This document shows positions 1 through 64,000 of a stretch of 64,000 nucleotides of DNA, in pieces (positions within the stretch are counted from its first letter, which is position 1; each line of letters opens with the position of its first letter). Source of the DNA: Neoechinorhynchus agilis (taxonomy: Eukaryota > Animalia > Acanthocephala); contig CM121341.1 in assembly GCA_051530055.1 (NCBI GenBank), forward strand, positions 2,966,151 to 3,030,150, given 5' to 3'. The position numbers were made by a program, and so were the translations under genes. The notes beneath the pieces are model-generated. The model made no database searches. It was not told where the DNA came from and saw only the letters and a list, made by a program, of their open reading frames with translations.

Positions 1-103
1 GTCCATTCGGCATTGTATTGAAAAAATATCAATCAAAAGACTGCCGGCTGAGCCACATATGAAACATTTTGAAAAAGAGTTTCAGGTTAGTTATTTTTAA
101 CAA

Positions 104-2641
104 TCACAGATAGAACAACTTATCAGCCAACGACAAATCGGGTTCACGTCTTACATATTGGCCGACCAAATACGCAAGTTTGTGTGCATAAAGACAAGGT
201 GCCGGAATCGCGATAGTTCCAGGCCAATTGTAGTAAACGTGAGTGAGTTTGAACGTGAGTTTTTGTAGACGTTCAAGAGTCAGAGGATTGTACGTGTTCA
301 CGAGTACGACGTATCTAGTCGGTGACACGGATCCTTGTCTTGTAAGTTGAGAAACTAATAAAAACTCCTTTTCTGCAAAACGAGCAACGTCAGTGTCAAC
401 AATACATCCTGGACTAGGATTTTGAAGTTTTTGATGTTTATCCAGGCTAAAAATACGTGATTGTATTCGTTTATTGACTGCTATTGTTACAAGATCCGGC
501 TTGTAGGACTCACCAAATGCATATGTTGCGTTTTCGAACTGTTTAACTTCATGTTCAATTATCACTTGGAATTGTGAATCGCCTGCACTATCGCGATAGA
601 TCACAACTTTCGAAGGAAGGTTTCCGGTTGCTGCGTGGTAATGTCGAAGGCAATCTACAAAACAAATCCGAAGTCCGTCTGCAATTTCCTGTCGATTTGA
701 TGGATGCATCGATGCTCGACTGAACCACTGATTACACTTCGAATCCACAGAAGCTACAACGCCTACTACTGATGATCGAGATGATGATAAATCCAAGGAT
801 AGTGTAGATGAGGAACGAGATGCGCCGTGATGGTAAACGTCAACACCAATTACCATGAGTCCTTGAAGAGGAATGTTGATTGACCACAAGTGTCCGCCTA
901 ATTTACAAACCAGTTGCATTAATATTCTCTGAATGATGGTTCGTGCTTTGTTCGCATTAGAAAGACTTCTTGTCAAAATAACTTGATTCGCCATTGGATA
1001 AGCAACACAGCAAGTCGTTTTTATAGCTGCATATCGTTCTTCACGTTGATCAGGGACGATACAGATTGAAAGATCGATTCTATGATTGTTTCGAGCACAA
1101 TCATTGAGTGCCTCAATGTAAGTATGACTTCTGTCATCTTTTATAAGTGCAATGATTGGATCAGGTAGTCGGCTCATTCCGATTGTTATACATTCACGCA
1201 TTGCAGTCTCTTTAAAGAAATAACAAAGCCGTTCGAATTTACGTGGACAAACAATCATCCACTGAGAAGGAGATGCGGTCTTTGCTACTTTCATTCGACT
1301 AAGTTCACGATTCCATTCGGCTGTATGACCAACCCGGAAGCTTCCTCCATTTGCCAAATTTAGAGTTTCAGAAGCTAGCATATTTCCTCGCACTTTAAGG
1401 AATTCGGTGTCTAATTTAAGATGCCATTGTTCAAGACGCGACCTCGCTTCTCGACATGCCATCACATTATCCACATACTTGCACAACTTATCCATTCTTT
1501 GCGTTGGATCCAAATGTACCACGGAACTCAAGTCTTTCATCGCTTTAAAATCCGCTCTAAGAGAATCCGTGAGACCAGTCAAATAACAAAATTCAGGAAT
1601 CAGTTTAACGTATCTATCCGGTCCTTGTGTTGGTCCACGTTGTCTAATCCGGCTCAAAATCAACGGTTGGTCTAAATTAGCGATTTGAAGATCATAAGTT
1701 TTTTTATAATAATCCTCGTAAGTCACAAAATTCCCAGAGTGGTCTTTAAATCCCGAAGATGAAGTTTCATCGAATAAAACATCGTCAACTCGGTAAGTCT
1801 TGTTATTGTACCTCGTCAAAACTACACTTCCGATTAAATCTTTCTTGAATTGCTTCTTAAGATTATCATCATTAGTGCGAGAACAGGCCACCATTTCTTC
1901 GTACATTTGATAACAAGTAATGGTACGGACCACTCGATGACAAACGTCCAAGCACACAAGAAGATGAGTATCATCACGGCCGTGTTTATCCTTTGTTTTA
2001 AAATACGAACAGCTCGTAGCAATCCCCGGCCAAACTTCTAATCTTGACTGTCTCATCAGAATCGAAGCTTTCATGTCGAAATACGTACGTTTTTGAAGAA
2101 CATACCTTAAATCAGACATTATCTGACGAAAAAGGGTATTGAGCACAACGCATGGGACTTCGTTGACCATCTTTTTTACAAGACTGACTTTACAACTAAC
2201 ATGGTTTCCATTCGAATCTCTTAAACTTCCCTCGGTTCGTTGAAGTTCACAGTTGCAAATGTACAGAATCGATCGTCCATCGTAAGCGCTGATTGAAGCT
2301 TCACCGACGATTTGTTTGATTAAGGTCGTTTTTACAGACCGCCTCTCACATTCTGGTTTGAACACTACATTGTACTGGTAGATCAAAAGTGGCTCACAAT
2401 CGACCTGGACTTTAAGGTAGTTGACAACCACGCTCGTTAATCCGGACTCGTTTCTCGGAGAATCTCGGTGTGAGGAAGTAACGTTATTAGAACCTAACAA
2501 GTCCTCCAACGGTCGTCGTTTTCGCAGTTCTAAAGAACGTCCGTTTTCAATGACGGGTGGTGACGATCGATCGGTTTTTGCCATTTCAGCCGATTCTATT
2601 TGACGCATGGCCGCAAGTAGCTTCGCCGTCCGACCCCTCAT
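104..2641 (-). CDS. piwi: Piwi-clade Argonaute, 845 aa, intronless
   Basis: PAZ motif VLTRYNNKTYRVDDV; MID/PIWI motifs KLGGHLW, MVIGVDVYH, RQEIADG, IYRDSAGDSQ, QLTRQGSVSPTRY, YYNWPGTIAIPAPCLYAHKLA; C-terminal LFYL; D-E-D-H tetrad residues present. Confidence 0.97.
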   Translation of the reverse strand: MRGRTAKLLAAMRQIESAEMAKTDRSSPPVIENGRSLELRKRRPLEDLLGSNNVTSSHRDSPRNESGLTSVVVNYLKVQVDCEPLLIYQYNVVFKPECERRSVKTTLIKQIVGEASISAYDGRSILYICNCELQRTEGSLRDSNGNHVSCKVSLVKKMVNEVPCVVLNTLFRQIMSDLRYVLQKRTYFDMKASILMRQSRLEVWPGIATSCSYFKTKDKHGRDDTHLLVCLDVCHRVVRTITCYQMYEEMVACSRTNDDNLKKQFKKDLIGSVVLTRYNNKTYRVDDVLFDETSSSGFKDHSGNFVTYEDYYKKTYDLQIANLDQPLILSRIRQRGPTQGPDRYVKLIPEFCYLTGLTDSLRADFKAMKDLSSVVHLDPTQRMDKLCKYVDNVMACREARSRLEQWHLKLDTEFLKVRGNMLASETLNLANGGSFRVGHTAEWNRELSRMKVAKTASPSQWMIVCPRKFERLCYFFKETAMRECITIGMSRLPDPIIALIKDDRSHTYIEALNDCARNNHRIDLSICIVPDQREERYAAIKTTCCVAYPMANQVILTRSLSNANKARTIIQRILMQLVCKLGGHLWSINIPLQGLMVIGVDVYHHGASRSSSTLSLDLSSSRSSVVGVVASVDSKCNQWFSRASMHPSNRQEIADGLRICFVDCLRHYHAATGNLPSKVVIYRDSAGDSQFQVIIEHEVKQFENATYAFGESYKPDLVTIAVNKRIQSRIFSLDKHQKLQNPSPGCIVDTDVARFAEKEFLLVSQLTRQGSVSPTRYVVLVNTYNPLTLERLQKLTFKLTHVYYNWPGTIAIPAPCLYAHKLAYLVGQYVRREPDLSLADKLFYL

Positions 2642-2746
2642 TTTTATTATCTAAAATGAGGAGAGGTTAATCCATCTTTTCAGTATTCTCTTGAAAAGAA
2701 TAACGAATTTACTTTAAGGGAAGATTTTTCTAAGAGAATATAAACA

Positions 2747-5700
2747 GATTTTAACCCAGTGGAAAACACCACATTACGATTTCTAATCCTAGGAAAAAAT
2801 TAGCCCTTCTGCAAATATCGTCCATTATCAATTCGTAAATTTATAAAATTGTTCTGAAATTCGACTTTAAGAGAAAATTTTAACCCAGTGGAAAACACCA
2901 CATTAAGATTTCAAATCCTAGGATAAAATTAGCCCTTCTGCAAATATCGTCCATTATCAATTCGTGGAAAACACCACATTACGATTTCTAATCCTAGGAT
3001 AAAATTAGCCCTTCTGCAAATATCGACCATTATCAATTCGTAAATTTATAAAATTGTTTTGAAATTCGACTTTAAGAGAAAATTTTAACCCAGTGGAAAA
3101 CACCACATTACGATTTCTAATCCTAGGATAAAATTAGCCCTTCTGCAAATATCGTCCATTATCAATTCGCAAATTTATAAAATTGTTTTGAAATTCGACT
3201 TTAAGAGAAAATTTTAACCCAGTGGAAAACACCACATTAAGATTTCTAATCCTAGGATAAAATTAGCCCTTCTGCAAATATCGTCCATTATCAATTCGCA
3301 AATTTATAAAATTGTTCTGAAATTCGACTTTAAGAGAAAATTTTAACCCAGTGGAAAACACCACATTAAGATTTCTAATCCTAGGATAAAATTAGCCCTT
3401 CTGCAAATATCGTCCATTATCAATTCGCAAATTTATAAAATTGTTCTGAAATTCGACTTTAAGAGAAAATTTTAACCCAGTGGAAAACACCACATTAAGA
3501 TTTCTAATCCTAGGATAAAATTAGCCCTTCTGCAAATATCGACCATTATCAATTCGCAAATTTATAAAATTGTTTTGAAATTCGACTTTAAGAGAAAATT
3601 TTAACCCAGTGGAAAACACCACATTAAGATTTCTAATCCTAGGATAAAATTAGCCCTTCTGCAAATATCGACCATTATCAATTCGTAAATTTATAAAATT
3701 GTTTTGAAATTCGACTTTAAGAGAAAATTTTAACCCAGTGGAAAACACCACATTAAGATTTCTAATCCTAGGATAAAATTAGCCCTTCTGCAAATATCGT
3801 CCATTATCAATTCGCAAATTTATAAAATTGTTTTGAAATTCGACTTTAAGAGAAAATTTTAACCCAGTGGAAAACACCACATTAAGATTTCTAATCCTAG
3901 GATAAAATTAGCCCTTCTGCAAATATCGTCCATTATCAATTCGTAAATTTATAAAATTGTTTTGAAATTCGACTTTAAGAGAAAATTTTAACCCAGTGGA
4001 AAACACCACATTAAGATTTCTAATCCTAGGATAAAATTAGCCCTTCTGCAAATATCGACCATTATCAATTCGCAAATTTATAAAATTGTTTTGAAATTCG
4101 ACTTTAAGAGAAAATTTTAACCCAGTGGAAAACACCACATTAAGATTTCTAATCCTAGGATAAAATTAGCCCTTCTGCAAATATCGTCCATTATCAATTC
4201 GCAAATTTATAAAATTGTTTTGAAATTCGACTTTAAGAGAAAATTTTAACCCAGTGGAAAACACCACATTAAGATTTCTAATCCTAGGATAAAATTAGCC
4301 CTTCTGCAAATATCGACCATTATCAATTCGTAAATTTATAAAATTGTTTTGAAATTCGACTTTAAGAGAAAATTTTAACCCAGTGGAAAACACCACATTA
4401 AGATTTCTAATCCTAGGATAAAATTAGCCCTTCTGCAAATATCGTCCATTATCAATTCGCAAATTTATAAAATTGTTTTGAAATTCGACTTTAAGAGAAA
4501 ATTTTAACCCAGTGGAAAACACCACATTAAGATTTCTAATCCTAGGATAAAATTAGCCCTTCTGCAAATATCGTCCATTATCAATTCGCAAATTTATAAA
4601 ATTGTTCTGAAATTCGACTTTAAGAGAAAATTTTAACCCAGTGGAAAACACCACATTAAGATTTCTAATCCTAGGATAAAATTAGCCCTTCTGCAAATAT
4701 CGACCATTATCAATTCGCAAATTTATAAAATTGTTCTGAAATTCGACTTTAAGAGAAAATTTTAACCCAGTGGAAACACCACATTAAGATTTCTAATCCT
4801 AGATAAAATTACCCTTCTGCAAATATCGACCATTATCAATTCGCAAATTTATAAAATTGTTTTGAAATTCGACTTTAAGAGAAAATTTTAACCCAGTGGA
4901 AAACACCACATTAAGATTTCTAATCCTAGGATAAAATTAGCCCTTCTGCAAATATCGTCCATTATCAATTCGCAAATTTATAAAATTGTTTTGAAATTCG
5001 ACTTTAAGAGAAAATTTTAACCCAGTGGAAAACACCACATTAAGATTTCTAATCCTAGGATAAAATTAGCCCTTCTGCAAATATCGTCCATTATCAATTC
5101 GCAAATTTATAAAATTGTTCTGAAATTCGACTTAAGAGAAAATTTTAACCCAGTGGAAAACACCACATTAAGATTTCTAATCCTAGGATAAAATTAGCCC
5201 TTCTGCAAATATCGTCCATTATCAATTCGCAAATTTATAAAATTGTTCTGAAATTCGACTTTAAGAGAAAATTTTAACCCAGTGGAAAACACCACATTAA
5301 GATTTCTAATCCTAGGATAAAATTAGCCCTTCTGCAAATATCGACCATTATCAATTCGCAAATTTATAAAATTGTTTTGAAATTCGACTTTAAGAGAAAA
5401 TTTTAACCCAGTGGAAAACACCACATTAAGATTTCTAATCCTAGGATAAAATTAGCCCTTCTGCAAATATCGTCCATTATCAATTCGCAAATTTATAAAA
5501 TTGTTCTGAAATTCGACTTTAAGAGAAAATTTTAACCCAGTGGAAAACACCACATTAAGATTTCTAATCCTAGGATAAAATTAGCCCTTCTGCAAATATC
5601 GTCCATTATCAATTCGCAAATTTATAAAATTGTTCTGAAATTCGACTTTAAGAGAAAATTTTAACCCAGTGGAAAACACCACATTAAGATTTCTAATCCT

Positions 5701-6037
5701 AGGATAAAATTAGCCCTTCTGCAAATATCGACCATTATCAATTCGCAAATTTATAAAATTGTTTTGAAATTCGACTTTAAGAGAAAATTTTAACCCAGTG
5801 GAAAACACCACATTAAGATTTCTAATCCTAGGATAAAATTAGCCCTTCTGCAAATATCGTCCATTATCAATTCGTAAATTTATAAAATTGTTCTGAAATT
5901 CGACTTTAAGAGAAAATTTTAACCCAGTGGAAAACACCACATTACGATTTCTAATCCTAGGATAAAATTAGCCCTTCTGCAAATATCGTCCATTATCAAT
6001 TCGCAAATTTATAAAATTGTTTTGAAATTCGACTTTA
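2747..6037. repeat. 129-bp tandem satellite, ~25 copies, directly upstream of piwi
   Basis: Unit ...ttttaacccagtggaaaacaccacattaagatttctaatcctagg... recurs at 3092, 3221, 3350 (period 129); only a few SNP variants. Confidence 0.97.
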
Positions 6038-6189
6038 AAGCAACCGATTCAGGCTTATGAATGACGAAATAATCCGCGATTCTTTCGGCGCTGGAAATGC
6101 CAACTCATCCTTTTGCCTTCTAACGGATTTCGTCGGGAACTTTTGAGCGATTCTTGGATTTGGCTTATGAATTGTATAGATTTTGTCAA

Positions 6190-6670
6190 ACTCAGTCTCT
6201 AGATATCGTCACACTCGAAGTCTCTGTTTTTCGTTACACTCAAAGTCTCTAGATTTCGTCACAGTCAAAGTTTCTGGATTTCGTTACACTCAAAGTCTCT
6301 GTTTTTCGTTACACTCAAAGTCTCTGGATTTCGTCACAGTCAAAGTTTCTGGATTTTGTTACACTCAAAGTCCCTAGATTTCGTCACAGTCAAAGTCTCT
6401 AGATTTTGTTACACTCAAAGTCTCTGTTTTTCGTTACGCTCAAAGTCTCTAGATTTCGTCACAGTCAAAGTCTCTAGATTTCGTCACAGTCAAAGTCTCT
6501 GGATTTTGTTACACTCAAAGTCTCTGTTTTTCGTTACGCTCAAAGTCTCTAGATTTCGTCACAGTCAAAGTCTCTAGATTTCGTCACAGTCAAAGTCTCT
6601 GGATTTCGTTACACTCAAAGTCTCTGGATTTCGTCACACTGAAAGTCTCTAGATTTCGCCACAGTCTCTA
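6190..6670. repeat. 25-bp minisatellite, ~19 copies
   Basis: Unit agatttcgtcacagtcaaagtctct and variants (tttcgttacactcaaagtctctg). Confidence 0.92.
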
Positions 6671-7879
6671 GATTGGACCACTCAACGTTACTTCTGCGGC
6701 TTTTCACTCTTAGAAGCAAAGAGTCGCATTTCTTATAGAATCCATAGGTCCATTTGACTTTGTTTGTGGTCGTCCGGTTTGCTATCTGCTTCGGATTTCA
6801 TTTCCTCTGCATAGCGCCAATTTGAAGTCCGCTCTTTTTGTTTACTTTTCTGCGAGCGGTTCAGATCATGGTTGTTGTTTTTGTGATGGAGATGGAATCA
6901 GTGTTGTTTTGAGCATCGCATTTTCTACTCACATTTGATCGTATTGTTTGTTGAAATTTCGGCCATCTTTGCAAACAAGGTAAGATGTGCCGATGAAGGC
7001 AGGCCTAATCATTCCGGACACAGAATGATGATTTGTGCTAATTGTGAAGCGTTCGCCGCCATTCCACGAGACTCGGGCGAATTGTAGATCAACTGTCGTC
7101 GTCGTTTGGTTCGCAGTAGCTGGATTTGCAATAACTGTTAAGTATTGGCAAAATGTGACACTGTTGTTTTATTTCTATCCAATTGTTCCTTCGAGTAGAT
7201 GTGTATTCTCAATGGCGAATTGTAACACACTCGAGTTTTGTAGAAATCTTCATTGCGAATTTTTACGGCTTCAACCTCCTTCCCAAGCATTGTTTCGCAA
7301 GTTTGTCACCTGCAAGATCAGCATCATTGTTCGTGATTAAGATAAGATCCTTTATTGCCGTTCTAATTTTCGATCAATCATTCGGTCACAGGAATCCTGT
7401 GTTTCTTTTTGAAGGCGAATACCCATCTACATGTCATTTCCTTATGCTTTATTACGGCGATTCAAAGATCGGTACAGTTTGCCACCGCAGTCAATGCCGA
7501 ATATAATTTTTAAGATTGAAGCCGAGCAACTAAACTTTAAAAATTAAACTGATGGAACCTAAGCTTTTGCTTGCTTTCGCTTCACTTTTTTCAACCGTTT
7601 CAATGAATAACCGAAATCTTATGTTATATGCCAGCGGTCGTGTTTTCTTCATTACCCAATGAAGATCTACATCACTTCGTCGACTCCTTGTCTACGATTA
7701 AAACCTTAAGGCAATATGTCGTCTATTCGCCTTGTTTCTATATCTCAGCTTTAATGCCGTTTACCAATAATCTATAGCAAATGAATTTAGTCTTTAATGC
7801 CCTGTCATAATAGTACATTGGTCAGAAGGTCTTACAAAATTGTGCGGGATTGATAAGTCGAATATTGAATAGAGAAACA

Positions 7880-8989
7880 CCGTAAAACATTAGTTCTGTG
7901 GGAAAATAGGGCGTAAGCTCTTTAAAAATATTTGGGAGTCCTTTTAGATTTTCAAATAGCGTTCATCGAAATGGACACCTTGGAGAGGTTGTTTATTTTA
8001 CTATTAGAAATGATCGCAGAATTGTCTAAAACAATCGAGAAATTCGTATAATTGACATTTCGACGTTAAAAAAGAAATTAGAGTTATTTGTTTGCGTTTA
8101 CAGTATCAAAAAGCTTGAGATTTTATAGGTATATCGGGGAAAACATCAGTTTTGTTGTAAAACGGTCCGTAATCTCTTGGAAGGACTTGGGAATCCTTTT
8201 TGATTTTCAAATGGCGTTCATCGAAATGGACACCTTGGAGAGGTTGTTTATTTTACTATTAGAAATGATCGCAGAATTGTCTAAAACAATCGAGAAATTC
8301 GTATAATTGACATTTCGACGTTAAAAAAGAAATTAGAGTTATTTGTTTTCGTTTACAGTATCAAAAAGCTTAAGATTTTATAGGTATATCGGGGAAAACA
8401 TCAGTTTTGTTGTAAAACGGTCCGTAATCTCTTGGAAGGACTTGGGAATCCTTTTTGATTTTCAAATGGCGTTCATCGAAATGGACACCTTGGAGAGGTT
8501 GTTTATTTTACTATTAGAAATGATCGCAGAATTGTCTAAAACAAGCGAGAAATTCGTATAATTGACATTATCGATATTAAAAAAGAAATTAGAGTTATTT
8601 GTTTTCGTTTACAGTATCAAAAAGCTTAAGATTTTATAGGTATATCGGGGGAAACATCAGTTTTGTTGTAAAACGGTCCGTAATCTCTTGGAAGGACTTG
8701 GGAATCCTTTTTGATTTTCAAATGACGTTCATCGAAATGGACACCTTGGAGAGGTTGTTTATTTCACTATTAGAAATGATCGAAGAATTGTCTAAAACAA
8801 TCGAGAAATTCGTATAATTGACATTTCGACGTTAAAAAAGAAATTAGAGTTATTTGTTTTCGTTTACAGTATCAAAAAGCTTAAGATTTTATAGGTATAT
8901 CGGGGAAAACATCAGTTTTGTTGTAAAACGGTCCGTAATCTCTTGGAAGGACTTAGGAATCCTTTTTGATTTTCAAATGGCGTTCATCA
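7880..8989. repeat. ~256-bp tandem repeat, ~4.3 copies
   Basis: Near-identical 72-aa ORFs at 8088, 8343, 8599 mark a period of 255-256; first copy is diverged. Confidence 0.95.
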
Positions 8990-9975
8990 CATTAGAGTAA
9001 CGGCGGTCGGCAGTTTTTCGTTAAATCCTCCTCCGATACGATCCCCTATGTTTTATCATCGTAATCAGAAGTGAAGATGGCAATTTCCTCTTTTGCTAAC
9101 GGATCAGCTCACGGACTTGACGGGCTTCGGTCCGACGCTGTACAGAACCTCCAAGATGCATTGGCACGCCTAGTCGACCAATTTGCAGGGGGAGAGATGA
9201 TTCCGAAAGCAACTGAGTTACTTTTTGGCGCATCTTTGTGTGTCCTCGCAAAAAGGAAGGTGGGATTCGTCTCATTGCAATGGGACAACTCTGCGCCGCT
9301 ATTTCGTTAATGCTTCATGGGACTGCAACTCCCTTGTTGTTCAATAATCACGTTTTGTGGTAAGAAAGCGAAGTTCAACAAAGGGATCCTTTGGGCCATC
9401 TAGCCTACTCACTCGCAGTCAATCCAGTCGCGCACTCTCTCCAGTCCAGCTTTGACGGCGATTTGGAGACACTCGTGAAGGAAACGGCGAAAATTTTCCA
9501 TTGCATCGAATGCTGCGAAATGCGAGATTTTAGTGATGAGCGTGGGGTAACGAGGGAAAGTATCGTGAAAGATTTTCAGAATCCGTGCCCCGGGATAGAA
9601 TTGATCACTCTAGACCGGTTGAGTCTTCTAGGAGGCTGCTTTTTTGGTTGTGATGTTGAAGCAGGGATTGCCAATCTTCAACCGCAACTTTCGGTGCTGT
9701 GCGAACGAGTCAATGAATTATCTTCACACGAGGCTCTGTTCCTGATCAAGAACATCCTCTTTATTCCAAAACTGCTGTATAAGCTGCGCACTGCATCTTT
9801 TTTAGACATAAGGATAAGCTGGCAAAATTAGACGAGACGGCGAAAGCCTCTCTCCTGAAAATTTTAAATACTCAGCAGTCTGACGAGGCCTGGGGTCAAG
9901 CGTCATGCCTGTGTCGTCCGGCGGTTTGGGTATTCGAAAAGTAGCCGATATTTCTCTGCCAGGTTATTTGGGCGA
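8990..9975 (+). mobile_element. Degenerate CRE-like (REL-type) non-LTR retrotransposon, RT fragment
   Basis: ALARLVDQFAGGE, FGASLCVLAK, VQQRDPLG (QGDPLG motif), ALFLIKNILFIPKLLYKLRT; frameshifts and stops. Confidence 0.8.
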
Positions 9976-9980
9976 CACCG

Positions 9981-11450
9981 ATGCCGTCCCCTCGCTTCGC
10001 TCGGAGCCTGAATGCTAGACAACAATATGAAGACGGAAACTTGCCCGCCCAAAATGAGCCAAGTGAAAAGACCGAAGAAACGCCCAACGCTACCGGGACC
10101 CCACGCCTAAATTATATTCATCAAATCACTGACGCAGACACTTTGAACGCGCCACTTATCGATCGCGCTCAACCTAAGAAGACCAACGCTGCCGTGCTCC
10201 AACGCGTCTCTAATGCTGTGTGTTCGGTTTGCGGTAAGTCTTTCAAATTAACTAATTTTGGGGTTTTGTTTGCTCATGGTCCCCGGGACTTCCATTGTAG
10301 CGGGTCCGGTTCTCCATCACAATCAGCCGATCTGTTTATGCCTGGGACCCCTCAGATAACCACTGACTCTATTTCGCTACCTGATATCGTGCGGTTTCTG
10401 CCCAGGAACGTCCTGGTCGCTAAAGGATTTACAGGATTGCTCAACGACTGCCTTCAAAGTAACTGTGCGCCATCATGGACGCGGCTCTTCGTATTCCCGC
10501 GCTTAGTCCTTTGCATCAGTGATGGTTCTGGGGTGTCTTTGACATCAACAATCAAGGAAAGGGTGGCCTCCTTCTAACAGATATTTAACAATTTCGAAAT
10601 GAAATTTCCGGAGGTTCGTAAGGGACGCACGAAGGAAGGGTTTCGTTGCCGTTTTTCAAAGCGATCCCTGGCTGAACGTGTCTCTTCGAAGCTTGCGGAC
10701 GGAGATATTCGGGGGCTGTTCGGTTATTGTCATCCTCCGACAGTTTCGCAAAAGGAGACAGCGAGACGCTACAAATACTCCGGTCGAAGCACCCATGTAG
10801 TAGCGGAAGTTTTGAAATTCCATCTCCTCCCATACAAGACAGGACGCGAACTCAAATTTCAGAGTTACAAAAGGCCATCTCATCTTTTGCAAATGGTTAG
10901 GGTCATGGGCTTGACGGACTAAGGCCTCAGCACCTAAAGGACATGATGTCCTTTACAGCTGGTGAAGCAGCTCTCTCTCTAAGAAGTGCGCTTTCTCGGT
11001 TAGTCGACCGCCTGACTGGAGAGGACCTGAATCCCGTTGCAAAAGCCTTTTTTTCGGAGTATCTTTATGTGCCCTCGCAAAAAAAGTTGCGATTCATCCT
11101 ATCGCCGTATCTTCGACGATACGAGGACTTGCAGGAAAAATTCTCTGTAGACGTATCACAGAGAAAACCGGACAGCAACTTCGCCCAGTCCAACTGCGCG
11201 TCCTGCGGGGCGGAAGCTATTGTCCATGCGCTCCGAAACTTTAAAACGAAGAGTTCAGAGCCGTGCGTGATTCGTAAGTGTGATTTTCAGAATGCCTTTA
11301 ACTCTCTCAATCGAGAAAGCATATTCTGCGCTATTAGGGATCACGCACTAGAAGCCTTCCAGTATTTTCTCAATGCCTACGGGACCGCGACTCCTTTGCT
11401 TTTCGAAGATCACCTCATTTGGTCCGAAAGAGGAGTGAAGCAAAGAGATG
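9981..11450 (+). mobile_element. Second CRE-like element: N-terminal zinc finger to RT start, truncated at the EVE junction
   Basis: CSVCGKSF..GVLFAHGPRDFHCSGSG finger; CGAEAIVHALR, KCDFQNAFNSLNR, WSERGVKQRD; frameshifted. Confidence 0.82.
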
Positions 11451-11546
11451 ACACTAGAGTTGATTTCGCTCTTACCACTTGTAACCAGTTGTCATAATTA
11501 TTGTGCTCCTACACATTTTGAACAACTATCTTCTTCTCGTACAAAC

Positions 11547-12806
11547 ATGGTGAATGAGAAGCGCCAGTTAAGGCAAGACAAATACCGCGAAATGCGAAAT
11601 GCTCAATACCTTGAAAGTGACGAATATAAGAATTCGTTTGGTCCGCCTGAATATCACGGCCCATCAAGAGGAAGAGCAAGAAGTAACTTCAGAAAGAGAG
11701 TGCTTGGTAGAACAGGTCAAAACATTGAAGCAGCCAAAATCAGTAAAGCCAATACCCAGTCAGTTTCGACTAGACTTGAGTCTACAAACAGAGATATCTC
11801 AACCATAGAAAGATTCGGTGCCACACACGTTAATCTCGGGTATCTGTCCGGTGCGCCAACTTTCCTCCCCTATGTTGCGCCAAGCGGACTTGATGGCTCT
11901 GCCATCACTTTACCAGCCGCAAGAATCATTGAATCGCTAGCGATCGGACTTTATGTCCAGAAAGTATCTGAGAATGAGTATGGTTTGGTTGACGAATCGT
12001 TCAACACTCTGTGGAACACGTCGAATATTGCAACACCAAACGTTTTCTCAATGATCTCAGCTTTACGTCCGGTTAGAACCAATGACTACACAATCGTTAA
12101 GAAACAGAAACCAGTAAATATTGAATGGGTCTACAAGGATAATGCTACAACACTGAGACTCGAGAGATATTTAACTTTGGTTAACGATCCACTTATGATG
12201 GGATTAATTAGCGCATGTTACGAACGATCAACATTGGACCAATTACATACTGCGATACTGTTGAGAGTGCACGCTAAATTACCCAATTTATCTGATACAG
12301 TAGTCAATGTGGACATGGGAAATACCTTAGAGTTCCTTCAAATTCCACCAATTCGAACCAAAGACAAGCAGGCGATTATAGAAACTATGGCTATGTTTGG
12401 ATGCTCCCAACATGATGGATGGGGCATTGATCGAAATCTAGACTTGGAGGATGTTTCCATTGAAAGTCTGTTCAATCAGTTCAAATCAAGTTTCCACAGG
12501 ACTGACTTAAACCAATACCTGGATTTAACGGTGCCTATGACTCAAAGCAACATCGCAGTAGTTGCAGTCATGACGGTTTTGAATTTCACCGATAGCAACG
12601 CTAATCCAATCCATAACTATGGAATTTGGCGAACAGAAAGTCCAACAAGGTACGAGTTACCATACAGAATGGAACGAAACATCTTTGGTGTGCTAGTCAG
12701 CACTTTACTCCGGCTCTTCGATACCACTCTAGTAACTGAGTTAGACAAGTTACACTATCAAGCAAGAAGTACATGCATACAAGTTGATGGTCCAAACCAC
12801 GCTTAA
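11547..12806 (+). CDS. Intact intronless orphan ORF (~419 aa from MVNEK; ORF-track frame opens at 11448), candidate RNA-virus capsid-like endogenous viral element
   Basis: Uninterrupted ORF amid decayed sequence; Arg-rich N-terminal arm (GPSRGRARSNFRKRVLGR); abrupt junctions with a retroelement RT (left) and an SLC17 remnant (right); ~1.4-kb block. The viral assignment is inference. Confidence 0.5.
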   Translation: MVNEKRQLRQDKYREMRNAQYLESDEYKNSFGPPEYHGPSRGRARSNFRKRVLGRTGQNIEAAKISKANTQSVSTRLESTNRDISTIERFGATHVNLGYLSGAPTFLPYVAPSGLDGSAITLPAARIIESLAIGLYVQKVSENEYGLVDESFNTLWNTSNIATPNVFSMISALRPVRTNDYTIVKKQKPVNIEWVYKDNATTLRLERYLTLVNDPLMMGLISACYERSTLDQLHTAILLRVHAKLPNLSDTVVNVDMGNTLEFLQIPPIRTKDKQAIIETMAMFGCSQHDGWGIDRNLDLEDVSIESLFNQFKSSFHRTDLNQYLDLTVPMTQSNIAVVAVMTVLNFTDSNANPIHNYGIWRTESPTRYELPYRMERNIFGVLVSTLLRLFDTTLVTELDKLHYQARSTCIQVDGPNHA

Positions 12807-12849
12807 CGTTGAATCCAAACATGAACTAGAGATCGATCGAATTGAAGTT

Positions 12850-13842
12850 TTGTGGCATTTGCTGTACGGTTTAGCGCCCGCTTGGTTTCCACCTAAAGAA
12901 AGATTGACCCACGTGGGCCTTGTTGAAGCAAGTGGAGGATGGACACTCTTTTTTACCTTCTTGGTAATTCTTGATAAATAATTATGTATAAGAAAAGTAA
13001 TAATCTAGGATTCATTGGACTCGTTTGGCTTCCTTTATGGATGGTATATGGTTCGCGGTCACCGCAGAATTGTAGAAGGCTCAACAAAGATGAATTGAAT
13101 TATATTGAAAGCAGCGTGGTCAACACAATGCCAGCGTCCAATAGGAACCCCTGGAACGTTATCGCTCAATCCAAAAAGGTGTGGGGATTCTGTGTTACGG
13201 TGATGTTTTACGATTTTTGACTCTATGCCACATTCACGGTCATTCCACAATACCTAAAGGATGATTTCAAGTTCACTTATTCAAAAATTAGTCTATATTC
13301 GGCGCTGTCGCATGTTCTTTGTACATTTCGTTAGTATCCTAAATTGATATATCGCTGTTAAGATGATCAATGGTCGCATCTTTTTCAGAACAAACTGCAA
13401 GAAACTCTTTCAATCAGGAAGTTGGTTAAACAACGTTCATTCATTTTTGGTCTCGCCAGAACGGCGAACCGTGACCGCCGTACTGTTTCTTTTTCTGTGG
13501 GTACTTCGTTTAAATATTTGCCGTGTGTGGCATTCACAGGAGGCTACTTTGTGGCAGCGTCCGATATTGGAGGTATTTTTCCGGTTTAATATACGGCATG
13601 GGAAATACAATGTCGGTCATCGTGGGTTTCATTTCCCCAACACTTCCTTCGGCAATAGTTGGTTCGGAAATACGGAATGTAGCCTCAAAATGGAAGACAG
13701 TGCTAATGGTCTATTCTAAATCGCTGTTCTTATCTTCCGCAATCTACGGTATTTTTGGATCCGGAGAACAGTGCAGTTGGGCAAAAGATCCTGAAAATCG
13801 TCAAGAGAATGATGCCATAGAACATAGAGAACAGGATCTTTG
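12850..13842 (+). pseudogene. 5'-truncated SLC17-family (MFS anion:cation symporter) gene, probably disrupted
   Basis: AWFPPKER, GFIGLVWLPLW, ELNYIESS, PWNVIAQSKKVW, SGLIYGMGNTMSVIVGFISP, YGIFGSGEQCSW; TGA at 13218-13220 in frame with downstream homologous sequence. Confidence 0.8.
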
Positions 13843-14224
13843 AATGTCAAGCGGCTTAAATGGAATAAAAAGTTTAACTTTTGGTTGGATCGAGATTGAG
13901 CTAAGGACTAAATTTAACAAACAAAACGTTTTGTTATAATTTCAAGAAATGATCATAAGGTAACAAAATTGTATGTTTATGCTATTAAAGATGGTCATTG
14001 CACCGGAGGCAAGGTATCAAAAGTGCAAATGAAATGAGGAGAAATGCATCCTTGACACGAATATCACTTACCGAGTCCAATCAACGTCCAAGCCGATTTC
14101 CTCGATGTCTCTTGGAACCAGTTCGAGCCAGTGTCAATTGATCGGCTTAAGCAAGCCTACGCCGACTAAACAGTGTCAGTCCTTTCGAAATAACTATCGA
14201 ATTCATAGATAAATCCGTGAACTG

Positions 14225-14660
14225 TCAATGAGAAATAGCCTGGCTCCCGTCTTGGCAATGCTTTGGAAAAGCAGTGTATCTTCCCACATTTAACGCCGAG
14301 CCAAATTTATCTCGGCTATGTGGATGATGCGCTGTTAACCTACAGAGAATATTGTAAAGATGAATTCTATGGATCCTACTGGTGGGATTAAGGTGAAACA
14401 AGACAAATTATCACATAATCTGCCGTTCCTCAATTCGAGCTTCAAAGTTAATGATCTGACTGATTTCAGTTGGTATCGCAAACCGTCCTTGTAAAATGAT
14501 AGTCATGCACCAAAATTCCCATTATCCTTGATGCTGAGATGCAAAGAACAACACTGGTTTTCTCATCTTTAACGTAGAAACAATTGGCGGTGGAGAGAGA
14601 GTGAAAGCAATTTTCGCTGAGATCTTGCGGATAAAGCGGCAGTGTGATTCAAGAGCGAGG
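14225..14660 (+). mobile_element. Degenerate Penelope-like element RT fragment, same family as 61099-62988
   Basis: NSLAPVLA, YVDD, LPFLN, FSWYRKP match the intact copy (GNSLAPVLA, YVDD, YLPFLN, WYRKP). Confidence 0.8.
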
Positions 14661-14754
14661 AGAAACGGAACAATGATCGTTCACGGAATCTATATGGAGG
14701 AACACGAATTCTCAGGATCCCATATAAAAGTAAAAAGTTCACTAGTGGCACTCG

Positions 14755-14850
14755 GAAACTGCTGCGACATGGCCATACAACGAGGGAATACGGCCAGCGT
14801 CAGAGGCACGGCTCCCTCGTGTGGAGTCGAAAAATGCAAAAAGTGTTAAA
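14755..14850 (+). mobile_element. CRE-like element 3' tip
   Basis: MAIQRGNTASVRGT matches the C-terminal ISLAVQRGNAAS motif of the other copies. Confidence 0.6.
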
Positions 14851-14964
14851 CAAAACTTAAAAATAAAAAAGCATAGATTTAATTATGGGAAATGGATGTT
14901 AAATTTCTTGGATTTAACATTTTGGGCACATTTGAGGTAACTTTAACCTTGAACGTGAATTAAC

Positions 14965-16045
14965 TCCTCGGAAGCAGGTTGGCCTCGAGTCAACTGACGC
15001 TTCTGACACTGTTTCGGCGGTGACAGTTACAACGAGTGTGGGACAGCAGGTCCAAGGTGCTACGTCCAGAGTAGGCCCACCCCCCGAGGCGCCAATTCCG
15101 GGGGCACACGAGGAAGCTGGGAGTTCGGAGAGGCAGCCCGGGCAATCCTAAAGAAGACTTTTGTTTCGATACCGAGAGATGTTAAAATGAAGACAGCTGG
15201 TGATTTCTGGTCTGAGGGGGCACTGCGTGGCGTCACCGGTGCGAGCAAAGCTGTCAAGGAGTTCGATCTTAACGTGAGAGAGCTGAGCGGGACGGACAGG
15301 CCTGGTAAGAAGGTGCTGGTTGAATTCCTAGGCGACGATGCGCTGCACCGTGCCTTGCAAGAAGAACCAACCGATCGCTGTTATTATTTTGTCAAACCGG
15401 AGCGGGTCTCAAATTGAGAACACTCCTGGCCTCTTATGACGAGGAGGCGTTCATATCTGGGTATGCCAATCAAGCAGTTGAGAACTACATGAAAGCCGAG
15501 CCGGGAGTGATGGTACGCCAGACCCCCGCGGACGTCGTTGAGTGGATGGGGGTCTCGGCCGGAGGACTGGGATTAAAGGAGAGTTCGTGCAGCATTTGCA
15601 GAAGCAGACAGTGGGGGCTTCTCTACGCGTGTGGCAACAGAAGGAAGGGCGAAGATGGTGTGTGGAGTTCTGTCTATATAAAGAGAATGAGCCGTTTGAG
15701 CGTTTAGACGATCCAGCGCGGAAGCGGTCTTGGGAGAAAGCTGGGCCAGACGTGGTACCCCTAGAAATGTTTCGTTGGGGAATGCCAAAGAAGTCAGAAA
15801 TGCTGACGGAGGAAGCGGTCTGCGGCAAGATGGGAATTCCGTTTTTCCAAGCGCGAAAGCTGGGAGGACCAGCAAATCTCGGCGGGAAGGTAGACCCAGA
15901 ACAGTGGAGCAGATAAAGAGACACGAGTGCAGCCTTCTACCCGCTATCTGCGGCATGTTTCAGGGGTTTCAAGTTCCCGCAAATAAGGGACCAGTTTCAA
16001 TTGGTCTGTATAATAAAGACGAACGCTGCAAAGTTTGTTGATACC
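14965..16045 (+). pseudogene. Frameshifted GC/purine-rich coding block, candidate endogenous viral element (orthomyxovirus PA-like by eye)
   Basis: Overlapping ORFs 15187-15417, 15414-15707 and 15542-15916 chain into one broken frame; motifs IKGEF, QKEGRR, EFCLYK, PDVV, IKTN. Confidence 0.4.
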
Positions 16046-17100
16046 ATGGGGGATATTGCAAAATACTGCTGTTGCATTAGAAAGCCTTCAAGGGAATTCA
16101 GTTACGTTTGAATGTCTCGCCTTGATCAGTATCTTAGCGATGAGCAACGATTATTTTCCGGTCTTCGAGGTGCGGGATTTATAAATCGCCAGCAGTTGAA
16201 TCAACTTGGATCGGCGAATGCTGAAGTTTGGCTATCAACATTTGATCCAAGTTTTAATGTGTAACTTAAGGTTGATTTAGGATTAAAATTTGGAGCAACT
16301 AGGCGCTGCGATAGTGACCGAAATTACAGTTGAGATTCATTACAACAAGAAAAAGTCTGCTATTATAAGCCAAAGTCCAAATGGTCCACGATTGCAATGT
16401 CAAAAGGACTTCTCGTTCATAAAGTATCGTAATTCTGAAAAATTATAAAATTAAAAATATCAAGCGTTAATATCCGCTCAGTTAAGGAGAATCATCAAAA
16501 CGTCAATGAAAATCCAATTGAACTTTTATGAATTTACTTACATCTTTAGCTTGAGAAATCGATTCGCCCGAGCTCGTTTGAAATCATTCAAAAGAAGAGC
16601 ACGAAGACGCATCTCCAAAATTCCGAAACAACGTGCGCCGTCGATTCGACGCTGAAAGCGAAAAACCATGAAAAAACGAAAGAAACGCGCTCATAATTTT
16701 TTTAACGTCGATCGTCATTTTTTGGTGCAAACTTGACAGATTTTGACTCTTCAACTTCGTTGCATAAATCACAAAAAGTTTACGCCTCGATGTAGTCCAA
16801 TTAATCTTCGGGAGCGCTCCTTGCAACTTTGATGGACGCCAGAGTACATTGTCAGGTTGCTGGTACTTTTGTAGGTTCAGAGTTGTCTGAGCCATCGTTG
16901 CAGCATTAAGAAAGTTCCCTTGGCATCCTCATGATGCCTGTAATAACGGAGGGATTGCCGCCAGCGGTTTTCCCTCGGCATTCAGTATCCTCTACTCTAA
17001 TGAACCCACTACTTAAATGCGATGTTTCAGCTGAGCTCTAATCGCGGTTTGGGTCGCTTATGGTCCTCTACCTTTTTATACGATTTCTGCTTTTACTTCA

Positions 17101-17690
17101 CGCTGCCGTTACGGAGTGACCGTGGAACCATCGGAACGCCATGGTCTCGTCTGTCGGCAATCAGGCGAAAGGTGCTCACAATAAGCCGAAGTGAACGCTA
17201 TTCTTAGCCGTGCCCTGAATACTGTGAATGCGGTCTGAGCAATTTTTGCCGACTCGATGGCCACCGTAGCCCGGACGGTGTTACAGTATTCCCGTGGCGA
17301 GGGGAAGCAAATGCCTTCTCTGGGACACGATTCGCAACCAGCAGCATAAAATTCGCCACCATTAAACCGGAGGAGGAGCAGCAACCGCCGCTGAGGACCG
17401 CAAAAAGATTAATACATTGACCTGAGTCGGAACCATTAATTCGTTCCCTTTGGCGTCGAGACGCTCGGGTCGTTCTGTACTACGACGCAGGATCTGGCCA
17501 AGCAATCGTCTAAGAGATTGAGAAGAATCACTGGTGATCAGAGATCAGGAACATTCCTCCTGCAAAATATTAGCCTGGCTGTGCAACAAGGGAACGTTGC
17601 ATCCGTCCTTTCGACCTTTACACCAGGACGGCAACTGAGTGATCGAGAGCGGTGGTGTGAATGATCTAACGTGTTATATAAGTAAAAAAA
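17101..17690 (+). mobile_element. CRE-like element 3' end with zinc knuckle and REL endonuclease
   Basis: CPYGVTVEPSERHGLVCRQS-type knuckle, RPDGVTVFPW, QNISLAVQQGNVAS; 17101-17604 is a near-identical inverted copy of 25936-26440. Confidence 0.82.
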
Positions 17691-18639
17691 TGGCGTCCGC
17701 AGTCAGCAACAAAAAAAATCGCCAAAATCGCCTGTTGGGTTCAAAATCATCGATTTATCTTGATGCGTTTACGCTCTATAGAAATCTTTTATGTAGCCAA
17801 GATTAAATAAGAATCCGATTGGACACAAGACGACGAAAATTATTACAATAAAACACAATGCCATTCATCTTAAATTTATGTGTTAATATATTCTTCGAAT
17901 TAGTAGCTTTCAAAATTGTCTATTAATTTGCCAAATGATGATAAATATACAATGAGCATACTGCTATTTGAATAAAGCAAAACTCAAATACTTTACCTGA
18001 TCTAAAAGCAAGCGCATCAGCGGAATTCAGAGCTACGGTTAAATATTTAGATCCTTTATGAGTATTTAAAATTTTAGGTTTACTTTAAAATTTTACTGAG
18101 TCGCAGAAAATTTTCCATTAACTTCTGCGTATACCAATACGCTTAGGTTTTAATTTTTGATGAGCGAATAAAAAATTGGGACTAAATGACTCCTTACTGT
18201 TTTGCTGGTTTCATGATTCGCTCTACAAGACAAATATTGATCCCGCTATAAAGTTACTTAAAACAACAGATTAAATAATAGATAAAGGCTTATGTTGAAA
18301 GATTAATGAATGAAAGTGATTCTTAAAGACGTCGTACAACCACGGATTATCTCAGATAATTTGAGGAATCCATGTAGTGAAATCGAAGAAGACAATGTAA
18401 GTGTTAAAGACCTCGGACAACCACGGATTATCTCAGATAACTGCAAAATTTGTACATCCTTTTGTTGTTTAAAGAACACATTGAGTTTAGGATCAAATAA
18501 CATTCATAGTAAATAAATTGGAATGAGTCGTCGGTGCATGATAATCGAAGGTTTTTGTGCGAACATCGACCACCCTTCCACATTCAGAAACGAGAAACGG
18601 AAAGACGATTAATGACTATTAAACTTCCCGTCATACATT

Positions 18640-19578
18640 TTAGGCGGGTGGTAGCTGGTACCATTGTACGGGGAACGTTTTGTTTGCAGGATACATTTCT
18701 CGACCTCGTGGTAATAACAGTCGATAAAGCTGCAGTATAGTGCTATCGGCTACTCCAGTGACATCACTGACGTCTTTTACAGTACGTCTAAGACCACAAG
18801 CACAAGCGGCCATATAAATACAAGCGCCTGCAATGGTGGGCGGAGCCCTTCCGGAAACAAGATCGAGCTCAACAGCCTTTTGAGAGAAATGTGCAGCCAA
18901 CGATTGGGCTTCTACGTTCATATGAAGCCGGGAACAAAACCTAGCCATATAATCCTCAGTCTTAACAACTCCAACACTTTCCTCGAGTGAATGTAAAATT
19001 TGTTTAAAGCAGCGACCTATATCGCGTTTACTGGCACTACTAACCCCACAAATTTCCTTTAAAGTCCGAGCAGCACTTGCCTGTCTACATGCAATGTATA
19101 AGCATGCAGCAACAATTGCGTCTTGTGGCCGACCTCGTAACGTTTTTTCATCTTTGATTCGCTTTAGAAGACCTTCAGCATTTTCAACAATAATCTGTGG
19201 AAGATTAAGCAATTCAGCGAGATTTTTCACTTCTCGGTAGCGAACCAATAAAGTCCTCATACTCGAATCTAAGTGTCTATGTCTGCGGTATTTCTGACGC
19301 CCATATCGATCAACAGCTCCTGAGTGACCGGAATATCCAATAGATGTAGTCATGTTGTAATCAAGGTCATAAAGATCATTACGGGCATCTCCCACCCTCG
19401 ACATGTCTCGAGCGTCCGCATCGCTTGAAAACGTTCGCCATTCAGCAGACACGTCTATAACTCTTTCGCCAGCAACGGTGCCACATAAAGGACATATTAG
19501 ATCACCGGCGTGATAGTCCTCAATCAATTCAGCATCAGGATGATCGTTGCAAAAATAAGCCTTGTCGCATTTAGTCAT
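18640..19578 (-). CDS. TFIIB: General transcription factor TFIIB, 312 aa, intronless
   Basis: Zn ribbon CNDHPDAELIEDYHAGDLICPLCG; B-reader ERVIDVSAEWRTFS; cyclin folds LRGRPQDAIVAACLYIACRQ and GRAPPTIAGACIYMA; first ATG at 19578. Confidence 0.96.
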   Translation of the reverse strand: MTKCDKAYFCNDHPDAELIEDYHAGDLICPLCGTVAGERVIDVSAEWRTFSSDADARDMSRVGDARNDLYDLDYNMTTSIGYSGHSGAVDRYGRQKYRRHRHLDSSMRTLLVRYREVKNLAELLNLPQIIVENAEGLLKRIKDEKTLRGRPQDAIVAACLYIACRQASAARTLKEICGVSSASKRDIGRCFKQILHSLEESVGVVKTEDYMARFCSRLHMNVEAQSLAAHFSQKAVELDLVSGRAPPTIAGACIYMAACACGLRRTVKDVSDVTGVADSTILQLYRLLLPRGREMYPANKTFPVQWYQLPPA

Positions 19579-19689
19579 CTGGAGAAATCCGAAAATCTCA
19601 ACAAAAAACAAACATTTGTCGCTTTCACACTTTTGTGTAACTAAAAATTCTTATATTTGTGCCCGAAATTTAACAAAACAACCAAGTTA

Positions 19690-19990
19690 AAACATTGAAA
19701 GTGAAAGCTCAATATTTAAAAGACGGCATAAATTAAGCGTGTAACTCAGGAGGCGACAAATAAAATTTAAATTCAACAAAGCTTAAAAGAAACTTTAAAA
19801 CAGATCAAATGGTGTTCTTCAAATGAAGTGAAATTTTATCAATAAATTCAATAATGGAACATTGAAAGCTCAATATTTAAAAGACGGCATAAATTAAGCG
19901 TGTAACTCAGGAGGCTACTAATAAAATTAAAATTCAACAAAGTTTAAAAGAAACTTTCGAACAAATCAAATGGTGTTCCTCCAATAAAGC
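19690..19990. repeat. ~167-bp tandem duplication upstream of TFIIB
   Basis: ctcaatatttaaaagacggcataaattaagcgtgtaactcaggaggc occurs twice. Confidence 0.85.
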
Positions 19991-21845
19991 TAGAGAAAAG
20001 TTGGAAAACGGCAGAAAGATTTGTGAGCACGAAACAATAAGATAAGAATTTTTATAAGTGACTCAGCCGGTAGTCTTTTGATAGATATTTTTATTTTTTT
20101 CCACACACGGCCGAATGGAAAAAAATACCTATCAATAAGATAAGAAATTGTGCAGGTATTTTTGGTTTTTCAGAATGAATTATCGAAAAAGTGTTTTAAT
20201 ACGGAATTATTTCGAAAGTTAAAACAGACAAATTACAAGAAGCAGAATAACAAACGAATACTATGAGTCGGATACGTGAAAACTGCAGGCTCCACAACAA
20301 AACCTCATTATACAATACGCAGTGACACATGAAAACAAACGCAACGCATCACAACGTATACGAAACAGAACAATACAAGAACGAGCAGCTCGTTTTTGTA
20401 AGGGGGGTGCCAATTGCCGATTCTTCCAGACCTTGTTTTTCTCATACGAGTGATTATCAAGTCATGAAATTTCATTAGGCAGCTTGGAAACACTATAAAA
20501 CATGACACGTCATAAACATTGCAAGTCTAAATGACGATTCTTCCGTATCACGTTTTATTCTTTCACAAGGAATACGTCACAAATTTTACTTCTCGCTTAA
20601 GCGAGAGCAAGTTCACAAAATTCAGAATCTAAGAAGAATTTAAAATAACTTGCAGCATTAGGTACTCTGGTGGAAAAACTAAAAAAAATAGGACACCTAC
20701 AAAGATCCAAAAAGATTTAGACTTTCTGAAAGATTCATTAGATCGAAACGAACGCTAATACCAATCAAATTTAATTCTAGACTTGGTTATGAGCGTAGCT
20801 TAAGAGATGGATGTGTTATTCTAGAGCCGTGATCTCGGTTTCTTTTATACCCCCGATTGTTTTCGAAAATACCGGGGATCGGGAAAACATTTTGGGGCAA
20901 CTTGAGAATCTATGTACGACAGTTGCCCAATGTTTTATATTTATTTTCATTGAAAATGCTATTCACAGATAAGCGAGAGATATTCGGGATTGCTTTTGAC
21001 TTCTTAATTTTAAAGATCCGTTAAAATGACTGAAATCAATGGAGATCACACAAAAAACACCCCAATTGGATATTTTCGACATTACGCCTAATGTTTAATT
21101 GCAACAAAAATTCAGTTTTAAAAATTCGTGAGCTTAGTTCGCGGCCCGAGACCCTCAAAGGCATTTCCATATTTATAAAATTTACACTATTTTCAATTGT
21201 TTTATTTCCATCGTTTAAGGTTTTCCAAAACCACCAGGAGAAAATCTTACCTATCTGATCGCATTATTTCGAATGGTTTTCGTGTAGCGTTTAAAACGGA
21301 CAAATCCGATTTATTATCGTTGAAATTTGCGTTCAAGAATGAACATTTGCGAAGTCAAAATATTGATGCTCAGAAAGTGACCGAAAAATAAGTTAACCAA
21401 ATCCAAAATTATACAGTACGGGATATTGATTTACTAATGACCCCCCCCTAATATTTCGTCCGACTTCTTCAGGTTGTTTCCGAGTGTTTTATCCGCGTTT
21501 TATTCGCCGCGAATTGAAGAAGTCCGATGAAATATTGGCAATTCATAGAATCAATTTCTATTTGTATAATCACCAAAAGACACATATGATTTTTAAAGCA
21601 TTTTTATCATTTTAACCCCTCGAGGTGCCCTCGGAACACGAGCCGTGATTTCGGTTTCTTTTATACCTTCGATTGTTTTCGAGAAAAAACATTTTGGAGC
21701 AGGGCTTTAAAATTAACTTATTGGAAAGTATAGAACTGAAATATTCTTTTAGTCGTAAAAAGCAATGATACAACCAATAACAATATTTTAAATATTATTG
21801 TTAGATGCAAAAAAAGTATAAAACGTTTAATTCCACTAAAACAGA

Positions 21846-22863
21846 TTATTGGGGTCTTCTTAGCTTCTTACTTAATGACGGTTCCTTGTAGTTCTTCACG
21901 TCTAAACTTGCTTTTCGCGTCGGACGCTGTAACCTAAATAGAAAAAAAGATATGAAATCGACTTTCCGGATCAATGGATACTCACGATCCTACGGTACGG
22001 CGTCTGTCATTGTTGTTGTTGTTGTCATCGTCAATATAACGACGAGTTTCGGAAACCGACCGAACTTCATTTAGGGTCCGTCGTTTTCGCTCCATAGGAA
22101 GTTCGTCTTTTTTTATGTTTTTTGTCTGCATTGTACGAAATTGTTCATCCGATTGAGTAGTTCGGCTATCCGAATCGTACAAATCGTGTTCTGTGATTTG
22201 TTTTAGTGTTTTCGGTGAATTGGAAGCTTTCACGTTTTTTCGCCTATTTGGACGAGTCCGTACGTTGGCCGTTGTTCGAATTACAGTGGGAGTGATGGGT
22301 AATTTTGAAGGAATATCACATTTCTCCGATACATGAGCGTTAGTTTCCGTTTTAATATCTTTTTGTTTGGAATCTGCTTTTGTATCCACCCGAACTGCCC
22401 TATGAAGAGCATTTAAAATGTTCTCTTTAACCATTACTTCCATTTGATCATTAAATTCGGTATTAACGCAATTCTCGTTGTTTAAAGGAGGTTCCATTGA
22501 CATGGAATGTGAAGAACTCGGCGACAATCGGGTCGTCGTCGTCACCAGCGGTTCAGACAGCTCTAAACCATTAGACGGTGGACAACTTCTGCTTGTATGT
22601 TGCTGAGTAGATAATACTTGATTCGAACATTTCCTCATCCTCCTCCGCCTAATCAACGTACGATTCCAACCGAGCAAATCGTCCAATTCCTTGCTGAATC
22701 CCTTCTCATAATAAGACTTTATCGTGTCTGAAACCACGGCTCTTATTTCACTGATTTGTCGATTGACAGAATTGGTGAATTGATCAATAATCTCATCGGC
22801 ACATTCTCGAAACGCAGCATCAATGCGATCCATAATCGCTTTATGCAATCTTTCCGAATTCAT
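21846..22863 (-). CDS. sgo: Shugoshin-like protein; exons 22863-21986 and 21933-21846, 52-nt GT-AG intron
   Basis: Splicing at gtgagt(21985)...tttag(21934) adds RPTRKASLDVKNYKEPSLSKKLRRPQ*, the basic SGO motif; helical N-terminus and low-complexity middle. Confidence 0.85.
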
Positions 22864-23214
22864 CCGATCTAAAACGCATACAGTAAACTTCTTTTTTTAC
22901 CCAAAAACAAAATTGTGCATCTTTCTGCAAATTCCATATTTATGACGCAACCGTACATTCGGTTCTTTCTGACATCCGGAAATATCGATGATTTTATTGA
23001 AAATTAGAAATCAATAACGACAATTCACAATTTCTTTGATCAATTTGAACCTTTTTTCCGTCAATTTTTAGCGATTTTACGCCAATTGTGCCGAAAGTTT
23101 ACAAAATTCAATTTTGGTCGCCTTTTTTAAAACAACAAAAATAATCAAAAGGTTTAGATTTTCTTGTTTTTTAGTTTAGAGAAAGACGATCCCAAATATG
23201 TTTCAAAATTCACT

Positions 23215-24392
23215 TATGGAAAATTTTAGGAATTTTATTAAAACTAAAATGTTTAGGCAATGGGGAGCACAATCTTTTACGTCGAAATTTCGAATTTAAG
23301 ATTTTCAAAACGTATTTCGCCTGTGCTATATTTCTTGATTTTCAAGAAATGAGACCATCTTTTCCTTTCACATTTTAATAATCATGACACCGATAAAAAA
23401 ATTCGTTTGGGAAATACAGCTCGAATCGTGTTTTTACTTTTACAAAATGCTTTTTTATGACGGAAAATTTTAGGAATTTTATTAAAACTAAAATGTTTCG
23501 GTAGGGGAGCACAATCTTTTACGTCGAAATTTCGAATTTAAGATTTTCAAACCGTATTTCGCCTGTGCTATATTTCTTGATTTTCAAGAAATGAGACCAT
23601 CTTTTCCTTTCACATTTTAATCATCATGACACCGATAAAAAAATTCGTTTGGGAAATACAGCTCGAATCGTGTTTTTACTTTTACAAAATGCTTTTTTAT
23701 GACGGAAAATTTTAGGAATTTTATTAAAACTATAATGTTTCGGTAGGGGAGCACAATCTTTTACGTCGAAATTTCGAATTTAAGATTTTCAAAACGTATT
23801 TCGCCTGTGCTATATTTCTTGATTTTCAAGAAATGAGACCATCTTTTCCTTTCACATTTTAATAATCATGACACCGATAAAAAAATTCGTTTGGGAAATA
23901 CAGCTCGAATCGTGTTTTTACTTTTACAAAATGCTTTTTTATGACGGAAAATTTTAGGAATTTTATTAAAACTATAATGTTTCGGTAGGGGAGCACAATC
24001 TTTTACGTCGAAATTTCGAATTTAAGATTTTCAAAACGTATTTCGCCTGTGCTATATTTCTTGATTTTCAAGAAATGAGACCATCTTTTCCTTTCACATT
24101 TTAATAATCATGACACCGATAAAAAAATTCGTTTGGGAAATACAGCTCGAATCGTGTTTTTACTTTTACAAAATGCTTTTTTATGACGGAAAATTTTAGG
24201 AATTTTATTAAAACTATAATGTTTCGGTAGGGGAGCACAATCTTTTACGTCGAAATTTCGAATTTAAGATTTTCAAAACGTATTTCGCCTGTGCTATATT
24301 TCTTGATTTTCAAGAAATGAGACCATCTTTTCCTTTCACATTTTAATAATCATGACACCGATAAAAAAATTCGTTTGGGAAATACAGCTCGA
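23215..24392. repeat. 242-bp tandem repeat, ~5 copies, upstream of the shugoshin-like gene
   Basis: ggaaaattttaggaattttattaaaact at 23462, 23704, 23946, 24188. Confidence 0.96.
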
Positions 24393-25057
24393 TCATTTTT
24401 ATGTATAAATTCAAGTTCGTTTATAAAATAGGAACGGATCTGTGCCTTTATCAAGGACGAACTTTCATTGGGGAAAAGCTACATTTTATTTTTTCTTCAT
24501 ACTTACAAGGAATCTTGATGTAGAAGCGTACAAGATTGTGCCTCCGAAGTCAATCGGATTGAATAAATTCCTTTTCAATCTTCAAACACTTTCACAACAA
24601 ACATTAGTGCCTCTGCATGATACGAATTGCGTTTGTTGCGCTACCGCGTGGCGCATTTTTCTAATTGGATTCCAACGAATTAGGAGAAATTTCTAACTGA
24701 TTGGCTTAAGACTAATTCGACAAAATCTTTAATGCCTTTCTCCAAAGTCTTTGCGTCGCTTCGTTTTCGTATGATTTAATTGTATCAAGTTAAGGTCTTT
24801 GGTCTCTAGTCCTACGATTTTCATAAAAATTTTGCAAAAGCATGTATTTTGAGAAACAAAGTTTTTTTAGTCTAAGAACTCTGCTTTTTATGTATTTTGA
24901 GAAACAAAGTTTTTTACTTTAAGAACTCTGCTTTTTATTCATTTTTGAGCAGAAATCGGTAGCTTCAGTTCTTAAAATTACTACATATTGGCGGATCCTT
25001 GATTTCTAAGTAAATCTCTGCAATACAAAACTGAGACAATTACACAATGGATATGTT

Positions 25058-25780
25058 AATGTCGATATGTGAGGTACCGGGGAATGTGATTGGAATTATT
25101 GTTTAGTAGTCCACACCCGCGGTAAGTGATTATTTCGATTAAAGACGTTCTGCGAACCTCGTCGGGTTCATCATCAGTTCTAAAATACAAGTGGTTAAGT
25201 AATTATTTCTCTCACACACTCGGTTAAGGCAGATTTTGTTCGCTCCCTTTTTTGTTAGCTATGAAGAAAGAGTTTGTAATCTCGTTAGTCATTCATGTCC
25301 GGTTTTTGTTCTTTGATTAAGAAGGCTTCCTCAATTAAGCGTCGAAAGTTATTATGGTCACTTGCTAAAAACATTGTCTGGTCATAATTGGCCACTGGTC
25401 AGTTTGTATTCGACGATACCACCTTCTGAGTCTTGGACCGTTTAGGCCATAAGAAACTTTGTAGACAGCAGCCCTCTTTTCCACCTTCTGGTGAGTTTCC
25501 GGAAAATTAGGTTTCCTATCAGCACTGAAGGTTGAAAATAAAATTGGCGTTTTATCGGCAGACCGCTGTTCTTAATTGTCATAGAGATTCTGTTACGCCA
25601 AGAGTTGGTTTGTGGGTCCATCTCCGGGACTCCAATGCACAGGTCCATTCGATTCGGTCCTATGAATGTTTCGTTTGACTGATTGTTCGTCGTTCGGTCC
25701 ACTTGCTATCGCGCTGAAGTAAGAACATCTTTGGGGTACCCAAACTTGCTGAAACCATTGTTTTGTCGAAATTGACCACT
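25058..25780 (-). mobile_element. Penelope-like element 3' remnant (GIY-YIG tail plus terminal module with mutated hammerhead)
   Basis: 25255-25730 is nearly identical to 53030-53520; minus strand reads RRLIEEAFLIKEQKPDMND*; hammerhead remnant ctgatgatgaacccgacgaggttcgcagaacgtc at 25141-25180. Confidence 0.8.
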
Positions 25781-25859
25781 GGAAAGTATGCACCTCGTGT
25801 AGTGCAATAGTTAAACAGTGGACTGCAAATTGGTAATCCTACATAGAAAATGTTGCGTA

Positions 25860-27050
25860 ATTTTAAGCCTTATTTTTGAGAATTCGGTCTTCGGCAATTT
25901 TAGATGCTGATTAATCCTTAAATTTCGAAAACATGGATGCAACGTTCCCTTGTTGCACAGCCAGGCTAATATTTTGCAGGAGGAATGTTCCTGATCTCTG
26001 ATCACCAGTGATTCTTCTCAATCTCTTAGACGATTGCTTGGCCAGATCCTGCGTCGTAGTACAGAACGACCCGAGCGTCTCGACGCCAAAGGGAACGAAT
26101 TAATGGTTCCGACTCAGGTCAATGTATTAATCTTTTTGCGGTCCTCAGCGGCGGTTGCTGCTCCTCCTCCGGTTTAATGGTGGCGAATTTTATGCTGCTG
26201 GTTGCGAATCGTGTCCCAGAGAAGGCATTTGCTTCCCCTCGCCACGGGAATACTGTAACACCGTCCGGGCTACGGTGGCCATCGAGTCGGCAAAAATTGC
26301 TCAGACCGCATTCACAGTATTCAGGGCACGGCTAAGAATAGCGTTCACTTCGGCTTATTGTGAGCACCTTTCGCCTGATTGCCGACAGACGAGACCATGG
26401 CGTTCCGATGGTTCCACGGTCACTCCGTAAGGGCAGCGATGGAATGGGCACATCGGTACTCCGAGTCTCAGGGACACTGCAATCCTTACTGTCTCGTCGC
26501 ATGGTGAAGGGCACAAACAGAAAGCGATTGGGATAGCATTGAGCCAAGCATCCGATTCTATTGCAAAGACTGCCGCCAATCGAATTTGGTTCACCAGGCC
26601 ACGAGAATCTGAAATTAAAGAGTTGTGAATTCTCGCTACGAGGGGTGAGTTCCAAACTGATTCTTTGCAACCATTGACGGGTACCTGCTCACTGCCTGAA
26701 TCTCCACACCAAAGATTAAACGCCACTACGAAATCTTCATCTAAAGTGTAATTCTCGCCAAGAAAGGATTTAACTACTTTGCGGCTTGCTTCATACGATC
26801 CCAAATAAGCTGCCAGAGAAATATCGGCTGATTTTCGGATACCCAAACCGCCGGACAACACATTCAAGGACGGTTGACGCCAGGCCTCGTCCGACAGCTG
26901 AAATTTTAAAATTCTCTCGAGAGAGGCTTTCACCGTCTCGTCCATCCTTATGTCTAAAAAAGGTGCTGTGCGCAGCTTATACAGCAGTTTTGGAATGACG
27001 AGGATGTTCTTGATCAGGAACAGAGCGCACCAAAAGTTACGGTTGAAGAT
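25860..27050 (-). mobile_element. CRE-like element remnant (RT thumb to REL)
   Basis: ALFLIKNILVIPKLLYKLRT, GGLGIR, DAWLNAIP, RIAVSLRLG, CPFHRCPYGVTVEPSERHGLVC. Confidence 0.85.
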
Positions 27051-27310
27051 TGGCAATAGGCGACTCACGACACTCCAAAATGAACACAATGCTCTTAGCC
27101 GCGCCCTGAATACTGTGAATGTGGCCAACATCCTAGAGCCGACCAATCTTTGCTGATTCGATGGCAATGGATCGGACGGTGTCACAGTATTCCCGTGGCG
27201 AGGGGAGGGTCCGCAGCCAGCAACATGAAAATCGCCACTATTAAACCGGAGGGGCGACGCAAAAAGGCAAAATACATGCACCTTGGTCGAAATCATTATT
27301 TCGTTCCCTG
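27050..27310 (+). mobile_element. CRE-like REL fragment, opposite orientation to its neighbour
   Basis: gatcggacggtgtcacagtattcccgtgg encodes SDGVTVFPW; RKKAKY and LGRNHYFVP motifs. Confidence 0.7.
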
Positions 27311-27647
27311 TAAATATAAAAAAATAAGTTTTTGAGTTTCATTTATTCGGGGAAAAACGTTAAAGTGAATTAAGTATTATAAATTAGAAGTGTTGTATAA
27401 AAGTCTCCACTTGGTAAATAAGTTTTTATTTAAAATGTTCTGTAGACCTTGTCGGGTTCATAATGGTTATCCTGTTCATAGCGCCGTTTTTAATAAATAC
27501 TTTGCGAGGTGAACACATCTAAATAATAATTTTAATCATATAACCCGAAACCTGCTCACATATCGACATTTTATAGATTGATTTTCGAGAATTCAAAATA
27601 GACGTTGTTATTTGGACCCAATTTTTAATGATATCCTTTAAAATCAC

Positions 27648-28082
27648 TCAATCGCAATCATTCATTAACCGATTAAACCTCTTTCCCTTTATCAGCGAGA
27701 GCCTTCTTTTGTCCTCGATTCTCTTCGTTCGAAGCCATTCAGGTATTTTGCGCTCAGTTCTCGGTACAAATGCCTTCTTTTTAAGCAATTGTTCTTTGTT
27801 CAATACGTCTCGTTCAATCGAATGTTTTAATTTTTCAAATGCTAATTTCCTATTAAGATGCCCACTCCGTGTCGATTGTTCCTTTATGACAATTGCCTTT
27901 TCACTGTTCGATGGCCTATAGTGAATCTCAACGCACGTCTTACGGCGGTTAGCGTGTTGTCCTCCGGGTCCGCGACTTGCGATGTACTTAATAGTCATGT
28001 TAGTTGATTTATAATGGCGGATCTCTCGTATTAGGAAATATAGAAGAGAAATCGATGGCTCCTGATTTAATGGATTTTCCAA
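27648..28082 (-). CDS. Class I release-factor GGQ-domain peptidyl-tRNA hydrolase (ArfB/ICT1/C12orf65-like); start uncertain
   Basis: YIASRGPGGQHAN, IVIKEQSTRSGHLNRKLAFEKL, basic tail RTKRIEDKRRLSLIKGKR; ORF-track start is TTG, first ATG at 27998. Confidence 0.85.
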   Translation of the reverse strand: MENPLNQEPSISLLYFLIREIRHYKSTNMTIKYIASRGPGGQHANRRKTCVEIHYRPSNSEKAIVIKEQSTRSGHLNRKLAFEKLKHSIERDVLNKEQLLKKKAFVPRTERKIPEWLRTKRIEDKRRLSLIKGKRFNRLMNDCD

Positions 28083-29737
28083 AAATAATGTTGGGTTTGC
28101 GAAAGGAAAAACGCAGCCATAAAGTGTTGAGAACGTTTGATGAATCGACGGGGTTCAATCGAAAAGGAAAGTTTTATGATTCCTTTGAAGAATTAATTTG
28201 ATTTCTTCGCTTCAAAAGCGATGTCCACCAGGAAATCGCAAACGTACTTTGACCCTATTTTTTTCTTTGATTTTAAGACACCTCTAAGACAATATACAGG
28301 TTATTTTTGTTGGGAAATTGATCTGAATAAAAAGTTTATTTGTTCCGTGACTTCTTTTAAAGAAATACGTAAATCAAATTTAGCAATCCTAGGTAGAAGG
28401 CTCGTTTTCTAAATGTGTATTTCTAAACTTCTTTTTTAATTTAATATTCGCGGATTTCCCAATTAAATGGATAATGAAGACCACCTTCAAATGAATTCCA
28501 CAACAAAAACAAAATGTAAAAATTCTTTATAAGAAATACAGCTACTGAGAAAAGATTAAAAAACAAACCAAAATAGAAACATCCGCTTTAATCGCTGAAA
28601 ATCTCCGAAAAATGGTAATTAAATTCCTGTCCATTTGTAAAATTCGAATGGAATTGATTGTAGAAATCTAAAAATATGCAGATAGAACAAGGACGGAAGG
28701 GTTCTTCATTTTTGGACAAAAGTTTTGATCTGATTTAAAGTCGTTTTGCTATTCATCTCATTTTTGAAGAAATCGATTGCGATTCAGCATTGGTTTCGAT
28801 GCGAAAGAAGATAATTATCCGTCGGCGAAAAGGAATTTCGGCGCAATGGCCTCGATTACCGTTGAGATTATGGACGATTTGCGTAAATTCTTGTTCGCGT
28901 GGATGCTATTTAAGCGTTTATTGCATTTAAATTTGGTTCCTTCTGAAAGCTTTTACTTTTTAATGTTTTAAAAAAAAGGTTAAACACTGAATATTCTTTA
29001 ATTTATCCTTTGAGAATTTAATACAGCCGCCCTAAAAGCTACTTTTATATCTTGAAGGCTTTTTGCTTTTCAATTTCACACATCTTTGGAACCTGCATTT
29101 AACGAAGAACCTAATAAAAAGTTTAAAACATTTTTAAATGTCATACAAGGCCATTAGATACTTTCTGAGCATTCTTTAATTCATACATTGACAATGTTAT
29201 CGTGAATTTTATTTTACGATGTCAAATTTTTAATATTTAAACATCAAGAAACTTCTAAGAAGAGTTGAACATGTTTCTGAAACGCTCGAATTTTCTTTAA
29301 TCGTCGACTCTTTTTTTACGCCTGATTTCAAACGACTATTTAACTATCGTGTTTTCCTTAAAAAACGAAGAAATTTTCTCTGCGAATCAAATTTGCTCTA
29401 AAACATTTTTCCTTTACGTATAAGAATTTAAGAACCAATAAAAATTGACGCAGCTAATTAATCTCTTTCTATTATTGGCCACATTGCCAATGTAAAAAAT
29501 CTACTATCATTTTGTGTTTTTTCTTTATTTACTAAAAGACGGTTATGTTCTAATTTCCTTTAAAGGATACTCGAAATTCAGCGTTTAAACAAATCTTCTT
29601 ATTATGTAAGAAATACGTATTTTGGTTTCACGAATAATGAAGAAAAGACTTAGGTTTTACAGACTAACCGACAACTGTTAAAATAGCGACTTTTGTCGAA
29701 TTTTGTCTTTTAACATTTCAGACATTGTACAAAACAA

Positions 29738-31830
29738 ATGGCCAACTCGACTCAGGCAAAGATGCTGATGGATGTGTACAGCAAAGACCATCGTAATTAT
29801 TACACTGTGCTCGAAATCGACCAATCAGCAGACGTGGACGAAATTAAACGAGCCTATCGCCGTCTTGCTCTAAAGCACCATCCAGGTATTTGTTTTTTTA
29901 TATTTATAACATCATTTCTCTGATCGCAGTTTAGACAAAAATGAACCTGATAAGAAATCTGAGCTTGAGAGTCGGTTTTTAGAAATTCATATGGCATATA
30001 CTTGTCTAATGGACAAATCAACACGTGACCTATACGACTTTAAGCTGAGACAAATCGGAAAAGCTCCTCCGAGTGAGCTTGTTATTGTTATTGACGATAG
30101 TGTTGATGTGACTCCTTTTTTCAATCGAAACTGCTTTTCCGGATACGGAGATGACCCCGAAGGATTCTACAGTGTATATCGTTGTTTGTTCAGCAGGATC
30201 TACGAGCAGGATGTAGGAGAAGGTGGAAATCCAGTTGAGTTTGGTCGATCGGATTCCGACGATGAATTTGTGAGACAGTTCTACAGACATTGGATCACTT
30301 ATTCGTGTCCTCGATCGTTTGCGTGGGTTGACGAGTACGTCAAAGGGATGGACAAAGAGTCCGGGTATCGTTTATACCTACAAACGGATCGTTATTCTCG
30401 AAGAAAGATTGATGCGGCTAATAAAAAGAAACGAGATAAAGCTAGAAAAGAGCGAAATCAACTCATTCAGGTAACCTAGATTCATAGTGATCTTCCTTTT
30501 AGTTTTTTTGTAGGATTTAGTTTGCCGTGTTCAAAAGTGGGATCCTAGGTACAAACGTATGAAGGTATTCGCGGTCTTTAGAACTCGCTATTTTAAGATT
30601 TTTTCTTAGCAAATAGAGAAGGCGAATACTGGAAAGCGCCACGTTACTTCGTTTAGGAAGCCAGAAAATGAGGTTTATAAAGAACCAGAATGGGCTTGTA
30701 CGGATGATATCATCGACCGCATTGTAAGAATTTCTTTTAAATGAACATTTTTAAAAATTGCGAACGGTTTGTAGCACGAATTTTGGGATGATGTTATAGA
30801 TGATGAATACGCTATACAGTGCGAGGACGGGATTGTTTGTTCTCTCTGCAATGAAGGATTTGAATCGACTAAAATGTATGGGGGTTTTAAAGTTTAGACG
30901 GATCTTTTCTAATGTTTAGGTACCTTCCAGACTTATTATCGAACGGAAAATGGGTGTTTTATTTATTTCTTGCTTCAAATTTTCGACGCCTTGCGTCTTC
31001 GTCAGGAAGCTTTCCTTCGGTTATCTGAAAAGGAATTAGAGGAGGGCAACGCTGTCCTTGCGTCTTCGTCAGGAGGCTTTTCTTCGATTATCTGAAAAGG
31101 AATTAGAGGAGGGCAACGCTGTCCGTCAGCTCATCCCTCTTTAGAGGGGATGCTCAATAAGAGGGATGAGCTGACGGGCAGCGTTACCCTCCTCTAATTC
31201 CTTTTCAGATAACCGAAGAAAAGTTTCCTGACGAAGACGCAAGGACAGCGTTGCCCTCCTCTGATTCCTTTTCAGATAACCGAAGGAAAGCTTCCTGACG
31301 AAGACGCAAGGACAGCGTTGCCCTCCTCTGATTCCTTTTCAGATAACCGAAGGAAAGCTTCCTGACGAAGACGCAAGGACAGCGTTGCCCTCCTCTGATT
31401 CCTTTTCGGATAACCGAAGAAAAGCTTCCTGACGAAGACGCAAGGCGTCGAAAATTTGAAGCAAGAAATAAATAAAACACCCATTTTCCGTTCGATAATA
31501 AATCTGGAATAAAACATGAGGGTGTTGGAAAAAGAGGCTTTCCATAATTTTTTGTTTAGGTACCTTAAACACATCAAATCTAAGCGACACAGGCGAGCAG
31601 AAGATGCGAAGAAAAAAGAGGATCAGCGTCTTGAGGAAAGAGACGTCGACGGCAGTGATAAAATGAATTGTTCTCAAACAACAGAATCATTAACAAAGTG
31701 TTCAAAAGATACTGATGGAGAATTGGAGTCAATTGCAAGTCAAGTTGATAGTCTTATGGAATCGGAAGTGAAACAGACTTCTACAAAAACTAAAAAGAAG
31801 CGTAGACGTGCACTCAAAAACAAACAATAA
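29738..31830 (+). CDS. DNAJC21: DnaJ co-chaperone DNAJC21/Jjj1-like, multi-exon
   Basis: J domain YYTVLEI...ALKHHP|DK (intron 29886-29934 restores HPD); [13 protein letters not shown]; [17 protein letters not shown]|DLV..KWDPR; C2H2 finger [13 protein letters not shown]|[10 protein letters not shown] across intron 30876-31559. Confidence 0.9.
30925..31509. mobile_element. Foldback/MITE-like palindromic insertion with internal 67-bp subrepeats, in the last DNAJC21 intron
   Basis: Left end ttccagacttattatcgaacggaaaatggg is the reverse complement of the right end; arms contain repeats of ttcctgacgaagacgcaaggacagcgttgccctcctc...; centre near 31145. Confidence 0.85.
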
Positions 31831-32333
31831 AGTACTGATTGCGTAAATCTTTGTTTAGGTTTAATAAAATGCTACAGTCAAATGGGACAATTTGTAGCAT
31901 TATTTTACTAAGGTTGTTTTTCATTTGAACCGATACGTCTCGAGTTAAGCAGTAAAATGTTGGATTTCGTTTTCAGCTCTTTCCGAACATCATTGAAAAA
32001 TGGTTGTCGAATTCGCGGATTATAAGTGTTCTTAACCTGTGCCCTCGTAACATTCACGAAAAAGTAGTCTTATTTGTGAATCTTTTTTTGTTAATAAAAA
32101 CAAATAATTGACTTTTTTTTTGAAATCGTTCAAGTGATTTTTAACGTTTTTCAACCAAAAGGTATCGTGCGAAATTCTTTTTGGATGTAAGAATGATTAA
32201 GCTTATTCTCGGTGGTGTCAACCTATGAGTTTTAAAGTTGTGAGTAGTGAGATATTACTCAATCTCGCTTAGTTCTTTAAAAAGCTTCATCTCTTCGAGT
32301 ATTGTTCCAAATCTTTTGTGTTAACATTAAAAA

Positions 32334-32567
32334 ATGAACACTGCTTGCAAACGAAGTGTCGACGAACTCATTGAAGCTTTCAAATCGTTTGACACGAACA
32401 ATGATGGGTATTTGACTCCTGAAGAGCTTAAGAATGGTCTAGCCAAAGTTGGTTGTCAAATCTCAGAGGAAGGTCTTAAGCAGATGATTGCGGAGGCTGA
32501 TACGGATAAGAACGGGAAGATCGATTACAGCGAGTTCTTGCGCATGCATTGTATCTGTCATGACTGA
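32334..32567 (+). CDS. Two-EF-hand calmodulin-like protein, 77 aa
   Basis: DTNNDGYLTPEEL and DTDKNGKIDYSEF loops. Confidence 0.92.
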   Translation: MNTACKRSVDELIEAFKSFDTNNDGYLTPEELKNGLAKVGCQISEEGLKQMIAEADTDKNGKIDYSEFLRMHCICHD

Positions 32568-32774
32568 TTTTTGAAGAAAAAAACGTATTTATCTTGTTGT
32601 TTAAAGTGGAAGGAAATGAAGATTGACATTTTTTACTAATACTTTAAAGTTCAACATTTTTTGTTAGCGAACATGGTATGCAAACTTTGAGTTGCGGTAG
32701 GAACTACTTATTTTATGGATATGACTATATCGTCAATATCGATTTTTATCTTCGACGGGGGGAAAGATACTTTC

Positions 32775-34215
32775 TTTTTCTTAGTTTTTCCACAACGCCT
32801 CGGATTTGAATCTTTACTAATTTATTTCCTCGATATTTCACGTCTCGGATAAAAACTTACAAGGAATGATCAACTTTGATCAAGATGTCGGAATCCGGGG
32901 TCGCAAAAATAAGAAAAAGAAAATATCGATTTATTTTGTTTTTCTTAGTTTTTCCACAACGCCTCGGATTTGAATCTTTACTAATTTATTTCCTCGATAT
33001 TTCACGTCTCGGATAAAAAACTTACAAGGAATGATCAACTTTGATCAAGATGTCGGAATCCGGGGTCGCAAAACTAAGAAAAAGAAAATATCGATTTATT
33101 TTGTTTTTCTTAGTTTTTCCACAACGCCTCGGATTTGAATCTTTACTAATTTATTTCCTCGTATTTCGTATTATCCAACGTCAATATCGGGAAATTAATA
33201 TAAAGATTAAATCCGGCGGTTGCAAAACTAAGAAAAAGAAAATATGGATTTATTTTGTTTTTCTTAGTTTTTCCACAACGCCTCGGATTTGAATCTTTAC
33301 TAATTTATTTCCTCGGTATTTCGTATTATCCAACGTGCAATATCGGGGAAATTAATTAATAAAGATTCAAATCCGGCGGGGTTGCAAAACTAAGAAAAAG
33401 AAAATATGGATTTATTTTGTTTTTCTTAGTTTTTCCACAACGCCTCGGATTTGAATCTTTACTAATTTATTTCCTCGGTATTTCGTATTATCCAACGTGC
33501 AATATCGGGGAAATATTAATAAAGATTCAAATCTGCAAAACTAAGAAAAAGAAAATATGGATTTATTTTGTTTTTCTTAGTTTTTCCACAACGCCTCGGA
33601 TTTGAATCTTTACTAATTTATTTCCTCGGTATTTCGTATTATCCAACGTGCAATATCGGGGAAATTAATTAATAAAGATTCAAATCCGGCGGGGTTGCAA
33701 AACTAAGAAAAAGAAAATATGGATTTATTTTGTTTTTCTTAGTTTTTCCACAACGCCTCGGATTTGAATCTTTACTAATTTATTTCCTCGGTATTTCGTA
33801 TTATCCAACGTGCAATATCGGGGAAATTAATTAATAAAGATTCAAATCCGGCGGGGTTGCAAAACTAAGAAAAAGAAAATATGGATTTATTTTGTTTTTC
33901 TTAGTTTTTCCACAACGCCTCGGATTTGAATCTTTACTAATTTATTTCCTCGGTATTTCGTATTATCCAACGTGCAATATCGGGGAAATTAATTAATAAA
34001 GATTCAAATCCGGCGGGGTTGCAAAACTAAGAAAAAGAAAATATCGATTTATTTTGTTTTTCTTAGTTTTTCCACAACGCCTCGGATTTGAATCTTTACT
34101 AATTTATTTCCTTGATATTTCACGTCTCGGATAAAAACTAACAAGGAATGATCAACTTTGATAAAGATGTCGGAATCCGGGGTCGCAAAACTAAGAAAAA
34201 GAAAATATCGATTTA
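32775..34215. repeat. ~162-bp tandem satellite with internally palindromic units and two unit variants
   Basis: ccacaacgcc at 33273, 33435, 33586, 33748, 33910, 34072; aaaactaagaaaaa/tttttcttagtttt and aaagattcaaatccg/cggatttgaatcttt are inverted pairs. Confidence 0.93.
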
Positions 34216-34605
34216 TTTTAATGGATACAATAAGAATGATTACTGCGAAAAAACAACAAAATTATTCTCTTTTTAACTTCTCCCATACGAATGAGCCTGT
34301 TAGACGACCAAAAGAAAATCTTATGGGATTTTTTGGTAAGTTCACTGCAGTTTTGAAAAGCTTCAGAGCGCACAAATCTGTTTTCCTTTAGTTTCGAGTA
34401 ATCATTTGTTTTATCGCCTTATTCATTAACAAAATTGATAATAAAAATTGAGCAAACCGCTAAGGGCACTATAAGTTTCAATTTGCGTTGAACGAATGAT
34501 TAAGCGAGTTTGCATATGACAGAGCATTAGTCTTCACTCTTTAAAGCATTCTCTTTCTCTGAGTTTTTTAATACTAATTTTAAAGCAACTGTTTCTTCTA
34601 TTGAA

Positions 34606-34857
34606 ATGGCCGAACATCCTGAGGAAAGAAAAAGGGAAATCGAGGCGGTATTTCGTGCAGCTGATTTTAACGGTGATGGATATGTGACTCGGGATGAACT
34701 TAAATCTTTGTTCACAACGTATGGATGTGATATGACTGACGAAGATATCGATCGAATTGTTAAAGAGGCTGACAAAGATCGAAATGGAAAGATTGATATC
34801 CACGAGTTTACTGCTTTCTTTTACAATGCAATGGAGAATGCGTTCAAGTCGACTTAA
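34606..34857 (+). CDS. Two-EF-hand calmodulin-like protein, 83 aa
   Basis: DFNGDGYVTRDEL and DKDRNGKIDIHEF loops. Confidence 0.92.
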   Translation: MAEHPEERKREIEAVFRAADFNGDGYVTRDELKSLFTTYGCDMTDEDIDRIVKEADKDRNGKIDIHEFTAFFYNAMENAFKST

Positions 34858-35199
34858 CTAATAATTGAACGAATAATAACGTCCGCTCTTTTCCTTCCGA
34901 AGATGGTATTCTGTATTTAGAACAAATATTAAATTCCTCCTCCACACATTTCAGAGAGTCCGGCCTCTTGTATAATCATTTAAAGATTCAATTGCAGCCA
35001 TAAATTCCCCGTTAATTTTTCGATGAGAGGTCCAAAATGCATACCAGGACGACCGATCTATTTCCTTTGTCTTAGTTGGTTATGCTTATTTGTAGCCCCT
35101 AAGTGCGTCCGGCGAAAAGTGTCCACATTCGCGGAATTTTAAGAAAATAGAATAAATCGAAACTGGACTTTACGAGGGTAGTATTAAACTAAATACAGA

Positions 35200-35345
35200 T
35201 AATGTCGATGTGTGAGGTACAGGGGAATGTGATTGGAATTATTGTTTAGAAGTCTACACCCGCGGTAAATAATAATTTCGATTAAAAACGTTCTGCGAAC
35301 CTCGTCGGGGACATTTATCCACTTGTATTTTATAACTGATGAATT
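35200..35345 (-). mobile_element. Solo Penelope terminal module with broken hammerhead
   Basis: aatgtcgatgtgtgaggtacaggggaatgtgattggaattattgtttag...aaaacgttctgcgaacctcgtcggg matches 25058-25170. Confidence 0.75.
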
Positions 35346-35953
35346 CTAAATACAGATAAATGTTCACAGGCGCTCACACTTTTGTTGTAATAAACTTGTT
35401 AATCAAAAAAATTTAAATGTGGCTACTTTATGACTACTAAATAAATTCATTTTACCCAATTCCATCATCGTCAAGCATAAATATTATATTGAAACGTATT
35501 TTTCGAGAATACGATAAAACCTTCATTTTGCATCTAAGAATTCAATAATGATTTAGGCGATATTGTTTTTAAACTAGAATTCACAAATGATTGAAAAAGG
35601 GATCAGTTGTACGCGATGTTCTATTGTAAAGAAATTATTCATTATAGTTTCAGTCTCAATTAGCGATGTTTAATTCAGAAAAATAGATTTATCTTGAAAA
35701 TTTTCGGTCTTTTCGTTGGACTTCTTCAGTCAATTTATTGCAATTCCATAACCAATCGAAAGACCAAAATCATGCAGACCAATTCCAAAGTTTAGAAGGC
35801 GATTGCGGAATCAACTTCGAATATTGAGCGTCGTCTAAGCGTTATGTGCGTGGAAGTGAGTAATCGTACGAGAAACCATTTCTTAATCTTAAGAGCATTT
35901 TGGCAGTCTTGTATGTTTTGAACATAAAGCTTTATTAAGTCAGATCAATTAAG

Positions 35954-36187
35954 ATGTCAAAACTTTCTCAGAAGGATGTGGATCTTGCTTTGGAAGCTTT
36001 TAGAGATCTTGATGTCGACAGAAACGGATACTTAACAACTTACGAACTTAGAACTGGACTTGAGAAATTAGGACAACCATTGAGTTCATTTGAAGTTAAT
36101 AAAATGATACAGGAATTAGATATGGACGGTGACGGAAGGATAAATTATCAGGAGTTTTTAAAGTCATGGGTTGAATGTGACAAGTAA
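35954..36187 (+). CDS. Two-EF-hand calmodulin-like protein, 77 aa
   Basis: DVDRNGYLTTYEL and DMDGDGRINYQEF loops. Confidence 0.92.
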   Translation: MSKLSQKDVDLALEAFRDLDVDRNGYLTTYELRTGLEKLGQPLSSFEVNKMIQELDMDGDGRINYQEFLKSWVECDK

Positions 36188-36254
36188 TATTTTACAAATA
36201 AAAAGTTTTGAAGTTTAAAAAGAATGTTTCGATCATCCATCTTCTCGTGCTCGA

Positions 36255-36830
36255 CAAACCCCATAGATTGAATGATTTTCATATTTTTGAGAATTTATTT
36301 GGCTGCGAGTTACAGTTTCAATTTGTTTTTCTTAATAAAGTCGATTCTTGAGAACTTTGGGAATACGCGAACTCTCTTTGAAAATATAGATTTTTGAATT
36401 CTTTAAAGTGCACCACAAAAAGTGTGCGAAATGACAAACTCCATAGATTGAATGATTTTCATCTTTTTGAGAATTTATTTGGCTGCGAGTTACAGTTTCA
36501 ATTTGTTTTTCTTAATAAAGTCGATTCTTGAGAACTTTGGGAATACGCGAACTCTCTTTGAAAATATAGATTTTTTAATTCTTTAAAGTGCACCACAAAA
36601 AGTGTGCGAAATGACAAACTCCATAGATTGAATGATTTTCATATTTTTGAGAATTTATTTGGCTGCGAGTTACAGTTTCAATTTGTTTTTCTTAATAAAA
36701 TTTCAATGTAGAGCTCATTTCATAGACGGATGAAAGAGCTGCAAAAGTCGATTCTTGAGAACTTTGGGAATATAGGAGTAAACTGGTAACTTTAATTTTC
36801 GCGAATTCTCTTGGAAAATATAGATTTTTG
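36255..36830. repeat. ~180-bp tandem repeat, ~3 copies
   Basis: catagattgaatgattttc at 36262, 36443, 36623. Confidence 0.9.
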
Positions 36831-36859
36831 AACTCTACAAAGCGGGTGGCTCAACTGGA

Positions 36860-37070
36860 GGGACGGCGAGATGAGGATGCTGAGATGGGTTGCCGCTGTT
36901 CAGAGTGGATCGTCCAAAGAAGGTTGCGCTGGCACGATAAAGTTTCGAAGTGCGGAGCAGATCACATACCGCCCACTAGGAAGGCCGAGGAAACGATGGG
37001 TGGATTGCATCAAACAGAATGAATTGGTTGTCGAGGGAACCGCAACCTCCCGAGAGAGAAAAATGTGTGA
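36860..37070 (+). mobile_element. RTE-clade LINE 3' fragment
   Basis: EMRMLRW and RPLGRPRKRWVDCIKQN, typical of RTE ORF C-termini. Confidence 0.7.
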
Positions 37071-37146
37071 GTGAGAACTCTTTGAAGTGCACCACAAAAA
37101 GGGAGTGCGGAATTTTGGACTTGTCGAAGTTGGAGATGTCTAATCT

Positions 37147-37219
37147 CGACCTCGGCAGGATTCGAACCTGCAATCTCCTGATCCGTAGTCAGGCGCGTTA
37201 TCCATTGCGCCACGAGGCC
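37147..37219 (-). tRNA. tRNA-Arg(ACG)
   Basis: GGCCTCG TGGCGCAATGGATAACGCG CCTGACT-ACG-GATCAGG AGATTGCAGGTTCGAATCCTGC CGAGGTC G folds as a full cloverleaf. Confidence 0.97.
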
Positions 37220-37364
37220 AATTGATCGCGATCGAAACTACATCACAATAACGTCTAAAATCTACTGAATAAACCGATGAAAATGCTAGTCAAATATTTT
37301 TATATCAAGTGTTAGTATCCTTACGAACCTACAATTGATAAAGACCATTCTTTTTAAACGGAGA

Positions 37365-38099
37365 CTACTCATTAGTTTTCGGTAACTGTGATAGTCCATC
37401 ACTAAAATCACCGTCTTCGTTATTAATTCCATGATCATTAGCTTGTGAATGTTTAAAGTGCTCGTACATTATAGCCACGAACATCTCGTGTTTTTCTGAA
37501 TGTGGTTGACCGTTACAAAACGGAGAAGGCCCTAAGACTTCAAATTGTCCAAAATTAAGTTCTCTCACCGACGCATCTCGATCGGGCTGCCGTTTATGAA
37601 TAGTGTATTTAAGCTCTAATTGTTCCTGTAAGAACTCCCTCTTTCCTGTTTTCTCCTTCTTGATTTTATTCGCCAGTTCTTCACACGTTCTTAATGACTC
37701 TATAGTCTTGTCGGTAGATTGAATCTCAGTAGTAAACGATAATGCCAACTCCCGAGTTGCCGACGTGAATACAACTGACCTAAAAACATTTGCTCCAACT
37801 CCAATATGAACACCGAATTCGTTAATTTTCCTCGTTAAATTCAACAGACGACAATATGATTCGTGTAACAATTCATGCCGTGGTACAGTAAAAGCATTCT
37901 CCAAATTCCAAATACTAACGCTACCCAAAGAAGAGCTATGTTTCTTTATCACTTTTTTGGCATCAAACAAAATTGGCAGCAAATCTGTACCTTCGGAATC
38001 CCTAGCCATCATCATGAGCATTTCTTTAGCGTTAGCCATCGATCGCCATGAATCCTTTGGTAGCAGATATTCTTTGTTCAAAAAGTCATTGTAACTCAT
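37365..38099 (-). CDS. Hypothetical protein, 244 aa
   Basis: Long open frame in AT-rich DNA, predicted coiled-coil middle, ctcag acceptor directly before ATG; no recognised motif. Confidence 0.6.
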   Translation of the reverse strand: MSYNDFLNKEYLLPKDSWRSMANAKEMLMMMARDSEGTDLLPILFDAKKVIKKHSSSLGSVSIWNLENAFTVPRHELLHESYCRLLNLTRKINEFGVHIGVGANVFRSVVFTSATRELALSFTTEIQSTDKTIESLRTCEELANKIKKEKTGKREFLQEQLELKYTIHKRQPDRDASVRELNFGQFEVLGPSPFCNGQPHSEKHEMFVAIMYEHFKHSQANDHGINNEDGDFSDGLSQLPKTNE

Positions 38100-38761
38100 C
38101 TGAGTTTAGTGCTCAACAATAATCTGGTCCGTCGGGTTTGTTGTCATGACGATGGCGGTACTCCTCATAAACTTCGCTCTTTGATCTTGATTTTATTTAG
38201 CGTTTGAACAACTCTTCAATTTTAATAATAAACTAAAAGACTTGAATTTATGTTTATCAAAGTTATTTAATCAACGTAAATAAAAGATGAAGATCACTCA
38301 ACGAATAAAAACTCGGTCATGGCTTCTAAACAGTCACATGCAAAGTTCAAGAGTTTTTATAAAAACTCGAAAAGAAATAATAAAATTAACGGTGGATCAA
38401 AAGAGTTAAATTTATGACTACAAAGATAATAATTAGAGTTGTTTAACAGACAAGTCAAAGATTCTTGCCTTAACTACTAAAATAGAAAATCACTTACTTG
38501 AAAATAAAAATAAGAAGAGAAAAGCGATTTTACATTGATTTAATAATTTGAGTTAAGTACAAATGAATAAATTTTGAAGTTTCAAAAAAATTCACTCTTT
38601 TAAAAACACGATACCTTTCGAAAAAAATCTGTTATAAACGTGAATTTGCGAATAAAATCATGAAAAAGTGTTTTTCGCAAAAAGCAAATTGTAATCAAAC
38701 GGTCCACTGTTCTTAATTATAATCTATTCTTAAAAGATACACGAACTATTTACTTGCAATT

Positions 38762-39316
38762 TTATTGAGGAAGTAACTTGCAATCTCCTTTCTCAGTACA
38801 GCCTTCGCTAATCTTCTCTCTATTTGGTTTCCTCATCTGAGTCTTTTGCAACCACTCACGACGATTCTTTTCCCTTGCAGCCATTTCATCTTCCTTCTTC
38901 TTAGCATATTTCTCACAAACGTGCAAAGCATTCAATTTATGTTCGACATGTCGGATAACAGCATTATCAACATCCTCAATTTGTCGCTCAGTTTGACAAA
39001 TCCGCGGTTTCTCAGCGCTGACTTGATTCCTCATCCTTTCAAAAGACGCTTCTCTCAATTGGCGATGAGCATCATCACTTGAACAAACTTGAATTGCCTC
39101 TGATGACGAGTCATTGAAATCTTGCTCACAAAAATGCTCAAATGGGTTATTAGCGTACAGGGTTTTACACGTGCACGTCCGGCAAGCGGCTCCGGCTTTA
39201 GTAATGCCGTCAAAACACATTGAACAAACCGAATGACCGCATCGAGGCAAACGGCGTAGCTCTTGGCCAATGAGTGAACATTGAGCGCATCGCGGAGATC
39301 TACCGGAAGGTGGCAT
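38762..39316 (-). CDS. C3HC4 RING-finger protein with coiled-coil tail, 184 aa
   Basis: C-x2-C-x12-C-x-H-x2-C-x2-C-x10-C-x2-C: CAQC SLIGQELRRLPR CGH SV CSMC FDGITKAGAA CRTC. Confidence 0.85.
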   Translation of the reverse strand: MPPSGRSPRCAQCSLIGQELRRLPRCGHSVCSMCFDGITKAGAACRTCTCKTLYANNPFEHFCEQDFNDSSSEAIQVCSSDDAHRQLREASFERMRNQVSAEKPRICQTERQIEDVDNAVIRHVEHKLNALHVCEKYAKKKEDEMAAREKNRREWLQKTQMRKPNREKISEGCTEKGDCKLLPQ

Positions 39317-42300
39317 CTTCGAATCAGTGAGAATTGGAGAAGAATAAAGGATACTTTTGGGAAATAAAATAAATTCAACAAGAATTTAAGATGAAAATTA
39401 AACGCATTGTGGAGATCTACCGGAAGGTGGCATCTTCGAATCAGTGAGAATTGGAGAAGAATAAAGGATACTTTTGGGAAATAAAATAAATTCAACGAGA
39501 ATTTAAGATGAAAATTAAACGCATTGCGGAGATCTACCGGAAGGTGGCATCTTCGAATCAGTGAGAATTGGAGAAGAATAAAGGATACTTTTGGGAAATA
39601 AAATAAATTCAACGAGAATTTAAGATGAAAATTAAACGCATTGTGGAGATCTACCGGAAGGTGGCATCTTCGAATCAGTGAGAATTGGAGAAGAATAAAG
39701 GATACTTTTGGGAAATAAAATAAATTCAACAAGAATTTAAGATGAAAATTAAACGCATTGTGGAGATCTACCGGAAGGTGGCATCTTCGAATCAGTGAGA
39801 ATTGGAGAAGAATAAAGGATACTGGGAAATAAAATAAATTCAACGAGAATTTAAGATGAAAATTAAACGCATCGCGGAGATCTACCGGAAGGTGGCATCT
39901 TCGAATCAATGAGAATTGGAGAAGAATAAAGGATACTTTTGGGAAATAAAATAAATTCAACGAGAATTTAAGATGAAAATTCAGGGCATTGTGGAGATCT
40001 ACCGGAAGGTGGCATCTTCGAATCAGTGAGAATTGGAGAAGAATAAAGGATACTTTTGGGAAATAAAATAAATTCAACAAGAATTTAAGATGAAAATTAA
40101 ACGCATTGTGGAGATCTACCGGAAGGTGGCATCTTCGAATCAGTGAGAATGGGAGAAGAATAAAGGATACTTTTGGGAAATAAAATAAATTCAACGAGAA
40201 TTTAAGATGAAAATTAAACGCATCGCGGAGATCTACCGGAAGGTGGCATCTTCGAATCAATGAGAATTGGAGAAGAATAAAGGATACTTTTGGGAAATAA
40301 AATAAATTCAACGAGAATTTAAGATGAAAATTCAGGGCATTGTGGAGATCTACCGGAAGGTGGCATCTTCGAATCAGTGAGAATTGGAGAAGAATAAAGG
40401 ATACTTTTGGGAAATAAAATAAATTCAACGAGAATTTAAGATGAAAATTAAACGCATCGTGGAGATCTACCGGAAGGTGGCATCTTCGAATCAGTGAATG
40501 GGAGAAGAATAAAGGATACTTTTGGGAAATAAAATAAATTCAACGAGAATTTAAGATGAAAATTAAACGCATTGTGGAGATCTACCGGAAGGTGGCATCT
40601 TCGAATCAGTGAGAATTGGAGAATAAAGGATACTTTTGGGAAATAAATAAATTCAACGAGAATTTAAGATGAAAATTAAGCGCATCGCGGAGATCTACCG
40701 GAAGGTGGCATCTTCGAATCAATGAGAATTGGAGAAGAATAAAGGATACTTTTGGGAAATAAAATAAATTCAACGAGAATTTAAGATGAAAATTAAGCGC
40801 ATCGCGGAGATCTACCGGAAGGTGGCATCTTCGAATCAGTGAGAATTGGAGAAGAATAAAGGATACTTTTGGGAAATAAAATAAATTCAACAAGAATTTA
40901 AGATGAAAATTAAACGCATTGTGGAGATCTACCGGAAGGTGGCATCTTCGAATCAGTGAGAATTGGAGAAGAATAAAGGATACTTTTGGGAAATAAAATA
41001 AATTCAACGAGAATTTAAGATGAAAATTAAACGCATCGCGGAGATCTACCGGAAGGTGGCATCTTCGAATCAATGAGAATTGGAGAAGAATAAAGGATAC
41101 TTTTGGGAAATAAAATAAATTCAACGAGAATTTAAGATGAAAATTAAGCGCATTGTGGAGATCTACCGGAAGGTGGCATCTTCGAATCAGTGAGAATTGG
41201 AGAAGAATAAAGGATACTTTTGGGAAATAAAATAAATTCAACGAGAATTTAAGATGAAAATTAAACGCATCGCGGAGATCTACCGGAAGGTGGCATCTTC
41301 GAATCAGTGAGAATTGGAGAAGAATAAAGGATACTTTTGGGAAATAAAATAAATTCAACGAGAATTTAAGATGAAAATTAAACGCATCGCGGAGATCTAC
41401 CGGAAGGTGGCATCTTCGAATCAGTGAGAATTGGAGAAGAATAAAGGATACTTTTGGGAAATAAAATAAATTCAACGAGAATTTAAGATGAAAATTAAAC
41501 GCATCGCGGAGATCTACCGGAAGGTGGCATCTTCGAATCAGTGAGAATTGGAGAAGAATAAAGGATACTTTTGGGAAATAAAATAAATTCAACGAGAATT
41601 TAAGATGAAAATTAAACGCATCGCGGAGATCTACCGGAAGGTGGCATCTTCGAATCAGTGAGAATTGGAGAAGAATAAAGGATACTTTTGGGAAATAAAA
41701 TAAATTCAACGAGAATTTAAGATGAAAATTAAACGCATCGCGGAGATCTACCGGAAGGTGGCATCTTCGAATCAGTGAGAATTGGAGAAGAATAAAGGAT
41801 ACTTTTGGGAAATAAAATAAATTCAACGAGAATTTAAGATGAAAATTAAACGCATCGCGGAGATCTACCGGAAGGTGGCATCTTCGAATCAGTGAGAATT
41901 GGAGAAGAATAAAGGATACTTTTGGGAAATAAATAAATTACGAGAATTTAAGATGAAAATTAAACGCATCGCGGAGATCTACCGGAAGGTGGCATCTTCG
42001 AATCAGTGAGAATTGGAGAATAAAGGATACTTTTGGGAAATAAAATAAATTCAACGAGAATTTAAGATGAAAATTAAGCGCATCGCGGAGATCTACCGGA
42101 AGGTGGCATCTTCGAATCAGTGAGAATTGGAGAAGAATAAAGGATACTTTTGGGAAATAAAATAAATTCAACGAGAATTTAAGATGAAAATTAAGCGCAT
42201 CGCGGAGATCTACCGGAAGGTGGCATCTTCGAATCAATGAGAATTGGAGAAGAATAAAGGATACTTTTGGGAAATAAAATAAATTCAACGAGAATTTAAG

Positions 42301-42386
42301 ATGAAAATTAAGCACTCGGAGATCTACCGGAAGGTGGCATCTTCGAATCAATGAGAATTGGAGAAGAATAAAGGATACTTTTGGGA
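39284..42386. repeat. 117-bp tandem satellite, ~26 copies, containing the RING gene start codon
   Basis: gatctaccggaagg at 39297, 39414, 39531; minus strand of each unit reads ATG CCA CCT TCC GGT AGA TCT CC(G/A) C(G/A)A TGC G(T/C)T TAA. Confidence 0.97.
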
Positions 42387-43654
42387 GATTCCAAACTGAA
42401 AACATCACCCCGGACGTTTCCCTTATGATATCCGAGGACCGGAATTTTCGAGATTGTTATCCCTTTGGTGCAATCTTTCGGCATTTGTGACGCTTCTCGC
42501 GGTTAAAATTCGACCGTTTCTGGTGGTTTTACCTTTTTGCCTCGATTTGTATAAATCTTTACTGGTTGCATTTCGATACTTAAATTGAATCGCTTGATTA
42601 TTTTGTGTCGATCTCTGTACGATATTTCCTTGAGTTTTCTGATTTTACGATCCTTACATTCAACTTTCCCCACCTTTTCATTTGGCAGGGGAAAAATGAG
42701 AACCGACGTATCTCCACCAAAACACAAGTGGCCCAGGAGCGCATGTGATTGCCCTCGGTGGGTTTTTCTGTTTTGGATGTTGAACGGAGTGTGCCTGTGC
42801 GCGTAGGATCCTCTGAACTCCTTTCTCGCGAGAAAAAGAGTGGAGATTCACTTAGATGAACACTCTGACTTTCTTGAAGGTGTTTTTTTAGATTCTGAAG
42901 AAGATCCAAGATAGGGGATCGAAATATTGAATTTAATAAATAATCATGAGTTTGAGAGTGACATGAGTGATTTGTCTGATTGGCGGTGTAGAACTTGCAC
43001 CTGTCCTGCTCCGTCCACCCAAGCGAGTTTTCGTTCTGGGTGCGGGAATGCAGCAGGTTCAATCCACAATGTCGAAATCGTGAGTGTCCGTGATAGTTTG
43101 ACCTCTTCCATATCTACCAAGGCGGCTGAGTTTTTTTAGATACCCCCGGCGAGCCGAACCATCTTAAGACACAAGTCACGTCGTTGACTCAAATCAAATA
43201 TCTTCAATGGGCCACGACGTTGTCGCTATTCGTTTTTTACCAACGGTGCTGAGGTTGTTTTCGAGGCATCCACAAATGGCGCTCTCCCGTATGACGTCTA
43301 CTTGCGGAGAGAATAAGGATAAGTAGCGGCATTCTGACGTGGTCAATCAATGTTACACATCGTGTTGACCGTCGTTCGTTTGTGTGCGATCTGGGCGAAT
43401 ATTAAAAAACGTTAACTATCTCGAGGAATGTCACAAGTATCTTTTGTGAATTCGGTGGCCCTGTGCCACCCACCTCTAACGCCTGAACGTTAGATGATAT
43501 TTTTTGGCGACCGGGATGTAAGCATTTTAACCTTATTTCTGGTCGCATTCAATCGACTCAAGTTTTCATTGGATACCAGTGCGACCCCAGAAATGTGTTC
43601 TTTTCACCGAGTTGTCAGTTATCAAGTTCTGGATATCAACGCTGATGAATAAAG

Positions 43655-45470
43655 ACCCAACCTCACAAACTCTCCTCGACGCGAATAACCAAACCACTTT
43701 CCCACCCGCCCGGACCCGTAATCAACTCCAAAATAAATAGCCACATTCATTTAATTTATCAGTACTCGCACCTCCCTTGGCCCCCCCACTCCTTTTTCCT
43801 TATTGTCCAATCTTCTTGGATATTTTAACTCGAAATGAACCCGAGGAAGGGCCCAACCTCACAAACTCTGCTCGACGCGAATACCCAAACCACTTTCCCA
43901 CTCTCCCGGGCATGTAATCAACTCCAAAATAAATAGCCACATTCATTTAATTTATCAGTACTCGCACCTCCCTTGGCCCCCACTCCTTTTTCCTTATTGT
44001 CCAATCTTCTTGGATATTTTAACTCGAAATGAACAGAGGAAAGACCCAACCTCACAAACTCTCCTCGACGCGAATAACCAAACCACTTTCCCACCCGCCC
44101 GGACCCGTAATCAACTCCAAAATAAATAGCCACATTCATTTAATTTATCAGTACTCGCACCTCCCTTGGCCCCCACTCCTTTTTCCTTATTGTCCAATCT
44201 TCTTGGATATTTTAACTCGAAATGAACCCAAGGAAAGACCCAACCTCACAAACTCTCCTCGACGCGAATAACCAAACCACTATCCCACTCTCCCGGGCAT
44301 GTAATCAACTCCAAAATAAATAGCCACATTCATTTAATTTATCAGTACTCGCACCTCCCTCGACCTCCGCTGATTTTTCCTTATTGTCCAATCTTCTTGG
44401 ATATCTTAAATCGAAATGAACAGAAGGAAGGAACCAATCTCACAAACTCTCCTCGACGCGAATAACAAACAACTTTCCCACCCTCCCGGGCATGTAATCA
44501 ACTCCAAAATAAATAGCCACATTCATTTAATTTATCAGTACTCGCACCTCCCTCGACCTCCGCTGATTTCTCCTTACTACCCAATCTTTTGTCGGATATC
44601 TTAACTCGAAATTAACAGAAGGAAGGAACCAATCTCACAAACTCTCCTCGACGCGAATAACAAACAACTTTCCCACCCGCCCGGGCCCGTAATCAACTCC
44701 GAAATAAATAGTCACATTCATTTAACTTATCAGTACTCTCACCTCCTTCGACCTCCGCTGATTTTTCCTTACTACCCAATCTTTTGTCGGATATCTTAAC
44801 TCGAAATGAACAGAAGGAAAGAACCAATCTCACAAACTCTCCTCGACGCGAATACCCAAACCACTTTCCCACTCTCCCGGACCCGTAATCAACTCCAAAA
44901 TAAATAGCCACATTCATTTAATTTATCAGTACTCGCACCTCCCTTGGCCCCCACTCCTTTTTCCTTATTGTCCAATCTTCTTGGATATTTTAATTCGAAA
45001 TGAACAGAGGAAAGACCCAACTTTACAAACTCTCCTCGACGCGAATAATGAAACCAATTTCCTACCCGACTGAACCCGTAATCAATTGTAAAATATATAG
45101 CCACATTCATTTAACTTATCAGTACTCGCACCTCCCTCGACCTCCGCTGATTTTTCCTTATTGTCCAATCTACTTGGATATCTTAACTCGAAATGAACAG
45201 AGGAAAGACCCAACTTTACAAACTCTCCTCGACCCGAATAACAAACCACTTTCCCACCCGCCCGGACCCGTAATCTTCTCCGAAATAAATAGCCACATTC
45301 ATTTAATTTATCAGTACTCGCACCTCCCTCGACCTCCGCTGATTTCTCCTTACTACCCAATCTTTTGTCGGATATCTTAACTCGAAATGAACAGAAGGAA
45401 AGAACCAATCTCACAAACTCTCCTCGACGCGAATAACCAAACCACTCTCCCACTCTCCCGGACCCGTAAT
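43655..45470. repeat. ~194-bp tandem satellite, ~9 copies, C-rich on + strand
   Basis: gccacattcatttaa at 43740, 43936, 44129, 44323, 44516, 44907 (one variant at 44711). Confidence 0.95.
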
Positions 45471-45787
45471 CTACCCCGAAATGCCGACTAATTTGTTCGT
45501 CATACTCCGCAACTTTGGTAGCACCAGAGTGTTGTTCGATTTGTTGCCTTCTATCGTCGGATTTCCCCGGATGTGAATGGTCAGCGACTGAAGAGGCAAG
45601 GAAAACCTTGTGAAATATTTCGTAATTAGTAAATGAGTATCAATAACACCGGGGACAGGATTCGCCAACGTACAATCTTCAAGAAATTCGATTATTTAGA
45701 TATTACCGAACCCGTCAATAGAAAACCATAACGACGTTTAAATTGGAATTATTGTTTTGGTCTACACCCGGTATATGATTATTTATT

Positions 45788-45825
45788 AAAGACGTTTCGA
45801 ACCTCGTCGAGTTCATCATCAGTTT
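45788..45825 (-). ncRNA. Minimal type I hammerhead ribozyme (Penelope type)
   Basis: Minus strand aaa CTGATGA t gaact cgacga ggttc GAAA cg TC ttt: core, stem II, palindromic ACGU stem III, 3-bp stem I. Confidence 0.8.
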
Positions 45826-45844
45826 GTTTGTTAGTAATAGACGC

Positions 45845-45882
45845 AAACTGATGATGAATCCGAAGAGGTTCGAAACGTCTTT
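45845..45882 (+). ncRNA. Minimal type I hammerhead ribozyme (Penelope type)
   Basis: aaa CTGATGA t gaatc cgaaga ggttc GAAA cg TC ttt. Confidence 0.8.
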
Positions 45883-46219
45883 AATCGAAATAATTATTTA
45901 CCGGGTGTACACCAAAACAATAATTAGAATCACGTTCCCCGATAGCTCACATATCAACATTTAAATTATTTTGAGAATTTCAACAAGGGCGCCTACAATC
46001 ACAAAAGTCGACCCATCAACCTGAAACTGTAAACAATGCGACACATTTCATTTTTTCAATTGGAATTGAACTCCCCTAAATCTTATACTCGATTTTGTAA
46101 GATAGTTCTTAATTTTCGAAAGGACAGATGCAGTCCGACCAGGTCCTGTGCCGCGGTACCAAACGACCCGAGGTTTTAAATATTTAATTTGGGTTTTTGC
46201 GTTTGCCTATTTGTGTATT

Positions 46220-46878
46220 TGCATTTTGAAATGTAGCGTTTTCGATAAGGTGATGAATGTTTTACCGATGGATAAATCATTTTATGACAATAAAACAAAG
46301 GACGATTTTATATCGTTTCGCGATACGACTAAAAATTAAATACATTCGACTTTAACGATCTTTCTCGGCATTTAAATGATCGACCACAAAATAATAACAT
46401 ATTTCATCGCCCGAATGCAATCCTAAACGAAGGTCACAATCATTTTTTGCAATAATTCTTATCTATCACGGACCTTAAAACTCCAAATTGCTTAAAATAT
46501 ATTTTCTGTGTTAAATAAGCGAATTTCACATAGATGCGTTTTTTCAAGAGTCACAAAACCTCTTTTGAACTGCTCAGGGCATTTTGAACAACAGGCGTAT
46601 TATCAAACGCTAAAACATAAAGATCTACTATATAATGAAAAAGAGGCTTCAACATTTAATTTACAGTTTCTGTGTCGTTTTACTGTAGTATTGCATTTTG
46701 AAATGTAGCGTTTTCGATAAGGTGATGAATGTTTTACCGATGGATAAATCATTTTATGACAATAAAACAAAGGACGATTTTATATCGTTTCGCGATACGG
46801 CTAAAAATTAAATACATTCGACTTTAACGATCTTTCTCGGCATTTAAATGATCGACCACAAAATAATAACATATTTCA
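46220..46878. repeat. ~190-bp direct repeat pair (46220-46408 and 46692-46878)
   Basis: tgcattttgaaatgtagcgttttcgataagg...aataataacatatttca duplicated with ~280 bp between copies. Confidence 0.85.
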
Positions 46879-47538
46879 CCACTTAAAATTTTCTTCCTTT
46901 TATAGTTTAAACACCTTAAATTACTAATGTACCTTTCTTTTCGTTGATAGTCTCAATTCAATAATTAACCTCAGTCTTTTAAAATTAGTTTTTTAAAGCA
47001 AGAGAAGAAGATGTTACATTCGATGCTTACAATCGGCGTTCGAGTTCAATAAGCCTTTTAAGAGTTGTTAATAGTAAGCTGATTGAAAAGTGCAAAATCC
47101 ATTTTAAAAGTAAACAATTAAATTACAAAAAATCGTAGGTATCCGACACCAATTTTTATGTTAGAACTTTATCGGAAGCTCCAATGAGTTACGAAGGTTT
47201 ATCAATATTAAGAAAACTACTGAACCTGCTTTCAATGTCAATGATGACTGATACAATATCTCATCGCTGATCGAAAAATCCAACAAAAAAAGATAAATTT
47301 GATTTGCTTTTATCGGCGGATTTTTTCCATTAGGCATCGATTTCTCCAGTATCATTGGAAGTTTTGCGTGCGATTGTTTATATCCATTTAATGGATTTTC
47401 TTTAACTAAACAGTATGTTATCATTAGAAATTTATTTTAGTGTCCTAAGAAAGGTTATAAGGAGATTCGTTTGTCGTATGATTTATAAAAGTCTTAGCAC
47501 CGTAAAAACCCTTTTCTCGGTCACAAATGGCAATTTAT

Positions 47539-47733
47539 TCAATCGTAGTAAATGATATAGAGAGCATGGATCAGTCCTGGTAAAAACATAAGAAACGTAA
47601 GCAGTACATTGATCCAAACTTGTCCAGTGCATCCATCTTCGGCTATAAAAACAGCAACCGGCGGTAGTATAAGAGCCACCAACGCAAGAAGAAGTTTATT
47701 TGTATCCAATCCTTTTCCTTGAGTTGCTTGCAT
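47539..47733 (-). CDS. Pmp3/UPF0057 small membrane proteolipid, 64 aa
   Basis: LILPPVAVF...WINVLLTFLMFLPGLIHALYII family signature. Confidence 0.92.
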   Translation of the reverse strand: MQATQGKGLDTNKLLLALVALILPPVAVFIAEDGCTGQVWINVLLTFLMFLPGLIHALYIIYYD

Positions 47734-48408
47734 TGTTAAAAGATTTTCGACAAGCGAGTTTAAGGGTGCGTTTTAATACTCACGATTTTATGTCATAAAT
47801 AGTCTTTGTATTCAAAAAAAACACCTTCAAGGTAATCCATGTTTTTTTTCAAAAACAGAGAAATAAAAAGTGTTTTACCTTTGAGCAATATAAAATCTTA
47901 CAAAAAATACGAATCTAATTCTGATGAACGTATCACAAGAAATAGGATTGAGCGAATATTCACAATTTTCTAACATTTTTGTATTCAAACCAACTTACAA
48001 ATAAACGTTTAATTGAAACATCCGTCGAATTGGTTCCTCTTACAATAATTTTTTATCTAACCGATAAAATATTTCGTCATTCATTAATAAATAAAAACTG
48101 AAAACCCTAATCACTTTCAAAATAACGAGCAATGACTGCGGAATTCACCACTGTTTTTGGTCATTTTTGGGTTTCGAAAAACAGGCGAATTATTATGCTT
48201 TAACAAAGCTTAATTTACATCGTATTTTTATTTTATTAATTTATCGTAACTTTTTTAATCTTCGCTGACATAAAGAATTTTTAATTGCCTTTAATTTTTG
48301 GCCAGACTGTTCGTCAAATTCCATTAACAACGATTAAAATTTGTGTTTGGAATTAAGTTGTAAATCATATCTTTTATTACCTGAAGTGGATGTATAATCT
48401 TAGAAGCG

Positions 48409-48879
48409 TTGAAAGTCAATGAATCTTTTGTTTGTTTAGATGCTGTCGAATTGTTTACAACAGCAACAAAAGCGCCAATTACATTTGAGACTGCAACAAC
48501 TGAAAGATCAACGTCGTCGACTACAGAATCAACGATAGCTTCAACCCGTCTAACAGATGATTCAATAATGTCTAAAAACATTGCATCCCGAAAAGCGGTG
48601 CCAAGAAGCACCAATTGGAAATTGATTATTGGTGCAATTGTATTGTCGGTTTTGATTATCATTAGTTTTATGGTGTGCATCGTAACTCGCTTGAGACATA
48701 GCCAAGCAACGAAAAATAAAATGAAAATTGTCTCGAACGGATTTTATTTGAAACTACCTTCCTGCAAGAAAGTATTACGGCTTCGCATTAGCTATTTATT
48801 TGGTCTTATTGAGTTTCCCATCGCCCCAAAACAGTATAAACTATTTATATTCTCGTTTACTGAAACTACGCTCAGTTGA
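48409..48879 (+). CDS. Putative single-pass membrane protein (Thr/Ser-rich stalk plus TM); exon structure uncertain
   Basis: TTATTERSTSSTTEST followed by LIIGAIVLSVLIIISFMVCIV and basic residues; tttag acceptor near 48440. Confidence 0.55.
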   Translation: MKVNESFVCLDAVELFTTATKAPITFETATTERSTSSTTESTIASTRLTDDSIMSKNIASRKAVPRSTNWKLIIGAIVLSVLIIISFMVCIVTRLRHSQATKNKMKIVSNGFYLKLPSCKKVLRLRISYLFGLIEFPIAPKQYKLFIFSFTETTLS

Positions 48880-49724
48880 TGATTTAGTAGAAATATCATT
48901 GGCGCATGAAGCATGAAATACTTTACGGCCGCCAATGAGATCACAGCACCGTTACAAGCAACGATTGTTCCTTCCGTTGAGCCTTAATCTCTCATTTTTA
49001 AATCAAGGATAGTACATGGTACGCAAAAATAGTTCAAAAAATCGTTCCGTTATATTCAAATTTTGATACAAATACACAAAAGTTTGTCGTACAAAAAACC
49101 CGAAAAGCATTGCATTAAATCGGCTTTTGCGCTTTACAGCTAATCTCATGTAAAACAAACACCTGTATTAAATTTAAAGGAAATTTACTATTCCGCTAAA
49201 AAATGTATTATAGAATACAGTTTCAATCGAAAAATATTTGCATGTTGTTCAAAAAACAAACAATATTTTTATCGAACGTGCGGCTGGAGAATCAAGTAGT
49301 ATTTCACAAGGATAATATCCTAAGCAAATAATATTTTGTATTTCAGAACGTTGTGAGCTGGAAAGCAAGCTGTTCAAGAAGGTAGTATTTTAAGTCCTTA
49401 AACGAACATAACCGGCCTTCAAAAGTTCTAATTTTCTATGTTCTTTTACGCCCGTTAATTTACAATATTATTAGTTTTTTGTTTTGCAAAACATTTGCTG
49501 GTTAGAAAGTCATGACTAAAGGGGAAAACATTATGGAAACCACATCCAAGAACCTCCCATAGGACTGTATGAGCGATGTGTACAAAATAAGCTCATTCGT
49601 CAAATCATTGTTTCTAAGCTGTGCTCTGAAAAATCCCGGATCATTCGTCTTAGTTAAGATTGAACGCGATACTTTTATAAAATTTCTAAATTCTCTTCAT
49701 TAATCCGAACATTTAGTTTCACCA

Positions 49725-52328
49725 ATGGATCCCGCAGTATATGACATTCTTCGATGCCTCCTTGACCGAGTGGAAAACCTGCTACAAAATCCAGGCTCCA
49801 GAGTCGATCCTTCAAACATTCACATACCGGCGAGTACTCATATCACAAGCAGCTTGGAGCAACAAATGGGACCGAGAGATTCAAGTGATAGTCGACTCAA
49901 TCCACCAGCAAATCAAAATGAATTGGCCGACCTTCTTGGCCTGCGCAATGATTCACCGAGAATTACAAACCAGTTTCCTGCGAGTGTTCTGGCTCCACAA
50001 GTAAACCTGATGAACGAACTTATGGCCAGCATGAGATCAGTCGCTCCAATAATCGCTGCTTCCCTTCCAGTGTTATTTGATTTTGTTAATCGATCTTCAG
50101 ACACTGCTCAAAACAATGATCAAACAGCAGCTTCTACGGCGACGCGAAACGCTCAAGGATTAATTGGACGAAATGTGCCCAGAACTGAACAACCATCAAG
50201 AATCATTGAACAATGCTGTCTTCCCAAACAGCTTGACAACATGATTCGACGGGAGGCTACAAATTGCAATAACGCCGGGATACTTGGAGTTGAAATTGTC
50301 AATGAATTTTTAGATTTAGAACACGGCTTAGAAAACATTCATTCGCGTTTGCTTAAAAGCAAAACAGGAAAACCTTGTCTTCTTTGTGGCACCAATGATA
50401 GTGTTTCCTGGTGTTACAAAAGAGAAAAATTCTTGTGTAACAAATGTGCAAATGCCCCTTTCAGAGCAGCCGAAGATTCAAATAAAAAAGATGGTGGTAA
50501 TCGCGATCCAAAAGCAAAAACTCAAAAAATATCGGCTCGTCGGAGTTCTTCAAAGTTTCGACAGTCAACAAATGAGCGAATTAGCTGTCAAAGATGCTAT
50601 AGAATGAGATGCTCTTCCTGGTATCGCTGCTATAATCTTCTTTTGTGCAAGAATTGTGCACCTCAAATGGCCAGGAAGGTTTTTATAAGGTCTCGTGATA
50701 GACAAACCCAGGACTTTAATCAACATCAACGTTCATCGGCAGTTCAACCCAATCGAAACAGTTCCACTGATCGCGAACAGCAACAGAATTCTCACGATGA
50801 CAGAATCTGTGTTATATGTAAGATAAACCAAAGTTCGAGATGGCAAAAGTTCGGGGAATTGTGGATTTGCGAAAAATGCATGGATTTGTGTACATTCTCA
50901 GTTATGGCACAATTGGCAAACATTCATGCTGCAGTTGGGCAACAAACAAGCGCTTCTTTGGGAGCAGCGCAAACGAATGCTTCAAATCAAAATATTGCTC
51001 AAGCACCAACACAAGCGACGAATCCTACGTTCAGTGATGCTCCAGCATTAACTTCAAATGAAAATCCTGCACCAGAGAGTTCGCAACATCATCATTCCAC
51101 CAGCAATCGACGTTGCGATTACTGTGGAACAAATCAAAGCTCAAGCTGGTACACTTATGGACATCTGAGTATATGCCAAGAATGCATTGGATCCGTCGTT
51201 CCTTCGAATGAAAATCTTCAAGAATCGTATGATCCACATCGCCGCTGCAATGATTCGTCTTGCTCAAAATGTTCAGCGAAAGAGAGCACCGAATGGTACA
51301 GCTATGGACAATTTAAATTCTGCCAAAAGTGCATTGGTACTATCATTCCTGGATCCAAGCTTCCACCGGAAAACGCTCGTTCAACTGATGTTCAAACATT
51401 GCAAAACGAAGCAGCTCGCGAAACTCCGGCGAGAAATCCTGAAAACGAATTTGTCGGTAATGCCGAAACCCAGCAGGCGAATGATGAGTTAAGCTGCCAT
51501 CTTTGCGCTGAGAATATCACTGAAGGAACACCTTTGCATCCTGGGACTGAAATATGCGAAATTTGCTACAGTTTGCCCGCAAAGGCAATCGAGGAATCGT
51601 TGAATACTGCCCCAATTGCGGAAACATCCCCGAAACAATCTCAAGTTGAGCCGCCACATCCAGCAAATGATTCCCGTTTAAATCAATTGATCGAAATGGT
51701 GCACAGTGGATCAATTGTACCGGAACCCGGAATCGCCGAAAGCTCATCGATGTATGATTCTGATGGATTGTGTCAATGCGAGACTTGTAGGAAATTTAAA
51801 AACGAGACCAATCAAAGTGCGGCCAGCAGCATCGGTCGACAAATTGACAAATCCGAAACTGTGAATCCGCCAATCGCTGTAAAGGAAAAGGCAGTAACCA
51901 AGTCAGATAAGCAAGAACGTCGGAATCCTAACGATTCCAGGTTCAAGCACTTAAACAAGCGTCGATTTTGTTGTATATGCAAAAAAATTACAAAAACACT
52001 CCGGAATCGTCGCGGCTATTTATATTACTGCCAACGATGTTTTGAACTTGAACAAACCACGGCGTCTGGATCGATAACGAATCCTTTAGCTGGTTCATCT
52101 TTCACCGCACCAGTTTCACAATTTATAGCAGTAACGCGAGCCGAGGAAGATAACATTGAACGTTTTAGTGATCATCAATCAGCATTTAGCCTCGAAGCGC
52201 CATCAATTAAAACGGATGATTTGGAAAACCGTAAATCTACAGCAACGATTCAAACGAGTGATCGATTGGCTAGGGAATCGCAAGAACGAGATGATAATAA
52301 AACTGCAGAATCCAAAAAACCGGAATAA
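49725..52328 (+). CDS. 867-aa protein with seven C-x2-C-x16-C-x2-C (GATA-like) zinc fingers
   Basis: CLLC, CQRC, CVIC, CDYC, CSKC, CHLC and CCIC fingers all have exactly 16-residue spacers; Trp at spacer position 8 in the first five. Confidence 0.85.
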   Translation: MDPAVYDILRCLLDRVENLLQNPGSRVDPSNIHIPASTHITSSLEQQMGPRDSSDSRLNPPANQNELADLLGLRNDSPRITNQFPASVLAPQVNLMNELMASMRSVAPIIAASLPVLFDFVNRSSDTAQNNDQTAASTATRNAQGLIGRNVPRTEQPSRIIEQCCLPKQLDNMIRREATNCNNAGILGVEIVNEFLDLEHGLENIHSRLLKSKTGKPCLLCGTNDSVSWCYKREKFLCNKCANAPFRAAEDSNKKDGGNRDPKAKTQKISARRSSSKFRQSTNERISCQRCYRMRCSSWYRCYNLLLCKNCAPQMARKVFIRSRDRQTQDFNQHQRSSAVQPNRNSSTDREQQQNSHDDRICVICKINQSSRWQKFGELWICEKCMDLCTFSVMAQLANIHAAVGQQTSASLGAAQTNASNQNIAQAPTQATNPTFSDAPALTSNENPAPESSQHHHSTSNRRCDYCGTNQSSSWYTYGHLSICQECIGSVVPSNENLQESYDPHRRCNDSSCSKCSAKESTEWYSYGQFKFCQKCIGTIIPGSKLPPENARSTDVQTLQNEAARETPARNPENEFVGNAETQQANDELSCHLCAENITEGTPLHPGTEICEICYSLPAKAIEESLNTAPIAETSPKQSQVEPPHPANDSRLNQLIEMVHSGSIVPEPGIAESSSMYDSDGLCQCETCRKFKNETNQSAASSIGRQIDKSETVNPPIAVKEKAVTKSDKQERRNPNDSRFKHLNKRRFCCICKKITKTLRNRRGYLYYCQRCFELEQTTASGSITNPLAGSSFTAPVSQFIAVTRAEEDNIERFSDHQSAFSLEAPSIKTDDLENRKSTATIQTSDRLARESQERDDNKTAESKKPE

Positions 52329-52869
52329 TACAATCAACACTTCATCCCTTGATCCCCAAACAAAATGAATTGTATTGAATTTTATTGAAAAAAACATCGA
52401 TTCTCTATAATCTCATTGATATTTATTTGCGATTTACAAGATCGTTGCGCTTTTTGTTTCAAGAAGAGCGATTTTTTAGCGATGAAAAGCTCCGGTTGGG
52501 CTACAAATAATTCTGACAGCTGCTCATCTTCACAGAATTCACAAGTAGCTTTAAATGCTCAAACAATGCACTTATTCTCCAATAATATCGATTGGGCATA
52601 CTACACTGCTGAAATTAAGAAACCGGAATTATTTTTGAAATCCATTCGCACGTTATTTTTGTATAGGTCTTTGTCACTTCAATCTAGTTTTTATAATCTT
52701 ATTTAAATTCCATCTCGCATTAAAACAGGGTTTAAGGAATACGCTGAAACGATAACAAAGTTTATCCGAATTTATTAAATGAGTCATGAGTATTAAAAAA
52801 AAAGTTCGCTGACTCGGATGCTTCGAATATAAAGGAATCAAATTGGAATGCAATAACAATCAAATTTTA

Positions 52870-53935
52870 AAATGTCGATACGTTAGATACCGGATTGTAT
52901 GATTAGAATTATTGTTTAGGCATTCATCCAGTAAATAATTTTTATTAAAAACGTTTCGAACTTCGTCGGGCTCATCACCAGTTTGATTATGAACAACGCG
53001 CTCGTGGTTGATTGTTTTTTAAAAATTTTGAGCTATGAAGAAAGAGTTTGTAATCTCGTTAGTCATTCATGTCCGGTTTTTGTTCTTTGATTAAGAAGGC
53101 TTCCTCAATTAAGCGTCGAAAGTTATTATGGTCACTTGCTAAAAACATTGTCTGGTCATAATTGGCCACTGGTCAGTTTGTATTCGACGATACCACCTTC
53201 TGAGTCTTGGACCGTTTAGGCCATAAGAAACTTTGTAGACAACAGCCCTCTTTTCCACCTTCTGGTGAGTTTCCGGAAAATTAGGTTTCCTATCAGCACT
53301 GAAGGTTGAAAATAAAATTGGTGTTTTATCGGCAGACCGCTGTTCTTAATTGTCATAGAGATTCTGTTACGCCAAGAGTTGGTTTGTGGGTCCATCTCCG
53401 GGACTCCAATGCACAGGTCCATTCGATTCGGTCCTATGAATGTTTCGTTTGACTGATTGTTCGTCGTTCGGTCCACTTGCTCTTGCGCTGAAGTAAAAAC
53501 ATCTTTGGGGTACCCAAACTTGCTGAAAATTGTGGATCTCATCTCCGAGGCGCAGAAAGCCTCGCAATGTACCAACTTTTGTGCTCTTATTATGGGCACT
53601 GTTCCAAATTATACAATTATTTGTTCCAGTTACCTTTCTGTAGACGGAGGTAGTAATTTGTATTCCATTTTTTTCTGAATCAACACATCTAGAAACGGCA
53701 ACCTTCCATTTTTATCGCATCTATTCATAGTGAATTTGATTCGATAATGTTAAAGGTTGAGATGCTACATGAAATCGTTAGCACTCTGTTCATTACCGGG
53801 CCAAATCACGAATATATCATCTACATATCTTTTGTAGAAGATCGGTTTAATTGCATACGATTCCATTGCACTTTTTCCAAGCGATACATTATGGGATTAG
53901 CCAGAACTGGGGCAGTAGGTGAACCCACCAATCCA
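52870..53935 (-). mobile_element. Degenerate Penelope-like element (RT, GIY-YIG, terminal hammerhead remnant)
   Basis: GSPTAPVLAN, FYKRYVDDIFVIW, LPFLDVLI, TSVYRK, VVYKV, RLIEEAFLIK; hammerhead with CTGGTGA core at 52945-52985. Confidence 0.85.
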
Positions 53936-53939
53936 ATTG

Positions 53940-54930
53940 AGGGGAAATGCCTCTTATTTCAGCCGCCAACTCAATTGGATTGGTTGAAAGCATTCGACTC
54001 CGTGTACCATTCACTACTCCCCCAGGACTTTTTCGATTTCGGTGTAAATTCGTGGCCGATCTGTACACGAATGCGTTTTCAAATCTCTTGTTTTTATTTG
54101 ATAATGTTGTCAAAAGCGCGTCTAAATTAAAGTGAAGAACTAAGGACTGAGCAGCCTCATCTACTGAAAAGGAGGTCATTTCCTTTAGTGTTGGAGCCGA
54201 AGCCCGTTGATTCTGTGAGCTGAGCCATTGGTCAATGAAAAGACTGCCATCTTCACTTCTAATTTGGACGATAAAACATAAGGGATTTAATCGAAAGACG
54301 AGGATTCTTCGAAATACTGTCGATCGCTGTCACTAGAATGTTTGGAACGGAGAGTTCGTAAAGTTTCTGCGTTATCTTTGGTAAGACTGTCCATTGATGA
54401 TAAAGGCCCATTTACTCTTCGGACATCTCCGTCAGCGAGCTTCGAAGAAACACACCCAGCCAGCCGCGGATTTGAGTTTCGACGGTGGTCACGGTCTTGA
54501 ACACACTCCTGACGTAGCTCGCATGCTGTCGAAAAGCATTGAGTAAATTTTCGTCAAAAGAACTTATTCGTTCTTTGATTTTTGTGGTCAGAGATCCCTC
54601 AGAAACATCACCAGCGGAAAAATGCATCCACGACAACTCTGAGTTAGTCTCGATGCAGTCTGTCAATAGAGAGGTGAATATCTTTACGGTCTGATATCGC
54701 TGGCCCCTTTGGATTCTTTTCAGAACGATCCTGAGCAAAACTCTCGCACAATATTCCCTACAAATGGAATTTCATTTTTGTATTGGTGATGTCGTGATGG
54801 GATTTTGTCGCACACACCGAAAATGGACTTAGTTAGTGAACCGGAACCGCCGCAGCGTGAATTACGGAGTCCATGGACCCTAAGAGCTCCTGTTTTCGTC
54901 AGGGAGAAAATCATATCACAAATAAGCTCG
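53940..54930 (-). mobile_element. CRE-like element N-terminal/RT remnant
   Basis: GALRVHGLRNSRCGGSG, KIFTSLLTDC, SLTTKIKERISSF and MTSFSVDEAAQSL parallel the 9981-11450 copy. Confidence 0.75.
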
Positions 54931-55175
54931 CAGCTGCCGAAGTTGATAGTTGAAAAATGAAACTGCTCATTTGTTTTCTTATTTTCGCTAGTTTTTTGAA
55001 TGTAGCTTTAAACAAAGGAAGATACAGGTTTTATCACCGTTTAGACAATTTTGCGAAAGTGATTGGTAGGTCGATTTTCCTCTCGAATTACAATCTTGAA
55101 AGCATTTGTAATGAAGAATAAATAAAGCAAAATACCAATAGGCATACAAAAAATATTTTATTCTCGAGTACCGAC

Positions 55176-56307
55176 TCAGAACTCTCCATTTGCCCGAAAC
55201 TCATTTATAACCTCTAACATTCTTTTCATGAACGTATTGATGTCAAATCGACTTTCTGGAAATGTTTCAAGTGTTTTAGAAGGAAAACTACGAATCCTCC
55301 GACAACTCAGTCCAACGCATGCATCGCAAATTCGCTCAAAATCATTTCCCGTATCGTGTGTTGCTAATAAACTTGCAGTTGTGCAATTCAGAACTGTATT
55401 AGAGCTTAAATACTTTAAGATTGAAAGGAATATTAATCGAATCGACTTTAAGCACGGAGGTCCTATTTTTATTCTCACAGGAATCCTGTCAAGAATAGCA
55501 CTATCAATCTTTGTCGTGACGTTCGATGTGACAATGATTGACAAATTAGTGAAAGATTTGAGCATGTCGATCTGCCTAATAAAAGTATTCACGATCCGCA
55601 ATGACTCTATCCCGGAACTCTTCATTAAAATATTGCGGCACTCAATTATTCCGTCGATTTCATCCATTATTACCAGAACAAGAACTCCATTCACAAGCTG
55701 AGGTCTTATATGTTCATTAAACAATGCTACAATAATCCTTGAACTTTGGGAAGCCCATTTCGACACAAGACTGCCAATATCGATCTCGTAGAGAATCGAT
55801 TTTTTAAATGATTTTCTATGAATAATACTGATTTTTTGGCAGACAGCACGAGCAATCGACGATTTTCCGGTACCGGGTGGTCCATAAAGAAAAGTGATTT
55901 TAAAATCAATCTCAGTTCGTAAGTTTTAAACTGAAATCGATGATATGGACTTCCATTATTTTCCTTAGATTTACGGGTATAACAATATTTGCTTGAGCTG
56001 CTCGAAGAACTCTTGATGTTAGTGATTTATCAAAGAATAAATTATTCCAAATGTTCTCGTAAAAAACATGGGGCATATTTCTTGAGTATCCAACAATTCT
56101 CCCTTCGTTGTCCACGACCACTTTCACTTCTTCTTCTTTATTGCAATGCATTGGAATTTTTTTACGGTCTTCAAATTGCTCCTCAAATAGATTTTTCAAT
56201 TCCGAAACACTACTTTCATTAGTGGACTCTTTATCGTGCTCATTAGCAAAATTTGTGAGTGTCGAATTATGACTCAACGATTTATTTTCTAAGGTGGAAT
56301 AATTCAT
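55176..56307 (-). CDS. pch2: Divergent PCH2/TRIP13-like AAA+ ATPase, ~355 aa, intron 55911-55974
   Basis: Splicing gtaaat...gaactgag gives FLYGPPGTGKS (Walker A), EIDIGSLVSKW, IMDEIDGI (Walker B), LRIVNTFIRQIDMLK, IIVTSNVTTKIDSAILDR. Confidence 0.85.
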
Positions 56308-57849
56308 TATGCCTCTGTGGGTTAAATCTGCACCTTTAATTAAAATAGTTTCTAAGGTTACAGACAGAAACTGTTTGGATGAAAAAGGTGGATTTTGGGA
56401 TACTTTCCCTTGCGCTCTACTGATTCAGCATCGTCCAGAATTCAGAACTTTTATGAGAAAGTTAGTTAATTGAATAAAACATGAACGATAAACCTGCCAA
56501 CAACATCTAAGTTTTCTTTACCACTATGAGCATTGTTATGGTGGTTTTTGCTGCGGGAAAATAAAAAATTAAATCTATCTCAAACTAACGTTTGCTTGAG
56601 TGGATTCGTTACTGGTTGTCCATGCAAAGCGAATGATCCTTTGACATTCAACTCATCTTTGAACCACTGATGGCTTTTTTAGTGGACATAATTTTTTAAA
56701 GGTTTGTAAATTTTTAATTTATATTTGAAGGTTTTGTCCGCATTACTTTAATTGCCTAAAGAGATGAATACAACCACTGCACAACAAATTATTTAAGAAA
56801 TCATAAAAAAATAAAGTAATCTTTTCTAAGATTGCAGATTCATTTAAGAAACACTCGGCGTTGCTAAAAATTACAGAACTAGCCTACGTTTTTATCCAAA
56901 TATATTTTTATCAACTATATGAACTGTATATAATTGCGTTTTCGAACCGCAAGATGCATAAAGGTATTTTTGCTGTCAAAAGTGAAATACTCACCCTAGT
57001 AAAAGGAAATTCCAATTTCGGTATAAATCTCCGTTGGATATTAGGTCATTTTAGTGTCGAGTAAGGTAGAAGTATTCTTTTTTTTGATATCAACCGTTGT
57101 GGCTTCATATTTGAAAACGAAGCGCAGCGACTTGAACACAGAAACAAAACTTAAAATATTGAATTTTTATGAGTTGGCGGATTGTCCACAGGTTTCTTAT
57201 CTGTATGTTATTCTTTTTGATTGTCCTTGGTTAAGTAAGTCAAGCGGTTGAAAACAAATTTATTTTGGACGGGTATTTCGGAGGTTTACTCCTTCTTCAT
57301 TGCCCTGAAAAACACGCGATCTACAATGGTATATTTAGAATAAAATCATTGGGGGAGGCTATTTCGTCCCATTGATTTAAAACCCTAACGCGTCGTATGT
57401 TGGTCGTCTCCTCCCTACGACCATTAGTCCCACTTTTCACATCTTTGGAGATGACCAAAGCTTTCGTAAGCGAAAGTTCCAATGGGTTTCCCGCTTGCTA
57501 CTTCACGGTCGTCGAAATCTTTACTCCTTGACCTCGTCGGTGGAACCTTAAGGCCGCGTTTGGGTTCGATGCGTTACGAACGTGCTCACAAAAACGTAAC
57601 TGGAGAAACATCTCCGTCCTTTGCAATGTAAACGACCCGGATCTTTTTGTCTCATAAACGACAAATCGTGCAAACTGGCGCTTCCTCGTCGTGGACTGTT
57701 CTTGCTAGGATTCAGCGTAATGTTGGAGCACTCCTGTGGACCAATCGAACCTCCAGATCTGTCTCTTTTAAAAGCCTCCTAATGTCACTCGTGGATTTCT
57801 TTTCCTTTTCCCGCGAACGTCCGCCATGGATCATATCAAGGAGGAGAGA

Positions 57850-59530
57850 CATAGATTTCTAAAAGGAAATCTATGACATTGTACCATTGAAGATTGATAA
57901 AGGGTATGGATATTGCGTTACCAATCGTGAACAGTATCAATAGCCTCGTTTCAAGATATTAATGGGAATTCAGTTCAAGTGTCTTAATGTTTTGTCCTAC
58001 TCTGAAACTGGAAAAGGAATTCACTGCATTCATACTGATGAAGCAAAATAAAATTGGGAGTGCTGACTACTGGGCAGTTAGGTCCTTGAACTCTAGGACA
58101 TCCAAAATGTACCTATTGGCCAAGGTAAACAAATGTCCGATTAAATTCAAACCAATAGTTGCGGCTCATACATCATTTTGTACAAGTTTGTCTAGAAAAC
58201 TGGCTCTGATGCTTCGTCAGAGAATGGAACGGAGTACAAATGTAGTATGCTCTGGAAAGGACTTCATTGGTCGACTTAAGACGTCGTAGGACTCGCGTTC
58301 TATCATGGTATCGGCTGATGTGATTTCATTATTCACAAATATCCCAGTAGATACTGCTATTGAACTGGCTATACCTATCCTACGGGCCTGTGATAATTGG
58401 AAGCTAGGAAACTCTTGAGTTATTGCACCAAAATTTCAAACTTCCAATTTGAGGGAATGGATTTTGATCAGGTGAATGGTGTAGCGATGGGTAGCCCTCT
58501 TACATTGGTGCTCGCTGAGTTATACATTCGGCAGTGGGAAGAGAAATACCTACTCACAATTCCTGGAGTCTCATTATGGGCCCGATGTGTAGAGGACACA
58601 TTTATTCTCCTTGATCGTTCTGCCTATGCCTCCATGCACGTGCAGAACTACCTCAACACTAAAGATCCACACATTCAATGGTCGACGGATGTTGAGACTG
58701 ACGGTAAATTCAGGTTCCTGGATGTTGCAATAGGGCGTGTTGGTGGAGATGGGAATGCGACTAAGGTTTATCGGAAAATCGATATTCCACATGACATGGT
58801 ACCATGGATCTCCTCTCAACCACGAGAATATAAGATCTCCAGGCTTAGATCATTGGTACAACGAGCGTTTGCTTATTGCAGCTCTAGTACTGACCTCGAA
58901 CATGAAATAGATTTTATCTTGAATTTATCAGGACGGAATGGTTATCCGTTGAATCTGCATAGGAAGGTGATCAGGAGCGCTAGGTTTGGGAGGCCGACAG
59001 TCGTGACATCGGATAGGGATCGTGTGTTTCTTCAGTTGCCGTTTATTGACGATTCCTCCTCTCAGAGTTTATCCAGGGTTTTATTGACAAGCCACCAGAG
59101 CAAACGTACGCTCGTCTATTCCAAACGAAGAAATAATCTTCATGGTCTGATCTGTCCGAGCAATCGTGAAGGCCCAAGCGGTGCGGTATATAGAATACCT
59201 TGCTCGGATTGTAATCGCTGCTATAATGGCCAGGCAAATAATTTTGGGAGAAGGATGAGGGAACTCCGCTGTGGTTTCCCACTCTCTGACTACGGGCCAT
59301 AAGATCGATATTAACGACGCATATTTGATGGTAGTCAATAACCATGGGGTTGAGCGTGTTATTATCGAGGTCATGTACATTCAGGGAGCCAATACCTTCG
59401 AGAGAAACAAAACAGATTATTCCCTAAAGTTGGGGATACCTCCTGATAACACATTGAGGTTGCCATATTCCTTTTTTAGATAATAGACTGAGGAAGTCCA
59501 ATGTGATTAGACGAAATATTTAAATTAAAG
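57850..59530 (+). mobile_element. Degenerate Penelope-like element with downstream decayed hammerhead; 5' limit approximate
   Basis: MYLLAKVNK, KPIVAA, SADVISLFTNIP, GVAMGSPL, RCVED (YVDD mutated), FLDV, VYRIPCSDCNRCYNGQ; CTGAGGA a gtc..gac GAAA at 59488-59516. Confidence 0.88.
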
Positions 59531-59589
59531 TGATTCTTTGATATATAATTTTTCCCCACTTCCACGTACTCATGGATTTTATCTTTAAG

Positions 59590-60960
59590 TATTAAATATC
59601 GAAGACGCCGCCAAAGTCAAGGAGCTAATGGATGGGTGACTCGAGAGCAACTAAGCCTCCTGGGTAGTTGCGTCTTCGATTCAAATGTGGAAGATGAGAT
59701 CGGCCATATCATACCGAAACTTTCGTTGCTGTGCGATAGGGTGAGCGCTTTCTCGGCTCACGGAGCCTTGTTTCTCATAAAGAACGCGCTCTTCATCCCC
59801 AAATTATTGTACAAGGTTCGCACAGCAACATTTTTCAAACATAAGGAAGGATTGGCTAAGCTCGACGGCAAGGTGAGGGCTTCTCTCCAGCGTATTTTAA
59901 ATGTCTAGCTCTCAGATGAGGCGTGGCGACAAGCTTCATTGCCTGTGTCATCTGGGCGATTCGGCATTCGGACGCTAGTAGACCTTGCCTTGCCAGCCTT
60001 TCTTGGATCGTATGAGTGGAGTTAACCGATAACGAAGAAAATTCTGAGGGGAAGTTTTGTTTTGGCCGAGACTTTGTGGTGGCAGTTGAAGAATGGTGCC
60101 AGCATGCAGGCGCTAACCATGTTCCCGTGAATAGCCTCAGACAGTCTACCTATCGTCGCGAGAGCTCATAGCTCTCTACTTTCAGGTTTTCGCGATGGGG
60201 TCGTCCTAGCAAGATTGTTGGCAGTTTCGACACGAGAATCGGGGACGTGGTTGGAGGCCGTTCCTCTGGCATCTGTGGGAACTCTTCTCACTGATGAAGT
60301 AACGAGGATCGCAGTGTTCTTAAGACTTGGTCTCCCGATATGCATGCCCCATCGATGTCGATGTTGGTCTTTGGTTGAGCTTTCGGGCGACACGGCCTCG
60401 TTTGTCGAAAGTCATTAGGAAGGTTCTCACGCCATTCTGAGATCAACAGCGTAATTTCTCGGACGTTGAGAACGGCGAACTTCCCCAACATCTTGGAAGC
60501 CTCCCATCTTTGTCGACTAGACGGTCGTCAACCTGACGGAATTTCAATCTTTCCGTGGCGGGGACGTGTGTGGACACCCTCGCAGCGAGCAACATTCCCT
60601 ATTCTCTCGAAATCGGTCGAGGTGCCGCCAGTGCAGCGGAAGGGAGGAAGGTACGAAAATATAGAGAATTAGCAAGGGCTCACTATTTTGTCCCCTTTGG
60701 GGATACAGACGTTTGGAGCACTTGGCAGCTCGGAATTCACTCTGCTTCAGGATCTCGCGAAGAAATTGAAAGAAACGACCGGCGACGAACGAGCAGGTGT
60801 ATTCCTGCGACAAAATATATCGCTCGCAGTACAACGAGGCAATGCTGTCGACCTGACGGAATTTCGGTCTTTCCGTGGGGGGGGAGGGCAAGTGCCTTCT
60901 CTGGGATGCTCAGGAATCTTATCATTAACTTTGGAACTGATACTAATCCTTTGTAATAAT
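59590..60960 (+). mobile_element. CRE-like element, 3' half (RT thumb, knuckle, REL)
   Basis: GALFLIKNALFIPKLLYKVRT, WLEAVP, RIAVFLRLG, CMPHRCRC, RQPDGISIFPW, CVDTLA, QNISLAVQRGNA; frameshifted. Confidence 0.85.
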
Positions 60961-61032
60961 TTTTAACGAAAATCTGTTTTATCTATTGATGATTGTTTGA
61001 TTGACAATCCGACTGAAAGAGATTTTATTGAA

Positions 61033-61071
61033 ACACCTAGCTTTCGCCGTCCAACGGCTTCTTCAGGGTGT
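61033..61071 (-). ncRNA. Intact minimal type I hammerhead ribozyme at the 3' end of the Penelope-like element
   Basis: acacc CTGAAGA a gccgt tgg acggc GAAA gc TA ggtgt: 5-bp stem I, 5-bp stem II, palindromic AGCU stem III; predicted cut between 61038 and 61037; AATAAA follows. Confidence 0.92.
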
Positions 61072-61098
61072 AATCTACAATGCGAGTGAAGTGGAAGT

Positions 61099-62988
61099 TC
61101 ACATGAGATTCATGACGGCAGACAACTCATCCTTCTGGTTAATGAGTGTCCTACCGACCGACCGATGCCCGCTAGAGTCCTCACGATCCCGGGTCTCTCG
61201 GGATATGATCAGCGCTTCCGCTATCGACAGTTCGACGGGATCCTGCGCTTTGTACATTATGCGCGTGGACAGCTGAACTGTTCCATCCGGGTGGACTCGC
61301 GAATAATGTTTCGCCCACGGTGTCGTCACATACGATTGCGCACTTGGGTTCAACGAGTTTCGTACATGCTCGGCCACTCTTTGGCGAAGTGGCCTTTCTG
61401 TTTTTCCCACGTACGTGACCAAGTGGCCACGGTCAATCCGACACCGTTCACACCGGATCTCGTAGACCACACTGCTCTGATCGCACATCTTCCAGTCACG
61501 ATCAATGGCTTGCTGACGCTCCTCGTCCATCCTCGCACCTGCTGCGTATCTGCACATTAGGCACGACCGAGGGCATTCCTGATGATCCTCATGATGCCTC
61601 GTTCTCGTCAGCATCCTCCGCAGCGTTCTACACCCTCTGTGCACAATACGCACATTCAACCCTGCTTGCCTGAGCAGTACTTTAACTCTCTTCGTGAACA
61701 TTTCACTCACGTACGGAATTCGTAGGATCGGCCTATCGTCCTTTCGTTCCCTCATGGGTCCAGCGTCTCGTCTAATTCTATTTTCCACTTCTCGCTGGAA
61801 TCCTTCGATCTCCTCTGTCGAATATCCGTTGTCCGCGAAGATCTTGTTTACTGCTTCCACCGCTCCACGCTTCGCGTCCCACGACGATGAGCAGGTGGTT
61901 GCCGATTTATGCATACCAGCGTATATCGCCGCTTTCATCGCCCAAGGATGGTGAGAATCTCGGTGCATCACAATCGACTTCCTGCATGGCTTTCGATACC
62001 AATTGAAGTTGGACACATCGTCGGATTTGAAGCGGAGATTGAGGAATGGCAGGTAGTCCGAAGGTTGGTCTCTTGTAACTTGAATCCTCCTATTCGAGTC
62101 CATTGAATTTAATAGTGACTCAATGGTATCGACCTCATCATCCTCGGTGAAGGTCAGCAACACATCGTCCACATAGCGGAGGTAAACTTGACTCGACGCT
62201 AAATGTGGATAGATGTGCAGTCTTTCCAGGTCATCGAGGTAGAGGATGGCCAATACCGGAGCCAAACTATTTCCCATTGCGAGACCACGAACTTGCTTAT
62301 ATAGCTGGTTTCGATAACGAAAAAGGTTGCACTTCAATACCAATCGTGTCAGACCAATAACATCGTCTGGTAGTAGACCAAAGAGGTCAAGATCTTCATT
62401 CTCCTTCAACCTTTTCTCCAGCGCACGTACTGCTCCCTCGTTGTCCACATTGGTGTACAATGCCACGAAATCAAAAGACATTACGCGACTGTTGGTCAAT
62501 TCATTCTGTCGCGATCGCAACGTTGATAACAGCTCATCAGTATTACTCACAAATGCCCGTGTCCTCCGTAGCAATGGACCGATAGCCGAAGCCAGGAAAC
62601 GAGAAACACGGTACGCTGGTCCATTAACCGCAGATATGATTGGTCTGCATTTCAGCAATGAGGCTGCTTGCGGTGTAACCGGACCAATAGGCATCTTGTG
62701 TGTCTTGACCAATCCGTACATCACCGGCGTACGTAATGGACCGTGTGTGAAACTGCTCACCCCTTTCAACTCTCTAGCCGAAATCACTTTTCGAAGAGCA
62801 GCATTCAACTCCTTGCGCTGTTGCTCACATTCGTCTTTTGTCGCCATTGTATATGTATCAGTGTGACCCAATAACGTCCCCATCATCGCACTTTCCACGC
62901 TGCTTTCCATCGCCACGAGATCACCTGCATTATCGCTCACCGTTATCCTCATCTCCTTCTTTTGCACTTTCTCTTTCAGAGACCTCAA
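61099..62988 (-). mobile_element. Penelope-like element ORF (RT + GIY-YIG), 629 aa open, possibly 5'-truncated
   Basis: YGLVKTHK, CRPIIS, SFDFVALYTNV, GLAMGNSLAPVLA, YLRYVDD, YLPFL, WYRKP; VVYEIRCERC..YVGKTERPLRQRVAEH..EALII. Confidence 0.95.
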
Positions 62989-63659
62989 GCTCTCGGTACT
63001 GCGAATACATTCCTTTCGAAATCAAAGTCGGCTCGCCCGCCCGATTTATAACTTTCTATATGAACCAAAATATTCCCATGATAAGAGAGTTTCCCTTTTT
63101 TAAAATCTCACGCAGATTATCTGAAACAGACCCTCGCGTTTGTTTTTGTACAAAGCTAAATCTAAGGCCTAATAATAGGCAATATTGAACGAAACACGCA
63201 ATCAACAGTTGAAAGGGATACTATTAGGGGATTTTAGGAGAGATTTATTCCGACCATCTCTACTGTTCAACTAAATGGGCGAACGTAATTTTAAATGTGC
63301 TTAATCTAAGAGTTGATAAATAATGTACACTGATTTTTAATTACATGCAATCTTGTGGTAAAATCGGCATACTCGAATTTTCTATGGATTCACGACTTGT
63401 TTGTCATAAGTAATAAAGCATTGAAATAACATTTCTGGCTAAGAATGCAAAAATTGAATGGTAAACGTGATCCGAAGTTTATATAGACAAACACCCTGCA
63501 AAAACAAAAGGTAAAAACAATTTGTTTTATGACGGGCAAATCGTAAAATGAATGTTTTTAAGCATTTTTTGACAATTTTCTCCATTAATAATATCATGCC
63601 TTGATAAACTGAAATGAGTTCGTAGGTTCAAAAAATCAGGTGCAAAAATTTGAGCGTTT

Positions 63660-63731
63660 CTCGGTGTCGGGGAATCGAACCCCGGTCTCCCGCGTGACAG
63701 GCGGGGATACTCACCACTATACTAACACCGA
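63660..63731 (-). tRNA. tRNA-Asp(GTC)
   Basis: TCGGTGT TAGTATAGTGGTGAGTAT C CCCGC CT-GTC-AC GCGGG AGAC CGGGG TTCGATT CCCCG ACACCGA G. Confidence 0.97.
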
Positions 63732-63797
63732 CGGTTTCATATTAATATAAATTGTATAAGAAAATGTCAATTAATGATTTTTGAATCTTAACAAAGT

Positions 63798-63890
63798 CAA
63801 TCTCGCTAGCAGTACAACGGGGCAATGCTGCCAGCGTGATGGCGACGGTCGAAGAAGGAGAGAAGCTGGAATTCGGCGGGAGGTGGTGAG
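63798..63890 (+). mobile_element. CRE-like element 3' tip
   Basis: ISLAVQRGNAASVMATV...*. Confidence 0.7.
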
Positions 63891-64000
63891 TGTGTTAATT
63901 GTCGAGAGATGAAGATTGATTGAATACATTTATTTGATCTTAAAAAAAGAAATATTATTGCTCAATTTTTAATCAAAATTGCAAGAAATGCATTTTAAAA

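Follow-up and report, generated by a model that had tools for sequence, protein, structure and literature searches.

RNA-virus inserts described in Aedes genomes are found in repeat-rich clusters, where they abut co-oriented retroelement fragments at breakpoints that vary, each genome containing several diverged copies; their viral source is recognisable by sequence, and their partners are mostly LTR elements (PMC5497376; bioRxiv 10.1101/127498). Partitivirus coat-like cellular genes, such as plant ILR2, correspond to the coat gene (~1.4-2 kb) of a bipartite dsRNA virus that has moved alone; genes of this type are 26-58% identical to living partitiviruses and are sometimes intact and expressed, with retroelements in their flanks (PMC12027680). 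Within Acanthocephala, many RdRp-like inserts have been reported from Pomphorhynchus laevis, which are diverged (mean ~60% identity) and fragmented, and which represent polymerase fragments assignable to Mononegavirales (PMC12548735). Finally, serial template jumping by the RTs of R2-type non-LTR retroelements, in which end-to-end jumps land on acceptor 3' ends, would yield flush and co-oriented joins between unrelated RNAs within a single cDNA (bioRxiv 10.1101/2021.04.30.442027).

The DNA studied here (hereafter the window) is a stretch of 64,000 nucleotides from Neoechinorhynchus agilis (Acanthocephala), in a retroelement-rich part of a chromosome. It holds a discrete unit of ~1.37 kb, made of a leader and an intact open reading frame (ORF) encoding 419 aa. 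We consider it about as likely as not that this unit belongs to a family of endogenous copies derived from the coat or nucleocapsid RNA of an undescribed RNA virus of these worms (a non-retroviral endogenous viral element). The features on which the comparison is based are the following:

9065..9975, + strand: copy A of a CRE-like (restriction-like-endonuclease type) non-LTR retroelement, from the reverse transcriptase (RT) to the post-RT 'GGLGIR' region, located by tblastn with pieces of better-preserved copies.
9976..11449, + strand: copy B, belonging to the same family; it begins 10 nt ahead of the ORF2 start ('MPSPRFAR...'), includes the Zn-finger region and ends at the RT motif 'GVKQRD', and was located by its likeness to locus L010 and by N. 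agilis homologues.
11450..11546, + strand: conserved 5' leader (97 nt), delimited by alignments with loci L007 and L001, with individual folds and a consensus fold.
11547..12806 (stop included), + strand: intact ORF of 419 aa with its ATG at 11547, also called as a gene in the public annotation.
12807..12849, + strand: short 3' tail of the unit, then further bases, as seen when four copies were compared in pairs over their 3' flanks.
12850..13843, + strand: SLC17 (sialin/VGLUT-like) copy, intronless, 5'-truncated and broken, with search support from ~13005.
17101..17616, + strand: 3' part of the element (CCHC and restriction-like endonuclease region), with 96% amino acid identity to a sister copy over its first 28 codons.

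A first-pass annotation of this DNA had described an uninterrupted frame of ~419 aa with an Arg-rich N-arm, behind a leader of ~95 nt, and this description holds. The open frame extends from 11448 to 12806 on the + strand (452 codons), and use of an in-frame ATG upstream, at 11448, would lengthen the ORF to 452 aa, crossing the RT-leader junction. No open frame of 419 codons or more was obtained in 2000 shuffles of the stretch (the longest had 204 codons), and the probability of 452 open codons is ~5e-13. The N-terminal arm of the protein is basic (9 R+K within residues 41-75, and 17 within the first 80), which suggests that the protein may package nucleic acid through this arm, and the AlphaFold model (pLDDT 47.5) predicts a mainly helical protein. 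As had also been noticed, the ORF is intact amid decayed neighbours (both element copies are broken and truncated, and the SLC17 copy is interrupted by three or more in-frame stops and by one or more changes of frame), as would be expected of a young copy or of a copy kept by selection.

The leader was found to be conserved in L007, where it is 77% identical to that of the window from 11465 on, and that of L001 can be aligned as well, so that the unit has a 5' end common to these three copies. This identity of 77% is to be compared with only ~30% at synonymous sites between copies. A small hairpin (UGUGCU..UACACA) is invariant and nested in a variable outer stem; in the consensus fold, 4 pairs are invariant and 3 of the 10 outer pairs show compensatory changes, on an alignment of three sequences. 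At the other end, likeness to another copy stops at ~12818, that is within ~12 nt of the stop codon, and no poly(A) follows the unit. A search of the window and of loci L001-L009 did not bring up the leader elsewhere, nor upstream of the noda-like replicase insert described below, and no replicase segment sharing it was detected in the same DNA. An Rfam search of window positions 9000-15000 returned no known RNA family.

The gene had been taken for a single capture; instead, the 419-aa ORF is one member of a multi-copy, mobile, RNA-derived family of about a dozen scattered copies, restricted to Acanthocephala. Loci carrying the unit were found in N. agilis (7 loci), in P. laevis (3 loci) and in one contig from a read archive, each in a different flank, and sequence searches retrieved no homologue in any organism outside Acanthocephala. 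Proteins of different copies diverge by 25-40%; synonymous sites are saturated (pS 0.70-0.88) for dN values of 0.15-0.31, which gives a dN/dS of ~0.1 or less. Both the protein and the leader have been under strong constraint while the lineages diverged. Intact copies are those of the window (419 aa), of L001 (442 aa) and of L004 in P. laevis (442 aa), and occur in two worm classes. An apparent succession of ORF1 and ORF2 in L001, based on resemblance by eye, was rejected, the downstream ORF having matched no sequence compared.

Most copies are fragments joined to parts of retroelements. In L008, a gag-like ORF of an LTR element runs into capsid-like residues ~303-419, and an insert of a noda-type replicase (Noda_Vmethyltr, E 2.6e-48, and RdRP_3) is located 4 kb from this copy. 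In L009, residues 69-204 come after pieces of a CCHC gag, a protease and an integrase, and in L011 residues 139-268 of subfamily 2 are followed, 21 nt further on, by subfamily 1 from residue 2. In P. laevis, residues ~1-290 precede an R2-like element in L003 (the order being capsid-like part, C2H2 fingers, RT and endonuclease-like part), and the intact ORF of L004 has an RT ~0.5 kb downstream on the same strand; no recognisable N-terminal region of ORF2 was found in the 645 nt between this ORF and the RT. These two adjacencies involve different element families, joined at different points. Unrelated flanks, variable breakpoints and saturated synonymous divergence characterize the copies as independent, diverged insertions, often chimeric with retroelements, and the data support that the unit behaves as the reverse-transcribed copy of a discrete RNA of ~1.4 kb.

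The identity of the protein was searched for with the single sequence and with the family profile. No virus match was obtained among ~15 billion proteins, or among 5.8 billion clusters and 1.84 billion representatives, and the family did not grow when the 5.8-billion-cluster database was searched with the profile. Neither the ORF nor the profile matched Pfam, PHROGs, NCBIfam or the sequences of the PDB; for the ORF, no family reached an E of 1 or better, and across 12 members two stray matches were obtained, each with a single member (DUF1168, 0.038; BT_3987-like_N, 0.075), neither of which is an ORF1 domain. Pfam likewise detected no zinc knuckle, RRM, coiled coil or esterase/PHD signature in the protein. 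The ORF locus is integrated in a host chromosome, with host or repeat DNA on both sides, and the similarity to an exogenous virus that usually identifies an endogenous viral element is absent from the ORF. The best matches are gene models of acanthocephalans, and thus formally cellular proteins, a result announced beforehand as refuting a viral capture; these models are scattered and often broken copies of the unit itself.

AlphaFold models were poor in both runs (pLDDT 47.5 and 35.4), and Foldseek gave no significant match with the better one. Among its weak matches, the sole coat proteins are of partitivirus type; they rank 1, 3 and 14 in BFVD (E 0.056, 0.089 and 0.76, non-significant and from a low-confidence model), and in the PDB 8phh, a coat of this type, ranks 10 with a TM of 0.20, also non-significant. 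TM values of the partitivirus coat matches are 0.30 or less, and no likeness to Partitiviridae coats was found with sequences or profiles. The capsid identity put forward in the first-pass annotation, which had named AlphaFold and Foldseek against partitivirus capsids as a check, is therefore not demonstrated; its caution that no virus family can be named is borne out by the sequence searches. Links to nodaviruses consist only of the size (~1.4 kb, ~410 aa) and of the replicase insert in L008; Pfam detected no Nodaviridae coat (RNA2) or jelly-roll domain, and the model is mainly helical.

Compared with the Aedes inserts, the locus shares the repeat-rich setting, the co-oriented retroelement fragments abutting at variable breakpoints and the presence of several diverged copies in a genome; it differs from them by the absence of any matching virus, by a partner that is a non-LTR RT of the restriction-like-endonuclease type and by the complete open frames kept in some copies. 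A gene of the ILR2 type would be compatible with the size, the basic N-arm and the helical prediction, whereas the family shows no identity to living partitiviruses, its fold matches having an E of 0.056-0.76 and the low TM values given above. As in P. laevis, which belongs to the same phylum, the copies are multiple, diverged and fragmented; the ORF here is structural-protein-like and belongs to no assignable virus order, unlike the polymerase fragments of that species.

A viral origin of the family is plausible but unproven. The unit is discrete, its lineages are old and independent, and its mosaics are joined at differing breakpoints, a pattern similar to that of the RNA-virus inserts of mosquito genomes (PMC5497376; bioRxiv 10.1101/127498). 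Genuine RNA-virus inserts occur in this genome too, and within the same cluster (the noda-type replicase beside the L008 copy), and P. laevis carries many RdRp inserts (PMC12548735). The ORF is not the ORF1 of the element in N. agilis, it is known from Acanthocephala only, and its basic N-arm and predicted helical structure also suit a coat or nucleocapsid protein. Against this origin, no exogenous virus or viral protein matches, though the databases are rich in viruses from metatranscriptomes, and the fold evidence is non-significant (pLDDT 47, the second model being worse). Moreover, a viral segment normally keeps a longer untranslated 3' end than the one seen here. On this reading, the source is a discrete RNA of ~1.37 kb with a 97-nt leader, a 419-aa ORF and almost no 3' tail, of which the genomic copy would be full-length. 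Retroelement enzymes would have reverse-transcribed this RNA and integrated the cDNA into the retroelement-rich stretch of N. agilis, and three co-oriented pieces (the 5' part of the element, the unit and the 3' part of SLC17) may have been joined during cDNA synthesis.

How the unit came to lie against the retroelement was considered separately from its identity. The CRE-like element occupies about one tenth of the window, in six fragments. Copy A is broken, with its 3' side cut off at a point located by a sister copy in the window, and its DNA matches L001 to ~9972; the junction between copies A and B is flush at 9975/9976. Copy B has lost both its ends, and its frame carries two or more breaks (at least one stop and at least one frameshift); its N-terminal part has twelve homologues in N. 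agilis (59-77% identity). L010 is 87-88% identical to copy B up to 11449, over an aligned stretch that includes 11332-11449 of the window; the frame of the window ends with '...WSERGVKQRD', where L010 continues '...GVQQGDPLGLSP', and the two sequences diverge from base 11450. The RT is thus cut directly after the QxD motif, in agreement with the first-pass annotation, which had placed its end at a QGD motif near 11450, and the unit follows flush at 11449/11450. Pfam RVT_1 is recognized in close relatives of this RT (L010, 1.9e-07; L007, 2e-13), the fragment in the window being too short to score. The N-terminal zinc finger and the C-terminal CCHC and restriction-like endonuclease were read by eye in the ORFs of L007 and L010 and mapped in the window, the endonuclease part of the element having no match to a Pfam model.

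On the other side of the unit, residues 233-335 of sialin align to ~13005-13313 (E 8e-10) and the C-terminus of VGLUT/sialin aligns to ~13517-13840 in another frame; sialin residues 233-335 and 421-488 are collinear with ~13005-13790. The SLC17 sequence that had been described after the ORF is thus supported from ~13005, and the preceding 12835-13000 (~150 nt) found no support when searched alone. No gene is called across this copy in the annotation. Being intronless, 5'-truncated and broken, it is probably a processed pseudogene; an AATAAA lies ~25 nt past its stop, and no A tract was seen on its 3' side.

Template switching by the RT, the mode of capture first proposed, is plausible; insertion into a genomic copy of the element is equally possible. 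In the latter case, a retrocopy that included the unit, the SLC17 piece and further sequence would have entered an element copy already present in the genome, and target sequence would have been lost; this falls just short of an even chance, whatever the identity of the unit. The same-strand 3' part of the element at 17101-17616, which may continue either copy A or copy B, suggests such an insertion: the reading of copy A resumes there with ~115 codons missing. With the element making up so much of the window, a chance landing is not unlikely, and no other copy shares the RT-leader junction of this locus (its recurrence elsewhere was considered and rejected). Conversely, four co-oriented pieces are joined flush, and a single 3' part would have to serve two 5' parts. 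Neither target-site duplication nor terminal or flanking repeats were found (repeat tool over 11380-12920, and by eye on the 3' side of the pseudogene), except for a repeat of 6-7 nt at the two junctions of the unit, of a kind that arises by chance in 7-26% of shuffles. Serial template jumping is known for this class of RT (bioRxiv 10.1101/2021.04.30.442027) and would give joins such as that of copy B, unit and SLC17, but two of the landings here would be internal (RT motif B and post-RT region), unlike the end-to-end jumps of R2. Either way, the locus is a clear instance, in nature, of three parts joined flush (retroelement, unit and host mRNA) beside an RT of the restriction-like-endonuclease type. 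To our knowledge, such RTs have rarely been documented as partners of RNA-derived inserts.

With regard to identity, a retroelement-borne unit is rather unlikely. Such a unit would represent the Gag-like ORF1 of non-LTR elements of the restriction-like-endonuclease type or, alternatively, a non-autonomous element reduced to an ORF1 and copied by them in trans, comparable to mammalian half-L1 elements. ORF1-only 'half' elements and the ORF1 of two-ORF elements of the CRE clade have, as here, a basic nucleic-acid-binding ORF, a conserved 5' leader, multiple copies and an association with a non-LTR RT. The ORF of P. laevis lies twice just upstream of a same-strand RT-bearing element (L003 and L004), an ORF1-like position that also counts against a viral origin; the leader could serve as an internal promoter, the basic protein suits the role, and copy number and divergence are like those of the element's own N-terminal region. 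In N. agilis, however, none of four 3' flanks contains an ORF2 or a sequence common to the copies, and no such ORF precedes the 5'-complete element copies of L010 and L007, so that the fixed spacing to ORF2 expected of an ORF1 in full-length copies is absent. The P. laevis elements are of different families, the ORF of L003 is cut at ~residue 290, and L004 shows no recognisable start of ORF2 between the ORF and the RT. Known ORF1 domains are absent from the protein, as are poly(A), any 3' tail of a type recognised by an RT and a conserved 3' end, and the near-identical copies that a young burst of transposition would leave were not found.

It is considered unlikely that the ORF is a lineage-specific host gene, orphan or long domesticated, with a number of paralogues and numerous dead retrocopies, in which case the copy in the window would be a working paralogue amid repeats. 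The three intact copies in two worm classes fit such a gene, and to that extent count against a viral origin; so does the low dN/dS, and an mRNA-seq-guided pipeline applied to the repeat-masked genome called the ORF as a gene (PMC12690905). With 4 or more lesions in 833 nt of the SLC17 copy, ~6 would be expected in 1257 nt (P(0) ~0.002), and an ORF co-inserted with it would hardly have stayed intact under neutrality. On the other hand, no intron-bearing parent and no homologue outside the phylum were found, most copies are fragments fused to retroelements, retrocopies lack poly(A), and segmental duplication is excluded by the unrelated flanks. The conservation of the leader, far above that of synonymous sites, would also be unusual for a host 5' UTR. 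Selection is equally a component of a narrower form of the viral reading, which we regard as improbable: the copy in the window, perhaps together with the intact ones of L001 and P. laevis, would be an exapted coat or nucleocapsid gene of an otherwise undescribed RNA-virus lineage, and the sole surviving trace of a virus group without a sampled living member.

An artefact, either a chimeric assembly of unrelated reads or a chance open frame, is very improbable: the assembly combines short reads with Nanopore reads, obtained from ~50 pooled worms (PMC12690905), but the window contains no gap or run of N, the unit lies within a 19.4-Mb scaffold between the host genes Piwi and TFIIB, similar mosaics occur at other loci and in the assembly of a second species, and the frame is far too long to be explained by chance.

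If the family is viral, it would provide the first record of a structural gene of an acanthocephalan virus, from a lineage beyond current catalogues by sequence; we know of no virus of Acanthocephala described so far. If it is an ORF1-only retroelement or an orphan gene family instead, it would belong to the ordinary repeat biology of a poorly studied phylum.

A resumption of the RT right behind the SLC17 piece (YVDD, ~14320) was dropped as a candidate, since nothing there matches the CRE-like element. This YVDD region resembles part of another retroelement, and adjoins a fragment, 'VSIDRLKQAY', that is similar to the end of an integrase.

The frame at 11448-12806 holds 452 open codons, far beyond chance, and its annotated product (start ATG at 11547, 419 aa) is identical to a public gene model on the 19.4-Mb scaffold CM121341.1 (~2.97-3.03 Mb, GCA_051530055.1), which bears out the intact ~419-aa ORF of the first-pass annotation. 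The N. agilis (acanthocephalan) genome of 2025 is a hybrid Illumina/Nanopore assembly with Hi-C scaffolding (PMC12690905). An artefact is highly improbable. Directly 5' of the unit (leader plus ORF), the CRE-like non-LTR element terminates in '...WSERGVKQRD'; another N. agilis copy of this element (L010) is 88% identical to the window through base 11449 and then reads '...QGDPLGLSP', where the window departs, so that the proposed cut of the RT at its QGD motif stands. The leader, put at ~95 nt, was recovered as 97 nt directly after the RT end, and two further ORF copies keep it.

Features around the unit (window coordinates unless a locus is named)
Up to ~5940, - strand: Piwi host gene, neighbour of the insert cluster
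9065-9975, + strand: element copy A
9976-11449, + strand: element copy B, truncated
11450-11546, + strand: conserved leader, invariant hairpin and outer stem
L007 9903-10000 and L001 9908-10000 (N. agilis): the same leader
~13005 to ~13840, + strand: SLC17 (sialin/VGLUT-like) piece
17101-17616, + strand: 3' part of the element
~18640-19611, - strand: TFIIB, neighbouring host gene

The Piwi-family gene (104-5942, - strand; PAZ and Piwi domains, one 845-aa exon ORF) is separated by ~5.5 kb from the downstream repeat/insert cluster, and its nearness is probably a coincidence. The window leader shares 77% identity with that of L007. It holds an invariant 4-bp hairpin inside an outer stem, and three compensatory pairs (among three sequences only) suggest that changes at three positions left the stem pairing intact; the leader may act in cis as an RNA element, and it has no match in Rfam.

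Copies A and B are joined flush (9975/9976), as are copy B and the unit (11449/11450), while a gap of ~15-45 nt leads to the SLC17 piece; all four pieces lie on the + strand. No target-site duplication was found at the window junctions, and the 6-7-nt repeat shared by the two unit junctions could have arisen by chance. RTs of this class are known to jump serially between templates (bioRxiv 10.1101/2021.04.30.442027), and the flush co-oriented arrangement fits that; the first-pass annotation had invoked template switching. Because the element's 3' part shares this strand and picks up the copy A reading again, it is equally possible that the block was inserted into an element copy already in the genome and that target sequence was lost; template switching is thus one of two viable joining mechanisms.

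The SLC17 sequence follows the protein collinearly without introns, spans at least two frames and carries three in-frame stops; it resembles a processed pseudogene truncated at its 5' end, with no poly(A) or target duplication visible. The first ~150 nt formerly ascribed to it have no independent search support; every other part of the first-pass observation holds. It contains at least four disabling changes in 833 nt, from which ~6 changes in 1257 nt would be expected in a neutral ORF, provided that the two were inserted together (P(0) ~0.002); either the unit came in later, then, or selection or gene conversion has kept the ORF open. The element copies give no guidance here, because some of their defects are common to other copies and may predate the locus.

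ORF relatives were found at six further N. agilis loci and three Pomphorhynchus laevis loci.

Relatives of the ORF
L001, N. agilis: intact, 442 aa, 61% identical
L002, N. agilis: 69-75% identical, internal gap
L007, N. agilis, same chromosome ~240 kb off: split between two gene calls
L008, N. agilis: C-terminal fragment
L009, N. agilis: internal fragment
L012, N. agilis: N-terminal fragment
L003, P. laevis: ORF relative
L004, P. laevis: intact, 442 aa, only 23% identical
L011, P. laevis: two pieces

In the N. agilis copies similarity begins at the leader and ends at most ~12 nt past the stop codon, with flanks that are unrelated to one another; a ~1.37-kb unit has therefore integrated separately at these loci, segmental duplication being ruled out by the flanks. 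The unit is real, RNA-derived, mobile and joined flush to a truncated RT. Synonymous sites are saturated between copies (pS 0.70-0.88) at a dN of 0.15-0.31, which, together with the leader identity, indicates constraint on both protein and leader during the divergence of the source lineages. A repeat shared by the window (15966-16913) and L007 (12394-13128 and 19414-19653), ~93-96% identical in translated comparison at loci 240 kb apart, suggests a young repeat family.

Neither the ORF alone nor the family profile matched Pfam, PHROGs, NCBIfam or PDB sequences. Among 5.8 billion clusters searched by word index and 1.84 billion representatives scanned exhaustively with HMMER, the only matches were acanthocephalan proteins and one 1.4-kb public read-archive contig, with no virus, rotifer or other animal relatives. 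In this contig (L005, run SRR34340284, 1415 nt), probably from a third acanthocephalan, the relative is 35% identical; the called ORF ends at 245 aa, and similarity runs past one in-frame stop to window-ORF residue 349, at the contig end. An AlphaFold2 model from a 12-sequence alignment was mainly helical; its confidence was low (pLDDT 47.5) and it left the C-terminal third unmodelled. For the most divergent member, a further run scored only 35.4. Foldseek gave no significant match in the viral library or PDB; among non-significant ranks, partitivirus-type coats stood at 1, 3 and 14 (viral library) and 10 (PDB), with several mononegavirus nucleoproteins further down the PDB list. The partitivirus-type resemblance is a lead only, and on the model a nodavirus-type jelly-roll coat is unlikely for this helical protein.

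Unit pieces are joined to differing partners at differing points. In L008 a Gag-like ORF passes into capsid-like residues ~303-419. In L009 one open frame starts as a homologue of a 920-aa ORF and runs on, without a change of frame, into CCHC Gag knuckles, followed by LTR-element protease and integrase pieces and then capsid-like residues 69-204. In L011 (7969-9350, + strand) residues 139-268 of subfamily 2 are followed after 21 nt by residues 2 to ~334 of subfamily 1, head to tail; the two subfamilies are only ~23% identical, and the join suggests that both RNAs were present together at cDNA synthesis. L008 (CM121341.1, ~9.68 Mb) also carries, on the same strand as its unit fragment, a nearly complete nodavirus-type replicase gene (14658-18409, + strand; Noda_Vmethyltr E 2.6e-48; RdRP_3 with GDD motif; frame interrupted once). 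No account of a noda-like insert in Acanthocephala turned up in the literature; many polymerase inserts have already been reported from P. laevis (PMC12548735), and mosquito genomes contain similar clusters of virus-derived and retroelement pieces (PMC5497376; bioRxiv 10.1101/127498), like the mix in L008. A 215-aa ORF (L008 18532-19179) follows the replicase, and a ~920-aa ORF (11512-14228, + strand) lies directly 5' of it; the latter, 58% identical to its L009 homologue (9923-11617, + strand) and without match in Pfam or NCBIfam, may be another virus-derived gene.

Of the captured capsid EVE first proposed, the RNA-derived mobile unit flush with a truncated RT remains, now as one member of an acanthocephalan family and with its coat identity unproven; we consider the chances of a virus-derived insert about even. 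The main rival, a retroelement-borne ORF1-only unit, is rather improbable: at two P. laevis loci (L003, L004) the ORF does lie shortly 5' of an RT-bearing element, but these elements belong to different families, the capsid-like part in L003 is already cut at ~residue 290, and in L004 645 nt precede the RT without an ORF2 N-terminal region. A cDNA whose synthesis began on element RNA and then moved to a different RNA would show the same order, so the P. laevis loci do not discriminate. In N. agilis, where twelve homologues define the start of the element's ORF2 well, the 5'-complete element copies (L010, L007) carry no ORF of this kind upstream, and ORF2 follows the unit 3' end in none of four N. 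agilis copies, an apparent case in L001 being spurious. Membership of a host gene family is unlikely.

Elsewhere in the window, 14080-14400 (+ strand) reads 'VSIDRLKQAY', by eye presumably an LTR-element integrase end, and then 'YLGYVDDALL', which we take to be RT motif C of a different retroelement; the fragment does not match the CRE-like element. For an intact 867-aa ORF (49725-52328, + strand), Pfam and NCBIfam gave no match and PDB no meaningful one, and none of the comparison loci contains a relative. An array of overlapping repeated ORFs (39055-42405, - strand; 406-457 aa, ~85-95% identical, weak DUF6538 matches) sits in a stretch with strong GC and AT skew. An open 629-aa ORF (61099-62988, - strand) with a sub-threshold RVT_1 match (E 2.2e-06; 28.0 bits, cutoff 29.6) is another retroelement, which may be better preserved than the CRE-like copies.

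Follow-up and report, generated by a model that had tools for sequence, protein, structure and literature searches.

Tandem repeats occur in the 5' regions of human genes such as INS and MAOA, both of which carry VNTRs upstream. The spacer promoters of ribosomal DNA (rDNA), including the 240-bp repeats of Drosophila and those of Xenopus, are used by RNA polymerase I, and their copies are transcribed and have been shown to have enhancer function. Short reading frames may also precede a gene, as in yeast GCN4, where four upstream ORFs (uORFs) control translation. Satellites are generally accepted to be born when a sequence, which may be any sequence, is duplicated in tandem de novo (PMC5615363), and species-specific satellites are numerous in acanthocephalans (PMC11758010).

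In the 64-kb stretch of DNA analysed here (the window), which comes from contig CM121341.1 of the thorny-headed worm Neoechinorhynchus agilis (Acanthocephala), a tandem array of 117-bp units adjoins a 184-codon ORF with RING-finger spacing; this has been confirmed as a real observation. The array resembles newborn locus-specific arrays and minisatellites in that once-unique sequence is repeated head-to-tail, in one place and at high identity, and in its higher-order repeats, divergent edge units, and growth by unequal exchange. It is unlike them in that its seed spans a protein-coding start codon, so that every unit carries an ATG-led mini-frame. As in the rDNA spacer promoters, tandem duplicates of a start region lie directly upstream of the real start, but the gene here is protein-coding and the array is known from sequence alone. 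The likeness to the INS and MAOA VNTRs lies in the position of the array beside a promoter, where copy number could in principle alter expression, whereas their repeats hold neither a gene start codon nor coding sequence. With GCN4-type control the locus shares short ATG-led frames in favourable context upstream of a main ORF; that the units belong to the mRNA is, however, an assumption, and one would expect 26 identical frames to prevent translation, not to adjust it. We know of no described regulatory design consisting of 26 identical uORFs produced by repeat amplification.

The array occupies a single interval next to the gene:

39275..42386, minus strand: tandem array with a period of 117 (39 codons) and 26.8 copies, from Tandem Repeats Finder (TRF) and unit alignment

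Matches amount to 96% and indels to 1%, with a TRF score of 5769. Each unit runs in the order A (45 nt), B (33 nt, the ATG and 10 further codons), and an array-specific stretch of 39 nt that opens with the stop codon TAA. The ATGs descend from 42340 in the distal unit to 39433, and the next, at 39316, is that of the RING gene. The 23-mer ATGCCACCTTCCGGTAGATCTCC is found in 27 exact copies, all on the minus strand, with none expected from 100 shuffles; the units are head-to-tail, highly identical, and far above chance. A preliminary description of the locus had counted about 26 copies of the RING 5' region, and this agrees with the 26 upstream copies and one gene copy recognized here. It had also called the array a satellite, a term that seems overstated: with 27 copies and 3.1 kb at the one locus seen, the array is of minisatellite scale and would fall short in abundance of a classical satellite, which has very many copies in long arrays, as a rule at several loci or in heterochromatin. 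The unit did not recur in ~140 kb of the 46-Mb genome, made up of the rest of the window and four extra loci (L002-L005), nor did sampling via paralogs of an 867-aa family bring up another copy.

The gene itself is represented by two features:

38762..39316, minus strand: RING ORF, 184 codons, intact, encoding an orphan protein (ORF list; a called gene in the public assembly)
38761..38766, minus strand: AATAAA hexamer overlapping the TAA stop codon of the RING gene (read from the sequence)

The hexamer is likely to be the poly(A) signal of the gene. The ATG at 39316 opens the 184-aa frame with the N-terminus MPPSGRSPRCAQC, so that the gene-proximal copy of the repeat continues into the RING domain, as first described. 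In the translation, the C3HC4 spacing is C10-x2-C13-x12-C26-x-H28-x2-C31-x2-C34-x11-C46-x2-C49, and all eight ligands fit the rule C-x2-C-x9-39-C-x1-3-H-x2-3-C-x2-C-x4-48-C-x2-C. Matches to Pfam RING families all fall below the curated thresholds (E 0.012-0.24), with zf-C3HC4 at 15 bits against a cut-off of 21 and zf-RING_2 at 14.6 against 27.3. A PDB search with residues 1-70 returned RING fingers almost exclusively, the top match being EL5 (E 0.0027), aligned from C10. The protein is therefore like the C3HC4 RING-finger E3 ubiquitin ligases in its eight canonical zinc-ligand positions and in weak matches that are nearly all to RING fingers, but unlike them in that every Pfam RING score is sub-threshold, no homolog was detected, and no confident structural model was obtained. 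No homolog other than the protein itself was found among 5.8 billion clustered proteins (word index) or among 1.84 billion representatives scanned in full with HMMER, and tblastn detected no paralog in L002 or L003. In a single-sequence AlphaFold2 model, pLDDT is below 50 at residues 1-80, and residues 81-160 are predicted to form a long helix. The ORF appears coding by its codon-usage log-odds: the value per codon is +0.23 in frame and below zero in each of the five remaining frames, much as for real genes in the window. Cys/His spacing and sub-threshold matches give the product a RING-like N-terminus and make it a putative E3 ligase at most, which tempers its earlier designation as an E3 ligase. 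To look for syntenic loci, an ORF resembling an exon was taken from the adjacent DnaJ/ZUO1-like gene, and it gave no match; an Rfam search of the 64-kb window returned two tRNAs and nothing else.

The relationship between unit and gene can be read from three intervals:

39284..39316, minus strand: codons 1-11 of the RING gene (ATG...GCT), including the codon of Cys10, the first zinc ligand; repeated in all units (unit alignment)
39317..39361, minus strand: A segment of the gene-nearest unit, CCCAAAAGT...TTCGAAG, the 45 nt directly 5' of the real ATG; present in all units
42341..42530, minus strand: distal boundary and apparent ancestral upstream region (BLAST and global alignment)

From -45 to +31 (45 nt of flank and 31 nt of coding sequence) the gene copy and the array consensus do not differ, and the bases of the gene copy at +32/+33 are a variant found in eight units, in keeping with the original proposal that the repeat unit holds the gene's own start. 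The homology that BLAST hinted at past +33, as far as +42, was not upheld (39275-39283, CAATGTTCA against TAATTTTCA in the unit; p 0.36). The provably gene-derived part of each unit comprises 11 codons (33 nt) of coding sequence and, before them, 45 nt of native 5' flank. The preliminary description put ~85 bp of upstream sequence before the ATG, and 84 nt of unit sequence do precede each ATG, but only 45 nt of this is native flank. The unit is collinear with the 5' flank and first codons of the gene, and its breakpoints can be defined. At the distal end, the first A segment (42341-42385) is preceded, in the direction of the minus strand, by a unique flank, U (42386-42410), and this by further flank, such that the distal flank abuts position -45 directly. 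A paralog of the 5' flank lies 700 kb away (L002, 20046-20310) as a single, unamplified copy, matching at 91% over 67 nt and 84% over 92 nt by BLAST; in global alignment, similarity ends within a few bases of the ATG, and the ATG-led 33 nt are absent there. No further copy of this flank element was found in the extra loci sampled via the 867-aa family paralogs. The L002 paralog thus identifies the order flank U, then segment A, as the ancestral single-copy state.

The unit as a whole does not correspond to contiguous ancestral sequence, as its 39 array-specific nucleotides have no counterpart in the flanks or the gene, and this calls for a duplication with a junction insertion or for something more complex. 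A donor for the 39 nt was not found in the flanks, the gene, the rest of the window, or L002/L003 (~130 kb of other sequence). Their sole match is a weak similarity of 16/21 to segment A (uncorrected p 0.02), which would fit a templated junction insertion.

The direction of descent bears on a second reading, in which the repeat came first: a truncated RING gene would have come to lie beside a pre-existing repeat or mobile-element end and taken its start codon and first codons from there. The 5' flank is indeed itself repeated, in the second copy 700 kb off whose similarity ends near the ATG, and the orphan RING protein has no relatives that show an ancestral N-terminus. Against this, the L002 copy has neither tandem amplification nor the ATG-led 33 nt, no other copy of the unit occurs in ~140 kb, and Cys10, which lies in the repeated part, stands at exactly the RING distance and is matched in alignments to the first Cys of RING-finger structures. 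An origin of the gene start from a repeat is thus very unlikely, and descent of the array from the gene is favoured, since the weak but consistent RING similarity begins at Cys10, inside the repeated part.

Variation among the units shows how the array grew:

39668..40366, minus strand: 3-unit (351-nt) higher-order repeat in two copies (unit signature table)
41180..41881, minus strand: six identical 117-nt units, with ATGs at 41881, 41764, 41647, 41530, 41413, and 41296 (unit alignment)

The two trimers are alike at 347 of 351 positions, whereas the first two monomers inside the trimer differ at 7 of 117. The most divergent unit is that at the distal edge. The run of six identical units marks recent local amplification, and this run, the trimer repeat, and the divergent edge units together show growth by unequal exchange. 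It might be asked whether hybrid long-read assembly produced a false copy number, or a false array altogether, given that the assembly was built from ONT reads and few HiFi reads from pooled animals (PMC12690905). Several units differ by indels of 1-4 nt alone, in homopolymer-like runs that could be residual read errors. However, at 3.1 kb the array can be spanned by single ONT reads, which were filtered at >=5 kb (PMC12690905), and neither structured shared variants nor a 3-unit higher-order repeat are products of collapse or expansion errors; an assembly origin is accordingly highly improbable.

The 27 identical 23-nt ATG-led starts comprise that of the RING gene and those of 26 upstream mini-ORFs of 10-15 codons. 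Each mini-ORF is closed by a TAA that the 39-nt array-specific sequence provides, and most have the form MPPSGRSP(R/Q)C(V/A), much as had been described:

minus strand, 11 of 26 upstream copies: mini-ORF MPPSGRSPRCV*
minus strand, 7 of 26 upstream copies: mini-ORF MPPSGRSPQCV*
minus strand, 4 of 26 upstream copies: mini-ORF MPPSGRSPRCA*
minus strand, 1 of 26 upstream copies: mini-ORF MPPSGRSPQCA*
minus strand, 2 of 26 upstream copies: mini-ORF MPPSGRSPQCPEFSS*
minus strand, 1 of 26 upstream copies, the most distal unit: mini-ORF MPPSGRSPSA*

The start context in each unit has A at -3 (GAAGATGC), and a unit dimer shows no noteworthy predicted RNA folding (z = -1.9). Constraint could be read from the invariance of the ATG-led 23-mer (27/27) together with the intact RING ORF; other long stretches of the unit are equally invariant. 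Variable sites are concentrated in codons 8-11, which are rich in CpG, with 5 of 10 falling in CpG (p ~0.001), and indels of 1-4 nt occur among the units. As half of these sites lie at CpG and such indels are tolerated, the mini-ORFs bear no sign of selection. The CpG observed/expected ratio of the window is 1.21, so that genome-wide CpG depletion does not back the CpG bias of variation in the array.

On another reading the array would be a regulatory device, either with each unit as a small promoter of a transcript of its own or with a long 26-frame leader that throttles RING translation, so that copy number would set the dose. Tandem promoters and a uORF ladder were the functions first proposed for the locus, and the sequence lends them no support. 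Every unit has kept its ATG, with A at -3, and its short frame is closed, and the unit contains no sense-strand AATAAA, so that a transcript started upstream could read through to the RING gene. The RING ORF is intact and coding-like, although in so young an array its integrity says little about function, and other arrays in the window likewise lie directly upstream of genes. On the other hand, the 45 nt of native upstream sequence per unit leave little space for a core promoter and leader, and unit variation tracks mutability at CpG rather than codon position, with small indels tolerated. From what is known of scanning and reinitiation, the expected effect of 26 decoy frames in succession is a loss of translation, not its tuning, which counts further against a regulatory device and makes one unlikely.

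The opposite strand and the longer frames of the array have also to be considered. The array may be imagined as a piRNA-like source of small RNAs that would act on the 33-42 nt of coding sequence it shares with the RING gene and so silence that gene. The circumstances in its favour are that tandem copies of a gene fragment are present and that the antisense (plus) strand of each unit carries three AATAAA hexamers and an 18-codon frame of its own; yet the shared target is very short, and the sequence offers no pointer to bidirectional transcription, so that such a source would be extremely unlikely. Copy-number-variable control of the RING gene, taken to operate through weak promoters, decoy starts, or small RNAs, is likewise distinctly improbable. 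Least credible, with a probability close to nil, is that the array encodes a repetitive protein (NLFYFPKVSFILLQFSLIRRCHLPVDLRDAFNFHLKFSL). As 117 nt equal 39 codons and one frame is stop-free within the unit, ORFs of 457, 406, and 156 codons appear in the ORF list. This open frame has no ATG, however, the listed ORFs beginning with TTG or GTG, bacterial starts used by the tool, and non-triplet indels split it into three pieces; moreover, one open frame in six is unremarkable for a 117-nt unit, and no such gene is called in the public annotation. For want of an ATG, and because of these indel breaks, the long array ORFs were rejected as coding.

The genome around the locus is rich in repeats. 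The 64-kb window holds 11 tandem arrays that cover 13.2 kb (21%), and 67 kb sampled elsewhere on the chromosome hold 10, covering 4.8 kb (7%). Tandem arrays often sit directly upstream of genes: in the window, a gap of 118 nt separates one array from the Piwi-family ORF downstream of it, and a gap of 355 nt lies between another array and a second ORF. Since tandem arrays are commonplace in this genome, one that lies over a gene start calls for no special explanation. A 5-kb segmental duplication is present near the array locus and stops short of the array.

Considered together, these observations probably describe a young minisatellite-scale array that was born locally and captured a gene start by chance, and that is without a dedicated function. 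We infer from the genomic context that it is one of many arrays formed in the intergenic DNA of a repeat-prone genome. In this chance capture, a segment from -45 to codon 11 of a lineage-specific RING-finger gene would have been tandemly duplicated, leaving behind at the junction ~39 nt of extra sequence that contains the TAA closing each upstream copy. The initial pair may then have expanded to 26 upstream copies via unequal exchange or replication slippage, including the duplication of multi-unit blocks, while a homogenisation that would still be ongoing appears to include the copy at the RING gene. Transcription from inside the last unit would give normal expression of the RING gene, and transcription from further upstream would produce a leader with up to 26 decoy frames, each with A at -3, and little RING protein. 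RNA-seq data from 74 individual worms exist (PRJNA1223661; PMC12690905).

The locus provides a clean, datable case of array birth from unique sequence, in which both breakpoints and the inserted junction sequence can be recognized, an unamplified copy is there for comparison, and the earliest block duplications can still be traced. With a start codon in its seed, it is also a natural experiment on how dozens of decoy starts affect a gene. If the control reading were true, changes in array length through unequal exchange would rapidly adjust, or shut off, how much of a putative lineage-specific ubiquitin ligase is made from worm to worm. If the array is neutral, it shows how readily a compact (46 Mb), repeat-prone genome sets arrays beside genes, and gene-derived repeats of this kind are to be expected by genome annotators.

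The RING gene, on the 19.4-Mb chromosome CM121341.1 of assembly GCA_051530055.1, is directly preceded by a tandem array in which the start of the gene itself is repeated. A neighbouring ORF clusters with proteins assigned to the acanthocephalan Neoechinorhynchus agilis.

Features of the RING gene and its array (window coordinates)
39316 down to 38762, minus strand: RING gene ORF, 184 codons, starting MPPSGRSPRCAQC
39275-42386, reads sensibly on the minus strand: tandem array of period 117, 26.8 copies, 96% matches, 1% indels (Tandem Repeats Finder)
Unit part 1, 45 nt: native 5′ flank
Unit part 2, 33 nt: 11 codons
Unit part 3, 39 nt: TAATTTTCATCTTAAATTCTCGTTGAATTTATTTTATTT, confined to the array interior
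Mini-ORF MPPSGRSPRCV: 11 of 26 upstream copies
Mini-ORF MPPSGRSPQCV: 7 of 26
Mini-ORF MPPSGRSPRCA: 4 of 26
Mini-ORF MPPSGRSPQCA: 1 of 26
Mini-ORF MPPSGRSPQCPEFSS: 2 of 26
Mini-ORF MPPSGRSPSA: 1 of 26

Exact copies of the 23-mer ATGCCACCTTCCGGTAGATCTCC number 27, all of them on the minus strand; shuffled sequence is expected to contain none. Together with the 26.8 copies of the array and the 26 upstream frames, these occurrences confirm the repeated RING start with ~26 mini-ORF copies noticed in the preliminary description. The anatomy of the unit was taken from an alignment of all 27 copies, including that of the gene, which equals the array consensus without differences over the 45 nt 5′ of the ATG and on to +31 in the coding sequence, and carries at +32/+33 a variant found in eight units. 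Beyond +33, the similarity of gene copy and unit (CAATGTTCA versus TAATTTTCA) is not significant (p 0.36), and further on there is none; distally, the array gives way to the unique sequence GGGTGATGTTTTCAGTTTGGAATCT, which abuts position -45 directly. The unit is divided into three parts because of these limits of consensus identity in the gene copy and the distal join at -45. Its 39-nt part opens with the TAA that closes most mini-ORFs and contains a second in-frame TAA. The ~85 bp earlier described as lying upstream of the ATG thus holds as the distance from a mini-ORF to the next ATG, but not as native upstream sequence, of which 45 nt are ancestral. No donor for the 39-nt part was found in either flank, the RING gene, the rest of the window, or the compared loci L002 and L003; its closest resemblance is to the 45-nt segment within the unit itself (16/21, uncorrected p 0.02) and would be weakly consistent with templated insertion where the first duplication was joined.

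An unamplified comparator is provided by L002, on CM121341.1 at a distance of 700 kb. The distal flank and the 45-nt segment occur there once (91% identity over 67 nt, with an additional 92 nt at 84%), contiguous, unrepeated, and without the ATG-led 33 nt. This locus shows how the sequence was arranged before amplification and also that the region immediately upstream of the RING gene is itself a copy of sequence found elsewhere; no RING paralog was found in L002 or L003. The similarity (window 42341-42530, the 190 nt upstream of the array; L002 20046-20310) ends within a few bases of the RING ATG, and this edge may be the end of a mobile element. That a pre-existing repeat donated the start of the RING gene is quite improbable, and the direction from gene to array is favoured because the RING similarity begins within the repeated portion, the L002 comparator is a lone copy without the ATG-led 33 nt, and no further copy of the 117-bp unit is present in the ~140 kb examined. 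The earlier interpretation is partly supported: the unit contains the gene's start. Satellite is probably too strong a term, as the unit, seen at one locus within ~140 kb, falls short of classical satellite abundance on the sequence covered. In its behaviour the array is like a locus-specific minisatellite that has only just arisen, the earliest step in the birth of a satellite.

Tandem duplication of the RING gene start between breakpoints at -45 and +33, with an insertion at the junction, would have come first, and unequal exchange would then have expanded the array to 26 upstream copies. Two neighbouring three-unit blocks are alike at 347/351 positions, the first two monomers within one such block differ at 7/117, a run of six consecutive units is identical, and divergence is greatest in the unit at the distal edge. 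Two distal and four internal units retain a T also present in the L002 copy whereas the gene copy has the majority C, which indicates that the gene-adjacent copy participates in homogenisation. Pooled worms supplied the sequence for the assembly (ONT reads no shorter than 5 kb, Illumina reads and a small number of HiFi reads; PMC12690905), and it is very improbable that an array varying in this manner is an assembly artefact. Substitutions are concentrated in the CpG-rich codons 8-11, with 5 of 10 variable sites in CpG (p ~0.001), despite a window CpG observed/expected of 1.21, that is, no depletion; this bias (39275-42386) may come from local methylation of cytosines in the array, or the sites may have clustered by chance. 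Units tolerate indels of 1-4 nt, and nothing in their variation suggests selection on the mini-ORFs. A repeat-encoded protein carries next to no probability, as the frame that stays open from unit to unit lacks an ATG and indels interrupt it. A source of small RNAs is extremely improbable. The RNA folding predicted for the unit is not out of the ordinary, and the unit matches no Rfam family.

In the public assembly, annotated with BRAKER (PMC12690905), the RING gene is called with the same 184-aa product. All eight C3HC4 zinc ligands are in place (C10, C13, C26, H28, C31, C34, C46, and C49); the Pfam RING models fall below their own thresholds (E 0.012-0.24), and a solved-structure search with residues 1-70 returned nearly all RING fingers, with rice EL5 at the top (E 0.0027, aligned from C10 onward). 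By chance, 64 kb would be expected to hold ~0.36 open stretches this long, so that length alone is not improbable; the codon-usage score of its frame is comparable to those of bona fide genes in the window, and the remaining five frames score negative. An AATAAA hexamer overlaps the stop codon. No relative was detectable in 5.8 billion clustered proteins or in a HMMER scan of 1.84 billion representatives, and the protein ranks as an orphan. The single-sequence AlphaFold2 prediction has a long helix at residues 81-160 and leaves residues 1-80 unmodelled. A RING-like identity is supported, and E3 ligase is a putative label.

Tandem arrays number 11 in the window (periods 25-255 bp; 13.2 kb, 21%) and 10 in 67 kb from other parts of the chromosome (L002-L004; 4.8 kb, 7%). 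Such density is striking in a compact 46-Mb genome (46.2 Mb; PMC12690905).

Other features around the locus (window coordinates unless stated)
104-2641, minus strand: intronless 845-aa ORF with PAZ and Piwi domains
2759-6038: array of 129 bp x 24, 98% identity, ending 118 nt upstream of the Piwi/PAZ ATG
9391-12806 (plus), 26355-27296 (minus), 58397-59302 (plus), 61099-62988 (minus): retroelement-like ORFs
30989-31124: 67-bp repeat, two copies; 55 nt on, 31179-31445, four copies in opposite orientation
37146-37220: tRNA-Arg(ACG)
37365-38099, minus strand: 244-aa ORF, 660 nt downstream of the RING gene, a called gene
45742-45930: nested inverted repeats, arms 42-43 nt, 88-93% complementarity, potential hairpin of ~190 nt
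47950-52936 (L002 9413-14387): 5-kb segment duplicated at 97% identity, 700 kb away
49725-52328: 867-aa Cys-rich ORF in that segment, no Pfam match
63660-63731: tRNA-Asp
63800-63925 and 60107-60847 (L002 4712-5527 and 14438-15275): tRNA-Asp-adjacent repeat and partner

The 129-bp array is laid out like that of the RING locus but, unlike it, excludes the start codon, and a further ORF has another array upstream that stops 355 nt short of it. At roughly one array every 6-7 kb, some would be expected to overlap gene starts by chance. The 867-aa ORF family has at least five members on CM121341.1 (P0003-P0007) and no relatives were found outside N. agilis; the 244-aa ORF, with coding-like codon usage, no Pfam match and sole membership of its 90% cluster, is a possible second orphan gene. 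The 67-bp repeat falls within the called span of a DnaJ/ZUO1-like gene (~29738-31830), and the inverted repeats, just past a 193-bp array (43651-45482), could be a small inverted-repeat element. The tRNA-Asp-adjacent sequence recurs three times in tandem in L002 (93-94% identity), each recurrence then matching window 60749-60847, and looks like another dispersed repeat family, possibly tRNA-associated. One retroelement-like ORF has a sub-threshold RVT_1 match (28.0 bits against a 29.6 cut-off, E 2e-6), two share the motif FLIKNIL.IPKLLYKLRTA, and none is among the called genes in the inspected parts of the assembly; retroelement fragments are also abundant in L002 where similarity to the window stops.

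Many species-specific satellites have been reported for other acanthocephalans (PMC11758010), and in the accepted model de novo duplication lets any sequence seed an array (PMC5615363). Duplication of the RING start with a junction insertion, followed by unequal exchange, is the probable origin of the array, most likely as a neutral by-product of a repeat-prone genome. A working regulatory array, of tandem promoters or a uORF ladder, is unlikely. In layout, the array resembles rDNA spacer promoters in its start region duplicated upstream of the real start, and uORF control in its short ATG-led frames ahead of a main ORF.

The effect on the RING gene depends on where transcription starts. If it starts in the last unit, the gene is left normal; if further upstream, as many as 26 decoy frames, each in a favourable context with A at -3, would sit in the leader, and under scanning they would nearly abolish translation.
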